From: a virus
IMG/VR virus record: IMGVR_UViG_3300045988_093513
Location: 1 to 64,000 of that record
Reading direction: 5' to 3' (one strand)
Length of the DNA: 64,000 nucleotides
The notes under the pieces are model-generated. The model saw only the letters and a program-made list of their open reading frames with translations, had not been told where the DNA came from and ran no database searches. The translations under genes and the position numbers were made by a program. Of this stretch, positions 1-64,000 are shown in pieces; within the stretch, counting starts at the first letter, position 1, and the number at the start of each line of letters is the position of its first letter.

Positions 1-48
1 GCTAACTAATTACTATTCACAACTTACTATTCATATACTACTCTCATA

Positions 49-66
49 TACTACTACTACTACTAC
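49..66. repeat. (TAC)6 microsatellite in the 5' noncoding leader
   Basis: Six perfect tandem TAC units read directly from the sequence. Confidence 0.8.
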
Positions 67-268
67 TCTATACATATTACTTAAAAGGTGGGCTAATAAA
101 TAATCTTTCGCCGTTTTACATTAGGCTTTTCGCCACTTTTCACCACGAATTAAATTCGATTCCCACGAAGAAACATCGGCTTTTTCCCTTATATCTAGCG
201 ATTTCTCCGTATGGCTTTTCCTCAATAGTGCGTAGTGCAGGTGCACGAAACTATGGGGAAAACTGGAG

Positions 269-297
269 GTTGACAATCCACCGAAAGTTGACAATCC
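269..297 (+). promoter_or_regulatory. Direct repeat GTTGACAATCC x2 (at 269-279 and 287-297), each containing a TTGACA -35-like box. Possible promoter or operator.
   Basis: Two identical 11-mers 7 nt apart. A weak -10-like CATAGT lies 17 nt after the second TTGACA. Confidence 0.3.
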
Positions 298-383
298 CCA
301 CTTGAGCTTACATAGTGACCTGTCGAAAGTTGGCGGGTAGTCGACGGACGGCATACAACTAAACATCCTACGTGTAGTAGCTA

Positions 384-449
384 GAGGCTATCTATTTAAC
401 TCTCTAGCCACTGGCTATTACGCATGGGATAAGAGCTTGAGATAGCCCA
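384..449. repeat. Inverted repeat GAGGCTATCT...AGATAGCC flanking the nested palindrome TAGCCAcTGGCTA. Candidate operator or origin-like element.
   Basis: Read from the sequence. The region lacks a credible ORF. Confidence 0.35.
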
Positions 450-701
450 GCATTTCATACGTAAAGTGCTGGTCAACGTCAACAGAGCCAGCTATTAACG
501 CCTAAACAGTGGGGGTGAAGCGTACTCTTCACATCTACTTACGGATAAGTTATTAGCAAACCCTGGTTATTCTGGTTGAGTGAATAACAGTGAACGAGTG
601 CCTAAACCAATACTTGGGAGCACTATGTAGTTTTTCCAGCGGGTCTTTTCCTGATAAAAGCCTGCTTCCATTGTGTTAATTTTGCGTTGTTTTTATAGGG
701 G

Positions 702-899
702 GTGATTATTATGGCGTTAAAAGATATCGTGAAGGTTTCATGTACAAACTTCAAGGTATACGTGGGGGATAAGATGGTTTATTCCCCATTTAATGGTGTA
801 TTGGCACCGTTTTGGGATAAAAGAGTCCTCTGGATTGACTCAGCGGGTGATATTCTTCTGATTGGTATTGAAGGGAGTGATGAAGATGAGGAGAAATAA
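702..899 (+). CDS. Small hypothetical protein. The real start is probably the ATG at 711.
   Basis: ORF with a G-rich SD (GGGGGTGA) upstream. No recognisable domain. Confidence 0.3.
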   Translation: MIIMALKDIVKVSCTNFKVYVGDKMVYSPFNGVLAPFWDKRVLWIDSAGDILLIGIEGSDEDEEK

Positions 900-1026
900 A
901 ATCTCAATCGAGGAGCATAATGATAATGTTATGCTAGTCTTTTTGGGAACTATAATTGGAATGATTATGGTTCCGGTTTCATACCTGTTAGTAACTGTTA
1001 TGAAATAAACGAGAAAGGAGTGTGCT

Positions 1027-1494
1027 ATGGTCAAGAAAATCGATTGTAGTGTAAGTGGCTATCAGAATAGTCACTTCTTCGTAGAAGATAGCGGTATTAC
1101 CACTACAACCCTCGCTCAGATGGAAAGGTTTACAAAAGGGGATGTAACAGAGATTATCGCTCCCGTTTGGCAACTGTGTGATTCTCGTCATGAGAATCCA
1201 GTTGCTAACCTAGGTGGTATCTTCCCGAAATGCGTTGTTAATCCTATGGATACACGTAAGATGAGGGAAGAAGCCATCGAAAAAATTAAGCCGTATTACG
1301 GATTTGGGGATACCTTGTTCTGTGTAGTAACGGGGATGTCCTCAGCGTTGATTGCGTTAGTAAATGCATGCACAACGCTAGATGTGAAGCTATGTTTGCT
1401 TCACTACAATGTTGTTTACGAATGCTATCAAATGCAGCCTGTGGACAACTACTTCCTCGACAATAAGTTGAGATTAGCCGGAATACGGAGATAG
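1027..1494 (+). CDS. Hypothetical protein (155 aa)
   Basis: Strong RBS AAAGGAG 7 nt upstream of the ATG. No motif recognised. Confidence 0.5.
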   Translation: MVKKIDCSVSGYQNSHFFVEDSGITTTTLAQMERFTKGDVTEIIAPVWQLCDSRHENPVANLGGIFPKCVVNPMDTRKMREEAIEKIKPYYGFGDTLFCVVTGMSSALIALVNACTTLDVKLCLLHYNVVYECYQMQPVDNYFLDNKLRLAGIRR

Positions 1495-1590
1495 GCTTCT
1501 AAAGGGTTGTGCCTTAAACAGCCCTATTCCATGGGGAGCTTCCCCCAAAATATATTGTTTTGCCTATTAAGGCAGAAAGGAGCCATTATC

Positions 1591-1944
1591 ATGGCAGACG
1601 CAAGAATCGAGAAAAGGGATGGGAAATTATTCCTGGTCGCAGAACTGACAAAGGAAACAAGGCAGTATGCGAAAGATGGCAGAGGTCATCGTGCTGGCGA
1701 GAACTATGATACGTTCGTCGCTCATACTTCCGGCTTGGAGTACGATGGAAAGACCTATCGTTTTGACCTCTACATGCCTATGAAGGCGTGGAAATCCACA
1801 GATGATGCGACTAAGAAGAAGCTTCTTGCTACACTGAAGAAGCTTAACTCAGCTAAAGCAGCCGAAATGAAAGATGCCTCTGTGGAAGAAATTACAGAAG
1901 CCATTAAAGAGCATTTAGCTAGCATGCTCTCTGCTCTCCAGTAA
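1591..1944 (+). CDS. Hypothetical protein (117 aa). Start re-assigned to the ATG with an AAAGGAG RBS.
   Basis: The ORF track starts at 1507, but the ATG at 1591 has a consensus SD (GAAAGGAGCC). Confidence 0.45.
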   Translation: MADARIEKRDGKLFLVAELTKETRQYAKDGRGHRAGENYDTFVAHTSGLEYDGKTYRFDLYMPMKAWKSTDDATKKKLLATLKKLNSAKAAEMKDASVEEITEAIKEHLASMLSALQ

Positions 1945-1960
1945 GAAAGGTGGTATCTCT

Positions 1961-2221
1961 ATGAAATACTCCAAGATGGCTTTCGTCAAAGCTATCCTAC
2001 ACGGTTGTGCAGATAGCTATTTCATTGATGACAACGGTAATGTCCGCACTAAGACTGCAACCGTTAATCACGATAGGGTTATTGTACGGGATGGAAAGTC
2101 CCGTACAAAATACTCAATCTCTGGTTTCATGTATATGTTAGCTAGGACTATGGGTGTACAGCCCACATACGACGATGTATTAAATGGGTTAGATACCCAT
2201 GCCAATGTTTTGGCAGAATAG
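1961..2221 (+). CDS. Hypothetical protein (86 aa)
   Basis: RBS AAAGGTGG upstream. Tightly packed in the operon. Confidence 0.45.
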   Translation: MKYSKMAFVKAILHGCADSYFIDDNGNVRTKTATVNHDRVIVRDGKSRTKYSISGFMYMLARTMGVQPTYDDVLNGLDTHANVLAE

Positions 2222-2229
2222 GGGGAACT

Positions 2230-3135
2230 ATGCCAAGTTCAGAAGATTTAATGTTTGCCAATTATTCTAGCAAACTGGGGAGAATTATTACAGGGAGAAA
2301 CTGCTCCCTGTTAAAGGACGGTCGCCAGAGACGCCATTTCGGCATTGAAATCGAGGCTTGCGATTATGACCCCAATGACTATGTAGACTATGAAACTGGG
2401 GAGAATGCAAAGTATCGCCTGTTCAGTCCGTTTGACGGGATGGATAGTCTTGGGCAGATTAAGGATGATTGCTCCTTAGTCGGGAACCATTTCGAGTTTA
2501 TAACAGCCCCGATGACCATGGAGTTACTGAAGGGGCTTAATTGGGCAGGTTTCTTCGATGTTATTAGGTCTGCTGACTATCAACAGACTGACTTCGATGA
2601 GAGTGACGCAGCTGGGATTCACGTCCACGTCAACAGGAAGTCCTTCCACCATCCATTTGAAGCTGCCGTGAACGCATTAGCGTTCATTACGGAGAATGAG
2701 GATACAATCCGTCGGTTCGCTCGTCGCTCCAAGGAACAGTGGGATAACTGGTGCAGTTCACCATACGAATTGTCCCTCTGCCCCGATAGGTTCATCAGTA
2801 AAATCAAAAATGGGGATTATAGTCAATTTGGCTATGGGTATGATTCCCGCTTACGGGTGGACGAAACAAGGTACACATCGGTCAACTTTTGTTCCCATAA
2901 CACATGGGAACTTAGGATTTTCAACTCTACGTTGAGAACTCCGGAAATGTATAATATTCTGGACTTTGCCGAAGCGTTATGGGAACTGGCAGATACGGAC
3001 CACTACGAAATGAGCCTCGAGGCTATGAGTGACAAGCTCATGGAACTTGGAAATCCTACTGCTGCCAATGAGATGTTCCATCCGCCTATAGACACCTATG
3101 CAGACTACGACTACGGTTGCGACAGAGATGACTGA
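2230..3135 (+). CDS. Amidoligase (COOH-NH2 ligase, GCS2-like) family protein
   Basis: GIEIEACD (GxExE) motif near the N-terminus. GIHVHVNRKSF motif and the amidoligase-typical layout. RBS GGGGGAAC. Confidence 0.55.
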   Translation: MPSSEDLMFANYSSKLGRIITGRNCSLLKDGRQRRHFGIEIEACDYDPNDYVDYETGENAKYRLFSPFDGMDSLGQIKDDCSLVGNHFEFITAPMTMELLKGLNWAGFFDVIRSADYQQTDFDESDAAGIHVHVNRKSFHHPFEAAVNALAFITENEDTIRRFARRSKEQWDNWCSSPYELSLCPDRFISKIKNGDYSQFGYGYDSRLRVDETRYTSVNFCSHNTWELRIFNSTLRTPEMYNILDFAEALWELADTDHYEMSLEAMSDKLMELGNPTAANEMFHPPIDTYADYDYGCDRDD

Positions 3136-3253
3136 TAAATAGTGAGCCTATTGAGTGTGGGTAACTAAGTGTGTAACGATGTTACCCATACTAATAGCCC
3201 CATTATTTAGTAGGGGTAGTATTAGTTGCTACTGGACAAAGTAGCAGAAAGAG

Positions 3254-4324
3254 GTGTCTATGTGTATTATCGCAGTATATCCAAAGGGTTTGCCGTTTAA
3301 CAATGGAGAACTCAAGAAGTGCTTTGAAAATAACCCCGATGGTGCTGGGGTTATGTGGCAAGAAAAGGGAAAGGTCCATATCAAGAAGGGCTTCATGAAA
3401 CAGAAGTCTCTGCTTAAATTCCTGAAAACCTTGCCGACAAATGTAGACAGGGTGATTCATTTCAGAATCGCCACGTCTGGTAAGGTTAGCGGTGCTTGTT
3501 GTCATCCATTTCCCGTGGCTGGAGATTTCAAACAGATGATGAAAACGGAAAGCGTGGCACCAGTTGCCTACGCTCATAACGGCGTATTGACAGATTATAC
3601 GCCCAAGGAAGGTATGAAATCCCCATTCTCAGATACGATGATTTTCGGGAAAGAGGTGCTCAATCACCTGCTTGATACAGGTATTGACCTATTTGACCCG
3701 ATTATCGATGTCATGCTTGAGGCAACCATCGACGGAGATAGAATGGTTATCATGAACGACCATGAACTCATTACTCTTGGAAAGTTTGTCACAAGCAAAA
3801 CCAGTGGTGCTCAGTATTCAAACACGTCTTACTCTTACAGTAGAAACATATTCAAATCTTACGGCTACTATGATTATTATTCCGACCCATGTGCGTCTTA
3901 TTATTCTGGTGGTTGTAGTTCTAGCAAAACTACTGGCAAGAAAGGAACAACGGATACTAAAAGCGTTACGTTGTCAAAAGGGTATAACGATAGCGACATC
4001 TGTGTTAGCTTTACCGCAGAAATTACATTCGACCCGTCAAGTAAGGCAGTTCTTGGCTACACCCGTATGGACTACGAGAATTTCGTGTACGAGAACTTGG
4101 AAGAACGTAATATCTACGGCATCGACGTTGCTATCACTGGTGTAGGAGACCATGCTATTACGTTTGAGGTAAAATGTATGGCTTACATGAGTGAAATTTG
4201 TGCACCATTCCATAACATCCACAATGGCTCGACCATTCATGACACTTGGGTAAGTAACAATAAAGAATACGCAAATATCAGTGTTGATATTGCAATATCT
4301 GATTTGTGTTTTGATAAGGAGTAA
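3254..4324 (+). CDS. Class-II (Ntn-hydrolase) glutamine amidotransferase-like protein with a C-terminal S/Y/G-rich low-complexity tail
   Basis: N-terminal MCIIAVY places a nucleophilic Cys at position 2, as in Gn-AT class II. RBS AGAAAGAGG. Confidence 0.5.
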   Translation: MSMCIIAVYPKGLPFNNGELKKCFENNPDGAGVMWQEKGKVHIKKGFMKQKSLLKFLKTLPTNVDRVIHFRIATSGKVSGACCHPFPVAGDFKQMMKTESVAPVAYAHNGVLTDYTPKEGMKSPFSDTMIFGKEVLNHLLDTGIDLFDPIIDVMLEATIDGDRMVIMNDHELITLGKFVTSKTSGAQYSNTSYSYSRNIFKSYGYYDYYSDPCASYYSGGCSSSKTTGKKGTTDTKSVTLSKGYNDSDICVSFTAEITFDPSSKAVLGYTRMDYENFVYENLEERNIYGIDVAITGVGDHAITFEVKCMAYMSEICAPFHNIHNGSTIHDTWVSNNKEYANISVDIAISDLCFDKE

Positions 4325-4341
4325 CAAGAAAGGAGAATAAC

Positions 4342-6852
4342 ATGCCTAGATACTGTAGATTTGATGATGACGTAATGTTTCACCGTTCGTTGGCAAGCAT
4401 TTTACATAAACCAAGAGCTATTGGTGTTAGACTGACTGACCCCAATCTCCACACTCTTAAACGGAACATTGCTGGCATTACATTTAATGTACAAGAATAC
4501 GTAGAAAGATATGGCACCTCGGGTTCCGGTTTCATTTGGTGTACTCAGGAAGAGTATGAACATAACTGGACCTACTTGGCGAGCGAGGTGTTACGCAGAT
4601 GCTTGCGTGTATATCCAGGTGACGAGGGTTATTCAGTTGTCCTAGCGAAAGATATGCCAAAGTTTTCGGTAGGTATTACGAAGAATTTGGATGTAGTCGT
4701 AAGAGATGCAAGTGGACGTTGGTTGTATCTTGAAAAGACAGGCAACACCATCGAATCAGTCGTGTCTGATGTTCCGCCAGAATGTGCCGTTGTTTATAGC
4801 CCTGGCAACGAGGATATAGAAAAGCGTCTCTCGACAGATAGGTATTGGGTAACTATTCGTGGTGGCAAGTACGTAATCATAAGGCCACCGCTTAACTGTC
4901 CTGATAACATCGTTGTCCCATACGGTACGTTCTTTAACTCCCGCTTCGTATTTCATGGGGACGACAGTTACCTATTTGAACCATCACCAGCAGCTCGTGT
5001 ATTGCTTATTGGGAACAGTGAACTGACAACATATCAAGCCCCAAGTTGCGGAGTATACGGACAGCTTGTACTTCACGAAGATGACGATAAAATGTATATG
5101 ACATTGACACCAGTTTATCCAGATATCTTCGGTCGTAGGATTACACGTAAATACAATGACGTAAGCGGCTCTGTGTTTCAAGAATCTTCTTATGAATTCT
5201 GTGGCTCTTTGTCTTGTCGGTTCAATTTCAACACGAGGAATGACAGGTACGTAGATTGCTTAAATGGTGACACTCTTAACATCGGAGACCGCCCTGACAT
5301 GTATAACGGGATGCCAACGAGAGGAGAAACATTTGACGACCATTTCGTGGTTGAAAATGGATTCATCCATTCTGTATGGCTTCGTATGATGTCTGTTGAC
5401 GACGATGGCAATAAAGTATACAAGAATGTAGACACAGATGATTTCGTCATGAATCTGTTGTCTAATCCCGAACCACTGTCGGGACACGCTCTGTCGTATA
5501 AAGGAGAGAATTATCGGTGGGATGGTAGAAATGCTGCGTGGATTCGTGAAGAGGATGCCATATACATTCCACCAGTGCTTAGGCATAACTCATTCGACGT
5601 ATTCACACATTGTAGATTCGTCGTTTACACGACGTGTTCTTTATGTCACGCAAAAACTATATACACCGAACGCACCGATAGGTATACGTTCATTTACTTC
5701 ATCGATGGCAAGAGATACAGTAAGTCTCTGTGTGATAATTGCCTTTATACAATTCTCCACGGTGGTATACTGGACATTCCGATTGAAGATGGTAGTGTGT
5801 TACACGTCAGTGAACGTGGACTGATTAGTTGCAACGAAGGGTATACATTGTCAAAGTGGTGGGTGTTAGATTCCGAAGAAGGAGTAGGAGAAGGTTTCAT
5901 CGATGAACACGCAATATGGGACCATGAAAGGCAAGAATGGAAACTGGAAAATGATAACGACGGTGCATTACGTCTTACCTTAACGTCAGGCGGTTACGTT
6001 ATTAGTGAACGCTACTGCACTCACGTAAACGGGTACTTCTACAAACCTGACCCCATATTTTTCAAGGATAACAACGAGGACACGCAGAAGTTCTTCGGTA
6101 TTGAACTTGAGGTTATGGATGGCGGTGAGAGTTCTCTAAACGCTAAGCGGGTATGTCATAGCCACGAGGAACTGTACGCAAAGCACGATGGTTCACTTGA
6201 TGACGGTATGGAATTAGTGTCCCACCCATGTACGGTTAGCTGGCACTTGACACATCTGTGGGATGACGTTTTATCAAAGCTCCACACGTTGCACTATCAT
6301 GCCCGTAACGGCAGTGGTATTCATGTGCACGTGTCAAAGAAGTATTGGGAAAACAATGGTGGTCTTTGCCGTATCACAAACCTGATTACATTCTGTGACA
6401 TAAACAGAGAAGCGTTAAGACTCTACGCAAATAGAGAAAGAGAGACGTTCGACCATTGGACACACGAGTACATGTCACCAAGTAATACGAAGAAAGTCGT
6501 TGTCAATGCATTGACTAATTTCGGTGATACCGAGGAAGCAATGTGTGATTTATATGACAAATACTCCAGTGTTACCAACCATTATTCCGTAGTCAACCTG
6601 AGTAACACAACTACCGTAGAGATTCGAGCATTCGCAAGTACACTAGATATACACCGCATGCACAGTATTGTCCAGTTCGTAGATGTATTGACGGAGTTAT
6701 CTACTGAGGCAACATTGGGCAACCCAATCACGTTCCAGCTTATTCAGACACGAGCACAGAGCAAAGGATACACCGAGTTATTGCAGGACCCGAAGTTTAT
6801 AAGGGCTATCGATGAAAGTAACTGTTATGTAGATACTCGTGTTTGTTCCTAG
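4342..6852 (+). CDS. Large protein (836 aa) with a C-terminal amidoligase domain
   Basis: Amidoligase motifs FFGIELEV, DGSLDDGMELVSHP and GIHVHVSKKYW. Strong RBS AAAGGAGAA. Confidence 0.55.
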   Translation: MPRYCRFDDDVMFHRSLASILHKPRAIGVRLTDPNLHTLKRNIAGITFNVQEYVERYGTSGSGFIWCTQEEYEHNWTYLASEVLRRCLRVYPGDEGYSVVLAKDMPKFSVGITKNLDVVVRDASGRWLYLEKTGNTIESVVSDVPPECAVVYSPGNEDIEKRLSTDRYWVTIRGGKYVIIRPPLNCPDNIVVPYGTFFNSRFVFHGDDSYLFEPSPAARVLLIGNSELTTYQAPSCGVYGQLVLHEDDDKMYMTLTPVYPDIFGRRITRKYNDVSGSVFQESSYEFCGSLSCRFNFNTRNDRYVDCLNGDTLNIGDRPDMYNGMPTRGETFDDHFVVENGFIHSVWLRMMSVDDDGNKVYKNVDTDDFVMNLLSNPEPLSGHALSYKGENYRWDGRNAAWIREEDAIYIPPVLRHNSFDVFTHCRFVVYTTCSLCHAKTIYTERTDRYTFIYFIDGKRYSKSLCDNCLYTILHGGILDIPIEDGSVLHVSERGLISCNEGYTLSKWWVLDSEEGVGEGFIDEHAIWDHERQEWKLENDNDGALRLTLTSGGYVISERYCTHVNGYFYKPDPIFFKDNNEDTQKFFGIELEVMDGGESSLNAKRVCHSHEELYAKHDGSLDDGMELVSHPCTVSWHLTHLWDDVLSKLHTLHYHARNGSGIHVHVSKKYWENNGGLCRITNLITFCDINREALRLYANRERETFDHWTHEYMSPSNTKKVVVNALTNFGDTEEAMCDLYDKYSSVTNHYSVVNLSNTTTVEIRAFASTLDIHRMHSIVQFVDVLTELSTEATLGNPITFQLIQTRAQSKGYTELLQDPKFIRAIDESNCYVDTRVCS

Positions 6853-8453
6853 AGAAATACCAATTAGATGGCGTTAATCTTATGAAGAGAAAGGACACAT
6901 TCATACAGGCTGACAGTATGGGTATGGGAAAGACTGCACAAGCAATCGAGTACATGAGACAAACTACCGACTGTCACTTTGTTGTAGTGTGTCCTTCTTC
7001 TCTCAAGACTAACTGGTGTCGCGAAATCAATGATTGGTTAGACATAACAGTTCAACCCGATGTCTACACGGGGAATATTATTGTGACTAACTATGAGAAA
7101 GTAGGACGCATGATAGATATGATTGGTGATTATGTGTATAATTTTAAGGGGGTAATATTTGACGAAGCACACATGATTAAAAACGTATACGCCGGCAGAA
7201 CGTATGAAGCTAAACGTCTTGTTGATAAAGTTGGCAATCCAATGATGTTGACAGGAACACCAATATTAAACAGACCCAACGATTTGCTGGGTCTATTGTA
7301 CGTTGGTGGCAAGCTATCAGAGTTCGGTGGTATTGACGCATACACACGGCGATACATTCCCAATGTTGAGAAAGATAACGCCATTTTCTATTGTAACTTT
7401 GCACACCTAGACGAGTTGCACAAAAGGATAGAACCTTTTATTTGTCGCCGTCGATGGTGTGATGTACACCGTCCAGTATTCCCGATTAAGAAAACGGAAG
7501 TTACACTAGGTAGTTTTTCTAACGTCCCATTATCATCAGTCAACATTACTAACATACAAAAGGTAGAGACTGAGGTAATGAAACGTAAACTACCATTAGT
7601 TGTACAATGGATTCAACGAGATTACGATACGCACCACGAGCCTCTGGTAGTATTTGCTAACCATAGGCAGATGATAGACGTATTAAATGCGGTGTTTCCT
7701 AATAGCACCGTAGTGTATGGTGGTATGACGTACAAAGAAAAGGAACAGAGCGTACAGAAGTTCCTTAATGGTGACGCCGATATTATCCTATGCTCACTAG
7801 CTTGTGCTGCTTGCGGACTTAATCTGGTACGTTCTCATAGAGTTGTGTTCGCTGAGTTCCCTTGGGCTAAAGGGATATACGAACAGGCTATTGCTAGATG
7901 TGCAAGACGAGGGCAGACCGAGACGATAGAAGTGTTCGCATTGATTATGGAAAACAGTTACGATAGATATAGACTAGAACAAATGAGATGGAAGTCTGCG
8001 ATAGCAGATGATATTATTGACGGACAGGACAAGAAAGATGGAAGATATTATCTCGGTAATTTACCGCATAGCGTTCTCGCTTGTCTTGAAGATGGTAGTA
8101 TAGATACGTCACCATACTTTGGCATGGACATCTACTCCGATGAATTTATAATAGCAGTCGCAGAGATGTCACGAGATTGGTTGCTTGCTAATACGCAAGT
8201 GAAAGATGACGAGGATATATACTGGGAATGTGTGTTCTGTTGTTTCACGCAGTATGTATTTGGTACGGCTGTTGACCTGTTGTTGCAAGGTTTACCATAT
8301 GATTTATCTAACCTAAGCAACATGAATTTACTGGCAGATATGTCTGGCTACGGTGTGAAAACATTGCAGACTAGATACACATGGTTTCTCAATCGTTGTA
8401 AACAGTTAGGGTTTGACCAGTCGTGGATATTCCTAGCTAGATTTCTTACATAA
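6843..8453 (+). CDS. SNF2-family helicase (DEAH-box)
   Basis: Q-motif LEKYQLDG, Walker A ADSMGMGKT, DEAH box FDEAHMIKN and motif VI QAIARCARRGQTE. The first in-frame ATG is at 6882. The track uses TTG 6843, overlapping the upstream gene's stop. Confidence 0.7.
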   Translation: MFLEKYQLDGVNLMKRKDTFIQADSMGMGKTAQAIEYMRQTTDCHFVVVCPSSLKTNWCREINDWLDITVQPDVYTGNIIVTNYEKVGRMIDMIGDYVYNFKGVIFDEAHMIKNVYAGRTYEAKRLVDKVGNPMMLTGTPILNRPNDLLGLLYVGGKLSEFGGIDAYTRRYIPNVEKDNAIFYCNFAHLDELHKRIEPFICRRRWCDVHRPVFPIKKTEVTLGSFSNVPLSSVNITNIQKVETEVMKRKLPLVVQWIQRDYDTHHEPLVVFANHRQMIDVLNAVFPNSTVVYGGMTYKEKEQSVQKFLNGDADIILCSLACAACGLNLVRSHRVVFAEFPWAKGIYEQAIARCARRGQTETIEVFALIMENSYDRYRLEQMRWKSAIADDIIDGQDKKDGRYYLGNLPHSVLACLEDGSIDTSPYFGMDIYSDEFIIAVAEMSRDWLLANTQVKDDEDIYWECVFCCFTQYVFGTAVDLLLQGLPYDLSNLSNMNLLADMSGYGVKTLQTRYTWFLNRCKQLGFDQSWIFLARFLT

Positions 8454-8469
8454 ACACGGCACACTAAAA

Positions 8470-8504
8470 GGGCGTAACTCACACGGGTTACGCCCTTTTT
8501 TTTA
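8470..8504. terminator. Bidirectional rho-independent terminator between convergent operons
   Basis: 9-bp stem GGGCGTAAC/GTTACGCCC followed by T9 on + strand and an A/T run on the other side. Confidence 0.65.
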
Positions 8505-8996
8505 TTCATTTTCTATCGTCGTGATATCTGGGTTGTGCTTATCGCCCTCAAGCTCCAGTGTTCTAAAGCGTTGTAACAAGTCATAAGTAATCTTACTATC
8601 AGTAGATATAAACTTATTCTCTGTGACTTCTCTCTTATCGGGTGCAGCAAGTCCAGCCCTGTCTAGTATATCTTTACTTGCGTTAAACCTAACGAGTTCA
8701 GAACGTGCGTTAAAGGCTAGGTCTTTTAAGTTCTCATAAATCAATGCACTATCATCAAGAAACTGCTGCCTCATTGCTTCCTGCTTATCAGTGATAAGTT
8801 CTTTCTGTACTCTAGTTAAACCTCCGGTTTTTCCTATCGCACTTCTTGCCTTCTTAATTGGTACACCGGCTGATACCTGTTCGACTACTTGAATATCATC
8901 GTCAGTAACGTAGCGTTGATAGCTTCTCCCTTTCCTGCCAGCTTTCCCATCCTTACGGTTGAAATGTTTATCACCGTATTCTTTTAGTACCGACAA
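8502..8996 (-). CDS. Basic hypothetical protein with a possible HTH DNA-binding region
   Basis: ORF with Lys/Arg-rich N-terminus and a GVPIKKARSAIGKTGG segment. Function unknown. Confidence 0.4.
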   Translation of the reverse strand: MSVLKEYGDKHFNRKDGKAGRKGRSYQRYVTDDDIQVVEQVSAGVPIKKARSAIGKTGGLTRVQKELITDKQEAMRQQFLDDSALIYENLKDLAFNARSELVRFNASKDILDRAGLAAPDKREVTENKFISTDSKITYDLLQRFRTLELEGDKHNPDITTIENE

Positions 8997-9008
8997 TAAA
9001 TCACCTCC

Positions 9009-9812
9009 CTATATAGTCATGCCAGCATCCATTGCTAACTTTAACTGTTCATTCCACATAGGATTTAAAAATCTATTCTTCGTGTCGCCACTCATTTGGC
9101 ATACAAAATATCCCATAGGTAACGGGCGTCCGCCACCCTTCTTAATGTAATCAGGATACGCCTGAAATGATGGCTGCTTAATCTCCCATACTGTTCTAAC
9201 CACTGGGCATTTAGCAAACACGTTATGTTGAATACTAATCTTTGGCGTGGCTGATGGTGCGTGCCTATGTTCTTTCCATACACAATCAGCATTGAAGTAA
9301 TCATACGCATCCTGTCTAACCATATGTCTATGTACAATGTAATGCACGTAACAATTCTTATTGACGTTGAAGTATACGATACCTTGGCTACCCTTATATA
9401 AATTTCTGTCACCTAATAGCGAGGCGACTACGCCTTCAATACTGATATATGTATCACTGTATACTCTGTCTGGATGATTACCAGATATAATTCCTAATAG
9501 TTTACCGCTATCATATAAAGGTTTAATATCATCAACGAGTGCATAGATTTGTTTATCGCCGCTCAATGTTTCCTCGATGATGCTACCTTTGCTATTCTTT
9601 GTCACCGTGTTAGTTGCATCACCGCCGATTACAACCTTCACGTTATCAGGTAAGCCACTCAAGAACTCAACCTCTTTCTTAAAATAGTCTCTGTCATTTA
9701 GCCCTTCGTGTATGTCAGATAACACAGCGAGATAACCGAAATCACCATTAACTCTACACTGTATTACGTGTTGCTTTAATGTCTCTTGAATAACTTTTTC
9801 TTGCGTAGCCAT
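9009..9812 (-). CDS. Calcineurin-like metallophosphoesterase
   Basis: Motifs LSDIHEG, GGDATN and GNHPD, matching DxH...GDxxD...GNH(D/E). Confidence 0.6.
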   Translation of the reverse strand: MATQEKVIQETLKQHVIQCRVNGDFGYLAVLSDIHEGLNDRDYFKKEVEFLSGLPDNVKVVIGGDATNTVTKNSKGSIIEETLSGDKQIYALVDDIKPLYDSGKLLGIISGNHPDRVYSDTYISIEGVVASLLGDRNLYKGSQGIVYFNVNKNCYVHYIVHRHMVRQDAYDYFNADCVWKEHRHAPSATPKISIQHNVFAKCPVVRTVWEIKQPSFQAYPDYIKKGGGRPLPMGYFVCQMSGDTKNRFLNPMWNEQLKLAMDAGMTI

Positions 9813-10225
9813 ACGTCCTCCAGATACTGTCTCATTCCTTTGCCATACTTACCACTGAGTAAGTCGCATCTAATGTCTTTAATCCACTTATCGTACTCTT
9901 TAGTGCACGGTTTATTTAATCGCTCCTGCCAATCCGGATACCTTTCTTTAACCATTGAGATGAACATGTCCAACATGTCCTGCTCCTCTTGTTCGATTAA
10001 AGTTTCTTCTATGCTAGGTGTACACGGCTCCTTACACCTGTAATTCATGGGCATCTTGTTGAACATCTTGAGGGCGATTCGTGTTTCACCGTATGCCCAC
10101 TGTCGTTCGTTAAGTCTAGTGATTCTTCTGATAGATGAACATACCCCTTTGTCGTTCAGCTTACCAGCTCGGTACTCCTCTATCATGCGATTCATAAACT
10201 TAACTGTATTAGGCCCCTTCGCCAC
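9776..10225 (-). CDS. Hypothetical protein (149 aa)
   Basis: ORF in the operon. No motif recognised. Confidence 0.4.
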   Translation of the reverse strand: MAKGPNTVKFMNRMIEEYRAGKLNDKGVCSSIRRITRLNERQWAYGETRIALKMFNKMPMNYRCKEPCTPSIEETLIEQEEQDMLDMFISMVKERYPDWQERLNKPCTKEYDKWIKDIRCDLLSGKYGKGMRQYLEDVWLRKKKLFKRH

Positions 10226-10237
10226 TCACATCACCTC

Positions 10238-12439
10238 TTATAGGGCACACACAGATGCGCCACACGAATCACACTGCCAGCAATGACCAGATAATTTCAC
10301 GTTCTTACTGTGACACTCTGGACATTCCATATCCGTCTGTCTATCCTCAACTTCTACATCCTGTACAATAGGCTCATGTGAATCAAGTGTATACGCATCG
10401 TTCAGTGTCACGCCTACCGCAAACCCTACGCTATCTGTATTCAGTTTAAACAACTGCTTAATGATAGCATCAATACTTACGCCGCACCGCATGGAAAGCG
10501 AGATAAGTCTAGTGATACCATCAACTTCATCCTTATGGCGCTCACTATTAACGAAAATCTCAAACATCTTATCGTCTTTCCAGTTAACTGTGATATACAA
10601 TTTAGTACCATCACCCATTACCTGTGTATATGTTTTGCCAACAAGTGTACCAATATCACCACGGCGTTCTGGTCTGATACTATCGTGAAGAATTACAGGC
10701 TTCTCTTCCTTCTTACTAAGTCCAAGGATATTACCTCTTGCACAATTATCTCTGAACACTGTGATACCTTTGCATCCTGCCCGCCATGCCGCATCATAGA
10801 TAGCAAAGATTTTATCAGGTGTAGCAGACTCTGGCAGATTAACAGTAGAACTGATAGCATTATCTACATACTTCTGCATAATTGCCTGTGTCAATACACG
10901 CTTGATTGGTTCAATGTCATGAGACTCTACAACATACGGGAACATCTTCTTAATATCTTCGGCACTTGTATCCATTGGCAGTTCATTACGTTCGAGCAAG
11001 CCCTCAATAGAGTGTGCGAATACTCTGAATGACTTACCCTGTTCTTCAAGTTTGTGTGTAGTTCTTTCGTAATACAGTTTATAGATTGGTTCGCAACCAC
11101 CAGTATATCTACCGGCCAGCAGACTAATACTACCAGTCGGGGCAACACTAATAATCTGACCATTAAGTAAACCATACTTCATAACACAAGCCTTTGTGTC
11201 ATTATCAAGAGACTGGAAGAGTTCTGACTTAGCGGTCTTGTCATAGTTGTATTCGCCGAAAGTATTGAAGTAATCATTAGACAGGAAAGCAGACGCCTTC
11301 ACTGCTTCATTCATTAAGCAACGGAACAACCTTTCAGTAAACTCAAGTGCCTCTTCACTTCCGTATTCAAGCCCAAGTTCCACAAGCATATCTGCATAAC
11401 CGAACACGCCCAACCCGATAGGTCTCCAGTCACGAATGTACTTACGGTTCTCTTTATATGGCTGTTTATCATACGAGTAATCGAGTGCGTCATTCAATGC
11501 TCTAACTGCTACATGAACTGCGTCAATAAACAAACCCCAAGCAAACTTACCAGTTGTCATGTCTACGAATTTAGCTAAGTTGATACTGCCTAAGTTGCAT
11601 GAACCCCACGCACCAAGAGGTGCCTCAGCGCAAGGATTTGTCGTAAGGATATGGAAGTTATCATATCCAGACAGAAGATTATATTCATTGAACCTATCAA
11701 TGAACAATGCACCTGGGTCTCCCCAGTTCCACTGACATTCACAAAACTTCTTAAAGAAATCACGGGCGTTAATTGTTTTCTCGATGTGTTCACCAGTAGC
11801 CTTCACATCAAAGTGTAACTTGTATGGTTTGTCACAATCTACCGCAGTCATAAACTCATCTGTGAATTTAATAGACACATTCATAGACTGAAGTCTATCA
11901 CCTTTCATCTTGACATCAAGCAGTTCTTCAATGTCTGGGTGGGAACAGTCGATAGATACCATCGTTGCTCCACGTCTTCCGTGCTGGCTAATAACATTAC
12001 CAGTCTCGTTGAACAAGTCAAGGAACGACACTGCACCAGTAGAAGTATTAGCGGCATTGTTTACTTTAGCATTACGTGGTCGAAGAATAGAAATATCTGT
12101 ACCAACTCCACCGCCTTTACTAAAGATACGTGCCATGTGTTTGTTAGCTTCATAGATTGCTTCGATAGTATCGTCTTCGATAGGGACTACGTAGCAATTA
12201 CTACCAGCCGCATTGATTTCCTCTTTGCGTCCTGCAAGGTACATAGTTCTTCCACCAAAGAAGAAAGTACCACTAGCTAACATGTTCTCAACTTTATCTC
12301 TAATACTTTCTTCGCAGATACTAGCTACTCTTTTACAGAATTCAGCTGGGGTTTCTGCATCATCTTTCGCATACTTAGAACGGAACACGTTGTACGCTAC
12401 CTCGTCATTTGCCCAGCTTACTTCGCTATCATGAATCAT
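10238..12439 (-). CDS. nrdJ: Ribonucleotide reductase, class II monomeric (adenosylcobalamin-type)-like
   Basis: NPCAEAPLGAWGSCNLGSINL active-site motif. 733 aa. C-terminal CxxC...CxxC zinc ribbon. Confidence 0.6.
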   Translation of the reverse strand: MIHDSEVSWANDEVAYNVFRSKYAKDDAETPAEFCKRVASICEESIRDKVENMLASGTFFFGGRTMYLAGRKEEINAAGSNCYVVPIEDDTIEAIYEANKHMARIFSKGGGVGTDISILRPRNAKVNNAANTSTGAVSFLDLFNETGNVISQHGRRGATMVSIDCSHPDIEELLDVKMKGDRLQSMNVSIKFTDEFMTAVDCDKPYKLHFDVKATGEHIEKTINARDFFKKFCECQWNWGDPGALFIDRFNEYNLLSGYDNFHILTTNPCAEAPLGAWGSCNLGSINLAKFVDMTTGKFAWGLFIDAVHVAVRALNDALDYSYDKQPYKENRKYIRDWRPIGLGVFGYADMLVELGLEYGSEEALEFTERLFRCLMNEAVKASAFLSNDYFNTFGEYNYDKTAKSELFQSLDNDTKACVMKYGLLNGQIISVAPTGSISLLAGRYTGGCEPIYKLYYERTTHKLEEQGKSFRVFAHSIEGLLERNELPMDTSAEDIKKMFPYVVESHDIEPIKRVLTQAIMQKYVDNAISSTVNLPESATPDKIFAIYDAAWRAGCKGITVFRDNCARGNILGLSKKEEKPVILHDSIRPERRGDIGTLVGKTYTQVMGDGTKLYITVNWKDDKMFEIFVNSERHKDEVDGITRLISLSMRCGVSIDAIIKQLFKLNTDSVGFAVGVTLNDAYTLDSHEPIVQDVEVEDRQTDMECPECHSKNVKLSGHCWQCDSCGASVCAL

Positions 12440-12645
12440 AACCTATCACTAATCCCTTTCTTGTACTTAATAACTTTAATAGAATCATCTGTCTTTGGCA
12501 GTGGATACACGTGTACTCGCAGGTCTTTGTTCGTCACGTTTTCATCTATCAACTGCTTTGTTTCATCATTGTCATCAGTTAACCCAACACATCTGGGCAT
12601 GCCACTGGAATCAAAGATAACAACTGCGTATCCGGTACGTCGCAT
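12436..12645 (-). CDS. Small hypothetical protein. It overlaps the ThyX-like gene's 3' end.
   Basis: ORF only. Glutaredoxin-like beta-alpha start but no CxxC. Confidence 0.25.
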   Translation of the reverse strand: MRRTGYAVVIFDSSGMPRCVGLTDDNDETKQLIDENVTNKDLRVHVYPLPKTDDSIKVIKYKKGISDRL

Positions 12646-13244
12646 TTTCTAGCCTCCACTAACTCCTTGAAATAAGGTAATCTTTTATACATCCAAGCGC
12701 AGAAGTATCTCCATTCATCTAACTGGTGGTGGATTCTCTGCGTGTACATTGTCATAAGTTGCAGGTAATTCGTTGTTACTCTTGCCTCTTCCAACATACC
12801 TACTGGCACAGAATAAATCAGCTCTCTCTTAATCTTAGGTGGAATAGGTTCTCCGTTATACTTACCAAGCAAGTCTTCTCTATACTTGATAAATGCATCA
12901 ATCACTGGGCTTGTTGTACCAAGTGCGCCAATCTCACTCTGTGCAAAATGGTTTGGTGTTAATACGAACTTTGGGTTTGTAATACTATGCATGATTGACT
13001 GGCTCATAACAATCTGGAACCAGTGATATCTCTGTGCCTGCTGCCACCACTTGATACTGGCAACGATAGAAAACTGAACATTAACACCTGTAAGTACATT
13101 CGCCTCACCACTATTAAGTGGCATGCTAGCCAAACGTAACATCACGTTAACTCCACGGTCATCACTCAGTGGTGTACCATATGATAACCCAATAGCCTTA
13201 GCCGATTCTTTCAGCCCTGCCACTTTCTCGTTCTGAATAATCAT
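12579..13244 (-). CDS. ThyX-like (flavin-dependent thymidylate synthase family) protein with a non-canonical active-site motif
   Basis: From memory, it aligns with the ThyX core (FxxxAxIxxxxQ and a C-terminal N...LM...R...Q.EW block). The canonical RHR-x7-S motif reads QRYHWFQIVMSQS instead. Confidence 0.45.
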   Translation of the reverse strand: MIIQNEKVAGLKESAKAIGLSYGTPLSDDRGVNVMLRLASMPLNSGEANVLTGVNVQFSIVASIKWWQQAQRYHWFQIVMSQSIMHSITNPKFVLTPNHFAQSEIGALGTTSPVIDAFIKYREDLLGKYNGEPIPPKIKRELIYSVPVGMLEEARVTTNYLQLMTMYTQRIHHQLDEWRYFCAWMYKRLPYFKELVEARKCDVPDTQLLSLIPVACPDVLG

Positions 13245-13480
13245 TCTGTTCCTACCTTCTTTCCTACTCTATCAGTTCTACCCTTGTGTCTAGGGTTACG
13301 TCCAAATCTAAATGCATGCAGTGGACATTTCACGTTAGGGCACTTGGCTACTTCATTCCTATCATAGCATGCACAGTCAAGACAGTTCAGTCTAATGGCT
13401 TTGAGTGGCGTTAGCTTACCACTCGCAATTTTCTGTAACATATTTGCTCTTCCTGCTTCTTCCTTGCTCATCCTAGCCAT
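13241..13480 (-). CDS. Small Cys-rich, putatively zinc-binding protein
   Basis: CLDCACYDRNEVAKCPNVKCPLH cysteine cluster. Confidence 0.4.
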   Translation of the reverse strand: MARMSKEEAGRANMLQKIASGKLTPLKAIRLNCLDCACYDRNEVAKCPNVKCPLHAFRFGRNPRHKGRTDRVGKKVGTE

Positions 13481-13489
13481 TCAAATCAC

Positions 13490-13900
13490 CTATTCCTTTT
13501 CTACTTCGTATCTAGGTACTCCACGATTAAACGCTACGTTATTCTTCATATCAAAATATACTCTGTTCAAAAACTTAATTGCAGCTTCGAGCAGTCTAAT
13601 GGCATACTGTACTTCAGCTACCTTTTTCCATGCCTCCTGGCATTCTGTATCTGTAAGTGTATGCCTATCTCCTACTGCAACTTTGTCACTATACTCTGCC
13701 GACTTCTCAGCCGTCAATGCCTTTGCTTTCTGTTCTGTGAACGCAAGCTCTTTATACATCCATGCAACCTTACTATCGAAAGTTTCCATCAGTTTGGATG
13801 CAGTAACCATCAGGCGATACGCACTAGCTGGGTCATTATCCTGCACGGTAGGGTATCTTTCTTTCACGGCGTTATACTGTTTCAGAAGTTCATCTTCCAT
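13490..13900 (-). CDS. Hypothetical protein (136 aa)
   Basis: ORF in a co-directional operon. Confidence 0.4.
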   Translation of the reverse strand: MEDELLKQYNAVKERYPTVQDNDPASAYRLMVTASKLMETFDSKVAWMYKELAFTEQKAKALTAEKSAEYSDKVAVGDRHTLTDTECQEAWKKVAEVQYAIRLLEAAIKFLNRVYFDMKNNVAFNRGVPRYEVEKE

Positions 13901-13925
13901 ATTGTCACCTCAATTGTTACACGTG

Positions 13926-14213
13926 TCAGTGTAAATACTGTAAATCAATCTCAGCCATCTTTTCTGTAGCCAACTCACCGTCACGAACCTTATCGGCTAA
14001 GTAGGATACGAACGCATCCTTTGCTTTGAGAAGATTCCGCCAACCCTCAAAGTCCTTCGGGTCACATGTCATGAAGTTGGAAATGATAGCCTGGGTATAC
14101 TGCTCATCGAAATCGCCCAGCAATTCAAGCATCTTCTGTGCGTCATGTCCGAGCTGTTCGTCCAAGGCTAACTGTTGTTTCTCAGTCATCGAGCTTATTG
14201 ATTTCCACGGCAT
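13926..14213 (-). CDS. Hypothetical protein (95 aa)
   Basis: ORF in a co-directional operon. Confidence 0.35.
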   Translation of the reverse strand: MPWKSISSMTEKQQLALDEQLGHDAQKMLELLGDFDEQYTQAIISNFMTCDPKDFEGWRNLLKAKDAFVSYLADKVRDGELATEKMAEIDLQYLH

Positions 14214-14466
14214 TTACTTTGGCGGCAAGTTTCATAAGCAGCTTCTGTGCTTCTTCGTATGTCTTTACGACAGCCAGAATCTGTCCACGACTAGAACCAT
14301 CTGGGATACCCATCAGCATATACCCAGTAATTTCATTACTTTCGCTATCCTTCATAGCCTTAATGTACATGTCTACAACTCTCATCATTTTGTTTTCTTT
14401 ATCAGATACTACAAACATATTAAACACCTTTTGCCTTTCTGCAATTATAGAAGATATCGTATACAT
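14182..14466 (-). CDS. Hypothetical protein (94 aa)
   Basis: ORF in a co-directional operon. Confidence 0.35.
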   Translation of the reverse strand: MYTISSIIAERQKVFNMFVVSDKENKMMRVVDMYIKAMKDSESNEITGYMLMGIPDGSSRGQILAVVKTYEEAQKLLMKLAAKVNAVEINKLDD

Positions 14467-14944
14467 CTTCTCTTACACAGTAAATATTATCCCTATAGTT
14501 ATAACCCAAGACAACTATGTGACTGTTATCTTGATTGAAAAAATTATGTAACCACTTCTTACGCTTATCCTCTTTCTCAACTATGTTTATCTTGCCGCCA
14601 CACAAGTAAGTCAAGAAAGCATCATCACTCATCATGTAACAGAAACCTTTGTAGTGATAGCAGTCTACGCTTGGTAACTCATTGAAGAGTTTCTCGTGCG
14701 TAGACATATGCTTACATTCAATAAGGTACTTCTCATCCTTAATCTCCACCTGTAAATCAGCCGCTAAGCTATTCCGCAGGCAAGGGATTAAACAGTTGGA
14801 CTTGAGTGCGCCACTCATTGGTGTCTTGTAAACTGGCAAACCCATGGCAATCATTCGAGCCAGCACTCTACGTTCAAACGTCCTACCACTACGTCGGTTT
14901 CGCTTACCCGTTGCGACTCTTAGCGGGTCCTTTCGGCGAACCAT
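14420..14944 (-). CDS. Holliday-junction resolvase, PD-(D/E)xK (Hjc / T7 endonuclease I-like)
   Basis: GRTFERRVLARMIAMGLPVYKTPMSGA...DLQVEIKDEKYLIECK gives the G..FER, SG, D and ExK motifs. Start set at ATG 14944, which has a GGAGAGGAG RBS. Confidence 0.55.
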   Translation of the reverse strand: MVRRKDPLRVATGKRNRRSGRTFERRVLARMIAMGLPVYKTPMSGALKSNCLIPCLRNSLAADLQVEIKDEKYLIECKHMSTHEKLFNELPSVDCYHYKGFCYMMSDDAFLTYLCGGKINIVEKEDKRKKWLHNFFNQDNSHIVVLGYNYRDNIYCVREDVYDIFYNCRKAKGV

Positions 14945-15428
14945 ATGTATACTCCTCTCCAAGATAATCAAAATAATCATATACTTCGTTATCCTTGAGT
15001 GCGTATAGAGCCATTAAATCATATACGATGCAGTCGATAAGTTTATCTTCTACATCCTTACAGTAAACGCCATTACGAAGAATAGCAATATCATTCTTGT
15101 CTTTCATCGTGATGATGGTACGGAATAATTCATCCCTTGTTGGCATCCTACCTACACGTCTTACAGCCGCGTCATATACAGCGTCAAGTACATTACCTTT
15201 ACCTACGTATTCTTCACCCTTAATTACAATCTTGTCAAGGATATCGTCAAACAGTCTCGCAACGAAGTCGTAATACACATACAAATCATTCGGTACTTCA
15301 GTCTCGCCGTTCTCGTCGTCAACCATACCATCGTTCGGGTTCCCCTTCGTCTTACAAAGGCTCGCAATAGCTGGTGCTAACATAATCATTAACCTCATGT
15401 ATTCCTGCTTATTCATTTGTATTAGCAT
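14904..15428 (-). CDS. Hypothetical protein (174 aa)
   Basis: ORF. The start may be internal. Confidence 0.35.
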   Translation of the reverse strand: MLIQMNKQEYMRLMIMLAPAIASLCKTKGNPNDGMVDDENGETEVPNDLYVYYDFVARLFDDILDKIVIKGEEYVGKGNVLDAVYDAAVRRVGRMPTRDELFRTIITMKDKNDIAILRNGVYCKDVEDKLIDCIVYDLMALYALKDNEVYDYFDYLGEEYTYGSPKGPAKSRNG

Positions 15429-15639
15429 TCCCCTTTCTCTTTCCAGTATACTTATTAAGAACTCTTACAACGTCTGCTACTTCTTCGTTGTCTTCGATAC
15501 CGAGCATCGTCAGAAGTCCACCGACCAATACCTGCGCAGCATCGTTACCATCCACGTTGGTATCAAACGAGATGTACGCACTACCATCTTCTGCATCTTT
15601 CCACGTCACTGTTACTGTTTTAGTTGATGTATCCTTCAT
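15409..15639 (-). CDS. Hypothetical protein (76 aa)
   Basis: ORF. Confidence 0.3.
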   Translation of the reverse strand: MKDTSTKTVTVTWKDAEDGSAYISFDTNVDGNDAAQVLVGGLLTMLGIEDNEEVADVVRVLNKYTGKRKGNANTNE

Positions 15640-15880
15640 GTTTATGTTCTCCTTTGTTCTTAAATTCTTCTACCATATCAGCCATTGTTTCAAAGATTTT
15701 GGTAGCTTCTTCTTCTGTCATTTCGTATGTTGCCATCAGAGCAAGGAACAATGCAGTAGCAGTCACCGGCGTATCCACGTCAGAGTCTACTTTGATATCT
15801 ACTCCCTGTTTAGAAAGCACAGCCTTTACCTTAATATTCATTGTTGTTTCGTCTTTAAGTTTACTCGTTACGTTATCCAT
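15620..15880 (-). CDS. Hypothetical protein (86 aa)
   Basis: ORF. Confidence 0.35.
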   Translation of the reverse strand: MDNVTSKLKDETTMNIKVKAVLSKQGVDIKVDSDVDTPVTATALFLALMATYEMTEEEATKIFETMADMVEEFKNKGEHKHEGYIN

Positions 15881-15881
15881 T

Positions 15882-16799
15882 TTATATCTCCTTTATGTTT
15901 GCATATGGGCATTTATCTTTTACGTTACAGAACCTCTCACATTTCATACCTCCCCAACGCTCTCTGTAACTACACTGCTTTGGGAGTAGCCCTGTCTCCA
16001 TTGCGTGTACTAAGTTGTCTGCTTTCGCTTTCATATATTTGCTAACCCAGTGGTCGCTAATCTTGTTTACCTCTACCAGATAGGCTGGTTGCATAACGCC
16101 ACGGGATTCAGCCATGTAAGTATTACCATCTCGAACAATCATCTCACATATCATCTTCTTAGCTGTCTTGCCAAGACACTTCTTTAGCTTCATGCGATAA
16201 TCATTCAGCTGTATTGCGAGGTCAAGTCTACCGCTACCATGTACTCCATCATATGTGAAGTATGTTCTATACTTTGGTTTACCATTCTTGTATAAACCAA
16301 TCTGCTCCTTATGCTTTACAGCGCCAAGAACCTTGGCTGCTTTGTAACTGCCATATGTTTTATCGTCGTACAGGTAGCCAGTGTTTTCCTCGTCTGTTGC
16401 TTCTTCATCGAAATAGTCAAACGCACCAGTAGAAACCCCGTCGTCTAACCGTTTCTCCGTCATTGCGTTTCCTTCTGTGTTTTCTTCCAGTGCTTCATGT
16501 ATTGCAGTACCGTGTAGTGCGAACACCGACTGCATCGGGTCAATCGTATATGGCTCTGTAAGCTTCAAGTATTCTTCCAGTGTACCGTTAAGTAACTGTG
16601 TCGTACTGGGCTTCCCAGTCCATCTACGTTCAGCGGCGATAGCAAGTAGTGCTCTCCTAGATAAGCATCGACCGCATGGTACATACAGCATACCAGTTGT
16701 AGGGTTCAGCTTACCCTCTAACCGGCAATGTTTTAAGCACTCGTTCACAGGACATTCTCTTCCGTCTGGACATCTAAAATGTGTAAGTGGCATTAGCAT
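15882..16799 (-). CDS. Cas4/RecB-like PD-(D/E)xK nuclease with a putative Fe-S cluster
   Basis: N-terminal Cys cluster and C-terminal CERFCNVKDKC (Cx3Cx5C). Central D...ExK-like segments. Confidence 0.4.
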   Translation of the reverse strand: MLMPLTHFRCPDGRECPVNECLKHCRLEGKLNPTTGMLYVPCGRCLSRRALLAIAAERRWTGKPSTTQLLNGTLEEYLKLTEPYTIDPMQSVFALHGTAIHEALEENTEGNAMTEKRLDDGVSTGAFDYFDEEATDEENTGYLYDDKTYGSYKAAKVLGAVKHKEQIGLYKNGKPKYRTYFTYDGVHGSGRLDLAIQLNDYRMKLKKCLGKTAKKMICEMIVRDGNTYMAESRGVMQPAYLVEVNKISDHWVSKYMKAKADNLVHAMETGLLPKQCSYRERWGGMKCERFCNVKDKCPYANIKEI

Positions 16800-18778
16800 T
16801 CACCTTCGCAATCTTCTAACACGCTCTTGTCTCTGTTCCACTTCATCATGAATCTAGTAGAGCCTAACTGATAACCTCTAACTTTCGCAAGATTAAATCG
16901 TGTGATACCGTGCCATTTCTGCTCTGCCTCAAGGCCAATCCCTGGTCTTAAGTCTGGTCTCCACATGAGTAAACAGATGTCGGCACTCGCTTCAATGTCA
17001 CCAGCCCCTTTCAGTAAATTCATTGTTGGTTCTTCGTACTGATTACTCTGACGATTCAACTGACTCAGCATTACGAATATTAAGTCTTTGTCTTTTGCGA
17101 TTCTCTTCATCGCCTTTGCCTGCTGAGCAGCACCATCATACTCTTCAGTACCTTTCAGATATTGGAAGTAGTCACAGACAACCATGTCAACTGGCCTATC
17201 GAACAATCCCTTGGCATTAATAGCTGAGATAGTTCTGTCAATCTCATCCATGGTTACTCCGTTCTTATCTATAATTATAAGCCTATTTCCAATTTTGTCA
17301 AGTTGTTTTTTTATCTCTGCGGAATCTGTAAAGTATTCTCGTACTTTGTAGAACGGACAGCCGATCAACTTAGCCAGTATCCATTCAAGTACATTACCTT
17401 TACTCATCTCCTGCGAAAAGAATACAACTCGCATATCATTATTTAAAATACTCTTTAAAATATAGTCGATAGCGAAAGAAGTTTTACCGCTTCCGCTATA
17501 CGCTCCCACGACAACCACCTGTCCTTTCATGATACCACCAACACAGGTATCAATACCAGTAATACCAGTCTTGAATATTCCTTTTTCGTACAACTTACCA
17601 AGGTCGCCCAAGCAGTCGTACAACGTAGCCGCATTGTCGGTTAATGTATCTACTTCTTCTACGTCAAGGTCAAACGCTTCTTTCAAATCTGTTACGTCTT
17701 TGCCCCAACGCTTAGCTAAAATATCAATCAAGTCTGCCTTTACCATCTGGCTCTTTACAGTTTTCATAAACTCTGTAGCATATGAATACTGGTCCTCAAT
17801 GGAATTACATTCATCCAACTTACGGACAAGAACAAACTGGTCGATATATACTGTCTGTAACGCTTTAACATCTACGCCATTGACTAGCGCATCGTTCATA
17901 TCCTTACACCCATCGGGTAAAGGACAAACCCTTACGTTAAAATTTGTTATACTATTGAACCTATCACGAACTCTGTCGATATGTTTCAACCCAGGTTCGT
18001 CCATATCTGGTACAAGTATAATCTGCGTGTTGGGTGGAACCGTTCTATTCAATAGCTGAATCTGTTCCTTGCCAATTTCCGCTCCACAATATCCGGCGGT
18101 AGGTAATCCCATTTCGGTACCAGACATTACGTCAAAGTATCCTTCCACCAGATAAAGAACATTACCACCAACCTTGCGAGATACATTCAATCCGTACAGT
18201 GTTTCACTCTTATCAAACACTTCACTGTTCTTTGAGTTCTTGTACTTATATTTCGCATTGAAGTACCGTTTAGCGATAGCTACTGGCTGGTCATTAACAT
18301 TGTAAATAGGAATAACCAAACTACCGGACGCCTGCTTATCTGCTCCGAGATGGAATAGCTTAGCTACATCTTCTCCAATCTTTCTCTTACGCAGATAATC
18401 TTTAAGCTCTTCGTTTGATTCAAGATTGCGGCTGGCTGTTACCACTCTATGTCTATAGGCTTGAATCAAATCTCTCTGCCTTACATATTCTACATTAGTT
18501 GATACGTCAATGTTCAACATATCAGCTAGCTTTTCAGTAGCGGCTTCGTATGTTACGTGCTCGTATTCAGCAACAAAGTTAATTACATTGCCGCAAGCAC
18601 CGCACGAAAAGCAATAGAATGTTCCGTGCGGAAATACGGTAAATGCAGAAGCATTCTCTCCGCCATGGATTGGACAAACGCCTCTCCACGTGTTGCCTGT
18701 TCTCTTGAGTGTTGTGTACTGACTAACATAATCTGCCAAATCTACTTTCGCTTTAATAACACTTTCGAGATTACTCAC
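16793..18778 (-). CDS. Bifunctional DNA primase-helicase (T7 gp4-like)
   Basis: CHC2 zinc ribbon CPIHGGEN...CFSCGACG, TOPRIM EGYFDV and a DnaB-type Walker A GAYSGSGKTSF. Confidence 0.75.
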   Translation of the reverse strand: MSNLESVIKAKVDLADYVSQYTTLKRTGNTWRGVCPIHGGENASAFTVFPHGTFYCFSCGACGNVINFVAEYEHVTYEAATEKLADMLNIDVSTNVEYVRQRDLIQAYRHRVVTASRNLESNEELKDYLRKRKIGEDVAKLFHLGADKQASGSLVIPIYNVNDQPVAIAKRYFNAKYKYKNSKNSEVFDKSETLYGLNVSRKVGGNVLYLVEGYFDVMSGTEMGLPTAGYCGAEIGKEQIQLLNRTVPPNTQIILVPDMDEPGLKHIDRVRDRFNSITNFNVRVCPLPDGCKDMNDALVNGVDVKALQTVYIDQFVLVRKLDECNSIEDQYSYATEFMKTVKSQMVKADLIDILAKRWGKDVTDLKEAFDLDVEEVDTLTDNAATLYDCLGDLGKLYEKGIFKTGITGIDTCVGGIMKGQVVVVGAYSGSGKTSFAIDYILKSILNNDMRVVFFSQEMSKGNVLEWILAKLIGCPFYKVREYFTDSAEIKKQLDKIGNRLIIIDKNGVTMDEIDRTISAINAKGLFDRPVDMVVCDYFQYLKGTEEYDGAAQQAKAMKRIAKDKDLIFVMLSQLNRQSNQYEEPTMNLLKGAGDIEASADICLLMWRPDLRPGIGLEAEQKWHGITRFNLAKVRGYQLGSTRFMMKWNRDKSVLEDCEGEC

Positions 18779-18789
18779 GACATCACTCC

Positions 18790-19569
18790 TTAATTATCAA
18801 TCATTGCCAGCATAGCGTCTCTAAGTTTCGGGTCTAACCTATCCATGTTATTCAGGCACCACTGCATGTATTCTTTCGGTACTTCACTAAGATGTTTGCC
18901 CTTATGTTTACCAAACGGGAATACCATATCTCCTGCTGGGGAAGCTCCGTTATCTTCTGTAAACGGATTTCCGTCATCAACAGATGGAGCCATATCATCG
19001 AATGCACTTGTAACTGTAGCGTCATCCATACGTGCGTTACTCGTTTCCTGTTCCTGTGGCTGTACGTATCCTTCTGGCAGTGCCCATAAAGGAAGGTTCG
19101 GCTTACGAATTACATTGCCCCAGTTATCAATCGGTGCCCAAGTTACAGGCAGGTCATACAGGTATCTACCAATACCCCACGCCGATGCCGCTCTCTTAAA
19201 CGCACCAGACAGTCCGCCCTTAAATGCTTCAAAGTCTGTGAGGTTTGCGCCATCTTCTCTAGTGTACTTCTCGCCACCGTTATAGAGAGTAATCGAACAG
19301 ATAAAACCTTTAATAGGTTCTTCGGTATCAAACCCACGACGCTGTCGCTTAATAACACCCATGTCGATTGGCCTGTAATCTACGCTCCATCCGTCAATCA
19401 GATTGCGTTCTATAAGTTCATCCAGTCTATTAGAAATGGCTCGTGCATCGATATACGCCATAGCCATGCCTTTAGTACCGTCTTTACTCTTCTTCTGGAT
19501 ACGCCACTCAACATACTTTGGGTCAAAAGGTTTCTTTAATTCTTTAATTACGTCTGCAAATAATGCCAT
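18790..19569 (-). CDS. Rad52/Sak-family single-strand annealing protein
   Basis: KPFDPKYVEWR...AYIDARAISNRLDE...GWSVDY...KGGLSGAFKRAASAWGIGRYLYDLP, the signature of Rad52/Sak SSAPs. Confidence 0.65.
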   Translation of the reverse strand: MALFADVIKELKKPFDPKYVEWRIQKKSKDGTKGMAMAYIDARAISNRLDELIERNLIDGWSVDYRPIDMGVIKRQRRGFDTEEPIKGFICSITLYNGGEKYTREDGANLTDFEAFKGGLSGAFKRAASAWGIGRYLYDLPVTWAPIDNWGNVIRKPNLPLWALPEGYVQPQEQETSNARMDDATVTSAFDDMAPSVDDGNPFTEDNGASPAGDMVFPFGKHKGKHLSEVPKEYMQWCLNNMDRLDPKLRDAMLAMIDN

Positions 19570-19722
19570 GTTTATTCTCCTTTATCATTTAGAAAAAAAT
19601 ATCACAAATCTTAATACCAACAATAGTTCCGATTAATGCACAGATGAAGTTCTCAATCACCTTGCCACCCCCTTCACTATAAACATTATACCACACTTGA
19701 ACCAAATTGTCAAGCACTTTTT

Positions 19723-22650
19723 CTAAACTTTTTTGATGGCTGGGGTGAAGTCAACAATCATCGTCCCACGAAGCTTCATAAGATAAGTCCTACCAACTTC
19801 CAGTGAGCTTCCTTTATTATCAAAGATAACTAACTCTTTGACAGTATCATTTACAACACCAGTAACAAAGTGCATAGGCTTACCTTGTTTAGTCTTATGT
19901 GCTTTACGTTTAGTTACTGTTACAAGGAAAATAGTCCTATCATCGCACAAATCAGACACATAATCGTCCACAGAAGAAAAAGAATATCCGATAGATGCAA
20001 GTTCCATCTCTCCATTAGACTGGACATCTTCGTGATGTACGAACTTAAACGGTGGCTTACTCTTCCTAGAATCTTTGACCCAATCAATGTACTGTAACAA
20101 CTCCTCTCTATTGCCTTCAACTGCACCAGCTTTCACTATAGACTCAAGTACCCTACGGTTAACACTCTTATTGTCCTCTATCCACTGCTTACCATCGTGA
20201 TTGAACGTCAAAGTATCAAACGCATTTCCTACGTATTTTAACATGTCAAATCCTAGGGTTATATGATTAGACATCGGAACGTAGGTATGTTTAAAAACGT
20301 CGTTATTTAACGGTGTTTTTGAGCATTTTAACGATTTTATACTTGGTGGTTCTACCTTAATGTGCAGTTGTAAAGAGTGTGAAATGTACTTTGATACCTT
20401 CGCTCTGTCGTCTTTGTTGTACTCAAGTAGTGAAGCCATGTAATACTCTGGATAATTAGCTTTAAGATAAGCTGTTCTCCATGATGTTAACCCGTATGCA
20501 ACTGCATGCGACTTATTGAATAGGTAATTAGCCGACTTGCTTATGCTATCGGAAAGATAATCAATGACATCTTTAGGAACCCCATGCTTAAGCCCTTCTT
20601 CTTTGAACTTATTCATAGCCGGTTCCATTTCTGAAACAACTTTACGTCCGATAATCTTACGTAGAATATCCGCTTCACCAAGTGAATACCCACACAAAGC
20701 CTGCGCTATCTGCATTACCTGCTCTTGATATAAGATTACGCCATATGTTTCTTTGGTAATCTCATCATAGGCCGGATACAAACTCTTGACTGACTTACGT
20801 CCAGTTCTTCTATCCACGTAGTCCTTAGCCATACCACTATCGAGTGGGCCTGGTCTACATAATGCCATGACTGGTATTAAGTCTTCTGCACCATGAATAG
20901 TAATAGAACGGATGAAACCTTTCATCGCCGCTGACTCAATCTGAAAACAACCTTCTGTCATTCCACTATTCAACAACTTACATGTTGCATCATCTTTCTC
21001 TGGTATATTATTCCAAAGTTTCTGTGCATCTGTACCCATCATATCAGCCATTCTATGTACAATAGATAACTGCATAAGCCCAAGCATATCAAGTTTAAGG
21101 CACCCCTGTGCTTCAAGGTCGTGATAATCAGTTGCACAAACAAAGTCGTCTCCCTGTTTCTCTATCGAGCACCATTCAGTAGGGTCTCTAGGGAATACCA
21201 TAACGGCACTGGCATGCATACCATAAGACTGTAAACGTCCAAAGAAATGCTTAGCAAGCGTTCTGAGTCTCTCGTCTTTTACTCCTTCCCATGTTTGAAA
21301 ATTGGTACTAATCTTATTGACGTAACTGGAAGGTAGCCCGAGAGCTTGCCCAGCTCTTTTAACAGCCGCCTTCTCCTGCATGTAGTTCATAGTACGTACA
21401 TGATAAACATCACCATACTTCTGACGTACATACTCAATCACTTCATCACGTCTATCGCTTTCAAAGTCGACATCTATATCGCAAGGAGTTACACGCTGTT
21501 CATTACAAAAGCGCTCGAAGACGTTATGCCACCTTACGGAATCTACCTGAGTAATACCCGAGAGATAAGCTGTACAACACCCACCAACAGACCCGCGACC
21601 CAACCCAGTAAGAATACCATGCTCATTGCAATAACCCATAATATCTTTGATAATGCAGAGATAATTGAGATAATCGCATCGCCGAAGCACAGGTAACTCT
21701 CGTTCAACTCGTACCACATAATCGCTTTTATTGGGCCTGGCTCCCATGTGTAACCGTTTCCACCCTTCGTTACACCAGTCACGAATCTGTCTTTCAGGGT
21801 CTTTAGTGTTGTACTTAGGATAATTGTCACCCCCTTCTGGAATTACAACATTACACTTGTGAATGATGTTACTGGATTCTTGAATCATGGCGTCAACCTG
21901 TTCTCTGCCGAACCCATCTTCCATCATTCTCTGTGTAACTTCTTTGCCATCCATCATGTAAAAATCTTTACTACTATAGGCATCATTAGTTCCTCTTACG
22001 CTTACCCACATATCGTGATAAACAGCATCAGCAGGATTGGAATAATGACTATCATTAGTAACAAGGACATTGTAACCGTGAGACACAGCATAATCGTAAA
22101 CCCTCTTATTATACTCTCTCTGTTCTTTGAATCCATGTGGCTGTACCTCCATGTAGAAATCATCGCCAAACAAATTAGCGATAGTATCAACAACATCGGG
22201 ATATCGATTAAAGAAGCCAGCTATACATGCGGTAGTACAAATCAATCCTTCGTGGTACATCTCTAAATCTTTAATACCAATCCTAGGTTTTCGATAGAAC
22301 TGACGTGCCGCAACAGTAGACAGTTTATACAAGTTCCTAAGTCCGTTAATATCTTTAGCTAACAGTATGATATGTGCATTCTCTCCGCTCTTCATCTCTG
22401 GTTCTGGACAAAAATAACCTTCCATACCAAGTATGGGTTTGATACCCGACCGCTTACACTTGTGATAAAACGCATACAACCCAGTAGTTGTACCATGGTC
22501 TGTTAATGCTACCGCTTCATATCCAAGTTCTTTACCTCTTTGAATAATCTCGTCAATAGTACAATACCCATCTCCTATAGAATAGTCGGAATGCTGATGT
22601 AAGTTTGTAAATGTACTACTCATCTGACGCTTCCTTTCTCTGCTTCTCAA
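19723..22650 (-). CDS. dnaE: DNA polymerase III alpha subunit (DnaE-type replicase, compact 975 aa)
   Basis: N-terminal PHP domain LHQHSDYS...DHG. Conserved GLGRGSVGG palm motif. Confidence 0.75.
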   Translation of the reverse strand: MRSRERKRQMSSTFTNLHQHSDYSIGDGYCTIDEIIQRGKELGYEAVALTDHGTTTGLYAFYHKCKRSGIKPILGMEGYFCPEPEMKSGENAHIILLAKDINGLRNLYKLSTVAARQFYRKPRIGIKDLEMYHEGLICTTACIAGFFNRYPDVVDTIANLFGDDFYMEVQPHGFKEQREYNKRVYDYAVSHGYNVLVTNDSHYSNPADAVYHDMWVSVRGTNDAYSSKDFYMMDGKEVTQRMMEDGFGREQVDAMIQESSNIIHKCNVVIPEGGDNYPKYNTKDPERQIRDWCNEGWKRLHMGARPNKSDYVVRVERELPVLRRCDYLNYLCIIKDIMGYCNEHGILTGLGRGSVGGCCTAYLSGITQVDSVRWHNVFERFCNEQRVTPCDIDVDFESDRRDEVIEYVRQKYGDVYHVRTMNYMQEKAAVKRAGQALGLPSSYVNKISTNFQTWEGVKDERLRTLAKHFFGRLQSYGMHASAVMVFPRDPTEWCSIEKQGDDFVCATDYHDLEAQGCLKLDMLGLMQLSIVHRMADMMGTDAQKLWNNIPEKDDATCKLLNSGMTEGCFQIESAAMKGFIRSITIHGAEDLIPVMALCRPGPLDSGMAKDYVDRRTGRKSVKSLYPAYDEITKETYGVILYQEQVMQIAQALCGYSLGEADILRKIIGRKVVSEMEPAMNKFKEEGLKHGVPKDVIDYLSDSISKSANYLFNKSHAVAYGLTSWRTAYLKANYPEYYMASLLEYNKDDRAKVSKYISHSLQLHIKVEPPSIKSLKCSKTPLNNDVFKHTYVPMSNHITLGFDMLKYVGNAFDTLTFNHDGKQWIEDNKSVNRRVLESIVKAGAVEGNREELLQYIDWVKDSRKSKPPFKFVHHEDVQSNGEMELASIGYSFSSVDDYVSDLCDDRTIFLVTVTKRKAHKTKQGKPMHFVTGVVNDTVKELVIFDNKGSSLEVGRTYLMKLRGTMIVDFTPAIKKV

Positions 22651-23056
22651 GTGTCATCTTCTCCCACTCTTTACGTGCGGACTCTTTCGCTTCTTCCATC
22701 TTCTTGAGGTACAGGCCATAATATGTATCACTCTTCTGCTTCATGTAGTTAGATACGTAATCTTCGGAATCAAGACTCTCACGTATTCTATCATTCTCTT
22801 CCGTGTGTTCGCCAGTGTACTCTTCAACAAGTATCTCTACTGGATATGCACATAAATAAATATGGAATGGCGTTTCTACGTAGGATAAACACTCACGACC
22901 ATTAAGGTTGTTCAATACCTGGTTAGGCATAGGAGCATTTGTTTTGCTTGTCATACGTCTCATTGTATGTTTCTTACCTGCTCCATATAAACCAAGTACA
23001 TCTGCCTTATGAATATATACACCGAAACCAAGGTTCATTAATTCTTTATCCTTCAT
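22616..23056 (-). CDS. Hypothetical protein, first gene of the leftward replication operon. Start re-assigned to ATG 23056.
   Basis: ATG preceded by an AAAGGGGG SD and a consensus promoter. The track's TTG start at 23155 lies upstream of that promoter. Confidence 0.4.
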   Translation of the reverse strand: MKDKELMNLGFGVYIHKADVLGLYGAGKKHTMRRMTSKTNAPMPNQVLNNLNGRECLSYVETPFHIYLCAYPVEILVEEYTGEHTEENDRIRESLDSEDYVSNYMKQKSDTYYGLYLKKMEEAKESARKEWEKMTLEKQRKEASDE

Positions 23057-23086
23057 CCGGCTCACCCCCTTTCCAACTCTATTTGA

Positions 23087-23115
23087 ATTATACCACAGTT
23101 CCAAAAGTTTGTCAA
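23087..23115 (-). promoter_or_regulatory. Sigma-A/sigma-70 consensus promoter for the leftward replication operon
   Basis: On the minus strand: TTGACA, a 17-nt spacer ending TGTGG, then TATAAT. Followed by the SD and the ATG at 23056. Confidence 0.55.
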
Positions 23116-23217
23116 GGGGGTTTTGAAAAAATTTTTCGGCAAAAACTGTTGGCAAATTTCAATGGCCATTATCTTATATTATTGAAAGAAACTTTTAAAA
23201 ACTTTAAAATAAAAAGC

Positions 23218-23246
23218 TTGACAAGGTTTCTCTTTTGTGGTACAAT
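23218..23246 (+). promoter_or_regulatory. Consensus promoter P1 (rightward), first copy of a tandem ~69-bp duplication
   Basis: TTGACA, a 17-nt spacer ending TGTGG, then TACAAT. Confidence 0.55.
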
Positions 23247-23286
23247 AATGTCAGAAAGAAATTTCAAAAACTTCAAAAGAAAAGAC

Positions 23287-23315
23287 TTGACAAAGTTTAT
23301 CTTTTGTGGTATAAT
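23287..23315 (+). promoter_or_regulatory. Consensus promoter P2 (rightward), second copy of the tandem duplication
   Basis: TTGACA, a 17-nt spacer ending TGTGG, then TATAAT. The flanks (GAAA..AAATTTCAAAAACTTCAAAAGAAAAGAC) match P1's. Confidence 0.6.
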
Positions 23316-23319
23316 AATG

Positions 23320-23900
23320 TTGTAGAAAAGTGGACAACTAAATATATGAGTAACCGTTACATTGCGAATACATCTCAGACAATGTAACACGGTGTTGTAA
23401 ATACAATTGTTGACCGAAACTCAATCATGTAGCAAGACAAGGTTACAGGAAATCAGGGTACTTTATGTATTGGTATCTCAGCGAAGGCCAGAAGTAATCC
23501 ACACTTCATGGGGGTCAGGCGCAAGTAATGTCCGTTAAAGGGAGAAACTTTATGGTGGGTTAAAATCCACCCCCAAAATATTTAGGCAGGAGGCTCAAGT
23601 CGAAAGACGGCGTTGGACAACCACTTACCAAGGGTTGAGTGAGGTTAAGTTCTTTAAGAACTAGGTGTGTTGTCACCTTGAACGACCGAGGCGATGGGGT
23701 TCATTCCATTATCTCTGTTAAGACGCTACGTACTGACCGTGAAGTATACAACTTTTACGGTTTAGTATGCGGCGTCTACCTCCTCACTCCCTCAGCTCCG
23801 AGGTTCATTCCCGCCCCGACAGGGCGAATGAACCAAGGAGCCATGAGAGGGAAAGATAAAATATCTATACTTAACATTAAACTTTAAATAAAATATATCT
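23320..23900 (+). ncRNA. Candidate noncoding or leader transcript with several stable hairpins
   Basis: About 580 nt downstream of the two consensus promoters with no convincing ORF. Hairpins include GTTCTTtAAGAAC, gtcGAAAgac, and GGTTCATTC(c)CGCCCcgacaGGGCGAATGAACC at 23805-23837. The only long ORF (GTG start, 82 aa) looks non-proteinaceous. Confidence 0.3.
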
Positions 23901-23906
23901 TACCTC

Positions 23907-23935
23907 TTGACAAATATTGAATAATATGATATACT
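23907..23935 (+). promoter_or_regulatory. Promoter P3 immediately upstream of gene 23979
   Basis: TTGACA, a 17-nt spacer with TGA (extended -10), then TATACT. Confidence 0.45.
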
Positions 23936-23978
23936 ATACATATATTAGAGATAGTGAGAATGAAAGGAGAGATATTAA

Positions 23979-24500
23979 ATGACTGAATCTAAGTTTAAAG
24001 TAGGTGATAGAGTATATGCTCCATTCCGTGGTTACGGTACTGTAATAAGGGCAAAGGATGATTACGCTGTCTACCCAGTGGTAGTAAAGTGGGATAAAGG
24101 TAGTGCTGAGGACATTAGCACGTTTACTTCAGATGGTCGTTTATCTATATATATTAACGACGATTATACTTATACAATTACAGATGAAGAGCACACACTT
24201 AACAAAGAGGAGAAAGATTCTAAATCAGACAAGGAGGTTAAAGCAATGGCTGATAACAAAGTAAAGATTGAGTATTCACCGATTAACCCTTCTCATTATA
24301 GGGTAGATGGTATCCCAGAGGCTATTGATATTATGGAACATCTCATGACACAGGAGCAGTTTAAAGGATTCCTTTGGGGTAATATTATTAAATATGCGTA
24401 TCGATATGGACGCAAGGGAGATGAACACGATACAGCGGGTAAGATTGAGTGGTACGCAAATAGACTTAAGGAAGCGTGTGGAGAAAAGGGGAAGTCGTAA
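23979..24500 (+). CDS. Phage protein with a conserved C-terminal domain (DUF3310-like)
   Basis: Strong RBS AAAGGAGAG. C-terminal PSHYR...IEAIDI...GNIIKYAYRYGRKG...KIEWYANRL resembles a widespread phage domain. Confidence 0.4.
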   Translation: MTESKFKVGDRVYAPFRGYGTVIRAKDDYAVYPVVVKWDKGSAEDISTFTSDGRLSIYINDDYTYTITDEEHTLNKEEKDSKSDKEVKAMADNKVKIEYSPINPSHYRVDGIPEAIDIMEHLMTQEQFKGFLWGNIIKYAYRYGRKGDEHDTAGKIEWYANRLKEACGEKGKS

Positions 24501-24815
24501 ATGAAACTAAAAGAGTATTTATATTGCTTAGTTGCCGACCAGCCAGTGGCTATTGAAGATGCGGAAGAAGACACTAGCATAAGTTGGCTTGATAGGGATA
24601 CTACATTTGCGGATAAAACGTTAATCCCTAAAGAGATTCTTGATTTAGAAGTGTATAAGTTTTGCGGCAATACCTATTACCCTGGTAACTTCTGTTCAGA
24701 AGAAGATGAATGCTTCTATGACCCTTATGAAGATTGGTATGGATGTGTTAAGTTTTATGTTAAGGGTTTTCAGAAAGTAAAAGACAAACTAGGATTTAAA
24801 GGAATGGTTAAGTAA
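24501..24815 (+). CDS. Hypothetical protein (104 aa, Cys-containing)
   Basis: ORF abutting the previous gene (ATG overlaps its stop). Confidence 0.4.
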   Translation: MKLKEYLYCLVADQPVAIEDAEEDTSISWLDRDTTFADKTLIPKEILDLEVYKFCGNTYYPGNFCSEEDECFYDPYEDWYGCVKFYVKGFQKVKDKLGFKGMVK

Positions 24816-24826
24816 ATAAAAAAATA

Positions 24827-24854
24827 GGGAGGCGAAAGCCTCCCCTTTTTTATT
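24827..24854. terminator. Bidirectional rho-independent terminator
   Basis: GGGAGGC-GAAA-GCCTCCC hairpin (GNRA loop) followed by CTTTTTTATT, with an A-run on the other side. It sits between convergent genes ending at 24815 (+) and 24858 (-). Confidence 0.7.
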
Positions 24855-24857
24855 GGT

Positions 24858-27800
24858 TTAATTCAGTAAGTTACCAAGTGCTCTTACGTTAGAACGTACA
24901 ATATCAGCTTCTTCATTATCCGATTTAGTTACCATCTTTTCCGCCTGTTCTGCTGTAACCTTTGGCTTAATATATTTATCTACTGCTTTGTGCGCCTGTT
25001 CTGGTGTCTTGCCATAGGATTGCAGTTTTCTAAGATTAGCTTCTGTCGGATTGTTAACGTAGGCAATCATTACGTCTTTAGCACTGTTAGAGTAATCTTG
25101 GTTAATATCTGTTACAAATCTGTTGAGGTCTGTATTAAGTTTATTCTCGATTGGGTTAAAGCCCATAATGTTTTTAGCTCTATCTACATCACTCATAGAC
25201 TGGTACTCTGTCTTAGGCATTAACTTACTGTAAGAATAATACTGTCCTCTTGCCGCCTGTAACCATCTTGATGCCGCTGGTACTGCTTTCAACCAAGCAA
25301 ACATCAGTTGGTCTGTTGTATACTTATCATACATGATGGCATCGAAGCTTGCACCAGCAGCAGAACTAAAGTCGATAGCTGTACCTAACGACGGGCCACC
25401 AAGGTTACGTAGGTCTGTCGGGTCTTTCATGATATCGGAAAGACCTACCTTCTTACTGATATCTACACCGAACACCGGAGCTGCAATACCGTAGCACAGT
25501 GCTTCACCGATATCACGTGAGAACTGGTCGTTTCTTCTTCCAGCTGCTTTCAGAATAAAAGCCTTTATCCAATCTTCTGGGTTTGTACCAGTGATTGCTT
25601 GGCTCATACCAGAAATCATAGTCATCATCGGGATACCGGAAATAACACCAGAGAACAACATCATTGTTCCAAGGAATCTCTTGAGTTCTGTACTCTTCTT
25701 ATTCTTAAGCATCCAGTACATAAAGTGGAATGTCTGGAATCCGTAAGATGCAAACTGGAATACACACTTAGCAAGCTGTCCGCCTTTAGCCAAGAGTAGT
25801 GGGTCTGTTGCTCTGTTGAAGTTAAAGTTCGTGCGATATACGAAATCTCTAATTGTAGCCATACGCTGTGCGTTATATTCTTCTTCGCCAATCTCAGACT
25901 TGCTTTCTCTGAACGCCTTATACTTAGGACTGGTATCAATGAGATTCTGTGCTACAAGTGCAGCAAACAATCTACATGCAAGGTCTGCACCTCTGAATCC
26001 ACTCATACTTAAATCAAGAATCTTCTTACCTGTCTTTGGCATCTTGTCGATAATACTTTCGCCTTCGTATGCACTACCAGCGTTACCCAACTGAGTAGCC
26101 ATATCGTTCATAACCGATTCACCGTCTTTGCCATTCAGTGTATCGAGCATTTCGTCGAACACTTGCAGTTCGATAGCTGTCTTATCTCCCCGTTTTATAG
26201 CTTCGTCAAATGCCTTTTCACCTTCTTGTTCAAGTAAGCTCTTCCCTTTCTTAGTAAGGTACAGGTCTGCCATTACCTGCTGAATTTCTTTGCCGTATTG
26301 GCTTACGTCAAACTCGCCTTTCAAAATATCAGACGGCTTATGTGCCTTAGTTAAGATACCTGGCATCTTCTTCATTGCATAAGCAAACGCACTTTCTCCC
26401 CCGAGTGCATACACGTTAGCTAACTGTGCATACTGTGCGAGTGCCGTACTCACGTTGAACATACCAAGTTTTAAGTATACGTTGACAGCGATACTGTTAT
26501 GAAGTAATGCGGGAAGCCACATGTCTGGGAGGTATACACCACATGCATTCAAGATATTACGCATACCAGGAACCGCATAGATAGCATCAACCACCATAAC
26601 ACTGAGTCTTCTCATGAATGCATCAGCCGGCTTATCTCTACCATTCATATTATCTACGAGTTCGCACATAATATTGTATGGAGAATAGTAAGAGTCTCTC
26701 CTAGTTCTATCATAGTTTCTTCCTGTGTACTTGTAGATAGTCTGCGTCATATCTCTATAGAATGGAGTGAGTGCTTCTACACTATTCACGGTGTGTAAAT
26801 AATGTTTGAGAGAACCGATAACGTCATGGGAATACAGTCCGCTATTAGATGTACGTTCACGGGCGTAGTTAGCCGCTAAATACTGTGCACCATTTGCTTT
26901 TAAAGCGTCGCTAACTTGTCTGAATGTCTGCACTTTATCTTTGCCAACACGAATCATCCTGGCTGTCTGAATCAAACGTGGCTTATACTTACCAAATTCT
27001 TCCTCGTCTTCTTTATCCATATTGCGAAGAGCGTTAACAACTCTTTCGATACTATCGTCGCCCTGCCATTCTTCACTATCATTAAATTTCTTGCGAATAA
27101 ATTTTGCAAGTCTACCAGAGATATCTGTTTCGGCTTCTTTCTTACCTCTGCTAACATCCTTCTCTGTGAGAGTACCAATAGATGTATCAACGTTACCGAC
27201 AATATCTGTACGACCGCCGCCCTGTTCTTGCAGCCATTCATCACGTGTCTTTTCTACATATCGTTCGTTCTGTCCGATAGGATGTTCGTTTCTGTATTTA
27301 GACCTATCACGTTTGCTTTCAAAAGAACCAATGCTATATGTAATAACGTGATAATACTTATCGCCTCTCTGGACGATAAAGCCTTCGTCTTTAGATTTCT
27401 CATTCTTGTTGGCCTGCTCCTCTGTAATCTCGTGCCATACTTCTTTCTGTAGAATATATCTAGCATAGTATCTCGGTGCGTATGCATGCAAGAACCCAGT
27501 ATGTACACGATTGATGATATCATCATTCTGCAAAGCTCTCTTCTGTTCTCTTTCGTATGCGTTCATCAGTAACGCACGATATAGTGCTTGGCTTGCGATA
27601 AACCCATCGATGACAGGTTGAGCGTATCCTCTCTGTTTCATGAGTTTACGTCTGAATTGTTCGCATTCTCTTAATACCTGCTTTTGTAATCTAGCTCTCA
27701 TGCGAGCCTGACCTTCTACGCCAGTGCCATCTTCGTTCGATGGATATGCAATGAACAGGTTCTTGAACTTACCGTTCTGCATGCGTTCATCTTTACATGC

Positions 27801-30800
27801 ATAGAATACCAGTGTACCAGTATCTTCTCTGTACCAGAAGGCTTGATTCTTGTAGAACTTTTTCTTTTTCTTGTCGTAATATTCTTTCATCTTTTCAATC
27901 TTGTCGTTCATTTTAGCCATGGCTGTAGCCTTATCTGGCTGATTATGCAGAACAAAGAATATGTCATCATCGTATACTTTAAGCATAGCATTCTTACCAG
28001 AAGAAGAGCGATTCTTACATCTTTCGTCCTGCCCAGCTTCGTATGGAAGGTCGAACAGTTCGACAAGGTCTCTACCTCTATCACTGTTGACATTGATTTC
28101 AGTATTGAAGTACTGTCTCAATGCCTTGGTCTGTAACTCGTTTCCGTCAATGGTGAGGAGCTGTTGCAACTGCTTAACGTATGCGTCACTCTTTGCATTT
28201 AATTCCTGCTGATAAGCGATAGAACGCTGCGATTCATCGAACAGTCTGTCTGCGTCTTCTTTGTTAACAAGTTCTTCCAACCATCTCATACCTGGAATCA
28301 ATGCGAGCTTAATGTCCTTGGCATGGTTAAGTCCACTGGTGGATGTCTGAGAGAATGTCTTGTTGCGTTTGTTTGCGATAGCGTACAGTAATTGCATGAA
28401 CTTACCACGTGGAGAACCAGCGTCATGAGATACATCTCGTGCATTGGTAATAACACCCTTGCTAGTACCAACGTCAACCTTCTTCTTTTCCTTTTTCTTT
28501 TTAACTGTTGCGTGCTGATTAGTCTGCGTTTTAAAGTTGAGTACACCAAAGTTAGAATTCGATGTAAGTTCACTTATAGATTCTGCCGCCTTCTTTAACT
28601 GTTCTCTCATTCTCTTCTTGTCTTTATTTCTGATTTCATGTTTTGGGTCTTGTACATCTAACTCACGAAGCAGTTCTGCAGATTTATAAAGCCATGTAGT
28701 CATGAAGGCTGAAGAATCGCTTCCTGCGATATTTCTTCTTTCATTATCGCCAGTGGTATTCGGTGGCGTTGTATCCAAGTGACTATACGTTTCTGTAATT
28801 AATTGCTTCGTCGAGTAGAATAATGGTATTTCTTTATTGACTGTTTTAGCACCGAATATAATACTTGGTAATATCATACTCATGACTAAGGTTTCATAGT
28901 TGCTTGCATCAACGTTTTTGTAGAACATACCAAGTGTGGTCGCCCCGACTTTGCTGACGAATCTAGCGTCACCAGTCTTAGTACCATCATATCCGATTAA
29001 GTTTGCTATAGTCCACATAGCCGCTGTATCTTCGACAAGTTTATTTACATCTACAAGTTCTGTAATTGCCAGTATTTGTCCCGCTAACAAACTATCGTTA
29101 TTATTTAAAATCTTGAGAGACTTTTCAAGCTCTTTTTTAAGTGCTCGACCGATAGCTTCTTCGGCATCGTCCTTTAAATCCTCTGGAAGTTCCTGTGCGT
29201 TTCTATCTACGGCAAGACCTCCAAACTTCTCATCTTTCCAGTTTGCGTCACTAGGAAGTGCAAGTCTATACTTACCTTTTGCTACGTCAATCGTTACTGC
29301 TTCATCGGTGAATGCATGCATTAACTCGTGGTATACTGTAGAACGATGGTCGTCTGCTACTATCCTACCCATAGACTCTTTATATCCACTATCTTTATTC
29401 AGCCGGCTTGCAATATATGGAGCTACACCCAACGTGTTGCTTGCTCTATTTACAAACAGTGTGTGTGCAAATTGAACATTTACATTTTTATCCAGATGTC
29501 CTTTGAGGTTAGCGCCCAAGAACGCCGTGTTTTCTTTACTCATTCTAATAACATCTTCTTTTGGCGTCCCTAAGAGTTCTGAACTCAAATCTCTGATTGC
29601 ATCTACGGTTAACGGTTTCAGTTCGTGTAACTGTTTGCCATAGATTATATCGATTGCATTCGGTAAATCTACATTCTTTACACTGTAAGACTGGTTAGAA
29701 TTAAAGAGCTCTGGTCTTGTAGTTACACTTTTAAGAAGTTTATCAAGGATGTCTACAGTTTTGTTTGCAGAATCAAGACCTTTTAATCTTTTCGATGCTA
29801 TTGTGAATAGCGAACAAAGGTTAGCAATATCAGTGTACGATAACTTATCTTTCTGTGCAAGTTCGTAGCTGAATGTATGTAACGATGTGATTAAACCATC
29901 ACTGCCCATCGCACTATCGTTATGCGCCATCATCAGATAGTTATAATTTGGGTCCGCCATTAAGTCTTCAATGGTGTATGGAATATCCTTACCGTACTCT
30001 TCTTTTAAGTCCGACTTATCTACAGAACCCATGTACTGCAATAAAGTAGCGATAGGGTTTTCATATGGTTCGAGCTTGTTCTTTGCTTTCCACTTTGTAG
30101 AATCTATATCATGAATATCAACTCTACCTTTGATATTCTTAATCGGAGAGCTATCGGTGATATCAAGTTTCTTGACAACGTAATACCCATCCTGATAGTC
30201 CATGATGTTTAAAGCACCAAGGATTGCTTCCCTAAGTTTGGTGTACGCCCACGAATTAATGTACCCGCTTTCTTTTGTCTCTTCGTCGCTATAGTCAAAC
30301 TTCGGCTTCTTGTTTACAACAACGAATCTCTTATCTTTTTTATCTACTCGAAGAGAGATTGCGTTAACATCGTCACGGAATTCATTTGGCCCTTCGGAAA
30401 ATATTGGTTTGTTTTGAGGGTTGTGAGAAGTTCCAAACTTTTTTATCAAAGATGTGTTTCTAGCTCTCCCTGCAATTTCCATCTGCTCGAGATGAACAAA
30501 TCTATTAACGTCCGCCTTAATCTGTTTCATAACTCGCTCACGCACTGTTGCTTCCGATTCGTTTTTCTCTTTTGCTACCTTTTGAATGTATCCATTAAGG
30601 CCGTTATTGATAAGAGCTTCTTTAGGAAGCGTATTGTTTATAGCTAATACTGCCTTTACAATAACGTTGTTAGAAATACCAGATTCGTCGATGTTAAAAT
30701 AGTCATGTAACAATGTAGTGATGGCACCAACTACAGTACCAGACGACTGCAGAACACCGTGGTCCGTGGAATAATTAGTGTCACCAGGTTTAGAACCTTC

Positions 30801-33800
30801 TTTCTTGGCGAAGAATTCTGTAACGTTACCTTTAACTAAGTTAGGTTCTACTTTTTCTTTTCCGAGAGCTGCGTTTGCTGCGCTCTCTTCACGGACGGAA
30901 GTAATTACCCAGTTATCTGCCCGACAAAATTCTTTGAGTTTAGCGAGTCTATCCTCTTCTTTGTTAGCTCCTTTATATTCTTTATACTGTTTGTCCGTTA
31001 ACAGGTACTTATTTCCTTTGTAGGATACGACACGTTCTTCGCTTCTCTCTGCTGCGAACTTTCCTTTGTTTGTTCCGTATGCGTAGTTGTATACTACTTT
31101 ACTAAGCTTTACATCTCGATGGCCAGGGGCTGCCTTATTTGGGTCTACCTTATGTTCTCTCTTCATCTTATCGGCGATACTTTCAATCTTAGCTTCGAGT
31201 GCTTTCGATAACAGTATCGCATCTACTTTTGTGACACCGTGTTGCACAGCAAACCCTAACTTCAGAGCTACACTACTATCCGTCGGATAGAAATGCCCAG
31301 CACCCATCATGCCAGCAGAGAGTACACCACGCTTTGCCTTATTAATAGCGTTCTTCCACCTATTAATAAAGTTGTCTTTTGTTTTGTTGTATTTATCCTC
31401 GGTCTTAACTTTTTCTATATACCCTTTGCTACACTCTTCCCACAGGTCTTCAATCCACTTATCTGTAAATTTATTCAACCCGCTGATTGTGTCTTCGTCG
31501 TATCCGAGCACTTTCATAATCTGTTTATATTTTTCTACGGTTACCTGTCTACGTTTCCCGTTTTCTGTTACGATAAGAGACATATCGCTGATATTAATAT
31601 CGTCAATGCTGGACTTGTTATCGGCTATATACTTACCAACAAACTTACTTTCTTCAAATTCGCTTTCTGGCATCATCATTGCCGTGGTTTTAGTGTTAAG
31701 CCACGGGAATTTAGTGGTACGTCTATTTACAAGTTTATTAACTTCCTGACCATCGACATGCATCTTGCTGATAATGTTATGGCTATAACTTAAGCCAAAT
31801 AGTTTTCTACCTCTTTGGTCTTTTTGAACGTCTTCGCAGATTTGTTTAAGCCCTTGTTCAAAGTTTCTCATGCTAACATACCAATGGTCTCTATCAAGAC
31901 CTTTAGTTTCAGCGGTAGGGAATAAGCCGTTAATTTTTTTGATTAAATCAATAGCGTATTCTCGAACATTGTCTGCGTCAGAACTATCTTTATGTTGTGC
32001 AAATTCAGATTCACCAATGTCGCCATAGTTATCTCTTACTGTTCTTACGATAAATGCAATCATAAGATTTGCTTTTTCAGTAGAAGACAGGAATGCGCCA
32101 TCCTGGTTCTGCCGCTTCAACATATTTTTATAAAGCCCCGTATCCAGTTCATTACATAACTGAATCTCGAATGATGTAATGGCAAGATAACGAGCTGCTT
32201 GGGCTGCTACCGCATAATCAAAACTTCTTTCGAGTGTAAGGTTGTTGTTGTCTATATAGTCGTGGTGAATTGATGTTACTGCATTTTTTTCGTTCTCCAC
32301 GCCATCGCCAGTTTTATCTTGACTCTTATCTCCGATATCGTCATCGTCTTCGCTATGCTGTTCTTTACTGCCTTTGGTTTTCTTCTGCCTATTCGTTTTA
32401 GCCTCTTGCTTTTTCACGTCTTCGTTATCTACCTGCATATATTTATCCTTAGCTGCTTCAGCTAAGGCAATAGCTTCTGCTATTATATTGGCTTTTGAAA
32501 CCGCAACAGCTCTACCATTCTTAGTTAAGAGTTCATTTCCGGCGACATTGTTTATAAATGCATCTCGTGTGAGACCAATATAATCGGAAAGTTCAATATC
32601 TGGTTGCGATACCTTATCGCTTTTTTTAGAATTACCATACGCTGCTCGCAGAATAAATGTCTTGCCATATTCGTTTGCCTTCAGCTCAACATCTTTCGGT
32701 ACTTTACTTAATGATTCTACGATATCTTCTTTAATATTACCAAGCTTCTGCATCATTCGATATGCGTTCCAAGCTTCCTCGCCCTTATCTGTATTCACTA
32801 CAGAAAGGAAAGCATCCGAGAAGGCGTAAATAAACTCACGAGTGTAGTCTTCAAAGTCTTTATCAGTACCAGTTTTCTTAAAATTATTCAGTAATTCTCT
32901 CAGGTGTTCTGCGTATGGCCCACGAACCATTTCGTTATTAACTGCGGCGATAATTTCCATACGACCAGTGGATTTAATGCCTTGTTGTGGCTGAGCATAT
33001 TGCTCTAATAACCATGGAAGTGCATCTGCAAACTTTTCCATTCCGTATTCGTGGAGTTCTTTCGGCATACTATATGAAGACATGTCCTGAACCAACCGGT
33101 ACGCTGTCTGCTTGTCCTCATCCGCACCAACAAACAGGTCGCCAGTTACGGAGTAAAGCTGTCTAGGTGTAAGCTTTGCCAGAATAATACTATTTCCACC
33201 ACGGTCTACTATGTATTGCTGATATTTGCTATTCAAAACGTACCAGAACCATGTGTTTAAGCTAGCGACACCCTTAGAATTCTCAGGGTCTTGCTCCATC
33301 TTAACACGTACTCCATCATACGTTGCGATAGCTGTATGAATAGCGCCAGGTAAGATATCGAGCAGGTCTGCGTAGGCACTTCTAAAGTCGGTCGGGTTGT
33401 CAAAATCAACAACACCATTACGGTTTGCACCGTTAGCTACCGTCATTTTATCACGAAGCAGGTTGATACCATAAGACGCAAGAGCACCAAAGGCAGCCAT
33501 GTATTGCATCTTGGCATGGAACTCTTCTTCTTTACTCTTAAATTTATGAGCTCCACCAAGAAAACTAATATACTGTTTCGCCTCTGGTAATATGGTCACT
33601 AGATTAGCGAAAGACATCCTGTTGATAGTACCGTAGTGTTTACCAACAACGTCTTTTAATTCTTTATATAACTTCCCTTTACGATACTCATTGTAGCGTT
33701 GACTTGCTTTAACGTCTACGGAGTCCTGAACAACTCCTGTCTGCACAAACTTTAACGTGGGCAGGTCTTTATCTTTTGGTAACTCCTGTGCATTATTCGC

Positions 33801-36800
33801 TTCACCGTTACGGCTAGCAATAATGTCGTTTATTCTATTGAAAGTGGCGTTCAGACTATCGAGTTCGTCCAAGAGGTCGTCTTCGCTAATATCATCTTCG
33901 TCCATAAGGTCGTCTTCGATATGAGTTTCATCCTCACTACCTTTGTCTGGTGTACCACCATCTTCTTTGAACAGCGGGCTATCTTCTTCCTGTAATTTAT
34001 GTGCTATTTTTTTCTTGTCAGTTTGTTTTGTACTGGTTTCGGAACTTTCGGTTTCGCTGCTCGTGCCATTGTTGTCGAACCGCCCCTGTTGATGTGTGTT
34101 CCTCCCAGCTTCTGTCCTGGTTTCTGTTTTGCTGTCCGTACTACCTTTGGCATTCTTGGGTGGCTGAGTGTTTTCATTTTTCCCTCCTGTTGAAATCTTT
34201 GTAATCGAATCGTTAGATTGCACTGGCTGTTGCTGTGTATTGCCAGTTGTATCTTTCGGTGTATTAGTATTGTCCTGCTTCTTAGGGGTGACAGCGACAT
34301 TGTTATTGTTTTTGTTGGTAGCACTATTTGTATTGTCTTTTGCGTTTACACCAATGACGCTATTATAAACATCATCTGGAATGCTCTTTAGAATAGTAAC
34401 GGCTGCTGGTTTTGCGGCGTCATCATCGGCTCTTCTGAAAACTTCCAAGGCAGGTTTTGGAATATTGAGAGCATTTCTCTTATCAAGCTTGTCGATAATG
34501 TTCCGTGCTCTATCTAATCCGTTTGGTGTGTTAATATTTGCGATAACATTAACCCTTGAATTTCTATCGTTATTTACACTGTCTTCTACTGGATTGGTAG
34601 TTTTACCTACGTTCTCCGGCTCTTTCATTTCCGCCGTTAAATAACGCTGATTTGCAGCATTTTGAACGTTTTGCACTTGCGGCTGTACTACCTGCTGTGC
34701 CACCTGTGGTCTTGCCAGACCACCAAGTGGAGACGTGTTAAGTCTATCAGTGTGTACTGGTGCTTGTGTCTGTTCTACTCTCTGCTGTGTAACTGCTTCT
34801 TGTTTTGTCATGATAGGCTTCTGTACTACTGGGGTCTGCTGTTCTGTCTGTACTTTCTGTGCTGCCTGTTCCTGCGGCTTCTGTAATTTCTGCTGAGTTT
34901 CTTCTACAACCGGTTGTTCTACCAGTTCTTCCACCGGTACATCAGTAACATCTACAACAGGCTGCTGTTCCTGTGTTCTTTCCTGTCTATTCTTCGCTTC
35001 CATATAAGCGTTAGGGTCAACGGCTCTAAGTACATCTCTGATAGCATTAGTATCATCATTGTTCGCTCTATCAAGAAGTTGCTGATTAACTTTCAAGAAT
35101 CTGCTCTTGGTTTTATCAGCCAATTCTTCTGCCTTACCGTTCGGGGCAAGAGAGCGAATAATTTCCTGTGCTCTCTGGATAGCTTCTGTATCAGCGTCTT
35201 TCTTTCCAACACTTTTAATAACATTTTTAATATCATTCTTTACTGCGTCTAATTCCTGTTTTGCCTGTTCAGCCTGAGCTTTCTTTTCGTTATTACGTTC
35301 TCTTACGGCATTTACTACGTTCTTTCTATCAAGGTTAGACAGAATATAGTAAGCGGCGTTAGTGTCACCGTTTACTGCTTTATTTAACAATTCAGGAGAA
35401 AGCTTTGCATTCCCATCTGGAATATTTTCATTGATTGCATTAATGTCTGCATTGTTATATGCTCTAGTGAGAATATCTGGCAGGTCTGCCATTTTAGCTC
35501 TAGTATCATCAACGAACTGAGACATTGCATCGTTATGTTCAATAGGCTGCGGCTCTTTTTCTACTGGAGTTGTAATTGCATTTTGCAGTACAGGTGCTTC
35601 CTGTGTGACGGTACTTGGCATAACTGGCGCTGTATTACCCTGCTGTGGCATTACAGTATCACCAGTCAGAGACATAGTATTGTCATCAACTACGTTCGGC
35701 ATAAGAGGCTGTTCTACTGGTACTTCGTGTCCAATATAGTCGGACAGGTCTGTACTATCTGCCATAGCATTAGCAATACCAGTTGTCTGCATTAGGTTGT
35801 TATAGTCGTTCTTAGCTTCGGCTGTCGGGCCAAGAGAATCAATATTGTTATACAGGTAACGTCCTGCATTACGCACACCGGCTACACCTACACCAGAGAC
35901 AAGTGTTGGCAAAAATGCGGAGTTGAACGAGTTGATTTCATCGTCAGTAAAGTTGCCTCGGTTGCCATTAGCAATATCACGGAAGAAACTGCCAGCGTCA
36001 GCACGGTCATCGTCAAACTTATTAGACATTGCGTCCTGTACACGCTGCTGCCATGCTTCCTGAAAGCCTTCGCCAAACGCATTCGTCAGTCTGTTGCCGA
36101 TAAAGTCGATTGGTTTACTAGCTGTTGACAATCCATACGCAGCTCGCCCAAGCATAGTATCAGCACGTGCAGTGTCGCCTAAAAGTGCGCTAGCTACTTT
36201 ACCGCCATTAGAAGCTAATGCATCGGCAATACCAGCCTTCGCAAGACCTTTTCCGGCAAGAGAGAATAAACCACCAGTAGCACCAGTAGCTACATCAATC
36301 GCAGTGTCCATGAAAGAAGAACCAATAAGTTCTGCATTCTTATATGGGTCACCTGTAAAGCTATCCCATGCCGACTGGTCAATAGTACCATCGTATACGG
36401 TGCCAATAGGTCTCTGACCAGCTGCAATCTGTGCTTCCATGTTGTCTCTCTTGGCGTCCATATAGTTTTGACCGAAGTTAGCACCAATTTCAAGACCAGC
36501 GCTACCTAAGATACCAAGAGCAGGAAGAGCCATTCCACCGCCAGCTGCTAATGCTGCACCTGCTAACATACCCGGTGCAGAAGAACCAAGCATAGTACCA
36601 GCGTCACTGGAAAGACCATGCGGGTCAATAAGGTATCCGAGAGACCAACGAGACTTGTCTGGGTTATTATCATAGTCATTAGCCCAGTCAGAGTATCTTG
36701 CCGCCTGTCTTGTAAGGTCGCCACCAACACCAGCTAACCATGGGCTATCTGCTACTACCCCAGCAGCAGTTAAAGCTCCGCCAAGCGTAGACTCGGCAGA

Positions 36801-36962
36801 GCTTGTAAAACTGTCCCAAAAACTTCCAATGGCCCCTTGGTCTAGGTCACGTTCAGACGGAACCCAACCAAGAGCCAGCTTATCTTGGTATTGTCTGTCT
36901 GCCTGGTCTAACGCAGCAGCGAGCTGTGCCCCTGGCTGATAGTTATTAAACCTTACTGCCAT
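24858..36962 (-). CDS. Giant virion-associated protein (4034 aa) with a zincin HExxH motif, a long disordered linker and C-terminal hydrophobic segments. Polyvalent/ejection-protein-like.
   Basis: A single uninterrupted 12.1-kb ORF. VYHELMHAF at about 29310-29333. Gly-rich N-terminal region. About 300 aa of acidic/polar low complexity. C-terminal TM-like helices (FLGTMMLFSGVISGIPMMTMISGM). Confidence 0.65.
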   Translation of the reverse strand: MAVRFNNYQPGAQLAAALDQADRQYQDKLALGWVPSERDLDQGAIGSFWDSFTSSAESTLGGALTAAGVVADSPWLAGVGGDLTRQAARYSDWANDYDNNPDKSRWSLGYLIDPHGLSSDAGTMLGSSAPGMLAGAALAAGGGMALPALGILGSAGLEIGANFGQNYMDAKRDNMEAQIAAGQRPIGTVYDGTIDQSAWDSFTGDPYKNAELIGSSFMDTAIDVATGATGGLFSLAGKGLAKAGIADALASNGGKVASALLGDTARADTMLGRAAYGLSTASKPIDFIGNRLTNAFGEGFQEAWQQRVQDAMSNKFDDDRADAGSFFRDIANGNRGNFTDDEINSFNSAFLPTLVSGVGVAGVRNAGRYLYNNIDSLGPTAEAKNDYNNLMQTTGIANAMADSTDLSDYIGHEVPVEQPLMPNVVDDNTMSLTGDTVMPQQGNTAPVMPSTVTQEAPVLQNAITTPVEKEPQPIEHNDAMSQFVDDTRAKMADLPDILTRAYNNADINAINENIPDGNAKLSPELLNKAVNGDTNAAYYILSNLDRKNVVNAVRERNNEKKAQAEQAKQELDAVKNDIKNVIKSVGKKDADTEAIQRAQEIIRSLAPNGKAEELADKTKSRFLKVNQQLLDRANNDDTNAIRDVLRAVDPNAYMEAKNRQERTQEQQPVVDVTDVPVEELVEQPVVEETQQKLQKPQEQAAQKVQTEQQTPVVQKPIMTKQEAVTQQRVEQTQAPVHTDRLNTSPLGGLARPQVAQQVVQPQVQNVQNAANQRYLTAEMKEPENVGKTTNPVEDSVNNDRNSRVNVIANINTPNGLDRARNIIDKLDKRNALNIPKPALEVFRRADDDAAKPAAVTILKSIPDDVYNSVIGVNAKDNTNSATNKNNNNVAVTPKKQDNTNTPKDTTGNTQQQPVQSNDSITKISTGGKNENTQPPKNAKGSTDSKTETRTEAGRNTHQQGRFDNNGTSSETESSETSTKQTDKKKIAHKLQEEDSPLFKEDGGTPDKGSEDETHIEDDLMDEDDISEDDLLDELDSLNATFNRINDIIASRNGEANNAQELPKDKDLPTLKFVQTGVVQDSVDVKASQRYNEYRKGKLYKELKDVVGKHYGTINRMSFANLVTILPEAKQYISFLGGAHKFKSKEEEFHAKMQYMAAFGALASYGINLLRDKMTVANGANRNGVVDFDNPTDFRSAYADLLDILPGAIHTAIATYDGVRVKMEQDPENSKGVASLNTWFWYVLNSKYQQYIVDRGGNSIILAKLTPRQLYSVTGDLFVGADEDKQTAYRLVQDMSSYSMPKELHEYGMEKFADALPWLLEQYAQPQQGIKSTGRMEIIAAVNNEMVRGPYAEHLRELLNNFKKTGTDKDFEDYTREFIYAFSDAFLSVVNTDKGEEAWNAYRMMQKLGNIKEDIVESLSKVPKDVELKANEYGKTFILRAAYGNSKKSDKVSQPDIELSDYIGLTRDAFINNVAGNELLTKNGRAVAVSKANIIAEAIALAEAAKDKYMQVDNEDVKKQEAKTNRQKKTKGSKEQHSEDDDDIGDKSQDKTGDGVENEKNAVTSIHHDYIDNNNLTLERSFDYAVAAQAARYLAITSFEIQLCNELDTGLYKNMLKRQNQDGAFLSSTEKANLMIAFIVRTVRDNYGDIGESEFAQHKDSSDADNVREYAIDLIKKINGLFPTAETKGLDRDHWYVSMRNFEQGLKQICEDVQKDQRGRKLFGLSYSHNIISKMHVDGQEVNKLVNRRTTKFPWLNTKTTAMMMPESEFEESKFVGKYIADNKSSIDDINISDMSLIVTENGKRRQVTVEKYKQIMKVLGYDEDTISGLNKFTDKWIEDLWEECSKGYIEKVKTEDKYNKTKDNFINRWKNAINKAKRGVLSAGMMGAGHFYPTDSSVALKLGFAVQHGVTKVDAILLSKALEAKIESIADKMKREHKVDPNKAAPGHRDVKLSKVVYNYAYGTNKGKFAAERSEERVVSYKGNKYLLTDKQYKEYKGANKEEDRLAKLKEFCRADNWVITSVREESAANAALGKEKVEPNLVKGNVTEFFAKKEGSKPGDTNYSTDHGVLQSSGTVVGAITTLLHDYFNIDESGISNNVIVKAVLAINNTLPKEALINNGLNGYIQKVAKEKNESEATVRERVMKQIKADVNRFVHLEQMEIAGRARNTSLIKKFGTSHNPQNKPIFSEGPNEFRDDVNAISLRVDKKDKRFVVVNKKPKFDYSDEETKESGYINSWAYTKLREAILGALNIMDYQDGYYVVKKLDITDSSPIKNIKGRVDIHDIDSTKWKAKNKLEPYENPIATLLQYMGSVDKSDLKEEYGKDIPYTIEDLMADPNYNYLMMAHNDSAMGSDGLITSLHTFSYELAQKDKLSYTDIANLCSLFTIASKRLKGLDSANKTVDILDKLLKSVTTRPELFNSNQSYSVKNVDLPNAIDIIYGKQLHELKPLTVDAIRDLSSELLGTPKEDVIRMSKENTAFLGANLKGHLDKNVNVQFAHTLFVNRASNTLGVAPYIASRLNKDSGYKESMGRIVADDHRSTVYHELMHAFTDEAVTIDVAKGKYRLALPSDANWKDEKFGGLAVDRNAQELPEDLKDDAEEAIGRALKKELEKSLKILNNNDSLLAGQILAITELVDVNKLVEDTAAMWTIANLIGYDGTKTGDARFVSKVGATTLGMFYKNVDASNYETLVMSMILPSIIFGAKTVNKEIPLFYSTKQLITETYSHLDTTPPNTTGDNERRNIAGSDSSAFMTTWLYKSAELLRELDVQDPKHEIRNKDKKRMREQLKKAAESISELTSNSNFGVLNFKTQTNQHATVKKKKEKKKVDVGTSKGVITNARDVSHDAGSPRGKFMQLLYAIANKRNKTFSQTSTSGLNHAKDIKLALIPGMRWLEELVNKEDADRLFDESQRSIAYQQELNAKSDAYVKQLQQLLTIDGNELQTKALRQYFNTEINVNSDRGRDLVELFDLPYEAGQDERCKNRSSSGKNAMLKVYDDDIFFVLHNQPDKATAMAKMNDKIEKMKEYYDKKKKKFYKNQAFWYREDTGTLVFYACKDERMQNGKFKNLFIAYPSNEDGTGVEGQARMRARLQKQVLRECEQFRRKLMKQRGYAQPVIDGFIASQALYRALLMNAYEREQKRALQNDDIINRVHTGFLHAYAPRYYARYILQKEVWHEITEEQANKNEKSKDEGFIVQRGDKYYHVITYSIGSFESKRDRSKYRNEHPIGQNERYVEKTRDEWLQEQGGGRTDIVGNVDTSIGTLTEKDVSRGKKEAETDISGRLAKFIRKKFNDSEEWQGDDSIERVVNALRNMDKEDEEEFGKYKPRLIQTARMIRVGKDKVQTFRQVSDALKANGAQYLAANYARERTSNSGLYSHDVIGSLKHYLHTVNSVEALTPFYRDMTQTIYKYTGRNYDRTRRDSYYSPYNIMCELVDNMNGRDKPADAFMRRLSVMVVDAIYAVPGMRNILNACGVYLPDMWLPALLHNSIAVNVYLKLGMFNVSTALAQYAQLANVYALGGESAFAYAMKKMPGILTKAHKPSDILKGEFDVSQYGKEIQQVMADLYLTKKGKSLLEQEGEKAFDEAIKRGDKTAIELQVFDEMLDTLNGKDGESVMNDMATQLGNAGSAYEGESIIDKMPKTGKKILDLSMSGFRGADLACRLFAALVAQNLIDTSPKYKAFRESKSEIGEEEYNAQRMATIRDFVYRTNFNFNRATDPLLLAKGGQLAKCVFQFASYGFQTFHFMYWMLKNKKSTELKRFLGTMMLFSGVISGIPMMTMISGMSQAITGTNPEDWIKAFILKAAGRRNDQFSRDIGEALCYGIAAPVFGVDISKKVGLSDIMKDPTDLRNLGGPSLGTAIDFSSAAGASFDAIMYDKYTTDQLMFAWLKAVPAASRWLQAARGQYYSYSKLMPKTEYQSMSDVDRAKNIMGFNPIENKLNTDLNRFVTDINQDYSNSAKDVMIAYVNNPTEANLRKLQSYGKTPEQAHKAVDKYIKPKVTAEQAEKMVTKSDNEEADIVRSNVRALGNLLN

Positions 36963-36979
36963 GTAACCTCCTTCATATA

Positions 36980-38455
36980 TTAAAAGAATCTATTAACAAT
37001 TTGTCCTTGTGATACCATGTTTTCTGTCGCGTTCATAGAGTTCTGTACATCACCTAATGTCACGGGTTTTCCATCCGCAGTAGTGCCAACAATTGTGTTA
37101 GTGAACGTATCAAGCAGCCCTTGGTTTACATTGTTCTGTGCGTCTTGGTCTGCTGGGTTTGTACCAGCTGGATGTGACATCTCCTCAGACTGAGAAATAA
37201 TTGACGCGGCGATGTTATCAATCAGCTCATTAGCTGTACCTCTTCTACCAGTCTGTTCCATCATCATGCCATAGTCCGCTATCTTCTTTAATGCGGACTG
37301 TGTGGCGAGGTTACGAGCTTCGGTAGTAGAGCTTGGGTCCCAGATAATATTCTGAGCCTGTTTGAACTCTGGACTATTTACTAACTTATCAACATTGTTT
37401 TTGATACTATCCTCGTCTTCCACTACATACCCAAGAGGAGAACCGCTGCTGCCAGCAGAAGCAGTACCACCTTTTCCTTTACTATAAGAACCGCCATTAT
37501 TTTGTATGATTGCTAGCTTCGCTTTTGCCAATTCAAATTCTCTATCCTTATTTGCTTGTTCCTGTGCTGCTTTATACGCATTATTGTTAAGTGTCATCTG
37601 TTGTCCAATCATTGCACCAAGGTCTGCCAGCTTCTTACTATTCGGGTCAAACTGTACGCCAGTAAGAGCTGCACCAAGTTTAGCAAGAATGGCAATGTTA
37701 GCGGTGTTGTTACTCTTTGCAATTTGGTCAGCGAACTGCGCGGCCATTGTTTTTTGCATGTTCTTGTTATCGATGGTGGCACCAGTATGAGTAGTATCGG
37801 CAGACATCTTGTTAATCAAATCGAAGAAACGCTGGTTGCGATTGTGAGCGCCCATAGCTGCCGCTGTAATTTCTGGAGCCTGTCTACCTAAATAATCGTT
37901 GAGGATTCTACGCTCTGGGTTGATGGTCGGCTGGTTCACCATTTTGTTGATGAAATCCATTGGCAGTTGTTCATTCGGGTCGTTGAACTTACCGCCAGAT
38001 TTGATGTAAGCGCCAATCAGATTTGTCTGATAAGGAGAGCCATTACTAGAAATAGAGTTTGGATTTGCACCAAGCATATTCATTACATCCGACGTGTATT
38101 GGTCAATAGATGTTCCATTACCATCAGTGAAATCTCCATTACCAACGTTGCCTTCGCCACCAAGCCACGCTTGTACGGCCCCCTTGACACCATATTTGCC
38201 AATCAAATCTCCCATGTATGCTCGCGCTACTGCCTCTTGGTTTGATGGAGACCAGTCTGTACCATCAAGACCATGTTGTTCCGCAGCTCCTTCAAACGTA
38301 GATGGCATAAACTGGTACTTACCACGAGCACCAGAGTCAGCAATAACGTTATATGGGTCTTCTTCGCCGCCAGATTCTCTCTGGGCAATAGCTTGAAGCA
38401 CCGAATCAACAACGTTGTATTGCTGTCCTTCGTTAAAGAAATCTGTAGCTGCCAT
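36980..38455 (-). CDS. Lytic transglycosylase (SLT-domain) virion protein
   Basis: AQRESGG...GARGKYQFMPSTF motif (E-S...GLMQ-type) near the N-terminus. Gly/Asn-rich remainder. Confidence 0.6.
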   Translation of the reverse strand: MAATDFFNEGQQYNVVDSVLQAIAQRESGGEEDPYNVIADSGARGKYQFMPSTFEGAAEQHGLDGTDWSPSNQEAVARAYMGDLIGKYGVKGAVQAWLGGEGNVGNGDFTDGNGTSIDQYTSDVMNMLGANPNSISSNGSPYQTNLIGAYIKSGGKFNDPNEQLPMDFINKMVNQPTINPERRILNDYLGRQAPEITAAAMGAHNRNQRFFDLINKMSADTTHTGATIDNKNMQKTMAAQFADQIAKSNNTANIAILAKLGAALTGVQFDPNSKKLADLGAMIGQQMTLNNNAYKAAQEQANKDREFELAKAKLAIIQNNGGSYSKGKGGTASAGSSGSPLGYVVEDEDSIKNNVDKLVNSPEFKQAQNIIWDPSSTTEARNLATQSALKKIADYGMMMEQTGRRGTANELIDNIAASIISQSEEMSHPAGTNPADQDAQNNVNQGLLDTFTNTIVGTTADGKPVTLGDVQNSMNATENMVSQGQIVNRFF

Positions 38456-39570
38456 TAGAACAATCCTCCATACCCATTATTACGAGCGAAAGACCTAGTG
38501 TAATCACCGACACGATATCCCATAGGCTGCGTCAAGGAATAGTTCTGCCAGTTGTCCATCGGGTTCTGTACCATAGTCTGTGTATCCTGTGTCCCAGCCG
38601 CATCGTTTCCTTTCGTCGCATCATGGATACCCTGATACGCGCCGTACAACTGTCCAAGTCCCCCAAGCTGGCTGAGACCATAATTCTTAGCACCATTCAA
38701 AGCACCAGCCCAACCAGAGCCACCTGTAGCAAGACCTACGACAGCACCTTTAAGCATAGAACCAAGGAGCCCTGGCCCTTTATTAGCAGCTTCCATCCCT
38801 TTATTTACGGCGTCCTGCGTAGCTTTTTGCCCTTCCTCCTGAGACGCTTTACTCAGTGTACTGTCTCTAGTTGGAAGGCTGGTCTGGTCTACCTGTGTAG
38901 CACTCTGCATCAATTGACCTGCATCTGGTGTCGCGACATTGTTAGTAAGTGGCTGACCAGTAAACGGGTTAGTCATTGGGTAATCGCCAACAGTGGGGAA
39001 CAGTCCTGGAGCAGGGTCGCCAATAGTCGGTGTAGATGACGTGCTCTGGTTTGGATTCGGGTAAAATTTATTTGGATTATAACCCTCATACGGGTTTTCG
39101 TTATACTCCTTCAGCGTATGCTGCTGTGCATAGCCCATGTTAGCATGCTCACCGAACCTATCTTTCCAAGAGTTCGAGTTAGTCATAATATCTGCAAGTC
39201 TATTATTGTCAACGTTTGTAATACCATAGTCAGCAAGTAGCCCCATAACACGTGGGTCAGCCTTCAGTTTATCAACATCGTATGTACCATCATCGTTACG
39301 GTACTGTCCAACACCATTGATAATGTCATTTGCCTGTTTAAGTCCAGCAGTAACATCGGTGTCGTAGCGAATCTTAGCGTCATCGCGGTTGTGTCTACCT
39401 TGCATGAATAAACCAATCAGTCCACTCTTTCCGTCGCCACCGTTGGCGGCATTAAGGGCATTAGCTACCTGCGTTAAGAAACCGTAGCCACTACCAGAGA
39501 GTAGTCTACCAAGCCCACCAAGCGGCCCGTGAGATACTTCCCAGTTATGAGTAACAGGAGCAACAATCAT
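38455..39570 (-). CDS. Gly/Asn/Gln-rich virion (internal/ejection?) protein
   Basis: ORF with strongly biased composition. Start overlaps the upstream gene's stop (ATGA). Confidence 0.4.
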   Translation of the reverse strand: MIVAPVTHNWEVSHGPLGGLGRLLSGSGYGFLTQVANALNAANGGDGKSGLIGLFMQGRHNRDDAKIRYDTDVTAGLKQANDIINGVGQYRNDDGTYDVDKLKADPRVMGLLADYGITNVDNNRLADIMTNSNSWKDRFGEHANMGYAQQHTLKEYNENPYEGYNPNKFYPNPNQSTSSTPTIGDPAPGLFPTVGDYPMTNPFTGQPLTNNVATPDAGQLMQSATQVDQTSLPTRDSTLSKASQEEGQKATQDAVNKGMEAANKGPGLLGSMLKGAVVGLATGGSGWAGALNGAKNYGLSQLGGLGQLYGAYQGIHDATKGNDAAGTQDTQTMVQNPMDNWQNYSLTQPMGYRVGDYTRSFARNNGYGGLF

Positions 39571-39586
39571 TTATATATCACCTCTC

Positions 39587-40321
39587 TTAGAATAACCCAG
39601 TTTTAGACCGAGTGTTTGTGTTAGTCGCAATATACGATGCGTTATTGTATACGTTACCAACGGAGTTAAGTGTGTTATTGCCAGAAGTATTCACGCCACT
39701 AGCAAGAGCGAGCCACTGTGCAGGTAAGTACATACTGTTCGCCTGAGTAGAGGAGTTAAGGTTGTACTTATCGTTAGCGTTCTGAACCTGCGAATTGATA
39801 AGGTTAAGGTTCTGACCAAGCGTATTGTTGGTAAGATTAGCAGCTTGATTAAGATTATTAGCGTAATCTTGTGCCATCTGGTTAGACAGGTTCTTCTGAA
39901 TCTGATTGTTGGCACTATTTAGTGCAGAAGAATTGATTACGCCACGACTAGCGAGATCATTAAGTCCCGCACCCATGCTGGTTTTGTACATGTTATTATA
40001 CACCGTCTGCATGTTCTGTAAATACTGTTGCGGTAATTGACCATTACTAATCTGGTCTAACTGGTTGGTGTATCTATTCAGTCCCTGAATCTGACTTGCC
40101 GCATTACCGAGAGCGGAAGACATGTCGTTGTGAGCCTTATTCCAATCTGGTTGATATACGTTACCAATAGAACCATTAGCTTTGTTGACCAGTTTGTCAA
40201 CAGCAGGTTGAATACTCTGCATATATCGGGTCTGCGCCGCGATAAGTTCTTTTTCTTCCTTCGATAATTCTCTTTGTTTTACTTCCTGAGAGGAAGAAGA
40301 GCTAGAGTGTCCACCACCCAT
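39587..40321 (-). CDS. Asn/Gln-rich hypothetical virion protein
   Basis: ORF with poly-Ser and N/Q-rich repeats. Confidence 0.4.
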   Translation of the reverse strand: MGGGHSSSSSSQEVKQRELSKEEKELIAAQTRYMQSIQPAVDKLVNKANGSIGNVYQPDWNKAHNDMSSALGNAASQIQGLNRYTNQLDQISNGQLPQQYLQNMQTVYNNMYKTSMGAGLNDLASRGVINSSALNSANNQIQKNLSNQMAQDYANNLNQAANLTNNTLGQNLNLINSQVQNANDKYNLNSSTQANSMYLPAQWLALASGVNTSGNNTLNSVGNVYNNASYIATNTNTRSKTGLF

Positions 40322-40731
40322 TAGTTCACGTCCTTTCTGATAATAGCGTATCCGTCTTGCATAGAAATAAACTTACTATGCGTTAATCGTGTATACGCTT
40401 TGTAGTTCCTATTTGTAAATGTATAGCACGTTTTGATATTTAAGATACGACATATAGTACAAACGTATTCCCAAATTGCTTGCCATTTACAATTAGATGG
40501 CCCAATCTGCAAATACTTTTCGTAAATATTAAACAAGAAGAAACTACCGTCATCCCAAAACTTAACGTACTTAAACTTCTTACACTCTTCACTTAATATT
40601 TCTCCAGTCTTTTCTTCATACCGTTTAATCTTAGCTGGCAGTTTCTTCTTGTCAAAATCAACGGGAGTTAATTGCGTCAGCGAGAGAAGTCCACTGTCCT
40701 GTGTTTCCATTGTTTCTAGCCCCACTTCCAT
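40321..40731 (-). CDS. Hypothetical protein (136 aa)
   Basis: ORF overlapping the upstream gene's 3' end. Confidence 0.3.
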   Translation of the reverse strand: MEVGLETMETQDSGLLSLTQLTPVDFDKKKLPAKIKRYEEKTGEILSEECKKFKYVKFWDDGSFFLFNIYEKYLQIGPSNCKWQAIWEYVCTICRILNIKTCYTFTNRNYKAYTRLTHSKFISMQDGYAIIRKDVN

Positions 40732-42199
40732 CTGTACTTGTAATCACGGTTGCTGACAAATGTTCCAAATTGATACGGTTTGTCGTGACCAGTGAATATT
40801 GCAGTGTTTCGTCACGAATTTGCGAACGAACATGTTTAGTTGTAGTGTTAGAATCAAGTGTAGCAAACACATGTCCGTTACATGAAGCTTCCGTATTACC
40901 ATCGCCCATACTTGTACTAATGTTTACGTTGTTAATATAAGAACTTAACAAATCGTAATCATGAATAACCCTAGAAGAGTAAGACTGGCTAATAGGGGTT
41001 GTATTAAAATCCTGAACAATGGTATCGCTAAGATATGCCAAGAAGCCTTGATTACCGTGTTCTCCGCACACAAGTACACCATTCTGCGTTTCGGTCATAC
41101 CGTTTACGGTAATGTCTTTGAAGTTCCATTTAGTAAACGCACCTAGATTATAATGGAACACGTAAAGGTCGTCATAATTGTTCTTAGCGATTACCATTTG
41201 TCGTCTATCTCGAAGGTCTGCAATCCATGGGTTAGACACGCCATCCATAATACTTGGATTACACTTTTGTCCAAACTCTTCTGTGCTGTAGTTACCATAA
41301 GTAGCACTGTTAGTCAGCTTACGCAACCCTTGTGTTGATACAAATGCGATGTCGTTTGCGAACGGTACAATAGCGTTAGCTCCTACCGCATCAGAGTTTG
41401 TACCAACCAATGAGATATACCAGTTCGGAGCTTCACCAGAAATAGTATACACGTTACCAGATGTTTTGAATACAACGATATCGGTAGACATCGGCACGAT
41501 AGTCAAGAACTTACCAGCGTCATCTGCACCTACATTTTGGATGTACTTGGCGGAAGACTCGTCGTCTGGGTCGTCATAGGCAATACCAATAGCTTTTTCG
41601 CTAAGAGCGTCACTGACTGCGGAATAGTAAATCGTATCATCGCCGCTAGCTGCACATACTAATCGCCCAGACTTATAGTACAGTACGTCTACATTTGGGC
41701 TATTGTTAAGTGTACCACCAGCAACACTAGAGCCATCGAGCGTTACTAGTTTGTTACGCTGCGATACCAGCCATGGGGGCGGTTGCATTAAGTACGCTTG
41801 CAACTTACGTCCACTAGCAAAGAATATATTACCACCAAAGTTCAAACATTTTGGTTTATCAATAGTTCCGCTAGTCTGACCGAGTGTAGTAACGACGCCA
41901 GCACCATTTAACATCTTGATAGTCTTCTTGCTACCACTATGTCCGACAAAGAAAAACGTAATTCGAGTAGAGGCATCATACCACAAATGGGTAACTGGTG
42001 TTGACTCTGTGTCGATTGGGTTATCAATAGCCGGCCTTGTACAGAACTTACCTGAGTAAAAATTAAATTGGAAGTTAGTGGCATCAACACATTCGTTGTC
42101 GGCAATTTTATCTGGCTCTCTCGAGATGTTAATGCCACCCGTATTATCGCTAAACTCAAGCTGCTGTTTAGCTTCATGTTTACGTACTTGATATGCCAT
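40658..42199 (-). CDS. Beta-rich tail/baseplate-like structural protein (513 aa)
   Basis: ORF. Composition typical of tail proteins. No specific motif. Confidence 0.4.
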   Translation of the reverse strand: MAYQVRKHEAKQQLEFSDNTGGINISREPDKIADNECVDATNFQFNFYSGKFCTRPAIDNPIDTESTPVTHLWYDASTRITFFFVGHSGSKKTIKMLNGAGVVTTLGQTSGTIDKPKCLNFGGNIFFASGRKLQAYLMQPPPWLVSQRNKLVTLDGSSVAGGTLNNSPNVDVLYYKSGRLVCAASGDDTIYYSAVSDALSEKAIGIAYDDPDDESSAKYIQNVGADDAGKFLTIVPMSTDIVVFKTSGNVYTISGEAPNWYISLVGTNSDAVGANAIVPFANDIAFVSTQGLRKLTNSATYGNYSTEEFGQKCNPSIMDGVSNPWIADLRDRRQMVIAKNNYDDLYVFHYNLGAFTKWNFKDITVNGMTETQNGVLVCGEHGNQGFLAYLSDTIVQDFNTTPISQSYSSRVIHDYDLLSSYINNVNISTSMGDGNTEASCNGHVFATLDSNTTTKHVRSQIRDETLQYSLVTTNRINLEHLSATVITSTDGSGARNNGNTGQWTSLADAINSR

Positions 42200-42206
42200 A
42201 TATCAC

Positions 42207-42638
42207 CTACAGTAATTTGTAAAACAATCCAATGAAGTCTTTATTGCCAACAACACTGACATCGTGGTATTCAATGTCAATAGCTGGCTTGACTTTATCG
42301 TCTAAGTAAACCAAGCCGATACTAGCGTTGACTGTTTTCGGCTTCAACTTTTTCAATTCTTTCTTCGATTCTGTCAAGGATTTCTGAAGTTGATTGTTCG
42401 ACTCTTCTGCTTTCGTCAACGCTATCCTCGATTCGTTCAGTTGTTTCTTTAGCGTCGTCAACTCCTGACTCTGCTTTTCCAATGTTGCCAGCTGTTTCTT
42501 GTTGTTGCTCTTCAGCTGTGTCAAGTCTTGTTTGAAGTCTATCCAATCTTTCTGACTGATAGTCATATCCGCAGCTGAAGCCACTGATGAAGCAGACAAG
42601 AGCAAGCACGAAGATAACAATAGCACGTTTAATTTCAT
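42207..42638 (-). CDS. Secreted or membrane-anchored coiled-coil protein next to the endolysin (i-spanin-like architecture)
   Basis: N-terminal hydrophobic segment MKLNVLLLSSCLLLSASSVASA followed by a heptad-rich coiled coil. Overlaps an alternative-frame ORF at 42322..42645. Confidence 0.4.
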   Translation of the reverse strand: MKLNVLLLSSCLLLSASSVASAADMTISQKDWIDFKQDLTQLKSNNKKQLATLEKQSQELTTLKKQLNESRIALTKAEESNNQLQKSLTESKKELKKLKPKTVNASIGLVYLDDKVKPAIDIEYHDVSVVGNKDFIGLFYKLL

Positions 42639-43222
42639 TAGTCATACCATTCCTCTACGTCATAATAATCATTGCCAATTTTATAAGAATCCGAATACTG
42701 CCACATCTTAGCTGGACGTTCTGGATGTTCATCGTTCCAGTAGTTAGTGTTACTATAGTTAGCTACCCACAGCTGTACATAATCTGGTAGTGCACCGACA
42801 TCAATGTCGTCAGTCAGTCCATAGTATCCAGAGTACACACCGACTGGAACATCGTGCGTATACTCCGTGATTACATTCAGAAAAGCCATGATAATCTCTG
42901 CTCTTTCAAAAGGAGTTGCATCTGGCATGTTTGATTCTTCCATATCGAACCAAATACCAAGAGACAGGTCAGCTCCCTCGTATTCATCCAGTTTATCAAC
43001 GAGAGCCATAGCTTCCTGTTCCGCACGGAGTTTATTTCGTGCGTGCGTAAAGCAATATACACCGACTGGTACACCTTGGTCAAGTGCATTGTTCATGTGC
43101 CTATCGAAGTCCTCGTCAATGTCAGCCCCTTCACTAATCTTGACGATTATTCCCTTGATTGGGTCTGGAGCCTCCTCGAGGTTTGGATTCTCCCTCCACC
43201 CATTCACGTCGATTACCTTCAT
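42638..43222 (-). CDS. GH25-family muramidase (endolysin), catalytic domain only
   Basis: KVIDVNGWREN...KGIIVKISEG...GVYCFT pattern of GH25 lysozymes. 194 aa with no binding domain. Confidence 0.6.
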   Translation of the reverse strand: MKVIDVNGWRENPNLEEAPDPIKGIIVKISEGADIDEDFDRHMNNALDQGVPVGVYCFTHARNKLRAEQEAMALVDKLDEYEGADLSLGIWFDMEESNMPDATPFERAEIIMAFLNVITEYTHDVPVGVYSGYYGLTDDIDVGALPDYVQLWVANYSNTNYWNDEHPERPAKMWQYSDSYKIGNDYYDVEEWYD

Positions 43223-43517
43223 TTTTACCCTCCAAAAAATCTGGTATTTTATTACCGTCGTTATCAGTTTTAATTTTTAAGAACATCAGTAATGCAGCCA
43301 TCGCAGCGGGTGAACACATGAGCGTACCCAATGCAATTAAATCGGACAACACTACTTTCCCCAATACAAACCACATCCACAACCAAGCCACGTTATATAC
43401 CACGAAGAGATATACGTAAGCCCACAGGATTACATTTACCCACCGATAGTTCTTAGGTGTCTTGCCAATGTCAATGGTGCGTTTGATTGCTTGCCTTAGC
43501 GTATTCAGAATGTTCAT
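43134..43517 (-). CDS. Holin-like small membrane protein
   Basis: Two or three predicted TM helices (VNVILWAYVYLFVVYNVAWLWMWFVLG..ALGTLMCSPAAMAALLMFL). Adjacent to the endolysin. Confidence 0.4.
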   Translation of the reverse strand: MNILNTLRQAIKRTIDIGKTPKNYRWVNVILWAYVYLFVVYNVAWLWMWFVLGKVVLSDLIALGTLMCSPAAMAALLMFLKIKTDNDGNKIPDFLEGKNEGNRREWVEGESKPRGGSRPNQGNNRQD

Positions 43518-43783
43518 TGTCGTCCCTCTAGTTTATGAACCTCTGTCTCAAGAGCGTCAAGGCGAGTCTTGTTAATTGAATGTGCCTCTTCCAGTCTAGC
43601 AATACGTTTATCCAAACCGCGTCTATCCACAGCGCTGCGCTCAAGTTCCTTGCGAAGTTCTTCCAGTAAGTTGTTATTCTGTGCAATAGCCGTCTTCAAT
43701 GGGCTAAGTACAACAAAATTAAATGCTCCGCTGACGAACGTAGCAATAGAGAGCACAGCTAAAATATCGTCCCAAATAAGCAT
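43514..43783 (-). CDS. Small TM + coiled-coil protein (holin/antiholin-like)
   Basis: N-terminal TM LAVLSIATFVSGAFNFVV, then a coiled coil. Confidence 0.35.
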   Translation of the reverse strand: MLIWDDILAVLSIATFVSGAFNFVVLSPLKTAIAQNNNLLEELRKELERSAVDRRGLDKRIARLEEAHSINKTRLDALETEVHKLEGRQ

Positions 43784-43791
43784 AGTCCTCC

Positions 43792-44214
43792 TTACGTCCC
43801 TTCTGTCTTCGATACATACAGACCGTCGGCAGTAGAACGAGTAATATATCCAGAATCGTTAGTTAATTGAGATACCTTTGTTGGTACAGCAGGTACAGCT
43901 GGGATATCTGTTTTCTTTGCGTACCCTACGTCATTCGCAAGTGCAGACAGTTTGGTAGGTACTGTTGGTATATCAGACTTCTTAGCGTACGTAGTGAGCA
44001 TGCCACTCAGTGCATCAATCGTCACGTACTGAGCTTCTGATGCTGGCGATGTCTCGTAGTTAATGATAGCAGCCACATACCTAGAATCGCCAATAGTTAC
44101 TGGATATACGTTCATAATTTTATATCCAGAACCAACCAATGTAGTAATCCTATCGTTGATTGCCTGGGCTAGAGTATCTGTTTTCTGTGCTGTTACACAG
44201 TCTACCTTATACAT
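43792..44214 (-). CDS. Hypothetical protein (140 aa)
   Basis: ORF with an RBS. Has an internal duplicated DIPxVPxxVS motif. Confidence 0.4.
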   Translation of the reverse strand: MYKVDCVTAQKTDTLAQAINDRITTLVGSGYKIMNVYPVTIGDSRYVAAIINYETSPASEAQYVTIDALSGMLTTYAKKSDIPTVPTKLSALANDVGYAKKTDIPAVPAVPTKVSQLTNDSGYITRSTADGLYVSKTEGT

Positions 44215-44231
44215 ATTACCTCCTTTAATGT

Positions 44232-44259
44232 AAATAAAAAAGGGGGCGTTACCGCCCCC
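44232..44259 (-). terminator. Rho-independent terminator (minus strand)
   Basis: GGGGGCG-TTAC-CGCCCCC hairpin followed by a U-run on the minus strand. Confidence 0.6.
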
Positions 44260-44270
44260 TAAATTGTGTG

Positions 44271-44933
44271 TTATGTCGTAGCCGTTGGAGTTGCATACGG
44301 GTTAGCTACCGTATACGCTGGCTGAGGAAATGGTCTCAGCTGATTAACAATCATGACAGTCTGTGCACACTGCCCGACATTAAACTGAGCGGCCTGTAAT
44401 TCTCTATCTTTTTCTGCCAGCTTATCACGAAGTTCCTGCATAGTGTTTGCAGTAATCAGAGCACGAGTCTTCTCTGCCTCTTCGTGAATAGCGCTTGTAA
44501 TAGTGCAGGTATTCTGATAGTTCTCTGCCTTCACAGAATCAATGTTGCGATTGGTTTCGCAGCAGCACTGTTGCTGTGCAAATCTATTCTCTGCAAGCTG
44601 GCTACCAAGGTCGTAGTTACCCTGCATGATAGTCTTTTCCAGTCCAGCGCGAGTGTTCAAAATAGAGTTATTAAGAGCAAACGTAGAATCAGAAAGCCCA
44701 TAAGTAACGCCGCGAATCTGTCCCATTTCGTCCTGATGATTAAACCCTGCTTGCATCTCTGCCTGAGTAAGACCGCTGCCACGGTTCCCCCAACCGAAGC
44801 CACCGCCACCCATAAGAGCAAAGATAGCAATCATCCACATAAACCACATGCCACCGCCATTACAGCCAAAACCGTCTCCGTATCCGCCATTGACAGGCAT
44901 TACGGGCGTAATCCCAGTACCTTCCATAAGCAT
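44271..44933 (-). CDS. Gly-rich membrane-associated hypothetical protein
   Basis: GGGMWFMWMIAIFALMGGGGFGWG hydrophobic and Gly-rich N-terminus. CCC motif. Confidence 0.4.
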   Translation of the reverse strand: MLMEGTGITPVMPVNGGYGDGFGCNGGGMWFMWMIAIFALMGGGGFGWGNRGSGLTQAEMQAGFNHQDEMGQIRGVTYGLSDSTFALNNSILNTRAGLEKTIMQGNYDLGSQLAENRFAQQQCCCETNRNIDSVKAENYQNTCTITSAIHEEAEKTRALITANTMQELRDKLAEKDRELQAAQFNVGQCAQTVMIVNQLRPFPQPAYTVANPYATPTATT

Positions 44934-44979
44934 ACCTCCTAAAAGTAGAACAAAGGTTGGAATTTTATATAGACCCTAG

Positions 44980-45195
44980 CTAGAGGTTTAAGCCATACTG
45001 CGATAAAAACTGATTAAGCTGTTCCTTACTCATCCCAGCACTGTTACCTAGGTTCTGTACAATGCCAGCAAGTTCTTCAGGAGACTTACCTTGGCACATA
45101 TCGAATACTCGTTTGGCGATGGGGTCAGACTGTACCCGACTCATGAACTGGTTGTACATCACCCGCTGGGGATTCATTGGCTGCTGTTGATACAT
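44980..45195 (-). CDS. Small hypothetical protein (71 aa)
   Basis: ORF. Overlaps the upstream gene's end. Confidence 0.3.
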   Translation of the reverse strand: MYQQQPMNPQRVMYNQFMSRVQSDPIAKRVFDMCQGKSPEELAGIVQNLGNSAGMSKEQLNQFLSQYGLNL

Positions 45196-45484
45196 TTACA
45201 TCCGCTCCTTTCATCTGAGCAACAATACTTTCAAGGTTCGCAATCCGTTCCTCGATTGTTTTGTTATTAGATGGAGTTTCCTGCAGAACGTATTTGCGAA
45301 TCACAGCCTTGCCATTCATATCAATAAACTTAGTGCAAATAGCACTGTTATCATTCAGCGCGAAATACGATACACGTCCGTCCAGTGGAACACGGCAAGC
45401 AGAAACCGCGTCTACATTTGGGACACGCTGGATGACCTCATAACCATAATTAGCGTTTGGATAGACATAACCATCAAGGTACAT
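45125..45484 (-). CDS. Hypothetical protein (119 aa)
   Basis: ORF. Confidence 0.35.
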   Translation of the reverse strand: MYLDGYVYPNANYGYEVIQRVPNVDAVSACRVPLDGRVSYFALNDNSAICTKFIDMNGKAVIRKYVLQETPSNNKTIEERIANLESIVAQMKGADVNVSTAANESPAGDVQPVHESGTV

Positions 45485-45525
45485 ATTACCACTCCTTTCT
45501 TATACCCTCTCTATTGATATAAGAA

Positions 45526-45981
45526 TTAGATGGTTGCTACGTACTGTTTGAACAGTTTGCCTTCTGGCATATCTGGGTCATCCCAATAGAGGGCTTTAGC
45601 TACTGCGATATACTTTTCTGGGTCTTTGCCTAAGACGTTAGAGAGGTCACTATACAGCATGTTAATCGCGTAATACAAATCCGCAGGATGTTCAATGTTA
45701 CGTTTCTTCGCTTCCTCCTCCACTTCTGCAAACGTCCAGTGCGGGCCAGTAGTACCATCAACGTTCTCCATGTGGGCTACCGCTTTGATGGCGATATCGT
45801 TATCAAAGTACGGGCCGCAATCCAGTTCGTGCAGTTTAAGCAGTAGATGTTTTGCCTTCGGGTCTGCGGTTTCCAAAGTAAGACTATCCAAGTATTCACA
45901 GATAGCATTATGCAATTCGCGAGTCTTCGTACCGTCCAAGGCGTCCGAAGACATGTCAAGATATTTCCTAGCAGTAAGCAT
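45526..45981 (-). CDS. Hypothetical protein (151 aa)
   Basis: ORF. Confidence 0.4.
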   Translation of the reverse strand: MLTARKYLDMSSDALDGTKTRELHNAICEYLDSLTLETADPKAKHLLLKLHELDCGPYFDNDIAIKAVAHMENVDGTTGPHWTFAEVEEEAKKRNIEHPADLYYAINMLYSDLSNVLGKDPEKYIAVAKALYWDDPDMPEGKLFKQYVATI

Positions 45982-45997
45982 ATTAGCCCCCTATATA

Positions 45998-46264
45998 TTA
46001 AGAAATTTTAGACACATCAATCTTCTGATTCTCAAATTTCTTGTAAGCATCTAAGTACACCTCATTCTTATCCCCATTAAACGTGACTTCATAATACATG
46101 CCGTCTGGCAAATCGGTTGAAACAAGTGCTTTCCAGTTCTGCAAAGTTTTGGAAAACCATACCACATACACATTGTCTAACGTCATGTACATATTATCAC
46201 TTTTGTCAATGTGTTCATTTGCGTAATCAAGCACGATTTTTCTTGCAATTTTCTGATATTCCAT
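45998..46264 (-). CDS. Hypothetical protein (88 aa)
   Basis: ORF with an AAAGGGGAG RBS. Confidence 0.4.
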   Translation of the reverse strand: MEYQKIARKIVLDYANEHIDKSDNMYMTLDNVYVVWFSKTLQNWKALVSTDLPDGMYYEVTFNGDKNEVYLDAYKKFENQKIDVSKIS

Positions 46265-46404
46265 ACAATTACTCTCCCCTTTCTCTCTGCTGTTAAGGAC
46301 AATTCATATTAGTAGAATGCTTATTTATTTCAGGCGACCAATAAAGTGTTACATCTTGTGAAATATGAGGCACTGCAGTCCAGGAATCAGAATCATGGTG
46401 TGTG

Positions 46405-46896
46405 TCACATCTCATAAACCACACTACATTCTCTCCCCCACATTAAACCTGTTCCATCTGGAGAAGCACTAAATGTCATATCGCTATTGATTACCCCCCC
46501 CGTCGAAACGTTCAGCGTATAGCCATCAGCAGCGATAACTTCTGCTTCATAGGCCGTACCTTTGGGGATAGTGAAGGAGGATGTGTGGTCTGTGCCACCA
46601 TTCTTTTTTGGGGTGTATACATGGATCGTCTGATTAGCACTTTGTGTAATTGTTACGTTGACATAAGTGACGGCTTCTTTCCATGCAGCATAAGTAACGC
46701 CATTCTTTTCTACTCTCAAGTTAGTTGCGTTAGCATCAGTAGTGCTTCCCAGTTTTACATACCCTTTTGTTCCGTCAACTTCAAGGGCAAGATAAGGACT
46801 ACCACCCACTTCTTCTGGGGTTGTATAAATGTCACAGGCCTCTTCCGTTCCGCCTGTTTTTAGAATGTGCAGTTTTTTAGTAAGTGTCCCCATCAA
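46405..46896 (-). CDS. Hypothetical virion protein (163 aa)
   Basis: ORF, beta-rich. Confidence 0.4.
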   Translation of the reverse strand: MMGTLTKKLHILKTGGTEEACDIYTTPEEVGGSPYLALEVDGTKGYVKLGSTTDANATNLRVEKNGVTYAAWKEAVTYVNVTITQSANQTIHVYTPKKNGGTDHTSSFTIPKGTAYEAEVIAADGYTLNVSTGGVINSDMTFSASPDGTGLMWGRECSVVYEM

Positions 46897-46902
46897 GTCC
46901 TC

Positions 46903-47073
46903 CTATTTTACCCATATTTGTTTACCATCAATATCTAACACGGTATCGTGGTCAAGCGCTTCCAGTTTATCTAGCTCTACGTACAAACGGTCGCGTTGGA
47001 GTTCGACGGTACGATACTCGTCGGCGGTATATCCGCCTAGCCAATGTATGATGGCGTTTTTTATTTTATCCAT
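46903..47073 (-). CDS. Unlisted small protein (56 aa). It is below the ORF-track size cut-off.
   Basis: ATG preceded by a consensus SD (GGAGGT). Translates MDKIKNAIIHWLGGYTADEYRTVELQRDRLYVELDKLEALDHDTVLDIDGKQIWVK. Confidence 0.4.
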   Translation of the reverse strand: MDKIKNAIIHWLGGYTADEYRTVELQRDRLYVELDKLEALDHDTVLDIDGKQIWVK

Positions 47074-47393
47074 ACTTTACCTCCAGGGATGGTTAATGAT
47101 GTGGATACCTTAACATCAGTGGCCGTTACTACCCCAGTGAAAGCTGGAGAGGCTTTTGGTGCGTACATATTGAATTTACTGTTGATTACTTTGTTTTGCA
47201 CTGGGTTGGTACTCGTACCAGATAATGCATTATCTACAGTTATGCTATTATCTGTAATATCAGCCTTGGTAGCAATCTCCTTACCTTTGTATCTGGTAGT
47301 ATTCTGTAAGTCAATCTCCCCAGTGAATGTGACTGGGTTGGTTCGTATACCTTTCCAAAATCTCTTTAGATTATCGAACGTAATCCAAGACAT
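47061..47393 (-). CDS. Hypothetical virion protein (110 aa)
   Basis: ORF. Confidence 0.4.
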   Translation of the reverse strand: MSWITFDNLKRFWKGIRTNPVTFTGEIDLQNTTRYKGKEIATKADITDNSITVDNALSGTSTNPVQNKVINSKFNMYAPKASPAFTGVVTATDVKVSTSLTIPGGKVWIK

Positions 47394-47397
47394 TTAA

Positions 47398-48276
47398 TCA
47401 CACTCCTTCTGCGGTAAAGAGTCCATCAATATCACCATCTGTTGCAGAGGCAATCACAAACGCGCCGCCGTAGTTATCCCAACCAATACCGTTCCATACT
47501 ACGTTATCGCCAGCCTTAATCGGAGAACCGTTAGCATCAGTGCCACCTGCCGTAGTGATATTGTACATGTCGCCTGTTTTATTCTGTGCATCTGCAGGAA
47601 GGTCGGTAAATGCATCAACAATGCCACGATAGATGACGGCCTGAGAGATGTCAGACTTCTTAGCATAGTCGGTCAGCGTAGTGGTCAGAGAAGTCTTGGA
47701 TACATAAGTGTTCGCGGCGTTGACCTTAGTTTCAAACGGAGTAACGTCAATAGTACCCTGTACTGCACTAAGTACCCCATCTACCATCTGCAAGTTAGCG
47801 CCAACTTTAATACCACCAGATGTAGTAGCGGATGCTACTGGCAGTATATATTTATTAGCGCCAACTGCTACCCCAGCCAGCTTGGTTTTTTCAGCAGAGG
47901 TGAAATCCTCTGTAGACAACTGCTTACCTTCTGCTTTGTCAACCTTTGTAGCGAGGTCGGTAGCGGCAGAAGCCTTAGTGTAATACTTGCCATCAGCAGT
48001 TGCAGTCTTCTGGTACGCAGACAGGTCAACAGACATTACACCTTCTGCACTAATAGCAACATTATCGCCACTCTTAACGCCACCAAGTGTAGTAGAATCT
48101 GCGGTCGGGAGCACGTACAAGTTTGCACCCGTGGCGATACCAGCCAGCTTAGTCTTCTCGGCAGTGGTGTAGTTGTTATCGGAAAGAACTTTAGTACCGT
48201 CTTTCTGCACAAAGATTTCCTTAGACTTCTCAAGGAAACGAGCCATTTGTGGGAGTTTAACAAATTTATCTTCCAT
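47398..48276 (-). CDS. Tail fibre protein with internal tandem repeats
   Basis: Repeated FTSAEKTKLAG(I/V)AxGANxYxLPxA..TxGGxKxG modules. The repeats are also visible at the DNA level. Confidence 0.5.
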   Translation of the reverse strand: MEDKFVKLPQMARFLEKSKEIFVQKDGTKVLSDNNYTTAEKTKLAGIATGANLYVLPTADSTTLGGVKSGDNVAISAEGVMSVDLSAYQKTATADGKYYTKASAATDLATKVDKAEGKQLSTEDFTSAEKTKLAGVAVGANKYILPVASATTSGGIKVGANLQMVDGVLSAVQGTIDVTPFETKVNAANTYVSKTSLTTTLTDYAKKSDISQAVIYRGIVDAFTDLPADAQNKTGDMYNITTAGGTDANGSPIKAGDNVVWNGIGWDNYGGAFVIASATDGDIDGLFTAEGV

Positions 48277-49787
48277 TAAATTTTCCTTTCAGCAAACAGT
48301 AAGTCAATGTCATCGTTAGTCGCGACATTGTTTGTGATATCATCAACATACTTAATAATAGTAGAGTTGTTCTGAACAACTTTATTGTCAGTGTAACTAG
48401 TGGCACGGGTATACCCTTCAATGTCACCCGTCTCTCTATTCTGAACTTCGGTGTCCAACCTATCAGACAACGCCGTATCGGAAGCCTGTAGATTATCAAC
48501 CTGTGTTCTGATGTTGGCGTTAATCTCATCGTCAGATGCCTTACGAGTGTTAATCTCGCTAGTAAGGTTACTGGAGAGTTCGCCAATCTTTTTGGTGACA
48601 TTAGCGGCTACGTTAGCATCGTTGCCAAGAGCGTCAGCTAGTTCCTTCAAGGTGTCAAGTGCTTCTGGGGCACCGCCTACCAGACTAGCAACCTTCTGGT
48701 CTGTATACAGTTTAGCAGTAGACAGAGACTCGGCAACTTTATCAGATACCTGAGCAGAAGTGTCTGCACCCATCTCAGCCAGAGTGATATCTTTCTCCGT
48801 GTTGTCGAGATACAGTACATGTAATGCACCTTTAGTTTCACCCGTCAGTTCCTTCGGTGGGTTCTGCAGGTTGTTCAACTTAGATGCCAAATCGTTAGCA
48901 GTGTTTGTTGCAGTTGTAACAGCTGCATCAACTCTCTTGGCATCAGCCTTGGCGTTTTCCATGTACGCTTCTGTGGTCTTCTCAGATTCTTTCGCAGCTT
49001 TCTGCGAAGCACTAGCGGCGTTCATGTAGTCCTGAGTGTTCTGTTCGGAAGCCTGAGCCCTACGCAGCAGTTCTGCCACGTCGTTCTTCATGTTGGACAC
49101 GTCCGTCTCGTTATCCTTGATACCCTTCAAAGTATCAATGGCTTCCTGCACTTTCTTCTTGGAGTACAAAGCCCAAGAGCGAGAGGATTGCGTTAGTCCA
49201 GTAGGAGATTCAAAGTCTGGCTCTCTGTCTGGGGTTGTTTCAGATACCGCCCATGCCTCAGCTTTATTGACACTGCGTTCGATATCAACCATTGCATCGT
49301 CATGCGCAGTCTTGATTTGTTCAAGAGAGTAGGTACGCACCTTATGAATTTTATCTTCAGCGTCACGTTCCCACTGGTCGATATTAGCTTTAGCCTGTGT
49401 CAGCAAAGAGTTGAATGTACTGGTCATGTACGTCATCTTTTCAGAGACCAGCGTGTTGATAGTGTTTACACCAGACGTACTAGCACTCTGTGTATCCTGT
49501 AGTGCTTGCTGTGCCTTCTCCGCATTTGTCTTTGTGGAGGCTTCGAGTTTCGTTACGTTCGCTTCAGAGGCTTGAATCTTTTTATAAGTAGAGTCAATGC
49601 CATCCTTGATGGAAGTAACGTCACCAAGTGCGGCACCAGCGTCCTGCGTCTTACCGTCATCATACGTAACGATAAGATGGGCTTGTTTATCTAATGCTAC
49701 ACTGGAGATACCGATACCACGTTCCCCTTTCTGTCCGTAACGTAACGTTACTTTGACAGGAGAACTGGATACAGTTACATGATTCAC
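48276..49787 (-). CDS. Coiled-coil tail fibre / needle-like structural protein (503 aa)
   Basis: Long alpha-helical, heptad-rich sequence. Start overlaps the upstream gene's stop. Confidence 0.4.
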   Translation of the reverse strand: MNHVTVSSSPVKVTLRYGQKGERGIGISSVALDKQAHLIVTYDDGKTQDAGAALGDVTSIKDGIDSTYKKIQASEANVTKLEASTKTNAEKAQQALQDTQSASTSGVNTINTLVSEKMTYMTSTFNSLLTQAKANIDQWERDAEDKIHKVRTYSLEQIKTAHDDAMVDIERSVNKAEAWAVSETTPDREPDFESPTGLTQSSRSWALYSKKKVQEAIDTLKGIKDNETDVSNMKNDVAELLRRAQASEQNTQDYMNAASASQKAAKESEKTTEAYMENAKADAKRVDAAVTTATNTANDLASKLNNLQNPPKELTGETKGALHVLYLDNTEKDITLAEMGADTSAQVSDKVAESLSTAKLYTDQKVASLVGGAPEALDTLKELADALGNDANVAANVTKKIGELSSNLTSEINTRKASDDEINANIRTQVDNLQASDTALSDRLDTEVQNRETGDIEGYTRATSYTDNKVVQNNSTIIKYVDDITNNVATNDDIDLLFAERKI

Positions 49788-50188
49788 ATGCTACCTCCTT
49801 GAGAAATACCTGGGGAAATGAATGCTTTACCGTTACAGATTCGTTTAACGTCGTGTCCGTCAAACATATTAACGTCCCAATAAAGCTCTTCCCATTCTTT
49901 ATAAGAATTACCACCAGTATCAATGGAAGCAGTTTCTTCCGCACTCAGTGATAAATTAACAATACCATTTTTAGGGTCTACATCTACCTGATGCATCTTT
50001 GCAATAACCGTGGTATCCTCGGCTGACGCTTTTACACTAGCGTAAAACTTGTAATCACTAATATCAATAGGTGTATCCTTTTCTCCCTCAAGGAGTTCAA
50101 ACTGAATATCAAAGTCTGCCCCCTGAGCGATAACGATATCAACTACTGGTACTAGCGGTGTTGCATTGTCACAGTTATGTCTGAGCAT
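49784..50188 (-). CDS. Hypothetical protein (134 aa), Ig-like composition
   Basis: ORF. Confidence 0.35.
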   Translation of the reverse strand: MLRHNCDNATPLVPVVDIVIAQGADFDIQFELLEGEKDTPIDISDYKFYASVKASAEDTTVIAKMHQVDVDPKNGIVNLSLSAEETASIDTGGNSYKEWEELYWDVNMFDGHDVKRICNGKAFISPGISQGGSM

Positions 50189-51123
50189 TGTTCACCTCCA
50201 TAATTTTTATACAAAGTGTCTATCACTCCTCCGTAATAGGCGCGTACAATCGGGCATCTACGTAAGGTTGCTTCGTCAGACATTAACGAGCATCCACCGC
50301 CACAGAACCTAAGCATATCGCATTTTGCACACATGCCCTGCTGTCTTTTAATTGTCTTATCCCATTCGCGAGAATATTCGCTTGGCTTACTCTCGTCATG
50401 GCAATTATACAAACTCCCATCTAGGTCTATATTGATAACTGTAGTTCCGTTACCGCACTTGTTGCCATAATCATATTGCCCTGTTAGTTGATACAGAGTT
50501 GAGAATATCATCGATGCTTCTGGTACTGTTGCCGTACCGTTAATGAACCTTTCTGTACAGGTACACATGTCTTTGTACAACTGGTCAACATCGACTTCCT
50601 CGAACTCCAACTGACTACTCGTAAAATTCAGAGGGAAATCAAAGTTCAAGCTAAACTCTTTATCTGGTAACAGCTCGCTTACGCGATTGATTACATCATG
50701 TACGACCGTCCATTTTGTTAGCACTGCCGAGATGCATAAGTTGTCAACGTCTTTAATGTTTGGGTTCTCTTGAAGAACATCGTATCCTCTGGTTTTCTTA
50801 CTAATTGGTCCATCCCAAGATACAGTTACACCGACATCATACTTATTCAGCCATTCTACTTTATCTTTATCTAGTAACTTACCGTTCGTTATAATGCCGT
50901 AACATAAATCAGAACGGTGAGACATGATTTCTTTAATGGCACCAAAGTACAACAGAGGCTCCCCGCCAAAAAATACGACAGGTGTTTTCGGCGGTATGGA
51001 ATGGAAGTATTCCCAGAACCTTGGTTTAATAGCTCTCGGGATTTGTCTTTCTTTAATCTGTCTCTGACAACAGTATGTACATTGTAAGTTGCAATCATTC
51101 CCTAGAATTACGAACAGTTTCAT
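50152..51123 (-). CDS. Radical SAM enzyme with a C-terminal SPASM domain
   Basis: CNLQCTYC (CxxxCxxC), GGEPLL and ITNG motifs. C-terminal CAKCDMLRFCGGGC (Cx2Cx5Cx3C). Confidence 0.65.
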   Translation of the reverse strand: MKLFVILGNDCNLQCTYCCQRQIKERQIPRAIKPRFWEYFHSIPPKTPVVFFGGEPLLYFGAIKEIMSHRSDLCYGIITNGKLLDKDKVEWLNKYDVGVTVSWDGPISKKTRGYDVLQENPNIKDVDNLCISAVLTKWTVVHDVINRVSELLPDKEFSLNFDFPLNFTSSQLEFEEVDVDQLYKDMCTCTERFINGTATVPEASMIFSTLYQLTGQYDYGNKCGNGTTVINIDLDGSLYNCHDESKPSEYSREWDKTIKRQQGMCAKCDMLRFCGGGCSLMSDEATLRRCPIVRAYYGGVIDTLYKNYGGEQCSDITVTMQHR

Positions 51124-52270
51124 ACGTCTTACCTACGCAAGCTGTAACAACTTCGCCACCCTGAATATTAAGGACGGTACGAATCAAATCCATGATATAA
51201 TCTGTTGCAAACAAGAACGTTACCGCTTCCAGTGGAATACCAACGGCTGCAAAAATAATTGCACAATCCATGAGCGTCCCGCCGATAATACCTGGAGCAC
51301 ACATCAAAGCTACAGTGGTTAATAACAATACCGTTACAATCGCCGCTACGCTTAGAGGTACTCCAAAGATGGATGAGGCGTACATAACATATACACCCAC
51401 GCAGACACACGAACCGACACGCATCAATACAGAAACGATAGGGGTGAGGTAATCAATCACTTCATGTGGAATGTCTGTATCTTTTTTCAATAATACGATA
51501 CGATTTCCGATAGTATTGGATGCGCCACCAGCAATAGCGTTAGCAACGTCCTCTACAAAGATAGCTCTCAGGAACGATGCCCCATCTACTTTGTGCAAGT
51601 AAAGGACGGGAAGTGACGCAAGTAAAGTAAACAATACAACCCCAACAATCAGTGTACCAAACATGCATACATAACTCTGTAATACGCCAAGACCAAATTT
51701 AACCACAACAGGGTACAGCAATGCGAATACTCCAACAGGTGCGATATACATGATGCAGTTAGCAATTTTCAGAAAGACGTGCTGGATAATACCAAGGGCG
51801 TGTGCGATAGAACTCTTATATGCACTTGTCCGCCCAACTAAACCTACCATGATTGCTAACGTTACAATCTGTAACATGTTACCCGTCGCAAACGAGTGAA
51901 CAATATTGACAGGGATACAGCCGTTGATGAACGACAGCACTGTAGGAGCCTGTACAGCGACCGTATTTGTTGCGGTTACGACAAACGTAGGTACACCAAT
52001 TACCCACGTTAATCCTAACCCTAACGCGACACCAATTACACTCAAGCCAAACATTAAGATAAAGGCGTGTACCGATACCTTTTGTCCATCATGCATATCG
52101 ATAATCGCTTTCGCGATAGACGCAAATGCTAACGGAACAACACACACCTTGAGTAACGACGTAAACATAGTGCCCAATTCTTTGAGGGGGTACTGTAACC
52201 ACGCGACATCTCCAAACACAAGCCCTAAACAAAGTGCTAACGCAATAGAGATTGCAATATTCCTATACAT
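51095..52270 (-). CDS. Sodium:dicarboxylate/amino-acid symporter (SDF, GltP/GltT-like) family membrane protein
   Basis: About 8 TM plus re-entrant segments. Motifs KVCVVPLAFASIAKAI, YIAPVGVFALL and DLIRTVLNIQGGEVVTACV match SDF signatures. Confidence 0.5.
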   Translation of the reverse strand: MYRNIAISIALALCLGLVFGDVAWLQYPLKELGTMFTSLLKVCVVPLAFASIAKAIIDMHDGQKVSVHAFILMFGLSVIGVALGLGLTWVIGVPTFVVTATNTVAVQAPTVLSFINGCIPVNIVHSFATGNMLQIVTLAIMVGLVGRTSAYKSSIAHALGIIQHVFLKIANCIMYIAPVGVFALLYPVVVKFGLGVLQSYVCMFGTLIVGVVLFTLLASLPVLYLHKVDGASFLRAIFVEDVANAIAGGASNTIGNRIVLLKKDTDIPHEVIDYLTPIVSVLMRVGSCVCVGVYVMYASSIFGVPLSVAAIVTVLLLTTVALMCAPGIIGGTLMDCAIIFAAVGIPLEAVTFLFATDYIMDLIRTVLNIQGGEVVTACVGKTYETVRNSRE

Positions 52271-52278
52271 GTATCCTC

Positions 52279-53265
52279 CTATAAATCTAACGCTTGCGCA
52301 ACGTCACTCCACAATAACTTTGGGTTTTCGAGCCCAATAGAAAGTCTAGCACAGAACCCTTGCGGATACCGTTCCTTACTTCTGAAGAAATCAGCGATAG
52401 AGTAAGTGCACCCGAAAGTTCCAACAGTCTTAAACTGTTTCAATCGCTTGCAGAACTCTTCTGTTTTTCCTGGTAGTGTAATTAAGCCACCACATCCAGG
52501 CCACAAGCAATCTACACCAGCTTCCTTGAGATTATCATAAATGTATGCTGCGCCATCTGTGTGCATAATCATTCTGCACGCCAATGTCTGCAACCCACGA
52601 CTAACCATGTACGCTTTATCTGGAGATACGCAGTTACCACGATGGGCGATAACCCACGACAAGTTATCCTGTCCTGGGTTTGCGAGTGGAACTGGCTTCT
52701 GTTCTAACCATCGCATGGTATCGGCAAAACATAAACCACCTGCCACTACATCGCCATAACCGCACACATATTTAGTATAAGACTCAATACATACATCGGC
52801 TCCATTCTTAATTGGATTCGAGTAATGGAGAGACACGATTGAGTTGTCTACCGCCAAGATACCGTTATAACGATGAGTTGTATCCGCCAGTGTTTGTACG
52901 TCATACCACTTAGCAAATGTTGTTGGGTTATCAATGATTACTAACACAGTTCCTTTAGAGGTGGCTAGAACGATTTCTAGGTCAGGCAACTGACCGACAT
53001 CTTTTAATTGAACGGTATTGATATTCTTATAGTGCAACCAATCACGTGTTTCAAAATATGTTTCGTCGTCGACAATAACTACATCTGGTTGCAAAATATC
53101 TAGGAGGGTTACAATAGCCTCCTGACCACTGTTACACAAAACTGTACGCCATCCTCCATAGAGTTTTGTCAGTTCCTCTTCCACCTGCCTAATAGGCATG
53201 TTGTGTGTTCTTACATATCGTCCAGTATTGTCACTAACGACGTTCATGTCAATAGTTGGTAACAT
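52279..53265 (-). CDS. PLP-dependent enzyme of the Cys/Met-metabolism (cystathionine gamma-synthase/lyase) family
   Basis: LCNSGQEAI and ESYTKYVCGYGDVVAG (SxTKY..GH.D-like PLP-lysine motif). Confidence 0.5.
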   Translation of the reverse strand: MLPTIDMNVVSDNTGRYVRTHNMPIRQVEEELTKLYGGWRTVLCNSGQEAIVTLLDILQPDVVIVDDETYFETRDWLHYKNINTVQLKDVGQLPDLEIVLATSKGTVLVIIDNPTTFAKWYDVQTLADTTHRYNGILAVDNSIVSLHYSNPIKNGADVCIESYTKYVCGYGDVVAGGLCFADTMRWLEQKPVPLANPGQDNLSWVIAHRGNCVSPDKAYMVSRGLQTLACRMIMHTDGAAYIYDNLKEAGVDCLWPGCGGLITLPGKTEEFCKRLKQFKTVGTFGCTYSIADFFRSKERYPQGFCARLSIGLENPKLLWSDVAQALDL

Positions 53266-53273
53266 ACATTCTC

Positions 53274-54236
53274 CTATTCAATTCCATAATCGGCTTTGTC
53301 TACTTTGTCAAAGTTGGGGTAGTTGTCAAGTAATGCATTAAACCATTTCTCTAGTTTGTTTGTAGTAGTTGTCGACAAATAAAACTCCTCGGCATGACCA
53401 CTAGCGTTAGACGTGAATCTTCCACTATACAACTGCCCGCTACCCCATACAAATATGGTATACAATGTAGCATACTTCTCATTAACTGTACGTAAATATT
53501 GTTTTATTTGATAATTAACATACGCTCTGGGCATGTACTTTTTGAAGGTATCGCCATAGCGCATTTTAATTTCACAGTTCGAGCAAACACCACATTGCTG
53601 TGGTAATGTTGTACAGCATGTTCTACACAGCGGGATTAAATCATCATACCCCCATTCGTGCAACGCCTGTAGCTCGTCGATAGCATTGATATGTACCATA
53701 CAGAATTTCATGTTACCGAATATGGTATACATATCTTTGTTCCCGTCTTTGTCTAATGTAAGTGTACCGTCATCTGCAATTTTGATGCCATAACTTGTAA
53801 TGGCTTCCTCCGTCTTGCCGATGTTGTTTGACCTGGTGTTTGGAGGCGGTGCCTCTATCCCAATCATAATACCTGGATATCGTTTTGCAAGTTTACCAAG
53901 TGAACGATACATATAATGTTTAGAAAGAATATCTTCGCTATACATGTGCTCATATGCACTTTCAAACTCCGCGTCTTGTGGAATATCTTCCTCTTTAATT
54001 TGAATCGGTTTTAGAATTGTGGCGGTGATACCGTCCTCTGCACGTATGAGTGGTAGCAAGTTGTTCTGCGCACTCATTTCTAGGTCTGCTGCTCCTCTTT
54101 CGCTTGTCTCTGGGAAAATAATATACACAGGTTGTATTTGTTCCGCAGTGTTTCTCGCCGTTTTACATAGCAGATAAGTACTGTCTAACCCACCTGACCA
54201 ATATATATATTGCATTATAACCTCCTCAACAGTCAC
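53274..54236 (-). CDS. QueC-like PP-loop ATPase (7-cyano-7-deazaguanine synthase family)
   Basis: N-terminal YIYWSGGLDSTYLL (SGGxDS PP-loop). C-terminal CRTCCTTLPQQCGVCSNC matches the QueC CGVCxxC zinc motif. Confidence 0.55.
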   Translation of the reverse strand: MTVEEVIMQYIYWSGGLDSTYLLCKTARNTAEQIQPVYIIFPETSERGAADLEMSAQNNLLPLIRAEDGITATILKPIQIKEEDIPQDAEFESAYEHMYSEDILSKHYMYRSLGKLAKRYPGIMIGIEAPPPNTRSNNIGKTEEAITSYGIKIADDGTLTLDKDGNKDMYTIFGNMKFCMVHINAIDELQALHEWGYDDLIPLCRTCCTTLPQQCGVCSNCEIKMRYGDTFKKYMPRAYVNYQIKQYLRTVNEKYATLYTIFVWGSGQLYSGRFTSNASGHAEEFYLSTTTTNKLEKWFNALLDNYPNFDKVDKADYGIE

Positions 54237-56184
54237 AATTGCAGTTTATAAAACCAGTAACAGTGCTATGTGTTGCGCCCAAGGAGAATGTAACGGATTT
54301 TCTTAACAATGTGTTAATAATATCTTGAAGCGTATATGTTCCGTTCTGAAACATAGGAGTAACATCCAGTTGATTCCACGCTACCCCGCGACTGAGTCCG
54401 TCAGGGTGTCTATTATCACTGCGAAAATTAGCAGTAATAACATACCCTGGATTGGTCTGCCCGTCTAGTGTATATGGAGCTCCCAGACCTCCACTACCAT
54501 AGACCGCACCATTTACATTCAAATCCCCATTGATAGTAACACCATTATTAAAACTAGTAGCACCAGCAAAATACGCGCTACCGTTTTCATTGTCAATCCA
54601 TGCTTTGTTTTCTTTTCCAACGCCATTAAAGTATGTCCTTTTACCCCTTAACACAAGACCATAAGTTTCTGAGCCGTTATCCTGCCACGTTTCTTTTCCA
54701 ACACTTGGGTTTTCTGTGGTGCTATCATTGACCGTAAACACGATTTTGTTTGCGTTAATCTCTCCAGTTGTACTAATTGTGCCATTACTAATAATACGGT
54801 TCGCTGTAATCATACCGTCAGCCCCATCTGTCGGGGACATGTTCATGTATGTTAGCGTACTAACATCAGCCGTCCCTAACGTAGCATCAACTGCATTGAC
54901 AGTGTCAGCAGTGAAGTCACGGATAGAACCGCTATCTGCACTCAACTCTTTTGCTTTAATTCGATTAGACTCTACGGCATCGGCTACGATAGTGTCGTTG
55001 ATAGTAAGAGAGTCTACCTCGATAGTATCACTATGTAAAGACTTTGTGTTAATCTCGTTAGTAGTAATATCTTTGCTTGTTATCCTATTACTATGAATAT
55101 CTATGAACGTATTTAAGTCAGAATGCCGTGGATTACTTACATCAACAGCTACGGAAGTAGAGTGATTGGACTCACCAATACAGTCGAAGTACGTTAAACT
55201 AATAGTGTCGTGTTCTTTCGTTGTGTAATAGGTGAAGGAATGTTGGGTATTATCAACTGTAAACTTCACATTATTAACATAGATATTAGTACCAAGTCCA
55301 TACGTAGGAGCTTTGAACTCAACTATAATTTTGTACTGGTCTTCGTTATCGTTAGTATCAACTTTTACCGTCGGAGCTTCTGGTGTGGTTAGCTGGGGGA
55401 ACGAGTAAGCAGACTCGAGAGACGTAGAATATTTCTCGCTAATACCGAAGTTCGCTGCATAGATTGTCCCGTTACGCTCTTTAGGTACATACAAGTAAGA
55501 CTTGCCACGAGACCTAGTTAGTAACCCGTCATCAACGCCGAAGTTATTATTACCATCACGTAACTCTGTGTACGTGTAGAAAGCGTTTGGCTGCTGTGTC
55601 CATTCGATTAGAAGACCTTTTGCAGTCGCTGCAGTGGTCAACGACGCTGGCGGTGTCGTATCTCTAACTTGTACTGGAATGAATGTAATGGCACTAGGTG
55701 CTTTACTTTCCTCAGAACGTTTACCATCATCGGTCACACCGATGGCTACAACTCTATAACGATAGCCTGGCAATACGTTAGGAATCGTAGCGGTCAGTGC
55801 GCCATCCTTTGACTGGTAGATACGTGACCCCACCTGATTCCAATTTACGGATGCGTTACCCTTCTGAGGAGCTTGCTGGAGATTTAACAGAGCGTATTTA
55901 TAGACACGAGCTTCGTTAAAGCTACCAGTTTCCCACGTAACCGTAAGGTTATAATAGTCTCCAGATTTCTCGTAAGTTATTTTAACGTTCGATAATTGGT
56001 TACTGATGGTAGTTACAGTGGTTCCATCTCCACCGCCACCACTTCCGCTACCTGTACCTGCATACGTTGCGATATAATTTAACGACTTGCGCACAGCATC
56101 GGCAAACTTACGACCATCACCTTGGGAGTCTGTTGGAATAGCGGCTACAAGGCGAGCCGCTTTCTTGTTAAAGTCCGTTGCCAT
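54226..56184 (-). CDS. Tail fibre / receptor-binding-like protein (652 aa) with FN3-like segments
   Basis: Gly-rich linker, beta-rich repeats and a Cys-rich C-terminus. Confidence 0.4.
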   Translation of the reverse strand: MATDFNKKAARLVAAIPTDSQGDGRKFADAVRKSLNYIATYAGTGSGSGGGGDGTTVTTISNQLSNVKITYEKSGDYYNLTVTWETGSFNEARVYKYALLNLQQAPQKGNASVNWNQVGSRIYQSKDGALTATIPNVLPGYRYRVVAIGVTDDGKRSEESKAPSAITFIPVQVRDTTPPASLTTAATAKGLLIEWTQQPNAFYTYTELRDGNNNFGVDDGLLTRSRGKSYLYVPKERNGTIYAANFGISEKYSTSLESAYSFPQLTTPEAPTVKVDTNDNEDQYKIIVEFKAPTYGLGTNIYVNNVKFTVDNTQHSFTYYTTKEHDTISLTYFDCIGESNHSTSVAVDVSNPRHSDLNTFIDIHSNRITSKDITTNEINTKSLHSDTIEVDSLTINDTIVADAVESNRIKAKELSADSGSIRDFTADTVNAVDATLGTADVSTLTYMNMSPTDGADGMITANRIISNGTISTTGEINANKIVFTVNDSTTENPSVGKETWQDNGSETYGLVLRGKRTYFNGVGKENKAWIDNENGSAYFAGATSFNNGVTINGDLNVNGAVYGSGGLGAPYTLDGQTNPGYVITANFRSDNRHPDGLSRGVAWNQLDVTPMFQNGTYTLQDIINTLLRKSVTFSLGATHSTVTGFINCNCDC

Positions 56185-56193
56185 CTATTCACC

Positions 56194-56700
56194 TCATTTC
56201 GGAAGTAATTTTGCAATACCTGTAGCAAAGTCCATCTCAGACCCCATATCAAACCCATGATTCTGCATAGCTAAAGCGATGACAATTTGTGCCATAAGGT
56301 TGGCAAGAGCTGGTTTCATGAAGAATGAGTCCGTTGGGAGTGTACTCGTCAAAGTGTCAACTCTCGGTGGTTGTTTCCAGTACCTGAATGTACACGGCAA
56401 ATCTCCATAGCAAGTAAGTTTATCCCCGTCTCTACATACTGGTGGTTTACCAGTGGGAGTACCATACCCATCTGGAATGTACATCTCCGTCTCGTTCATC
56501 GTGAGCCAGCCAGCAGCTTCATCATAATCATTTTGTACCATAACCTGCCAAATCATATTGATTGCATCATTCACGTAGGCAATCAGCTCTTGGTCAGTGT
56601 AGGCGGTCTCAATGGCGTCTGAAAGTCTCTCTCTAATCGCAAACCTTCGAATAAACATTTCAACGGTCATGTTCTTGAGATAGTCTGGTTTTTCAGCCAT
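56194..56700 (-). CDS. Virion-assembly hypothetical protein (168 aa)
   Basis: ORF in the structural operon. Confidence 0.4.
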   Translation of the reverse strand: MAEKPDYLKNMTVEMFIRRFAIRERLSDAIETAYTDQELIAYVNDAINMIWQVMVQNDYDEAAGWLTMNETEMYIPDGYGTPTGKPPVCRDGDKLTCYGDLPCTFRYWKQPPRVDTLTSTLPTDSFFMKPALANLMAQIVIALAMQNHGFDMGSEMDFATGIAKLLPK

Positions 56701-57158
56701 TAACTACCAGCCCCCTGTCCCTGTTGCATCTGCTGCCCCTGCATTGGGTCTGCCTCAAGGACAGTAGCATCAATAAGACGTTTAAGTTGCCAGTCTCTAT
56801 AGAACGGAACCTTATCTGTCAGAAGTTTAATCTTCGGACGTATAGCGAAATATCGAACAACCATAGGACACGGATACTCTTGGTCTAGCAATTCCATATT
56901 TACCGTCTCCCCTTCTTCAGTAAAGGCGATAGGATACTGCCCCACAAACTCAATGAAATCACTTGGACGTTCCATTGCCTGTCCAGCTTCAATCTGAAAC
57001 TCTTTAACAAACTCTGGAGTTTTACTATCCGAACATTCAAGGGATACCGTATCAATAGCGTTGTTAAGGCAATAGATAAGTTCTTCATCAGAGTATTTCA
57101 ACTTGGACATATCGTTAAGTTTCTGACGCGCCTTAATCAGTAGTTGGTTTACTGTCAT
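56700..57158 (-). CDS. Virion-assembly hypothetical protein (152 aa)
   Basis: ORF. ATGA overlap with the next gene. Confidence 0.4.
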   Translation of the reverse strand: MTVNQLLIKARQKLNDMSKLKYSDEELIYCLNNAIDTVSLECSDSKTPEFVKEFQIEAGQAMERPSDFIEFVGQYPIAFTEEGETVNMELLDQEYPCPMVVRYFAIRPKIKLLTDKVPFYRDWQLKRLIDATVLEADPMQGQQMQQGQGAGS

Positions 57159-57170
57159 TCAATCACCCCT

Positions 57171-57704
57171 TTACAAATAGAATGGAAGTTCTCTTGTGAT
57201 TTCATAGTCATTGGCTTGACCATTGGTCTCAGCGGAAACGGCGTTAGCGATGTCGTCATCAGAAATAGAGCCATTGATATAGCCAATACACAATCTAACC
57301 AAGAGAAGATAAAAGAAATAAGGAAGTTCAATGATTTCATCCAAGTGGTGAATCAACGGGACGTGTCTAAAATAAATCATAGTGTCATCGGTGTCGGTGT
57401 AAATCTTTGTGCCACGGATGTGCCACTTGATTTTCTTGCGTTCGCCCTCTGGTAGTTCTTCATCGGACAACCACCCAGAGAAGTTGATATAATCGTCTGG
57501 TAACTCTACACCATACTTGCGCGCTTTAACTGTAGTCTCTTTTTTAACATACGGAGAGTTAAGCCGAACAAGTTCAAGATTCACATATGTTAGTACATGG
57601 TTAATAGCTGTCACAAGTTCTTCATCAGAGTGACTACGATTATACAATTCGTTGAGTCCCATCAGGATGTCATTGGACAACCTTCTTGCACGAATGTACT
57701 CCAT
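57171..57704 (-). CDS. Virion-assembly hypothetical protein (177 aa)
   Basis: ORF. Confidence 0.4.
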   Translation of the reverse strand: MEYIRARRLSNDILMGLNELYNRSHSDEELVTAINHVLTYVNLELVRLNSPYVKKETTVKARKYGVELPDDYINFSGWLSDEELPEGERKKIKWHIRGTKIYTDTDDTMIYFRHVPLIHHLDEIIELPYFFYLLLVRLCIGYINGSISDDDIANAVSAETNGQANDYEITRELPFYL

Positions 57705-57713
57705 AATTCCTCC

Positions 57714-58073
57714 TTACATGTGGTCAACTGTCATAAACTCTGGGTTGTCCTTCAGCCACTGTTTGATATACTTGTTGAAGCTCTCGTGGTCGCCACACGC
57801 CATAGCTTCTTTAGCACACTGGAGTGTGAGCTCTGTCGGGTCGTTCCAGCATTCATAAGGGATACGCCCAAGCCTTCGCCCACCTTTATGCTTCCCGAGA
57901 TACGGGTCTTTCTTTCTATCCTCGTAGCAGGAACGCATAATGTCAGTTGCGTCCCAAGTATTAGTCAGTGACCAGTTACCATGTTTATCGACATCAACGT
58001 CTTGTCTTACAATGTTATTACTCATGTTATCTCCTTTTGATATAAGAAAAAAGGGGAGCCATAGGCTCCCCAA
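57714..58073 (-). CDS. Hypothetical protein (119 aa)
   Basis: ORF. Confidence 0.4.
   Translation of the reverse strand: MGSLWLPFFLISKGDNMSNNIVRQDVDVDKHGNWSLTNTWDATDIMRSCYEDRKKDPYLGKHKGGRRLGRIPYECWNDPTELTLQCAKEAMACGDHESFNKYIKQWLKDNPEFMTVDHM
58046..58071 (-). terminator. Rho-independent terminator after the capsid gene (minus strand)
   Basis: GGGGAGCC-ATA-GGCTCCCC hairpin followed by U7 on the minus strand. Confidence 0.65.
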
Positions 58074-58094
58074 TCTTCTATACGAGAACCTCCG

Positions 58095-59057
58095 TTACGG
58101 CGCAACGGTTGGAGTAATAGTCTCCACGACAACTGGTTTCGGGTTAACCTTACCAGTCAGGTTCTTAATACGAGCGTTAGCATTCGGTGCGGTACATTCG
58201 ATAGATGCTACGCCAGTGATTACCTTTTCCTTATAAGTACCGACTCTCGGCGGTTCTTCAGTATGGAACGGAATAAGGTAGCCAAGTTTCCAATACTGCG
58301 GGTCGAGCAGGTCAACCACATCGTCAGAGTACATACGATGGGCTTCCAGACGAAGAGAACCAAAGTCAGTCTCGATGATTTCGAGAGAGGTGGTGATACT
58401 CTTGTCACCTGCCTGGCGAATCGGCAGTGCACCCTGAGTAAAGTCGGCGCATCCACGCTTATTACGTGCGGACATAATAGCGACGGACGGGTCGCCACCA
58501 CGCTGCCAGGTCAGCTGCATTGCGTCATTCAGAAGGTCGAAAGTAAGGTTGCCCTTAGCAACGTCCTTCGCTGCGTCAATGCAGTTCTGGAATGTGATGG
58601 AGCCCATCTTAGTTTCTTTAACTTTACCTTCACCGCTGGAAACACCATGACCATTTGCGTCATACTTGACGGAGTTCATAGCGCCTTCCGGAGTGTCATA
58701 CAGATAGAACGTATTAGCGTCCTTAACTGCTACGTAGTAGGCAACGTTTTCTTTACATACAGCACCACCACGAACGATGAGGGCATCGCCGTTTACAAAG
58801 CCGTGGTCGTTCAGAGTGAACTCACCAAAAGCTACGGTTACACCTTTCAGTTCATCTTCAAGGAAGTACGGAATACCACCAAAAGTACCAGCAACGTTTT
58901 CAGACATCGGGGTTGCAGTGGTGTTGTTTACGATAGCATATTCAAGGTCACCTGCGATTTCCTTGCCAGCCTTAACGAACTGGTACGCTACTTCGTCACG
59001 AACACCGTACTTTTTGATAGCCTGAGTGATATCAGAGATGTTATCGTTTGTGTTAAC
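58095..59057 (-). CDS. Major capsid protein, 3' exon (HK97-fold-like)
   Basis: The frame is open from 59057 (after an in-frame TGA at 59058-60) to the stop. The sequence is capsid-like and the position is portal-scaffold-capsid. The listed ORF from the first ATG (58907) is a truncation artefact. Confidence 0.5.
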   Translation of the reverse strand, partial: VNTNDNISDITQAIKKYGVRDEVAYQFVKAGKEIAGDLEYAIVNNTTATPMSENVAGTFGGIPYFLEDELKGVTVAFGEFTLNDHGFVNGDALIVRGGAVCKENVAYYVAVKDANTFYLYDTPEGAMNSVKYDANGHGVSSGEGKVKETKMGSITFQNCIDAAKDVAKGNLTFDLLNDAMQLTWQRGGDPSVAIMSARNKRGCADFTQGALPIRQAGDKSITTSLEIIETDFGSLRLEAHRMYSDDVVDLLDPQYWKLGYLIPFHTEEPPRVGTYKEKVITGVASIECTAPNANARIKNLTGKVNPKPVVVETITPTVAP

Positions 59058-59810
59058 TCATACTTTCATATGAGACCAGACTATATTATACTTAATCGGT
59101 GTTATCGTATAGTCGTTGGGATTTCATACGCTTTTCACAGTAATTATTTAACCTTTTCTGTTTACGTAAAATATTGAACTTTAGTCCAGATTCTATAAAT
59201 GACTTTAGGTTCATAGTGAAACTCAGTTGTACTTTGTTTTTGGTTCGTATTTCTCTTGTCTTACCACACGATACACCAAAGGATTGTAGCATCCTTTTTA
59301 TATCGTATGTCCAAGAGTATGTAGTTCCGTACCCCATCATCCAATTTGTATTACCATTTGGATTGGCACGCTGTGAGACCCAACCATCAGAATCAAGTAC
59401 ACCTTCTAAAAATTCTTTCTTTAACTCTTTGTCCCATTGATACACATAGTCTGGGATGTATCTACATCCAGCTGTGTCATCAACGAATATCTTAAATTCT
59501 TTAGAACATACTTGAAGATAGTATTTGTTAGTCCCTACCCTTTGGTGGACTTTCACATCTCTATTGATAAAACGTGATAAGTAATCAGCAACTTTACCAA
59601 TAAACTCTTTATCAATACATTCAAATGAGTATGCGTACGTGTTCCCTCTTTTGAAAACACTAGCATCTCCAAAGTAACAACCAAGTAAATAAGCGTATGT
59701 CTTATCTGCGGGTTTCCTATTCATAATACATATCCTTTCTATTTTTACACTTTGGTAAGAAGGGCTTTAAGGGTTTCCTGCATATGGATAACTTTTATAT
59801 GGGCAAACAT
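59058..59810 (-). mobile_element. Intervening element in the capsid gene. Probably a group I intron carrying a LAGLIDADG homing endonuclease.
   Basis: A 750-nt insertion between two in-phase capsid ORF halves. It contains a free-standing LAGLIDADG ORF in a different frame with its own RBS. Confidence 0.45.
59092..59724 (-). CDS. LAGLIDADG homing endonuclease
   Basis: Two LAGLIDADG motifs: AYLLGCYFGDASV and EFLEGVLDSDGWVS. RBS AAAGGATATG. Confidence 0.7.
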   Translation of the reverse strand: MNRKPADKTYAYLLGCYFGDASVFKRGNTYAYSFECIDKEFIGKVADYLSRFINRDVKVHQRVGTNKYYLQVCSKEFKIFVDDTAGCRYIPDYVYQWDKELKKEFLEGVLDSDGWVSQRANPNGNTNWMMGYGTTYSWTYDIKRMLQSFGVSCGKTREIRTKNKVQLSFTMNLKSFIESGLKFNILRKQKRLNNYCEKRMKSQRLYDNTD

Positions 59811-60119
59811 TTACCCATGCATGAACTGCTGAACAGTGTTGTACATCCAACGTCTCGGCACGGTTTCCGTGGTATCGAAGTTGATAACTTCAGGATGCTT
59901 GTTCACCATTGCCGGACGGAGAGAATCTCTCAGCCATTCATGTTTAGTGGATACTACGGTAGTTTTACCGAACATCTGTGTAAGTTTAGTTTTATCTGGG
60001 TCGAGGTTGGTAATGAAGTCAGACATATCTCTAACAGTACCAACGACGTTATAAGAGCGAAGGGCAGAACCTTTATTATGCGGGGCTGCTGCACCTGTAG
60101 CTGGCATACCTACTGCCAT
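59811..60119 (-). CDS. Major capsid protein, 5' exon (N-terminal about 100 aa)
   Basis: Same frame phase as the 3' exon. Terminated by a TAA that I infer lies inside the intron. Confidence 0.45.
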   Translation of the reverse strand: MAVGMPATGAAAPHNKGSALRSYNVVGTVRDMSDFITNLDPDKTKLTQMFGKTTVVSTKHEWLRDSLRPAMVNKHPEVINFDTTETVPRRWMYNTVQQFMHG

Positions 60120-60142
60120 TGAGCTGTTACCTCTCTTTCAAT

Positions 60143-60829
60143 TTATACGCCAAGCTCTTTCGCAAACCTAGATACGTATGCCGCCTGTTGGTCGTTAGTC
60201 ATCTGACCAAGCGCAGCGTAGTCCATAGTTTTCTGTGCCTGTGGCATTGCACCACGGTTATTTGTCGGTTCGACATACGGTGGACGTACCTGCGGCTGGA
60301 CAGGCCGAGGCATAGGCTGCGGAGCCTGCTGTGGCTGGTTGCCACGATGATAATACATATTCGATACGGCCTGCATGTAATTGTCAAGCACTTCCGCGTT
60401 ACCAGTCTTGAGAGCGTCCTGTACTTCCACATACATTTTGTACGGGAGGTTCTGGAGACTACTCAGAGCGAGCTGGTTAATCGTGTCGAAGTTCGGGTCT
60501 TGTCTGTATTTATTAGCAACAGATGCAATTCTTTGAGAAGCAGCTGCCTTTTCGGCTTCCTGCTGTTTCATTTCGTTAACCCTCTGTAGGGTGGCTGCTT
60601 TGACATTACCAACTTCATTGACATATGCTGCCATATGTTTACTGTTGTACTCGTCAAAATCTTCACCAAAGAGCTGTTTAACTCGGTCTTTGCAATACGT
60701 ATCAACCTGGTCGAGGTACGCTCTCTGGTCAGCCATAGCACGCTGCTGTACTTCTTCTGGGGACATCTGCGGCTGCTGGGGCTGAACATTCTGGGGCTGA
60801 GGGTTGTTCGCAAACTGCTGCATCATCAT
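60143..60829 (-). CDS. Gln-rich alpha-helical scaffolding-like protein. Possibly exon 2 of a split scaffold gene.
   Basis: Q/P-rich ends. The frame stays open about 66 nt upstream of the MMM start and encodes a matching QQRQ-rich sequence. Confidence 0.4.
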   Translation of the reverse strand: MMMQQFANNPQPQNVQPQQPQMSPEEVQQRAMADQRAYLDQVDTYCKDRVKQLFGEDFDEYNSKHMAAYVNEVGNVKAATLQRVNEMKQQEAEKAAASQRIASVANKYRQDPNFDTINQLALSSLQNLPYKMYVEVQDALKTGNAEVLDNYMQAVSNMYYHRGNQPQQAPQPMPRPVQPQVRPPYVEPTNNRGAMPQAQKTMDYAALGQMTNDQQAAYVSRFAKELGV

Positions 60830-61161
60830 CTGTCGCTGCTGTTCGAGAGCCTGACGCTGAGCTGCGAGTTCCTGTGTTTTCCTAGTGTCTTAACCTTCGA
60901 GTAAAGTCGTTAATTTTACCCCGTCATTCCACAGGAGAATGACTGCTGCATATTTCTATGCAGAAGAGACTATTTCTTCACCTTCTCCTTTCAGAGGTCA
61001 GGTGTCTGGCACTTCCGTCCACTTGGACGTACTCCCTGCAACGGGATAGTCGTTACGGGTTCCCAGCATAGCTGGGCTTCCCACGAGATTGCCCTCGTCT
61101 TTACGTTAGGGTGTTCCTCGTTTTCACCAGATTTAAATCAAGGATTTCTCCAAGAAGTGAC

Positions 61162-61569
61162 CTATTTTGTTAAGTCAGCCTGTCGCATATAACCATTACG
61201 CATTTCATCCATAGAAACCTGTACGTCCTGTCCATCTACACGGACAGTCTGCATTTCCGGCTGCGGCTGTGGTACTTCCTGCGGCTGTTCTTGGACGGGT
61301 TCTGGTTCATCATCATAGTCGCCTGTCGGTTCTCCGAAAAAGGCGTCGGCAAAAGTGACGTCCCCGTTCTCGTCAATACCAAATGCAGGTTCATCAGCGT
61401 CATTGTTCTGCGGTGCAGTCTGCGCATCCGGTGTTTCCACTGGCGCAGTTGTTGCAGGAACAGGTTCCTGAGCTGGTTCTACCATTGGCATTCCGTTCTG
61501 CATTTCTTCCATAAATTCCTCCTTTTTGCACTCCGTAAAGGTTGGTGCAGTAAAATATATATACGCCAA
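61162..61569 (-). CDS. Acidic scaffolding-like protein (TTG start). Possibly exon 1 of a split scaffold gene.
   Basis: A 135-aa highly acidic, Pro/Gln/Glu-rich protein. It sits between the portal-side genes and the capsid gene. Confidence 0.4.
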   Translation of the reverse strand: MAYIYFTAPTFTECKKEEFMEEMQNGMPMVEPAQEPVPATTAPVETPDAQTAPQNNDADEPAFGIDENGDVTFADAFFGEPTGDYDDEPEPVQEQPQEVPQPQPEMQTVRVDGQDVQVSMDEMRNGYMRQADLTK

Positions 61570-61726
61570 TAACCATGCAAAATTTGTTCGTTAAATAACG
61601 AGGTTTTACACGGTTTTGACGAAATTAACTGGCACGGATTGCTAGAATCGAACTAGCGAATTGCTGGGTCAAAGCCAGCCGCCTTCACCACTTGGCTAAA
61701 CCCGTATCACTATTTGTATAAGAAAA

Positions 61727-62563
61727 CTACCTATTATTCTGGTTGTATGCACGCAATGCATTAAATCCACGGATAAGTGGGTCGTGTTCATCGTGATATG
61801 CAGACGGGTTTGCATCCCTGTATGTCTGAGCATCAAGCTGATAATAGTCAGCAGGGCTAGGCTGTGCATAAGCGTTATCCATAGCGTAGTAGTCTGCTAC
61901 GGAATTACCTGGCATATCGAAGCCTTCAGAAGAACCAGTGGAACCAGAGTCATCTGGTACACCAAGCGCCATAGCATCCTGAGCAGCTGCCGGTCCATAG
62001 TTCTGCCGCATAGCAGCTTCATACTCCATCTGCTTACGAAGTTTTTCTCTTTCATACGCTTCATACTGAGCCTGTGTATGGTCGATACCACCATTGTTTA
62101 CAAGGTATTCATGCATACCCCAGTTCATCGGTGTCTTATCACGGTTAGCAATTTGTTCGTCTGTCCATCCTGCGTCTTTCATAAGCTGAATACCTCTATC
62201 GTTGATAGTATCGCCAGTATTAGCATATGTCAGCGGTGCATTAGGTGTACCAGAAGGTAAATTACGTGTAGCAAATTCATAAGAACCGGCCTTAGGTGTC
62301 GGCTTCAGCTGACTACCGTTATCGATAGCTGCCTGCCCACGGTTAGCGGACCGTACCCAAGCGTTACTATCATCACGGGTCGGTGCCATAAACCTATTAC
62401 GAATACGTTCACGCTCTTTGTCATATTCAGACATGGGAGCGTTTTCCTGTGCAGTTGGCGTACTGCCATGAATCTGATTGTAAACATCTGTGAGAGCTTT
62501 AGCTGCTTCATATCTTTGAACATCCGCCTGTCGAGGGATACTCCTCGTATACTTAATTGCCAT
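61727..62563 (-). CDS. Hypothetical head-assembly protein (278 aa)
   Basis: ORF with an AGGAGG RBS. Confidence 0.45.
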   Translation of the reverse strand: MAIKYTRSIPRQADVQRYEAAKALTDVYNQIHGSTPTAQENAPMSEYDKERERIRNRFMAPTRDDSNAWVRSANRGQAAIDNGSQLKPTPKAGSYEFATRNLPSGTPNAPLTYANTGDTINDRGIQLMKDAGWTDEQIANRDKTPMNWGMHEYLVNNGGIDHTQAQYEAYEREKLRKQMEYEAAMRQNYGPAAAQDAMALGVPDDSGSTGSSEGFDMPGNSVADYYAMDNAYAQPSPADYYQLDAQTYRDANPSAYHDEHDPLIRGFNALRAYNQNNR

Positions 62564-63999
62564 TAATAACCTCCTACTCCATTAGTCGGTTCAGCAGGTG
62601 CGCCATTAGGAACCCTATTATCGGCTGGCTGCTGACCAATTTGTTTGTCTGGAGAGAGGGCGTCACTACCTTGTCGCACAGTAGAAGTGACCGCTCCTCC
62701 TGCTCCTTGTGGTGCAGATACATTCTGCATAGGAACCGTACTCTGACCAGTGTTGTTTGTATTTGTTGGTAACGTATGATTCAAGAATACTACCTGCACA
62801 TAGGGGGGGAGTGAGTAGAGAACCTGAATCGGTAACGAGCCATACTGGAAGTAGTAAGCCACAACATCAGGGGGGAGAGTCTGAAGTGTTGCCTGAATGA
62901 TTTGTGCTTCAAGCATAGTACGCTGTTGCGCAACAACAGGGTCAGTAATATAGTCACCTGTATTTTTAATACCCATATTTTCCATCCAACGTTTCGTGAT
63001 GTTATAAATGTTATGTGGAGTTGCAACCGCAACACCAGTAGCGTTTACTTGCATGATAGCAGTCATGAGCGTCTGAAGCTGGGTATTCATAGCTTCTTTA
63101 CTCTGGATGGAGAGACCAGCGTTTACAACCAGATCGAAAGAGCCAGACAAGTCATCTGGTTTGATTTCCATTGGTTCCCCTGTTAATCGAATAACAGTGT
63201 TTTGGTCAATAAACTTTTGGTTCAAAGATATAAGAAAACGATATAGTTCATATACACCCGTTTCAGCAAACATACGAGCAATAAGTTCCAGTCGCTGATT
63301 AGATGCATTCATGATGGTATTGATACCGCTTGCTGTGTTATGTGTTACGGTATAGTGTTTGCCTACGCAGAACTGACCATCTTCGGCATCAACAGTTAAA
63401 CACCGCATTGGAATAATATCGGTCGGTTCGATTAATACTATTTTAACCCTATCAACACTACGTTTAGACTGTACATACTTGTTTGCTTTTCGGCTTAATC
63501 TAAATGGATTATCGAGGCAACTAATAGTTAAATGCCAATATGTACGACCTTCTTTAGCTAACTTGCCAGGGAATTGCTCTGACTTAGAATAATTCCAGCC
63601 AAAGGAACAAATCAAGCGTTCTACATCGTCCAATAACTGCCCGTTTGCTTGAGAGAAAATAGCCAACGAACCAGAATGGTGACAACCATCAGTGTCCATA
63701 AGTCCACGAAGAAGTTCCATACGCTGTCTATAAGAAGCACTAAAGAAAATCTCCGGTATGTGTTTACAGTTATCTTTCATGTCGTCGTATCTTGCATCGC
63801 GGGCAATGTGTAGTTTTCTAAGGATGGTGTGCAAGTCTGTGCCAACTATGTCATACGTAATAGCCTTTCCTGCGTTTTGGTGTGAAGACGGTCTGATAAA
63901 ACCACCTCTGAACTTTGCCCATTCGGACATGGCGTCCACTATTTCTTTATCCATTGAGGTAAAGCGATTGGTGTGTAAGCAGCCGTCGCCCAAGAACAC
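62563..63999 (-). CDS. Intein-containing packaging/structural protein (portal or large-terminase-like). The 5' part is outside the window.
   Basis: The ORF runs to the window edge. The N-terminal 221 aa seen are the C-terminal part of an intein. The remainder is the C-extein. Confidence 0.55.
   Translation of the reverse strand: MFLGDGCLHTNRFTSMDKEIVDAMSEWAKFRGGFIRPSSHQNAGKAITYDIVGTDLHTILRKLHIARDARYDDMKDNCKHIPEIFFSASYRQRMELLRGLMDTDGCHHSGSLAIFSQANGQLLDDVERLICSFGWNYSKSEQFPGKLAKEGRTYWHLTISCLDNPFRLSRKANKYVQSKRSVDRVKIVLIEPTDIIPMRCLTVDAEDGQFCVGKHYTVTHNTASGINTIMNASNQRLELIARMFAETGVYELYRFLISLNQKFIDQNTVIRLTGEPMEIKPDDLSGSFDLVVNAGLSIQSKEAMNTQLQTLMTAIMQVNATGVAVATPHNIYNITKRWMENMGIKNTGDYITDPVVAQQRTMLEAQIIQATLQTLPPDVVAYYFQYGSLPIQVLYSLPPYVQVVFLNHTLPTNTNNTGQSTVPMQNVSAPQGAGGAVTSTVRQGSDALSPDKQIGQQPADNRVPNGAPAEPTNGVGGY
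63337..63999 (-). mobile_element. Intein (partial) with a LAGLIDADG homing-endonuclease domain
   Basis: Blocks FLGDGCLH and LRGLMDTDGCH (LAGLIDADG x2). C-terminal splicing block LTVDAEDGQFCVGKHYTVTHN followed by the +1 Thr. Confidence 0.65.
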
Positions 64000-64000
64000 A

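Follow-up and report, generated by a model that had tools for sequence, protein, structure and literature searches.

In the window (the whole 64,000-nucleotide stretch of viral DNA analyzed here), a major capsid gene appears in two pieces with a homing endonuclease gene between them. The question is whether these pieces are one gene restored by RNA splicing or a gene that has been broken. Both pieces described in the initial annotation, capsid-like segments of ~102 and ~320 aa in one phase with stops at 59811-13 and 59058-60, are present. They lie on the minus strand, as do all features given with coordinates below. The N-terminal ORF (60119..59811, 102 aa) ends in a TAA stop codon at 59813-59811. 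The C-terminal frame is open from 59057 to its stop codon at 58097-58095 (320 codons), with an in-frame TGA just before it at 59060-59058, and its first ATG is at 58907. The distance 60119-58907 is 1212 nt (3 x 404), which places both segments in the same codon phase.

The capsid assignment of the two segments also holds. The upstream segment matches positions 7-83 of the Pfam SU10_MCP profile (E=1.8e-13), and the downstream segment matches positions 89-292 (E=1.3e-45), so that adjacent parts of this 292-position profile are covered, far beyond chance. The AlphaFold model of an uninterrupted homologue (pLDDT 78.5) matches the capsid proteins of Pa223 (E=9e-24) and SU10 (E=8e-18), and also that of HK97. 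The Pfam matches and the predicted fold of the intact homologue confirm that the split gene is an SU10-type (HK97-fold) major capsid gene. The closest cultured matches by tblastn are capsid proteins of short-tailed Pseudomonas and Salmonella phages, with less than 30% identity.

Exon boundaries of the capsid gene

Insertion-free homologues, by which the initial annotation expected the exon boundaries to be defined, do exist and fix the junction to the nucleotide, T59813|A59044. Two uninterrupted homologues (P0001/P0002, 418 aa, 95% identical) read ...QQFMHGY|NISDITQ... across this position. The capsid genes of L001, L012, L013, and L085 are uninterrupted as well, and the intact genes are overall 92-97% identical. 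The boundary of exon 1 was set by DNA alignment against the uninterrupted L001 gene, whose site sequence is ...TTCATGCACGGCTACAACATCTCTGAT... (also written ...CAGTTCATGCACGGCTACAACATCTCTGATATC...). Joining T59813 to A59044 gives the sequence of the homologues exactly, with a TAT codon for tyrosine and HGY-NISD restored. Exon 1 (59813..60119) thus contains 102 codons and T59813, the first base of Tyr codon 103, and exon 2 (58095..59044) contains the remaining AT of Tyr103, 315 codons, and the stop codon. The insertion between them (59045..59812) starts with AAAUGUUU and ends with ...ACAAACG, its omega-G being at 59045. Its length is 768 nt, a correction of the ~750 nt first estimated, and the LAGLIDADG gene is present in it as annotated. 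T|...G|AT is the only placement that agrees with the group I rules, which call for U just ahead of the 5' splice site and G as the last intron base. A 3' splice site at G59057, where the weak Rfam alignment described below ends, was considered and rejected, because it gives HGF-NTND-NISD and the intact homologues do not contain those four residues.

The C-terminal side of the junction in the window has no start codon. The frame upstream of the first ATG had been taken as capsid sequence, and this is correct for the 46 conserved residues that would be lost by starting at 58907. It is incorrect for VNTN, the last four codons of the intron, which are open because the last in-frame stop codon precedes the true 3' boundary by 12 nt; the next codon, GAT, is cut in two by the splice site. 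The predicted ligated RNA reads ...CAUGGGU|AUAACAUC at its junction (exon ends ...TTCATGCATGGGT to ATAACATCTCTGAT...). The predicted product is a 418-aa protein reading ...QQFMHGYNISDITQ..., with QQFMHGYNISDITQAIK as the peptide spanning the junction. Just past the capsid stop codon, a strong intrinsic terminator-like hairpin with a T-run is found at 58053..58071 (GGGGAGCC-TAT-GGCTCCCC TTTTTT).

Anatomy of the putative group I intron

The insertion can be folded into the core of a group I intron, with the helices in canonical order (P3/P7 pseudoknot, P4-P5-P6, P8, and P9). The last six bases of exon 1, AUGGGU (59813..59818), form the 5' strand of P1 and pair with the internal guide sequence GCCCAU (59799..59804), with a U59813.G59804 wobble at the 5' splice site. 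The adjacent AUGUU (59806..59810) pairs with AACAU of exon 2 (59042..59038) to form P10. The 5' strand of P3, GUUAUC (59787..59792), pairs with GAUAAC (59106..59101). The 5' strand of P4, UGCAGG (59777..59782, within the 'P' element AUGCAGGAAA), pairs with CCCGCA (59712..59707) in codons 5-6 of the endonuclease gene. The 5' strands of P6 (GAU) and P6a (CAUACGCU) occupy 59692..59706, and their partners are AUC (59122..59120) and AGCGUAUG (59132..59125), respectively. These two helices, which were recovered by unconstrained folding, close a loop of about 560-570 nt that holds most of the ORF. The 3' half of the core (59079..59114) contains GACUA of P7 (59114..59110), the 3' strand of P3 (59106..59101), and UAGUC of P7' (59083..59079). 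Within it are a minimal P8 together with the endonuclease stop codon (59100..59090) and J8/7, AUAAUA (59089..59084). P9.0 pairs GU (59076..59075) with AC (59047..59046), and P9 is a hairpin with a GAAA loop (59074..59057). The intron ends in G59045, and P10 and P9.0 would align its 3' splice site.

The core agrees with known group I introns at the sequence level. The segment CCAAC-GACUA...AUAAUA-UAGUC, predicted to form the guanosine-binding P7 with J6/7 and J8/7, matches the Rfam consensus UCAaA-GACUA...GAUA-UAGUC. The R/S-like elements CAACGACUAUA and AUAUAGUC match the Rfam consensus and are unchanged in all relatives. Together with AUGCWGGAAA and AAYCNGCAG, they follow the consensus layout of RF00028 (Intron_gpI), and the P4-J4/5-P5 layout also agrees with it. 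These core elements are conserved at wobble positions, and different lineages read them in different protein frames. In the window clade, the weak points are P5 with 3 bp, P4 with one A.C mismatch, and P8 with ~2 Watson-Crick pairs (6 bp in L009); P2 and P7.1/P7.2 are absent. Three candidate pairings were dropped. One was GGU/GAC after P7' with GCC/GUC in L5, which P9.0 explains better. Another, P4 formed from AUGCWGG and ACC..AGYGU with a bulge, gave way to a consensus-like P4 whose Q element lies inside the ORF. The third, GUGU/ACAC between L5 and the 3' tail, was inconsistent in L007.

The Rfam search suggested in the initial annotation gave 17.5 bits (E=0.1) against RF00028, covering only J8/7-P7'-P9 and lying below the gathering score of 50 bits, although the anatomy and covariation still identify a group I intron. 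At this threshold, no match was found for ORF-bearing introns in eight and then fourteen related loci. The low score is plausibly explained by the ORF in the core (the ~560-570-nt P6a loop), the absent P2, and the tiny P8. We note that a second, ORF-less group I intron of 284 nt (61172..60889) lies in a neighboring gene 1.3 kb upstream and scores 84.5 bits against RF00028, so group I introns clearly reside in this genome. It resembles the capsid intron in strand, in core order, and in its U|...G| splice site within a Tyr codon. It differs in belonging to an unrelated lineage with P2 and extra helices after P7. Additionally, an intein with a LAGLIDADG domain is found in the portal gene, two genes from the capsid gene.

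Comparison with related introns provides covariation support for these pairings. Across seven introns, 97.9% of the cells for 34 pairs are canonical, compared with 29-39% in controls with one strand slid, and 15 pairs show compensatory changes; five of the seven sequences are close relatives, so these cell counts overstate the number of independent events. Pairs were counted from explicit coordinates, because P1, P6a, and the 3' end of L007 and L009 were out of register in a MAFFT alignment of ORF-deleted 'mini-introns'. Where the His and Gly codons of exon 1 differ synonymously, the guide sequence changes with them. The nine exon/guide variants in the relatives (AUGGGU/GCCCAU, ACGGCU/GGCCGU, AUGGCU/GGCCAU, ACGGGU/GCCCGU, AUGGAU/GUCCAU, ACGGCU/GGUCGU, AUGGCU/GGUCAU, AAGCAU/GUGCUU, and AUGAAU/GUUCAU) are all complementary and keep the U.G pair. 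P10 has compensatory changes in L005 (AUAUU/AAUAU), 7 bp in L007, and 6 bp in the introns at another insertion site (site D). P3 occurs in five different versions, each fully complementary, and P6 in four complementary variants. P4 is perfect as UGCUGG/UCAGCA in L007, L009, L069, and L083. In P6a, two compensatory changes are seen in L005, and other complementary stems form in L007 and L009. Four versions of P9.0 are complementary (GU/AC, AC/GU, AA/UU, and UC/GA), and this helix is imperfect in two site-D relatives, L069 and L072. Compensatory changes are also seen in P9; P7 is invariant and thus uninformative.

The endonuclease gene (59092..59724) encodes 210 aa with the motifs AYLLGCYFGDAS and EFLEGVLDSDGW. 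It was first annotated as free-standing and is in fact inside the intron, where it overlaps much of the ribozyme core. Its reading frame, which differs from that of the capsid, starts in the P5 extension (L5), runs through P5', P4', P6, J6/7, P7, and P3', and stops in L8. The ORF matches Pfam LAGLIDADG_3 over two stretches (46.1 bits, cutoff 22.5, E=5.8e-12), and its motifs (...YFGDAS and ...LDSDGW) align with those of I-DmoI and I-CreI. Among solved structures, the closest in sequence is an I-DmoI/I-CreI chimera (1mow), with a very weak match (E=0.011). The ORF is intact, keeps both catalytic acidic residues, and is under purifying selection among relatives (dN/dS 0.05-0.09), and we infer that the endonuclease is active. 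The ORF is dual-coded with most of the 3' core, and a coupling of its translation to splicing is possible, if doubtful.

Splicing of the capsid transcript and competing explanations

The exact boundary given by homologues, the group I anatomy, and the covariation that includes guide and exon bear out the group I intron proposed in the initial annotation. The capsid gene is very probably interrupted by a group I intron that carries the LAGLIDADG gene and would be spliced to yield an intact capsid protein. We propose that a single minus-strand pre-mRNA, extending from 60119 to the terminator at ~58053, would hold the 768-nt intron. The guide GCCCAU (59804..59799) would pair with AUGGGU at the end of exon 1, with U59813 in the U.G wobble, and the neighboring AUGUU would pair with the start of exon 2 in P10. 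The core would bind free guanosine, which would attack after U59813. The terminal G59045 would dock, and the exons would be ligated as GGG-T|AT-AAC, giving the intact 418-aa HK97-fold capsid protein. Judging from the sequence, we infer that splicing occurs, and that it does so efficiently and without a helper protein. By analogy with other intron homing endonucleases, the encoded enzyme may cut intron-less capsid alleles during co-infection, and repair would copy the intron in. Such homing would account for the fact that only some of these near-identical phages carry the intron.

A refinement of this explanation, rather than an alternative to it, is that the intron is real and not autonomous, its folding requiring the LAGLIDADG protein as a maturase or another host or phage factor. 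The weak P5, P8, and P4 (with its A.C mismatch) of the window clade and the strong conservation of the ORF would fit such dependence, which we consider unlikely. Among compact group I introns of bacteria and phages, many are self-splicing, and the retention of both catalytic acidic residues is as expected of an endonuclease. Some organellar LAGLIDADG proteins are maturases. LAGLIDADG maturases are also mentioned in a legend of PMC7886860.

It is very improbable that the insertion is a decayed, splicing-dead intron or an endonuclease cassette and that the capsid gene is a pseudogene or encodes two polypeptides. The Rfam score under the threshold agrees with that explanation, as do the annotation of two capsid fragments in relatives by automatic gene callers and the fact that splicing is read from sequence. 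However, the arrangement is kept in many diverged genomes, where compensatory changes hold P1, P10, P3, P6, and P9.0, which would be surprising if the pairing did not matter, and the capsid exons are still 86-96% identical in protein to intact genes. A separate C-terminal polypeptide would have no start codon at the junction and would lose the 46 conserved residues by starting at the first ATG, and the break would interrupt a predicted beta-strand (residues 97-106 in the homologue model). Our scan between the exons found no terminator-like site on the capsid strand, and the sole sigma-70-like match is a weak one (9/12) within the endonuclease ORF, such matches being no commoner than in shuffled sequence.

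In view of the specific support for the group I pairings, it is barely conceivable that the insertion is an intein, a group II intron, or an element of programmed translational bypass. The portal-gene intein does bring protein splicing into this genome, but within the insertion many stop codons close the capsid frame and the endonuclease is read in a different one, which excludes an intein here. The only ORF in the insertion is the LAGLIDADG gene, and no reverse transcriptase or Rfam group II match is found there. A length of 768 nt is far above that of known bypass elements.

Distribution of the intron and comparison with known systems

Within a clade of at least 92% identity, the intron is absent from L012, L013, L085, and L001 and present in L014-L016, L002, and L004-L006. 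Such variation between close relatives in whether one site is occupied, together with selection on the ORF, is the signature of a mobile element. The same LAGLIDADG-intron lineage is found at three codons of the capsid gene, which are site D (MN|DF), site A (HG|Y, the site in the window), and site B (KA|YQ), and the guide sequence at each site is retargeted to the local exon. In a 96%-identical phage (L017), site A holds an unrelated intron without an ORF, which shares ~85% identity with the neighboring-gene intron of the window. These site data suggest that introns of these phages frequently reach ectopic positions by reverse splicing and that one site is contested by two intron lineages. Mutation of the guide sequence with endonuclease retargeting would be another route to new sites. 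From these sequence comparisons, it is possible, if doubtful, that the capsid gene family hosts intron transposition and not homing alone.

The capsid intron is a known kind of selfish element and involves no new mechanism. A group I intron is known in the capsid gene of Tuc2009. The T4 td intron with I-TevI is the classical mobile phage group I intron, and it resembles the case proposed here in a ribozyme that restores an essential gene, an ORF looped from the P6 region, and endonuclease-driven homing in co-infection. It differs in that its GIY-YIG ORF is essentially outside the core, whereas the LAGLIDADG ORF here runs through it. Organellar and archaeal introns (I-SceI, I-AniI, and I-DmoI) encode two-motif monomeric LAGLIDADG proteins whose ORFs can overlap core helices, but their host genes are rRNA or respiratory genes, in contrast to the bacteriophage structural gene here.

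The closest precedent for the gene arrangement is LittleE, a Cluster J mycobacteriophage, in which splicing of a capsid-gene intron was demonstrated by RT-PCR and N-terminal protein sequencing (PMC3706429). There too, the capsid gene is split by an intron of ~0.8 kb with an endonuclease gene, U precedes the 5' site, the intron ends in G, and close relatives lack the intron (PMC3706429). The LittleE endonuclease is of the HNH type and in the opposite direction, whereas the one here is LAGLIDADG, on the same strand, and interwoven with the core (PMC3706429). LittleE also differs in capsid family and in host phylum, and splicing is shown in LittleE and predicted here. According to PMC7886860, crAss-like gut phages (Delta and Zeta) contain group I introns in the major capsid gene and other core genes. 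This source and PMC12880540 describe these phages and Jug jumbo gut phages as uncultured and human-associated, with intron-split essential late genes, often with inteins in neighboring structural genes, and mention LAGLIDADG intron proteins. The window phage is unlike them in its SU10-type capsid and portal and its ~65-70 kb genome. The initial annotation's description of a capsid-gene intron as uncommon is fair, though such introns are documented (PMC3706429 and PMC7886860).

If spliced as predicted, these genes would add uncultured, human-associated SU10-like phages to those that need RNA splicing for their most highly expressed late gene. They also matter for the annotation of capsid genes. 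Gene callers break such a gene into three pieces, which are a 102-aa fragment, the endonuclease, and a fragment of 270-302 aa, and at times they invent start codons; this leads to hundreds of truncated 'capsid' entries in protein databases (clusters P0003-P0009 and P0012). The introns form a compact natural data set, with about ten variants of the guide sequence, four insertion sites, and a site common to two intron lineages, which could serve to examine how targets change in group I introns and their LAGLIDADG endonucleases.

In GenBank phages, neither megablast of the region nor tblastn of the endonuclease gave a match, and GenBank phage records yielded no member of the intron family with the core AUGCWGGAAA...CAACGACUAUA...AUAUAGUCUG. 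When IMG/VR was scanned for exact matches to the P element (ATATGCNGGAANNCCNNTAAAG), a single locus (L010) came up; it lies antisense to a deaminase-like gene and was set aside as a chance match. A scan of genome contigs found again only the L002 contig, and its placement in the bin of a Lachnospiraceae MAG gives a weak hint of the host.

The split capsid gene

All capsid, intron and endonuclease features lie on the minus strand. The capsid N-terminal ORF (102 aa, 60119..59811) ends at a TAA codon (59813-59811); the same frame then contains many stops up to TGA 59060-59058 and is open from there until the stop at 58097-58095. In the Pfam family SU10_MCP, the 102-aa segment covers positions 7-83 (E=1.8e-13) and the 320-codon frame downstream covers positions 89-292 (E=1.3e-45), which are abutting parts of a single capsid profile. 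Given these abutting halves and the LAGLIDADG_3 ORF between them, the interrupted capsid frame described in the initial annotation is confirmed and cannot be put down to chance.

Uninterrupted capsid proteins found by protein search (clusters P0001 and P0002, 418 aa, 95% identity) read ...QQFMHGY-NISDITQAIKKYG... across the junction. DNA alignment of the window with one uninterrupted locus (L001) and two interrupted ones (L002 and L003) puts GGG-T and AT-AAC-ATC on either side of the insertion, with a one-base ambiguity. Only one placement leaves U as the last base of exon 1 and G as the last base of the intron, and we therefore set the end of exon 1 at T59813, the 768-nt intron at 59812..59045, and the start of exon 2 at A59044. 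The spliced ORF has 418 codons and is collinear with P0001 and P0002, so the homologues lacking the insertion do define the exon boundaries. A weak Rfam alignment suggested G59057 as the 3' splice site; this alternative was rejected, as it adds four residues absent from the homologues.

The halves might instead be two separate genes, and several observations argue against this. At the C-terminal junction the window lacks a start codon, and the first ATG (58907) would remove 46 conserved residues; the 302-aa "proteins" in databases begin at a GTG, which is GTT in the window. No terminator-like site was found by a scan of the minus strand between the halves, and a strong terminator follows the capsid gene at 58071..58053. 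The sole promoter-like match between the halves is a weak 9-of-12 sigma-70 match (59170..59143) inside the endonuclease ORF, and such matches are no commoner than in shuffled sequence. In the AlphaFold model of an intact homologue (pLDDT 78.5), the junction G102|Y103 falls inside a beta-strand (97-106), directly before a long helix (120-142). This model matches the capsid structures of Pa223, SU10 and HK97, a result that, together with the SU10_MCP matches, bears out the capsid assignment of both ORFs.

Hundreds of truncated "capsid" entries (266-304 aa) in public collections are exon-2 fragments of intron-split genes (clusters P0003-P0009 and P0012), and in some of them the GTG start is artificial. 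In cluster P0052 (422 aa), a capsid C-terminus follows the N-terminus of a ketoacyl synthase, probably as a result of chimeric assembly.

The ribozyme core and the endonuclease ORF

The Rfam group I model RF00028 did not itself recognize the insertion: the capsid intron scored below threshold (17.5 bits, E=0.1) with an alignment limited to J8/7-P7'-P9, and every ORF-bearing relative examined also fell below threshold. The structure was rebuilt comparatively from close relatives with the same layout (L002, L004, L005 and L006, later L014-L016) and from more distant capsid genes with a homologous intron, located at the window's codon (L007 and L083), 20 codons downstream (L009, site B) or near codon 33 (L069-L081, site D). 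The Rfam alignment of an ORF-less intron 1.3 kb upstream in the window served as the template for the consensus layout.

The helix coordinates were verified in the window. P1 pairs AUGGGU (59818..59813) with GCCCAU (59804..59799), and P10 pairs AUGUU (59810..59806) with AACAU (59042..59038); there is no P2. The core consists of P3 (GUUAUC, 59792..59787; GAUAAC, 59106..59101), P4 (UGCAGG, 59782..59777; CCCGCA, 59712..59707), J4/5 and J5/4 (AAA, 59776..59774 and 59715..59713), P5 (CCU, 59772..59770; AGG, 59718..59716), P6 (GAU, 59706..59704; AUC, 59122..59120), P6a (CAUACGCU, 59699..59692; AGCGUAUG, 59132..59125), J6/7 (CCAAC, 59119..59115), P7 (GACUA, 59114..59110; UAGUC, 59083..59079), a minimal P8 (ACCGAUUAAGU, 59100..59090) and J8/7 (AUAAUA, 59089..59084). 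These are followed by P9.0 (GU, 59076..59075; AC, 59047..59046), P9 (CUCAUAU-GAAA-GUAUGAG, 59074..59057) and omega-G (59045). Unconstrained folding of ORF-deleted versions recovered P1, P6a and P9 in the window intron, and P4-P5-P6-P6a, P8, P9 and two further 3' hairpins in L009.

The guide sequence tracks synonymous changes in the exon-1 His-Gly codons. Besides the window pairing, P1 reads ACGGCU/GGCCGU (L002, L005), AUGGCU/GGCCAU (L004), ACGGGU/GCCCGU (L006, L014, L015), AUGGAU/GUCCAU (L016), ACGGCU/GGUCGU (L007) and AUGGCU/GGUCAU (L083), and it is wholly retargeted at the other insertion sites, to AAGCAU/GUGCUU at site B and AUGAAU/GUUCAU at site D; all of these variants keep the U.G wobble. 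There are five fully complementary versions of P3 and four complementary versions each of P6 and P9.0, and compensatory changes are found in P9, P6a and the P10 of L005 (G-C to A-U). In a table of 34 pairs from seven introns, five of them from close relatives, pairing is canonical in 97.9% of cells and both partners have changed in 15 pairs; when the 3' strands are shifted by 1-3 nt, the canonical fraction falls to 29-39%. P7 is uninformative for covariation because it is invariant. P4 has an A.C mismatch and P5 and P8 are very short in the window clade, and P9.0 is imperfect in two site-D introns.

The LAGLIDADG endonuclease ORF (210 aa, 59724..59092; LAGLIDADG_3 46.1 bits, cutoff 22.5) lies between the capsid halves in another frame, as initially annotated. 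It was also described as free-standing, and this part does not hold, since the ORF spans the core helices from the P5 extension to the P8 loop. It starts at intron nt 89 within the P5 extension, with AGGA 9-12 nt upstream of the ATG. Its 5' part covers P5', J5/4, P4' (codons 3-6) and P6, its bulk is looped out of P6a, and its 3' part re-enters P6a', P6', J6/7, P7 and P3' before stopping in the P8 loop. The invariant RNA element CAACGACUAUA (59110-59120) codes for QRLY in the window and in L007 and for (P)NDY(T) in L009; translation in different frames by lineage places its conservation at the RNA level. Among window-clade copies, dN/dS is 0.05-0.09 (core-overlapping ends excluded), and the acidic residues are retained in both LAGLIDADG motifs, which align to those of I-DmoI and I-CreI. 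These features suggest that the ORF encodes an active homing endonuclease. The protein may possibly also have a maturase role.

The initial reading of a group I intron interrupting the capsid gene thus stands on the intron-less homologues and the covarying P1-P10 helices, with RF00028 below threshold. Judging from sequence, we consider the insertion very probably a group I intron that is competent to splice and carries a homing endonuclease.

Distribution and probable movement of the intron

Of the 80 related capsid loci returned by an IMG/VR scan, the majority are uninterrupted. Within the clade at >=92% identity, the intron is absent in L012, L013, L085 and L001 and present in L014-L016 and L002-L006, a patchy pattern that a mobile intron predicts. 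A further member of this clade, L017 (IMGVR_UViG_3300045988_070858; capsid protein 96% identical), carries a different, ORF-less group I intron of 272 nt (2808-3079; RF00028 77.9 bits) at exactly the same phosphodiester bond (GGCU|...G|ACAAC). It is unrelated to the LAGLIDADG intron and ~85% identical to the intron of the window's upstream gene, with guide GGUCAU versus GGUCAC. Hence one site is common to two intron lineages and one lineage is present in two genes, which suggests ectopic movement, e.g. by reverse splicing.

The LAGLIDADG-intron lineage, recognized by shared P, Q, R and S elements, also occurs in more distant capsid genes at other codons, each copy with a matching guide: at site B (KA|YQM; L009 2154-2996) and at site D (VEDMN|DFITN; around 1700-2480 in L069, L070, L072, L074, L075, L077, L079 and L081). 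L007 and L083 are distant capsid genes with copies at the window's site. The lineage has colonised several sites of a single gene. That ectopic transposition is frequent, with two intron lineages competing for one site, is a tentative and rather doubtful extension.

A different-looking insertion in L008 (about 3935-4755), with a 188-aa LAGLIDADG ORF, splits a capsid homologue near its C-terminus (...VIDV|IETDFG...) and by eye obeys group I rules (GACGU|AAACUG..., guide GCGUC, end ...AUACG|AAUAGAA). Related phage genomes are ~65-70 kb, and many related loci have Human Microbiome Project-style sample ids; one related contig was binned with a Lachnospiraceae MAG.

Known capsid introns and neighbouring genes

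Phage capsid-gene group I introns are already documented, including the HNH-bearing intron of mycobacteriophage LittleE, with splicing shown experimentally, and lactococcal phage Tuc2009, cited as a further case (PMC3706429). Genomes of Jug jumbo phages contain about 18 introns each, which metatranscriptomes have validated in part (PMC12880540). The capsid intron therefore belongs to a known kind, whose phenomenon and mechanism are both established. Features particular to it are a LAGLIDADG endonuclease instead of an HNH (as in LittleE) or GIY-YIG one, the interweaving of ORF and core, and the reduced P8.

A second group I intron, ORF-less and 284 nt long (60889-61172, minus strand; RF00028 84.5 bits over 61181..60946), interrupts the immediate upstream neighbour of the capsid gene, with exons ending at 61173 and starting at 60888. 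After splicing as GAC-T|AC-ACT the product reads ...RQADYTRKTQ..., exactly as in the uninterrupted homologues (L001, L002, L004). Both introns break a Tyr codon after its first base. The 361-aa, Q/P-rich product has no family match and is scaffold-like by position only.

The SU10-type portal gene (62563-63999, minus strand) runs off the window end and contains an in-frame LAGLIDADG_3 domain. Its junction at 63337|63336 reads ...GKHYTVTHN|TASGINTIMNASNQ..., compared with ...SSLNK|TASGINAIMNASNQ... in the L001 portal, and the insertion, of which the C-terminal ~220 residues fall inside the window, resembles an intein with His-Asn at its end and Thr as the next residue. The portal is 1015 aa in L004, versus 674-701 aa in L001 and L002. 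A tRNA-Gln (anticodon UUG; 61630-61705, minus strand), kept in L001, L002, L004 and L005, lies between a 278-aa gene downstream of the portal gene (61727-62563) and the intron-containing scaffold-like gene.

Elsewhere, the window has replication genes for a SNF2 helicase (6843-8453), a class I/II-type RNR large subunit (10238-12439), a primase-DnaB fusion (16793-18778) and a Pol III alpha-type polymerase (19723-22650), as well as, on the minus strand, a single ORF of 4034 aa (24858-36962). Three metabolic-looking genes lie within the structural-gene block (50152-53265), all on the minus strand: a radical SAM protein (50152-51123), a sodium:dicarboxylate symporter family protein (51095-52270) and a Cys/Met-metabolism PLP enzyme (52279-53265), of which at least the latter two keep their position in L001 and L002.

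Follow-up and report, generated by a model that had tools for sequence, protein, structure and literature searches.

We find, with high confidence, that an uncultured phage from the human gut carries within its head-scaffolding gene a group I self-splicing intron, a 284-nt element of IA type without an ORF at 61172..60889 on the minus strand of the window (the whole 64,000-nt stretch of viral DNA analyzed here). The assignment rests on a match to the Rfam family Intron_gpI with full-length model coverage. A sequence-only reading of the same locus had singled out a hairpin-rich segment at 60830..61161, lying between an "acidic" and a "Gln-rich" scaffold-like ORF, and had proposed one scaffold gene split by a small, HEG-less self-splicing intron (one that lacks an endonuclease gene). 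That proposal is borne out by the Rfam match, by an in-frame exon junction that rebuilds a conserved motif, by contiguous homologues at the protein and DNA levels, and by covariation among ten sequences. The segment itself is real, and its extent is corrected to 60889..61172: the codons L-T-K-TAG that close the acidic ORF are intron sequence, and the 59 nt directly upstream of the first ATG of the Gln-rich ORF belong to exon 2. The features of the locus are as follows.

61173..61512, minus strand: exon 1 of the head-scaffolding gene, 340 nt, ending in ...GCT GAC T; the spliced product matches phrog_3927, and the exon aligns with the intron-less allele L001.
60889..61172, minus strand: the intron, defined by RF00028, the intron-less allele L001, the in-frame join and covariation.
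60143..60888, minus strand: exon 2 of the head-scaffolding gene, 746 nt including the stop codon, starting AC ACT AGG AAA ACA.
61158..61162, minus strand: internal guide sequence GGUCA, intron nt 11-15, pairing with exon UGACU at 61177..61173, read from the sequence.
61162..61164, minus strand: in-frame TAG three codons into the intron.

The whole window was scanned with Rfam at gathering thresholds, and two matches were returned, Intron_gpI and a tRNA. Intron_gpI (RF00028, gathering score 50) was matched at 61181..60946 on the minus strand with 84.5 bits (E 4.6e-20) over model positions 1-253/253. Group I and group II models had both been suggested for such a scan; the group II families were unmatched across the window, the element has no reverse-transcriptase ORF, and a group II intron was rejected. 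A riboswitch or small RNA likewise had no Rfam support in the whole-window scan. ARAGORN places a tRNA-Gln (UUG) at 61630-61705 on the minus strand. The Rfam model of the intron stops at helix P9; two further hairpins and then a terminal G (60889) complete the element. Its boundaries were set to the nucleotide by the intron-less allele L001 together with the in-frame join of the exons, which gives UAACAAAAUAGGUCA as the 5' end and ...GGUUAAG as the 3' end.

Exon 1 begins with an ATG at 61512 on the minus strand, preceded by an AAGGAGG ribosome-binding site. Read without splicing, the acidic ORF that starts there ends in ...DEMRNGYMRQADLTK at the TAG at 61164..61162, and it appears to end because this in-frame TAG lies within the intron. 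The Gln-rich ORF (228 aa, ATG 60829 to 60143, minus strand) is an ATG-truncated reading of exon 2. Between that TAG and the ATG at 60829, the minus strand has no ORF of at least 30 aa, as had been noticed from the sequence; the only ORFs that overlap the gap are two of 36-37 aa on the plus strand. On the intron strand from 60889 to 61172 there is likewise no ORF of at least 30 aa, and the window intron thus has no endonuclease of its own. The frame upstream of the ATG at 60829 had been described as open for about 66 nt; it is open, for 60 nt (60889..60830), and translates to D-TRKTQELAAQRQALEQQRQ.

Removal of the 284 nt joins ...GCT GAC T to AC ACT AGG AAA in frame and yields a 361-aa protein. 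The residues at the junction are MRQAD-Y-TRKTQELAAQR, the junction sequence is MRQADYTRKTQELAAQR, and the insertion lies inside the Tyr codon, after its first base; the predicted ligated-exon sequence is GGCUGACU/ACACUAGGAAAAC, where the slash marks the splice point. Because excision joins the acidic and Gln-rich ORFs in frame into a conserved protein, the two are one gene. The spliced product is a head scaffolding protein (PHROGs phrog_3927, E 1.2e-14), and a search with it recovered 248 protein homologues. The best of these, P0001, represents 560 member sequences, has the same length of 361 aa and is 94% identical over 100% coverage. All eight top full-length homologues (P0001-P0008, 346-375 aa) are continuous over the junction, where the motif RQADYTRKTQ is nearly invariant even among homologues that are only 30-40% identical.

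At the DNA level, the contig that encodes P0001 (L001) provides an intron-less allele. Window positions 61750..61175 align with L001 5763..6338 at 88% identity, and positions 60886..60100 align with L001 6343..7129 at 96.7% identity. Through the insertion site (GCTGATTATACTAGGAAG), L001 reads GCTGATTATACTAGGAAGACA (ADYTRKT) uninterrupted, at the place where the window carries 284 additional bases. The scaffold site is also uninterrupted in L003, L005, L006, L008, L009, L106, L107 and L115, and L236 matches as an uninterrupted 1083-nt gene. Among 58 scaffold-gene loci recovered in the viral-contig scan, the match span includes an extra 284 nt in L007 only; among the closest loci (L003-L007, 92-95% protein identity), one of five carries the intron. 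Alignment with the scaffold genes of related phages, which had been proposed as a check, thus reveals a single uninterrupted 1083-nt gene in close relatives, the opposite of two separate genes with a conserved spacer.

Two types of empty allele were found. In the first (L106, L107), the site reads GAC TAC ACT AGG AAA, the same as the exons of intron-bearing alleles. The second (L001, L003, L005, L006, L115) reads GAT TAT ACT AGG AAG and has three synonymous differences, none of them farther than 13 nt from the insertion point. The corresponding site sequences are GACTACACTAGGAAA in L106 and L107 and the variant GATTATACTAGGAAG in L001. The clustering of synonymous changes near the site would fit either co-conversion tracts or alleles resistant to cleavage.

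The secondary structure of the intron was derived from the Rfam alignment with manual extension of the helices. All of the elements below are on the minus strand.

P1: exon UGACU 61177-61173 with guide GGUCA 61162-61158; U.G pair at the 5' splice site.
P2: 61139-61154; GAAA loop.
P3: 61125-61131 with 61005-61011; pairs in 100% of cells, two double-change pairs.
P4-P5: 61083-61121; invariant.
P6/P6a: 61057-61082; P6 invariant, P6a with four double-change pairs.
P6a hairpin CCCAGCUAUGCUGGG: 61062..61076; 15 nt, the position of the endonuclease cassette in relatives.
P7: GACUAU 61046-61051 with AUAGUC 60968-60973; pseudoknot with P3, invariant.
P7.1: 61034-61045; 3 bp, invariant.
P7.2: 61016-61029; 5 bp, three compensatory pairs.
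P8: 60979-61004; GAAA loop, followed by J8/7 and then the 3' strand of P7.
P9: 60946-60963; GAAA tetraloop, three double-change pairs.
P9.1: 60923-60943; four double-change pairs.
P9.2: 60900-60920; four double-change pairs.
Terminal G (omega G): 60889; last base of the intron.

Two of the hairpins had been picked out from the sequence alone, and both fall into place as helices of the intron. CTGCATA-GAAA-TATGCAG at 60946-60963 is P9, and GTCATTC...GAATGAC at 60923-60943 is P9.1, in which four of the seven pairs show compensatory changes among relatives. A third proposed pairing, of CCCGT repeats with a distal ACGGG, did not hold up: the version that involves 128-132 is disrupted without compensation in eight cells, and the version that involves 114-118 is invariant across all copies and uninformative.

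For the covariation analysis, an 83-pair model was mapped onto a MAFFT alignment of ten sequences from three lineages, with the endonuclease loops trimmed, and compared with slid controls in which the pairing partner was moved by 1-3 columns. A standard pair is formed in 95.2% of cells, compared with 38-45% in the slid controls, and 22 pairs are changed on both sides, compared with 1-3. Because the model was drawn from the window sequence, the paired fraction is biased upward against the slid controls, with no such effect on the number of compensatory changes. None of 500 shuffles attained the covariation score of 0.273 (0.03-0.08 in the slid controls). The double changes are distributed over P2 (1), P3 (2), P6a (4), P7.2 (3), P8a (1), P9 (3), P9.1 (4) and P9.2 (4), and the helices P4, P5, P6, P7 and P8 of the catalytic core are invariant and fully paired. 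The minimum-free-energy fold (z = -3.95) recovers most of the modelled hairpins, and none of 200 shuffles folds as well.

The elements expected at the splice sites are conserved along with the fold. The U.G wobble of P1 is present in all nine copies that cover it, with its C-G and G-C pairs equally invariant, and the A-U pair becomes G.U in capsid-site copies, whose guide sequence is unchanged. The terminal G stands immediately before exon 2 in 10/10 aligned copies. In P9, the GNRA loop is kept where it varies (GAAA to GAGA in L105, L108 and L110). In all copies whose 5' end is intact, an in-frame stop follows the splice site by no more than five codons. Details that mark subgroup IA2 are P7.1/P7.2 between the 5' strand of P7 and P3', and the peripheral P9.1/P9.2. 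The window intron appears IA2-like in this respect, with P7.1/P7.2, P9.1/P9.2 and a P5 that forms a simple hairpin without P5abc, a layout read from helices drawn by hand and not from a reference classification. The class criteria for subgroup IA are summarized in PMC3984707.

Further copies of the intron were recovered by pattern searches and protein-guided searches and fall into three lineages.

Lineage A, in this scaffold gene: the window, L007/L103 and L111 without an endonuclease gene; L002 and L113 with one.
Lineage B, in the capsid gene: L004/L083, L106, L107 and L115; 80-82% identity to the window intron.
Lineage C, in a diverged scaffold gene at the same codon (GCG GAC T/AC ACA AGA AAG): L105 with an endonuclease gene; L108, L109 and L110 without; 76-77% identity.

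Within lineage A, identity to the window intron is 99.5-99.6% for L007/L103 and L111 and about 98% over aligned segments for L002. Near-identical copies are therefore present in three independent assemblies, namely the window, L007/L103 (IMG/VR) and L111 (ENA UEOT01002615), and the assemblies that bear the intron are otherwise intact phage genomes of 60-70 kb. A permissive pattern for the 5' end, CTTAACANNANAGGTCA, with 14 specified bases, gave at least 119 matches in viral contigs, mostly by chance, and no further insertion site; after nhmmer filtering, one weak match (L119) and the known L195 remained. A pattern for P4-P6, GGGCAATCTCGTGGGAAGC, returned the known copies and L104 only, the latter being an unrelated tandem-intron locus.

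The three copies with an endonuclease gene (L002, L113, L105) carry in P6a a cassette of 550-570 nt with an HNH/NUMOD4 ORF. Where the window copy has its P6a loop (61075..61071), L002 and L113 have about 546 nt instead. This insert forms an extended P6a stem, AUAGCAUA with UAUGCUAU plus GUAUUC with GAAUAC; in the loop of the stem lies a 167-aa ORF that encodes NUMOD4 and HNH_3 domains and has its own ribosome-binding site, GGAGG. The domain matches in L002, L113 and L105 are to HNH_3 and NUMOD4 with E values of 4.9e-13 and 6.7e-9. The cassette of L105, from lineage C, is homologous to that of L002 and L113: between L002 and L105, identity is 64-67% (nucleotides) and 68% (amino acids) for the cassette and about 76% for the intron backbone. 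A recent transfer of the cassette between backbones is unlikely at a cassette nucleotide identity that does not exceed that of the backbones. Because the cassettes have diverged no less than the backbones, the endonuclease gene was probably ancestral, diverged together with the intron and was lost several times, including from the window copy. L109 and L110 look like products of cassette deletion between AATATT repeats. The P6a hairpin of the window copy, CCAGCUAUGCUGG, nearly equals that of lineage B, CCAGUUAUACUGG, and is a poor fit to a simple deletion remnant of the L002 cassette. As it stands, the window copy would be unable to promote its own homing and could spread only through recombination or with an endonuclease supplied in trans.

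We propose the following course of expression for the interrupted gene, in which splicing would take the standard group I route. The scaffold gene would be transcribed as a single pre-mRNA, and ribosomes on the unspliced RNA would halt at the TAG three codons into the intron. The stop near the 5' splice site agrees with an arrangement discussed for introns of bacterial protein-coding genes, in which ribosomes would otherwise disturb folding of the ribozyme (PMC3984707). The intron RNA would then adopt the P1-P9.2 architecture, and an external guanosine would attack after the U of the U.G pair in P1, formed by exon UGACU and guide GGUCA. The 3'-OH of exon 1, once freed, would attack after the terminal G at 60889, and the exons would be ligated as ...GCU GAC U/AC ACU AGG..., which would encode the 361-aa scaffolding protein. 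The window intron has to splice because the scaffold gene is essential. Splicing and catalysis in vivo are predicted on four grounds: head assembly requires the gene, the core is intact, the substitutions are compensatory and near-identical copies exist in three assemblies. As to its history, the window copy most likely descends from a mobile ancestor with an HNH endonuclease in the P6a loop, which was later lost, and the intron would now be a phenotypically neutral passenger.

Of the readings that compete with an active intron, the one that fares best, though we consider it improbable, is a decayed, splicing-defective intron, in which case either the scaffold gene would be a pseudogene in a defective phage or splicing would depend fully on a protein cofactor acting in trans. 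Loss of the endonuclease gene is a stage at which decay is expected (PMC3984707). P2 of the window copy contains two U-U mismatches, at positions where lineage C has A-U pairs, and a search for P10, with the 3' exon ACACU set against the bases that precede the guide sequence, gave no convincing pairing. Against decay, all core helices from P3 to P8 and the joining segments aligned to the Rfam consensus are intact, the exons contain no frameshift or stop, and the near-identical copies reside in independent assemblies of otherwise intact genomes. Moreover, the great majority of substitutions between lineages are compensatory, a sign that the fold is still under selection.

Still less probable is an arrangement of two separate genes, acidic N-terminal and Gln-rich, on either side of a structured RNA, intergenic or regulatory, that stays in the transcript. 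The locus is indeed divided in this way by ORF callers (the 228-aa exon-2 ORF stands in the protein database as P0009, with 31 member sequences), and the spacer is highly structured. However, the split falls within the Tyr codon of a near-invariant motif, and all intron-less homologues read through this motif without a break. The three codons that precede the TAG come from the intron and have no counterpart in homologues, and conserved protein sequence extends over the 20 codons ahead of the downstream ATG. The spacer, for its part, is a full-length match to the model of a catalytic intron and is wholly absent from close relatives. A structured regulatory RNA, which had been offered as the alternative to an intron, is unsupported. 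Finally, an assembly artefact, such as a chimeric contig that brought the intron of another phage into the gene, is scarcely credible: the window is metagenomic and many other viral contigs contain related intron cores, yet identical junctions occur in the independent assemblies L007/L103 and L111 from different sources, the same junctions occur with an endonuclease gene in L002 and L113, and the insertion is exact to the nucleotide with an exon join in frame.

The group I intron of the scaffold gene has relatives at a second site, in the capsid gene. The lineage B copy in L004 is 275 nt long (4417-4691) and retains the guide GGUCA unchanged; relative to the window copy, it shows compensatory differences in P3, P7.2 and P9.2. 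In the sister phages that carry lineage B, the scaffold site is empty. The two genes of insertion lie about 1 kb apart, and the scaffolding proteins of the sister phages are 94-95% identical. The scaffold site, ...GGCUGACU/ACACUAGG, and the capsid site, ...GCAUGGCU/ACAACAUC, share seven of eight positions from -5 to +3, and outside this interval their identity is at chance level. What is common to both is only UGRCU/ACA, that is, the five bases that pair in P1 and three bases of the 3' exon. Both sites split a Tyr codon as T/AC. The empty capsid site of L002 reads CACGGATACAACATC.

RNA-guided ectopic insertion by reverse splicing would account for the two-site distribution, a reading that we put forward tentatively and judge unlikely on balance. 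Relaxed specificity of the HNH endonuclease fits the pattern as well, and so does the constraint that any insertion that survives must still form P1. Transposition by reverse splicing requires P1 complementarity of 4-6 nt and has only circumstantial support in nature (PMC3984707). Within 6 kb, this structural-gene module holds three selfish insertions, namely the scaffold intron, an insertion in the capsid gene with a LAGLIDADG ORF, and an intein-like insertion in the portal gene. For the capsid-gene insertion with the LAGLIDADG ORF, Rfam returned nothing at E<=1 over 2.4 kb, and a scan of 0.8 kb gave 17.7 bits (E 0.058) as the best match, at which score we withhold a confident group I call.

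The host phage is an uncultured, SU10-like phage of roughly 65-70 kb with portal and capsid domains of SU10 type (Pfam). No protein in the phage collection exceeds 28% identity to its capsid protein, and a megablast search of the scaffold locus against annotated phages gave no match. Related contigs derive from human-gut metagenomes, L111 being labelled as such. In a single-protein search, a 70-kb relative was found binned with a Lachnospiraceae metagenome-assembled genome, which gives a weak hint of the host.

Phage group I introns of subgroup IA2 interrupt td, nrdB and nrdD of T4, orf142, nrdE and the terminase gene of Twort, and the DNA polymerase gene of SPO1. The window intron resembles them in its catalytic core, its Rfam family, P7.1/P7.2, P9.1/P9.2 and the GNRA loop of P9, as well as in the in-frame stop just inside the intron and the location in a conserved stretch of an essential gene; it differs in its host gene (head scaffolding) and in the phage lineage, both of which are new. 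No cultured-phage intron aligns with it over more than 74% of its length, and the best identity is 68.6%. Core segments of 40-60 nt align at 82-90% with the Twort terminase and nrdE introns and with T4-like phages. The core also resembles introns of phiKZ-like Pseudomonas, Alteromonas AD45, Pseudomonas KIL, Vibrio and Klebsiella phages, and HNH genes are annotated at the core matches in the last four of these.

Mobile group I introns that bear HNH endonucleases are typified by I-HmuI of SPO1/SP82. The versions in L002, L113 and L105 are arranged similarly, with their ORF in the P6a loop, outside the core, while the window copy has a 15-nt P6a and no ORF. Introns have reportedly also been described in capsid and tail genes in a study of Cluster J mycobacteriophages. 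Like the window intron, these interrupt virion-assembly genes, splicing is needed for particles, and their presence varies among relatives; the host gene and the phage group are different. Intron ORFs usually sit in terminal loops outside the core, and the occurrence of phage group I introns in conserved protein-coding genes is textbook knowledge (PMC3984707). In the literature searched, we came across no earlier description of an intron in a gene for a scaffolding protein. The scaffolding gene is, in this sense, a new location for a familiar element.

Gene callers split or truncate the interrupted scaffold gene, as is evident from P0009 being stored as a protein, and the same is to be expected in many metagenomic phage genomes. 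For the phages themselves, a single insertion site offers a natural series of the homing cycle, with alleles that are empty, that carry the intron with an endonuclease gene and that carry the intron without one. General knowledge of group I introns is unchanged by this element, and the two-site distribution alone could bear on the question of transposition by reverse splicing. If reverse splicing were indeed responsible for that distribution, these gut phages would lend themselves, as a natural system, to the study of that process in protein-coding genes.

The major capsid gene of the window (SU10_MCP) is interrupted by an element of its own, which carries a LAGLIDADG reading frame, at a position that is also used by relatives of the scaffold intron, the IA-type group I intron of the head-scaffolding gene.

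59045-59812, minus strand: 768-nt insertion interrupting the major capsid gene.
59813-60119 and 58095-59044, minus strand: capsid-gene exons on either side of the insertion.
59092-59724: LAGLIDADG ORF of 210 aa inside the insertion.
L004 (sister phage) 4417-4691: copy of the scaffold intron in the capsid gene; also in L083, L106, L107 and L115.

Excision of 59812..59045 restores, in frame, a capsid protein of 418 aa with 95% identity to the product of the uninterrupted gene of the related locus L002. The element resembles a group I intron at its ends, with AUGGGU/GCCCAU including a U.G pair, a final G, GACUAUA...UAUAGUC and a hairpin capped by GAAA. The ORF leaves just 135 nt of the element uncovered; a search of the element against Rfam yielded no match at E<=1, and a restricted scan gave 17.7 bits at most (E 0.058).

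The capsid-gene copies of the scaffold intron in the sister phages are 80-82% identical to it, likewise contain no endonuclease gene, and are inserted at the exact codon that holds the unrelated LAGLIDADG element in the window. Because the intron and the LAGLIDADG element use the same codon, the capsid site occurs in three states: empty (L002), occupied by the IA-type intron, or occupied by the LAGLIDADG element. The sole sequence common to the scaffold and capsid sites of the intron lineage is UGRCU|ACA.

Intron-less alleles of the scaffold site (window 61180-61173 and 60888-60875) are of two kinds. The first, found in L106 and L107, reads GAC TAC ACT AGG AAA and is the same as the exons of the intron-bearing alleles. 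The second, found in L001, L003, L005, L006 and L115, reads GAT TAT ACT AGG AAG and differs by three synonymous changes, none of them more than 13 nt away from where the intron is inserted. Clustered in this way, the changes could represent co-conversion tracts or endonuclease-resistant alleles.

Apparent loss of the endonuclease gene is seen in lineage C, the intron copies of a more diverged scaffold gene. Set against the P6a region of L105, the endonuclease-free copies L109 and L110 look as though the HNH cassette had been deleted between a pair of AATATT repeats (ATAGTGGCAATATT[...HEG...GCGAATATT]GTCCACTAT). The P6a region of L108 retains a longer remnant, different from that of L109 and L110, which suggests that the endonuclease gene was lost more than once, independently.

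Two pairs of complementary segments may form tertiary contacts in the scaffold intron. The members of the first are invariant in 10/10 copies.

61055-61059 (intron nt 114-118): CCCGU.
60920-60924 (intron nt 249-253): ACGGG.

In the second, CAGGG, located 3' in P7.1 (window 61033-61037), and the UCCUG motif of the L9.1 loop (60930-60936) are complementary; both segments are absent together from the capsid-site lineage.

Two further features lie near the scaffolding gene.

62563-63999, minus strand: portal gene ORF (SU10_portal), continuing past the end of the window.
61630-61705, minus strand: tRNA-Gln, anticodon UUG (Rfam, 64.8 bits; ARAGORN).

In the visible part of the portal ORF, aa 93-160 make up a LAGLIDADG_3 domain; after it come ...VTHN|TASG and further portal sequence, and the insertion looks like an intein; the portal protein of the relative L001 has 701 aa. 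The tRNA gene is flanked by the scaffolding gene and an upstream 278-aa ORF.

A whole-phage-sized relative of 70,111 bp (L236, CAVKBL010000010.1), whose intron-less scaffolding gene is 76% identical, was binned in a Lachnospiraceae metagenome-assembled genome, a weak hint of the host.

On L104, an unrelated 67-kb viral contig, two adjacent elements (reverse complement, ~1150-1500) separated by a few bases precede an ORF and look like group I introns; the core of the first is itself preceded by a long ORF. L073, L089, L094 and others among the contigs L061-L102 each contain two to three separate related IA-type cores within a few kb, with the exact 17-mer GGTGAAGAAATAGTCTC in common. Such multi-copy contigs are numerous and mostly ~120-160 kb long, and the collection of viral contigs is rich in this IA-type intron family.

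Follow-up and report, generated by a model that had tools for sequence, protein, structure and literature searches.

Class 3 inteins are one of the rarer intein types, and to our knowledge nearly all of those described interrupt P-loop ATPases or nucleases of the Cas4/RecB type. Their prototype, the DnaB intein of mycobacteriophage Bethlehem (MP-Be DnaB), is phage-borne, carries an embedded LAGLIDADG endonuclease, and interrupts a helicase at the ATPase P-loop site GK|T/S, where the bar marks the insertion point (Tori et al, 2010, PMC2807308). The solved structures that best match the splicing (Hint) domain described here in sequence are those of MchDnaB-1 (PDB 6RIX and 6RIY) and Msm DnaBi1 (6BS8), mini-inteins that have no endonuclease and are inserted at the P-loop of bacterial DnaB. 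The TerL and Cas4 exonuclease inteins of actinobacteriophages are class 3 elements with a LAGLIDADG endonuclease and a K|T/S junction, and some of the TerL inteins have demonstrated splicing and endonuclease activity (Kelley et al, 2016, PMC5050341; bioRxiv 10.1101/2025.01.02.630785). The 2025 survey found class 3 inteins in only four host proteins; its available text lists TerL, Cas4, a helicase, and a minor capsid protein among the hosts of this class and discusses portal inteins with their class unstated (bioRxiv 10.1101/2025.01.02.630785). Inteins also occur in the portal genes of cluster C1 mycobacteriophages, and the available part of the report on them does not describe them as class 3 (Kelley et al, 2016).

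Here we describe the right-hand end of the window, the 64,000-nucleotide stretch of viral DNA that was analyzed, which very probably encodes the C-terminal part of a portal precursor with a 341-residue class 3 intein and an embedded double-motif LAGLIDADG endonuclease, inserted between Lys and Thr. The intein shares with MP-Be DnaB a non-nucleophilic residue 1, Trp B:12, Cys F:4, Thr G:5, a His-Asn end, Thr+1, and Lys at −1, and both the length of 341 residues and the positions of C320, T339, H340, and N341 coincide. In contrast, its host is a portal protein and not an ATPase, its site is LNK|TA, and its residue 1 is Met, whereas the relatives aligned here most often have Ala. Blocks A, B, F, and G align with those of MchDnaB-1 and Msm DnaBi1, including H-x-W, RC(V/L)xVD, and THN. 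The architecture and junction are those of the TerL and Cas4 inteins, with different exteins; GK|S/T and D(Y/F)K|T sites predominate among the relatives that we found, and sequence identity to the non-portal relatives is about 25–35%. The portals of cluster C1 belong to an unrelated family (IPR009279-type and not SU10-type), and their phages and hosts differ. PI-SceI, the yeast VMA1 intein, has the same two-domain Hint and LAGLIDADG organization and is the best fold match of a model of the present family, but it is a eukaryotic class 1 intein (Cys1, Cys+1) with 16–17% identity. The element is thus of a familiar kind, but its type seems not to have been described before in this host protein. 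Current understanding is left intact; what the clade adds is a class 3 intein in a virion protein that is structural and not an ATPase, at an insertion point that resembles the usual ones only in its Lys|Thr junction.

The interrupted gene encodes an SU10-type portal protein

As the preliminary description had noted, an open reading frame (ORF) enters the window from the right. It lies on the minus strand (62563..63999), comprises 478 codons and a TAA stop, and is open at the window edge, with its remainder beyond base 64000; the GTG listed as its start is merely the first in-frame codon, a Val. The stop codon (62563..62565, minus strand) overlaps the ATG of the next gene. The C-extein, put earlier at about 257 residues, has exactly 257 (62566..63336, minus strand), which are the last 257 residues of an SU10-type portal protein by comparison with the Pfam family SU10_portal (PF23899) and with intein-free portals, to which it is 95–96% identical. 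PF23899 matches residues 220–366 of the window ORF at profile positions 434–584 of 593 (E 3.2e-39, 135 bits). In a near-identical copy of the locus (L001) the whole precursor gene has 1042 codons and matches profile positions 1–584 (E 1.9e-148, 496 bits), with the match spanning the insert. The portals matched in the PDB are 9NWM and 7SXK, at E about 1e-62, and that of SU10 (7Z44), at 4e-20. The host gene is therefore an SU10-type portal gene, and of the earlier label “portal/terminase-like” only the first half stands: the PHROG “terminase” and “helicase” matches are restricted to residues 2–229, which are intein, because those families include related inteins. The terminase-like gene in L001 is a separate upstream ORF (2784..4235).

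The intein boundary and domains

Intein-free alleles of the portal gene (P0001–P0009 and L020–L024), 95–96% identical to the interrupted one, read ...SSLNK|TASGIN... at the insertion point and so fix the boundary to the codon. The insert is 1023 bp, or 341 codons, in frame between AAA (Lys) and ACN (Thr), and is absent from the collinear orthologs. In the intein-free allele L022, the site reads ...AGCTTGAATAAA|ACCGCAAGCGGT..., and when the L001 product is spliced in silico, the resulting 701-residue protein is 99.0% identical to P0005 with no gap. The site, K444|T445 of the portal, lies within the conserved portal motif RYNQGLDxxSLNK|TA(S/T)GI. A structure model of the intein-free P0005, with a mean pLDDT of 38.6, did not serve to place it. 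The site may lie in or next to the “tunnel loop” of the channel, before the long wing helix.

The window holds the C-terminal 221 of the intein's approximately 341 residues (63337..63999, minus strand, bounded by comparison with the intein-free alleles), with most of the LAGLIDADG domain and Hint blocks F and G. The endonuclease motifs, the C-terminal splicing block, and Thr+1 that the preliminary description had quoted are all present, and its reading of the locus as a LAGLIDADG intein inside a head gene is borne out. LAGLIDADG motif 1, VFLGDGCLH (63973..63999), has a conserved acidic residue, an Asp kept in nearly all relatives; motif 2, MELLRGLMDTDGCHH (63676..63720), has a second, an Asp invariant in relatives, and falls within the match of Pfam LAGLIDADG_3 (PF14528) to residues 93–160. 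The stretch MRCLTVDAEDGQFCVGKHYTVTHN (63337..63414) closes the intein, which ends ...TVTHN|T. Within it, block F, IPMRCLTVDAEDGQF (63370..63414), can be aligned to VRCVEVD in 6RIX, the class 3 intein MchDnaB-1, and includes Cys F:4 (TGT, 63400..63402), which corresponds to position 320 of the complete intein, does not vary in alignment A1, and is the predicted initiating nucleophile of the class 3 route. Block G, FCVGKHYTVTHN (63337..63372), includes Thr G:5 (ACA, 63343..63345), the penultimate His (63340..63342), and the terminal Asn (AAC, 63337..63339), whose last base, 63337, is also the last of the intein. It is followed by Thr+1 (ACA, 63334..63336), the first C-extein residue by comparison with the alleles reading SLNK|TASGIN and the predicted second nucleophile. 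All of these features are on the minus strand.

In HMM searches, LAGLIDADG_3 scored 25.7 bits against a cut-off of 22.5. Standard intein HMMs barely recognized the N-terminal part: Hom_end_hint reached E 0.004, below threshold, and every match to the NCBIfam intein and Pfam Hint models also fell short of its threshold. In tblastn searches, residues 1–224/250 matched inteins of phage helicases and terminases with E down to 4e-17. Together with the PF23899 and LAGLIDADG_3 matches, these show that the similarities visible in the window are not due to chance. The best PDB sequence matches are the class 3 DnaB inteins 6RIX, 6RIY, and 6BS8 (E 5e-9 to 7e-7), in alignments that pair residue 3 with residue 3 at their start, and PI-SceI is matched by the endonuclease part. 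An AlphaFold2 model of the family member P0122, with pLDDT above 90 over the intein, has a Hint fold: it matches PI-SceI (E 1.8e-20, TM about 0.6) and also I-DmoI, and its Hint part superposes on MchDnaB-1 with an rmsd of 1.9 Å.

The N-terminal third in near-identical copies

The portion of the intein upstream of the window edge is represented by two further carriers, L001 and L026, whose inteins are 99.7% and 99.4% identical in nucleotide sequence to the window intein over the 663 nt shared. L001 was the only contig matched in an exact-word scan of IMG/VR; L026, a third carrier with flanks 90% identical, came from a scan with a shared word, and a word specific to the window had no match in the metagenomes scanned. 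A protein search with the whole intein returned no full-length precursor, every match being shorter than 600 residues. In both copies the intein begins MLDINTPVPMANG, with Met as residue 1, and includes an N-terminal Hint subdomain with H66 and W68 in GGEHLW. Blocks A and B are thus seen in these 99%-identical copies, and Met1, block A, Trp B:12, and the N-terminal 120 residues of the window's own copy are predicted from them. The preliminary description had allowed for a fused rather than a spliced endonuclease if no N-terminal splicing block lay upstream; this is not indicated because L001 and L026 have both the N-terminal Hint subdomain and the class 3 signature.

The missing part is not at the opposite end of the window. 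Positions 3..1392 of L001 match window positions 1391..1, and therefore about 4.6 kb, with the terminase, the portal N-extein, and the start of the intein, lies outside the window. An assembly chimera was likewise rejected, as the same junctions occur in three independent assemblies.

Splicing class and alternative readings

The features called “classic” in the preliminary description are not those of a class 1 intein, since residue 1 is Met in L001 and L026 and the Trp-Cys-Thr signature is present. The class 3 signature comprises Trp B:12, Cys F:4, Thr G:5, and Thr+1, with no Cys, Ser, or Thr at position 1. Cys F:4, Thr G:5, the His, the Asn, and Thr+1 are read directly in the window, and GGEHLW, with His B:10 and Trp B:12, lies outside it. 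H, W, C, T, and N are kept almost without exception in about 115 database relatives; the penultimate His is replaced by Ser, Ala, or Arg in some members of the clade (L014, L018, P0122). Among the 79 aligned sequences that have both junctions, which are 14 locus-derived inteins and database relatives, residue 1 is Ala in 41, Met in 20, Gly in 15, and Asp, Gln, or Ser in one each, and it is Met in 15 of 15 members of the portal clade seen. Position −1 is Lys in nearly all aligned relatives, and +1 is Thr or Ser in most.

A non-nucleophilic residue 1 would also suit a class 2-like (KlbA-like) route, in which Thr+1 attacks the N-terminal junction without a block-F branch. The sequence signature alone cannot tell the class 3 route from the class 2 route, and, as long as Cys F:4 has not been mutated, an intein bearing that signature might in principle follow either one (PMC5222942). 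However, class 2 inteins are defined by the absence of the Trp-Cys-Thr triplet (PMC2807308), which is present here and essentially invariant in the relatives, and the closest solved structures are of class 3 inteins. A class 1-like route through Cys at intein position 2 or 3 could be envisaged for sister clades, whose portal inteins begin MCD... or MLC..., but the present intein, as seen in L001 and L026, begins MLDINT and has no Cys, Ser, or Thr among its first five residues (MLDIN). We consider either of these routes very unlikely. More improbable still is a fused or decayed element that no longer splices, whether tolerated by the portal or non-functional in a defective phage. The lack of an N-terminal nucleophile, the weak HMM matches of the N-terminal part, and a rearranged intein copy in the relative L015 could be taken to favor it. 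Against this reading, an essential dodecameric protein is unlikely to tolerate 39 kDa of extra sequence within a strongly conserved motif, all of the catalytic positions are retained, the boundaries agree with the intein-free alleles to the codon, intact precursor ORFs of 1015–1060 codons occur in many independent assemblies, and dN/dS is 0.04–0.15 in the Hint parts of sister alleles.

Somewhat less improbable, although still unlikely, is an intein that splices but has a dead endonuclease and is inherited only vertically, as decayed endonucleases are common among inteins. Here, however, both LAGLIDADG acidic residues are retained, dN/dS in the endonuclease part of sister alleles is 0.05–0.15, close relatives with and without the intein coexist, and three genomes that differ by 3–21% in the flanking genes have inteins that are 99.4–99.7% identical. 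A mobile class 3 intein remains the preferred reading, with splicing, its class 3 route, and the endonuclease activity all predicted.

Proposed splicing and homing pathway

The mechanism that we propose follows published class 3 chemistry (Tori et al, 2010, PMC2807308; Tori et al, 2016, PMC5222942). A precursor of ~118 kDa would be translated first. Splicing cannot start via residue 1 because this residue is Met; instead, Cys F:4, activated by His B:10 and Trp B:12, would attack the Lys(−1)-Met1 peptide bond to give a thioester branch at block F. The N-extein would then be transferred to Thr+1, cyclization of the terminal Asn would free the ~39-kDa intein, and an O-N shift would yield a 701-residue (~79-kDa) portal protein collinear with the intein-free alleles. 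The LAGLIDADG domain of the freed intein is predicted to cleave, at AAA|ACN, portal alleles that lack the intein in co-infecting relatives, and repair of the cut allele would copy the intein in (homing).

Class 3 chemistry or endonuclease specificity may be tied to Lys(−1)|Thr/Ser(+1). If so, the portal clade could have arisen from a phage P-loop intein (GK|T/S, for example in a terminase) by an ectopic jump to LNK|TA, an origin that we put forward only tentatively and regard as possible rather than probable. Under such an origin, LNK|TA would be the sole similar dipeptide context in the conserved portal motif. Were it true, the range of class 3 inteins would extend from ATPases and nucleases to a structural virion protein, and the clade would offer a natural system for the colonization of new sites. 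More speculatively, Cys F:4 might make maturation of the portal, and hence head assembly, redox-conditional, by analogy with the class 3 intein Msm DnaBi1, for which redox-conditional behavior has reportedly been seen.

Selection, spread, and detection

The dN/dS values of the sister alleles show purifying selection on both intein domains. Among the three carriers, C-extein identity is 90.7–97% and that of the next gene 79–91%. Conservation of the intein far above its flanks, together with this selection, is consistent with an active, recently spreading homing element. The same insertion site is filled in portals of otherwise distant sequence (L007, L013, L014), and the portal inteins group as one clade. 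The carriers are uncultured phages of ~65–70 kb. A megablast search of 61700–64000 against 50,697 GenBank phages gave no match, and no place in this set had the intein and portal C-extein jointly at a coverage of at least 80%; the nearest portal there is about 30% identical, and the phage has no close cultured relative. Paired alleles with and without the intein, and a near-invariant intein in diverged genomes, make this locus well suited to the study of homing in phage populations in nature.

The locus also bears on intein detection. A search for Cys1 or Ser1 only would wrongly have rejected the portal intein, and screens that require these residues or use standard Hint HMMs will overlook inteins of this sort or break the gene into parts. 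In databases, several gene calls begin at the intein's own Met.

Neighboring elements in the head genes

The preliminary description had also pointed to a second LAGLIDADG selfish element in the capsid gene, and this gene is indeed interrupted by a LAGLIDADG ORF (59092..59724). That ORF is free-standing, and an in-frame stop follows exon 1, which excludes an intein there. Between the capsid and portal genes, a scaffold-like gene contains a third self-splicing element, a group I intron with no ORF. The 4-kb head-gene block of the portal intein thus also holds two intervening sequences, and these vary between relatives. Head genes in this phage appear to be a hotspot for selfish elements.

An intein inserted exactly in the portal gene

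A single minus-strand frame, 478 sense codons long and closed by TAA, occupies positions 62563..63999 and is open at the right edge of the window. The ORF list gives GTG as its start, but this is merely the first complete codon, a Val. The LAGLIDADG motif VFLGDGCLH (63973..63999), a second endonuclease motif, MELLRGLMDTDGCHH (63676..63720), the C-terminal splicing block ...IPMRCLTVDAEDGQFCVGKHYTVTHN (63337..63414), and a Thr at +1 (63334..63336), all on the minus strand, were found as the preliminary description had quoted them, and residues 93-160 of the ORF match LAGLIDADG_3 above the Pfam cut-off. The C-extein, earlier put at about 257 aa, comprises 257 codons (62566..63336, minus strand) and matches positions 434-584 of the 593 positions of Pfam SU10_portal (E 3.2e-39). 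PHROG matches to terminase and helicase are confined to residues 2-229, which belong to the inserted element and not to the host protein. Therefore, the host gene is the portal gene, and of the 'portal/terminase-like' host first proposed only the portal half stands.

A protein search found many portals without the insert. Nine of these proteins (P0001-P0009; 674 or 701 aa) are 95-96% identical to the 257-aa C-extein and read ...GVTRYNQGLDASSLNK↓TASGINAIMNAS... at the insertion point (arrow). The DNA of five intein-free alleles (L020-L024) reads ...AGCTTGAA(C/T)AAA↓AC(C/G)GCAAGCGGT..., and comparison with the window junction, ...ACACATAAC↓ACAGCAAGCGGT..., places the last inserted base at 63337. 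The window leaves out the terminase-like gene, the N-extein of the portal, and the beginning of the intein. Bases 3..1392 of L001, a related contig, match window positions 1391..1, so that ~4.6 kb outside the window separates its two ends in related genomes, and the window therefore represents most of a ~65-70-kb genome.

The same element is carried by two independent assemblies, L001 (IMG/VR contig UViG_3300045988_070858) and L026 (ERZ507072 NODE-83); over the 663 nt shared with the window intein, DNA identity is 99.7% for L001 and 99.4% for L026. The portal gene is intact in both (1042 codons in L001 and 1015 in L026, the ORF lists choosing different start codons), and the in-frame insert of 1023 bp, or 341 codons, begins ...SSLNK↓MLDINTPVPMANGSSKLLKDIVDGDMIVG... 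and ends ...TVTHN↓TASGIN. We infer from these near-identical copies what the N-terminal third of the window's own intein would be. Removing the insert from L001 in silico leaves a 701-aa protein that is 99.0% identical to the intein-free portal P0005, with no gap; by calculation, the precursor has a mass of 117.6 kDa, the spliced portal 78.9 kDa, and the intein 38.8 kDa. With an exact insert relative to intein-free alleles and a splicing signature present, the original reading as a LAGLIDADG intein is supported, corrected as to its host and its class.

The intein has a class 3 signature

In a class 3 intein, by definition, residue 1 is non-nucleophilic and co-varies with Trp at B:12, Cys at F:4, and Thr at G:5 (letters denote splicing blocks), and position +1 is usually occupied by Thr or Ser (Tori et al, 2010; PMC2807308); the signature positions are restated elsewhere (PMC5050341; PMC5222942). 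In L001 and L026, residue 1 of the intein is Met, the first five residues include no Cys, Ser, or Thr, and GGEH-L-W provides His66 and Trp68. In the window, M-R-C-L-T-V contains Cys320 (F:4, codon 63400..63402) and T-V-T-H-N↓T contains Thr339, His340, Asn341, and Thr+1 (63334..63345). The combination of Met1, Trp68, Cys320, Thr339, and Thr+1 is that of class 3 and not canonical, so the description of the element as a 'classic' intein does not hold.

A family profile alignment that took in 14 locus-derived relatives along with 120 proteins from databases shows hardly any variation at His B:10, Trp B:12, Cys F:4, Thr G:5, and Asn G:7. Both junctions are present in 79 sequences; of these, 41 have Ala as residue 1, 20 have Met, 15 have Gly, and one each has Asp, Gln, or Ser, with Lys at -1 in nearly all and Thr or Ser at +1 in most. 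The junction contexts are of the P-loop type GK↓S/T (44 sequences), the portal type NK↓T (13), and the nuclease D-x-K type (Y/F)K↓T (~13), and by this grouping the portal site has only the Lys-Thr dipeptide in common with the usual class 3 sites. Lys -1 is almost universal across unrelated hosts (P-loop GK↓S/T, nuclease D(Y/F)K↓T, dCTP deaminase LEGK↓SS, methylase YGK↓S, and portal LNK↓T), which suggests that the intein or its endonuclease requires Lys at the junction.

By sequence, the PDB entries that match the Hint domain best are 6RIX, 6RIY, and 6BS8, all class 3 DnaB inteins (E 4.7e-9 to 6.7e-7), which align residue 3 to residue 3 and thereby support Met1 as the true first residue; the endonuclease part matches PI-SceI. 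A structure was predicted from a 51-sequence alignment for P0122, a portal-clade member at the same site that is 46% identical, with pLDDT mostly above 90 over the intein region. Foldseek searches of the PDB with this model returned PI-SceI (E 1.8e-20, TM about 0.6) as well as the TliVMA, PhoVMA, and PI-PfuI inteins, while its Hint part matched MchDnaB-1 (37% identity, rmsd 1.9 Å) and Msm DnaBi1, and its endonuclease part I-DmoI. Judged from its sequence, the element is very probably a splicing-competent class 3 LAGLIDADG intein.

Cluster C1 mycobacteriophages also have inteins in their portal genes (PMC5050341). A 2025 survey of 784 actinobacteriophage inteins reports class 3 in just four host proteins; its accessible portions name terminase, Cas4 exonuclease, a helicase, and a minor capsid protein as class 3 hosts and treat portal inteins with no class stated there (bioRxiv 10.1101/2025.01.02.630785). 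Among 50,697 GenBank phage records, we found no place covering both the window intein and its portal C-extein. For class 3, the extein and site of this intein, which has Met1, appear to be new here, and an earlier mention elsewhere is possible; the mechanism is not new.

Within the portal clade, Met1 is kept in every member seen, and elsewhere Ala or Gly dominate. Sister portal inteins carry Cys at position 2 or 3 (MCDIHH... in L002-L012, MLCIHT... in L007, MLCVET... in L018/P0013), which the window type (MLDINT) lacks. Three diverged members have another residue at the position of the penultimate His, namely Ser in L014 (TLTSN), Ala in L018/P0013 (TVTAN), and Arg in P0122 (TVTRN), and L018 has Asn in place of Asp in LAGLIDADG motif 1. 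The portal-intein ORF of L015 (3907..6411) diverges from the family right past LAGLIDADG motif 2 (...DDVVRL↓FIDWIRMYHE..., arrow at the divergence) and never rejoins the portal C-extein, so that L015 holds either a copy that was rearranged or has decayed, or an assembly chimera.

Proposed splicing, selection, and mobility

By the chemistry described for class 3 inteins, Cys320 (F:4), aided by His66 and Trp68, would attack the Lys(-1)-Met1 bond to form a thioester branch, and the N-extein would then pass to Thr+1. Cyclization of Asn341 would release the intein, and an O-N shift would yield the native ...SLNK-TASG... bond. The free LAGLIDADG protein could cut empty alleles in mixed infections, with repair copying the intein in. 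Because the insertion motif varies little or not at all across the portal alignment and the portal is an essential protein, a precursor left unspliced would probably not be tolerated. We suspect that the site is at or adjoins the channel-lining tunnel loop.

In sister alleles (L002, L003, L006, L008, and L009), dN/dS is 0.04-0.15 in the N-terminal Hint, endonuclease, and C-terminal Hint parts alike, and the acidic residues of both LAGLIDADG motifs are retained. DNA identity between the window and L001/L026 is 99.4-99.7% in the intein, 90.7-97% in the C-extein, and 79-91% in the next gene, a pattern expected of recent horizontal spread among diverged genomes. Intein-free genomes are common in the same lineage, with P0005 alone representing 376 sequences. 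Related inteins (43-56% identity) occupy the same site in the otherwise very different portals of L007, L013, and L014, where strong similarity between the exteins is limited to the motif (S/T)RYNQGxDxxSLNK↓TA(S/T)GI. A rough neighbor-joining tree groups the portal inteins in a single clade, and likewise those of every other insertion site. This evidence, all of it indirect, fits an intein that is functional and mobile.

Other intervening elements in the head-gene block

The capsid gene (SU10_MCP) is broken after codon 102 (59814) and picks up again at 59042. Between its two parts, an element of ~770 bp (59043..59811, minus strand) contains a free-standing LAGLIDADG ORF of 210 aa (59092..59724, minus strand), bearing out the preliminary description's claim that the head genes hold a capsid-gene LAGLIDADG element as well as the intein. 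An in-frame stop after exon 1 excludes a second intein here; the element is intron-like, with a weak group I match (17.5 bits, E 0.079, 59057..59192). The scaffold-like gene, which lies between the portal and capsid genes, is divided into 61162..61569 and 60143..60829 by an ORF-less group I intron at 60887..61174 (minus strand; Rfam RF00028 match at 60946..61181, 84.5 bits, E 4.7e-21). Together with the intein, three intervening elements thus interrupt three head genes within 4 kb.

Both the capsid and scaffold-like genes are uninterrupted in L022-L024, where the latter is a single ORF of 361 aa; in L001 it is an ORF of 418 aa. At the capsid-gene site, L001 (9973..10252) and L026 (4219..4498) carry a 280-bp element instead of the LAGLIDADG element. 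With the scaffold-gene intron of the window (60886..61174) this element shares 82% identity, which indicates related introns in different head genes of sister phages. The block of head genes appears to be a hotspot for such mobile elements.

Two intein-free loci have further interruptions, a NUMOD4+HNH_3 endonuclease ORF within the scaffold-like gene of L020 (9545..10048) and a ~315-bp interruption in the capsid gene of L021 (10565..10880). ARAGORN also identified a tRNA-Gln (anticodon TTG) at 61630..61705 on the minus strand of the window (Rfam tRNA, 64.8 bits), flanked by the scaffold-like gene and the gene that follows the portal downstream.
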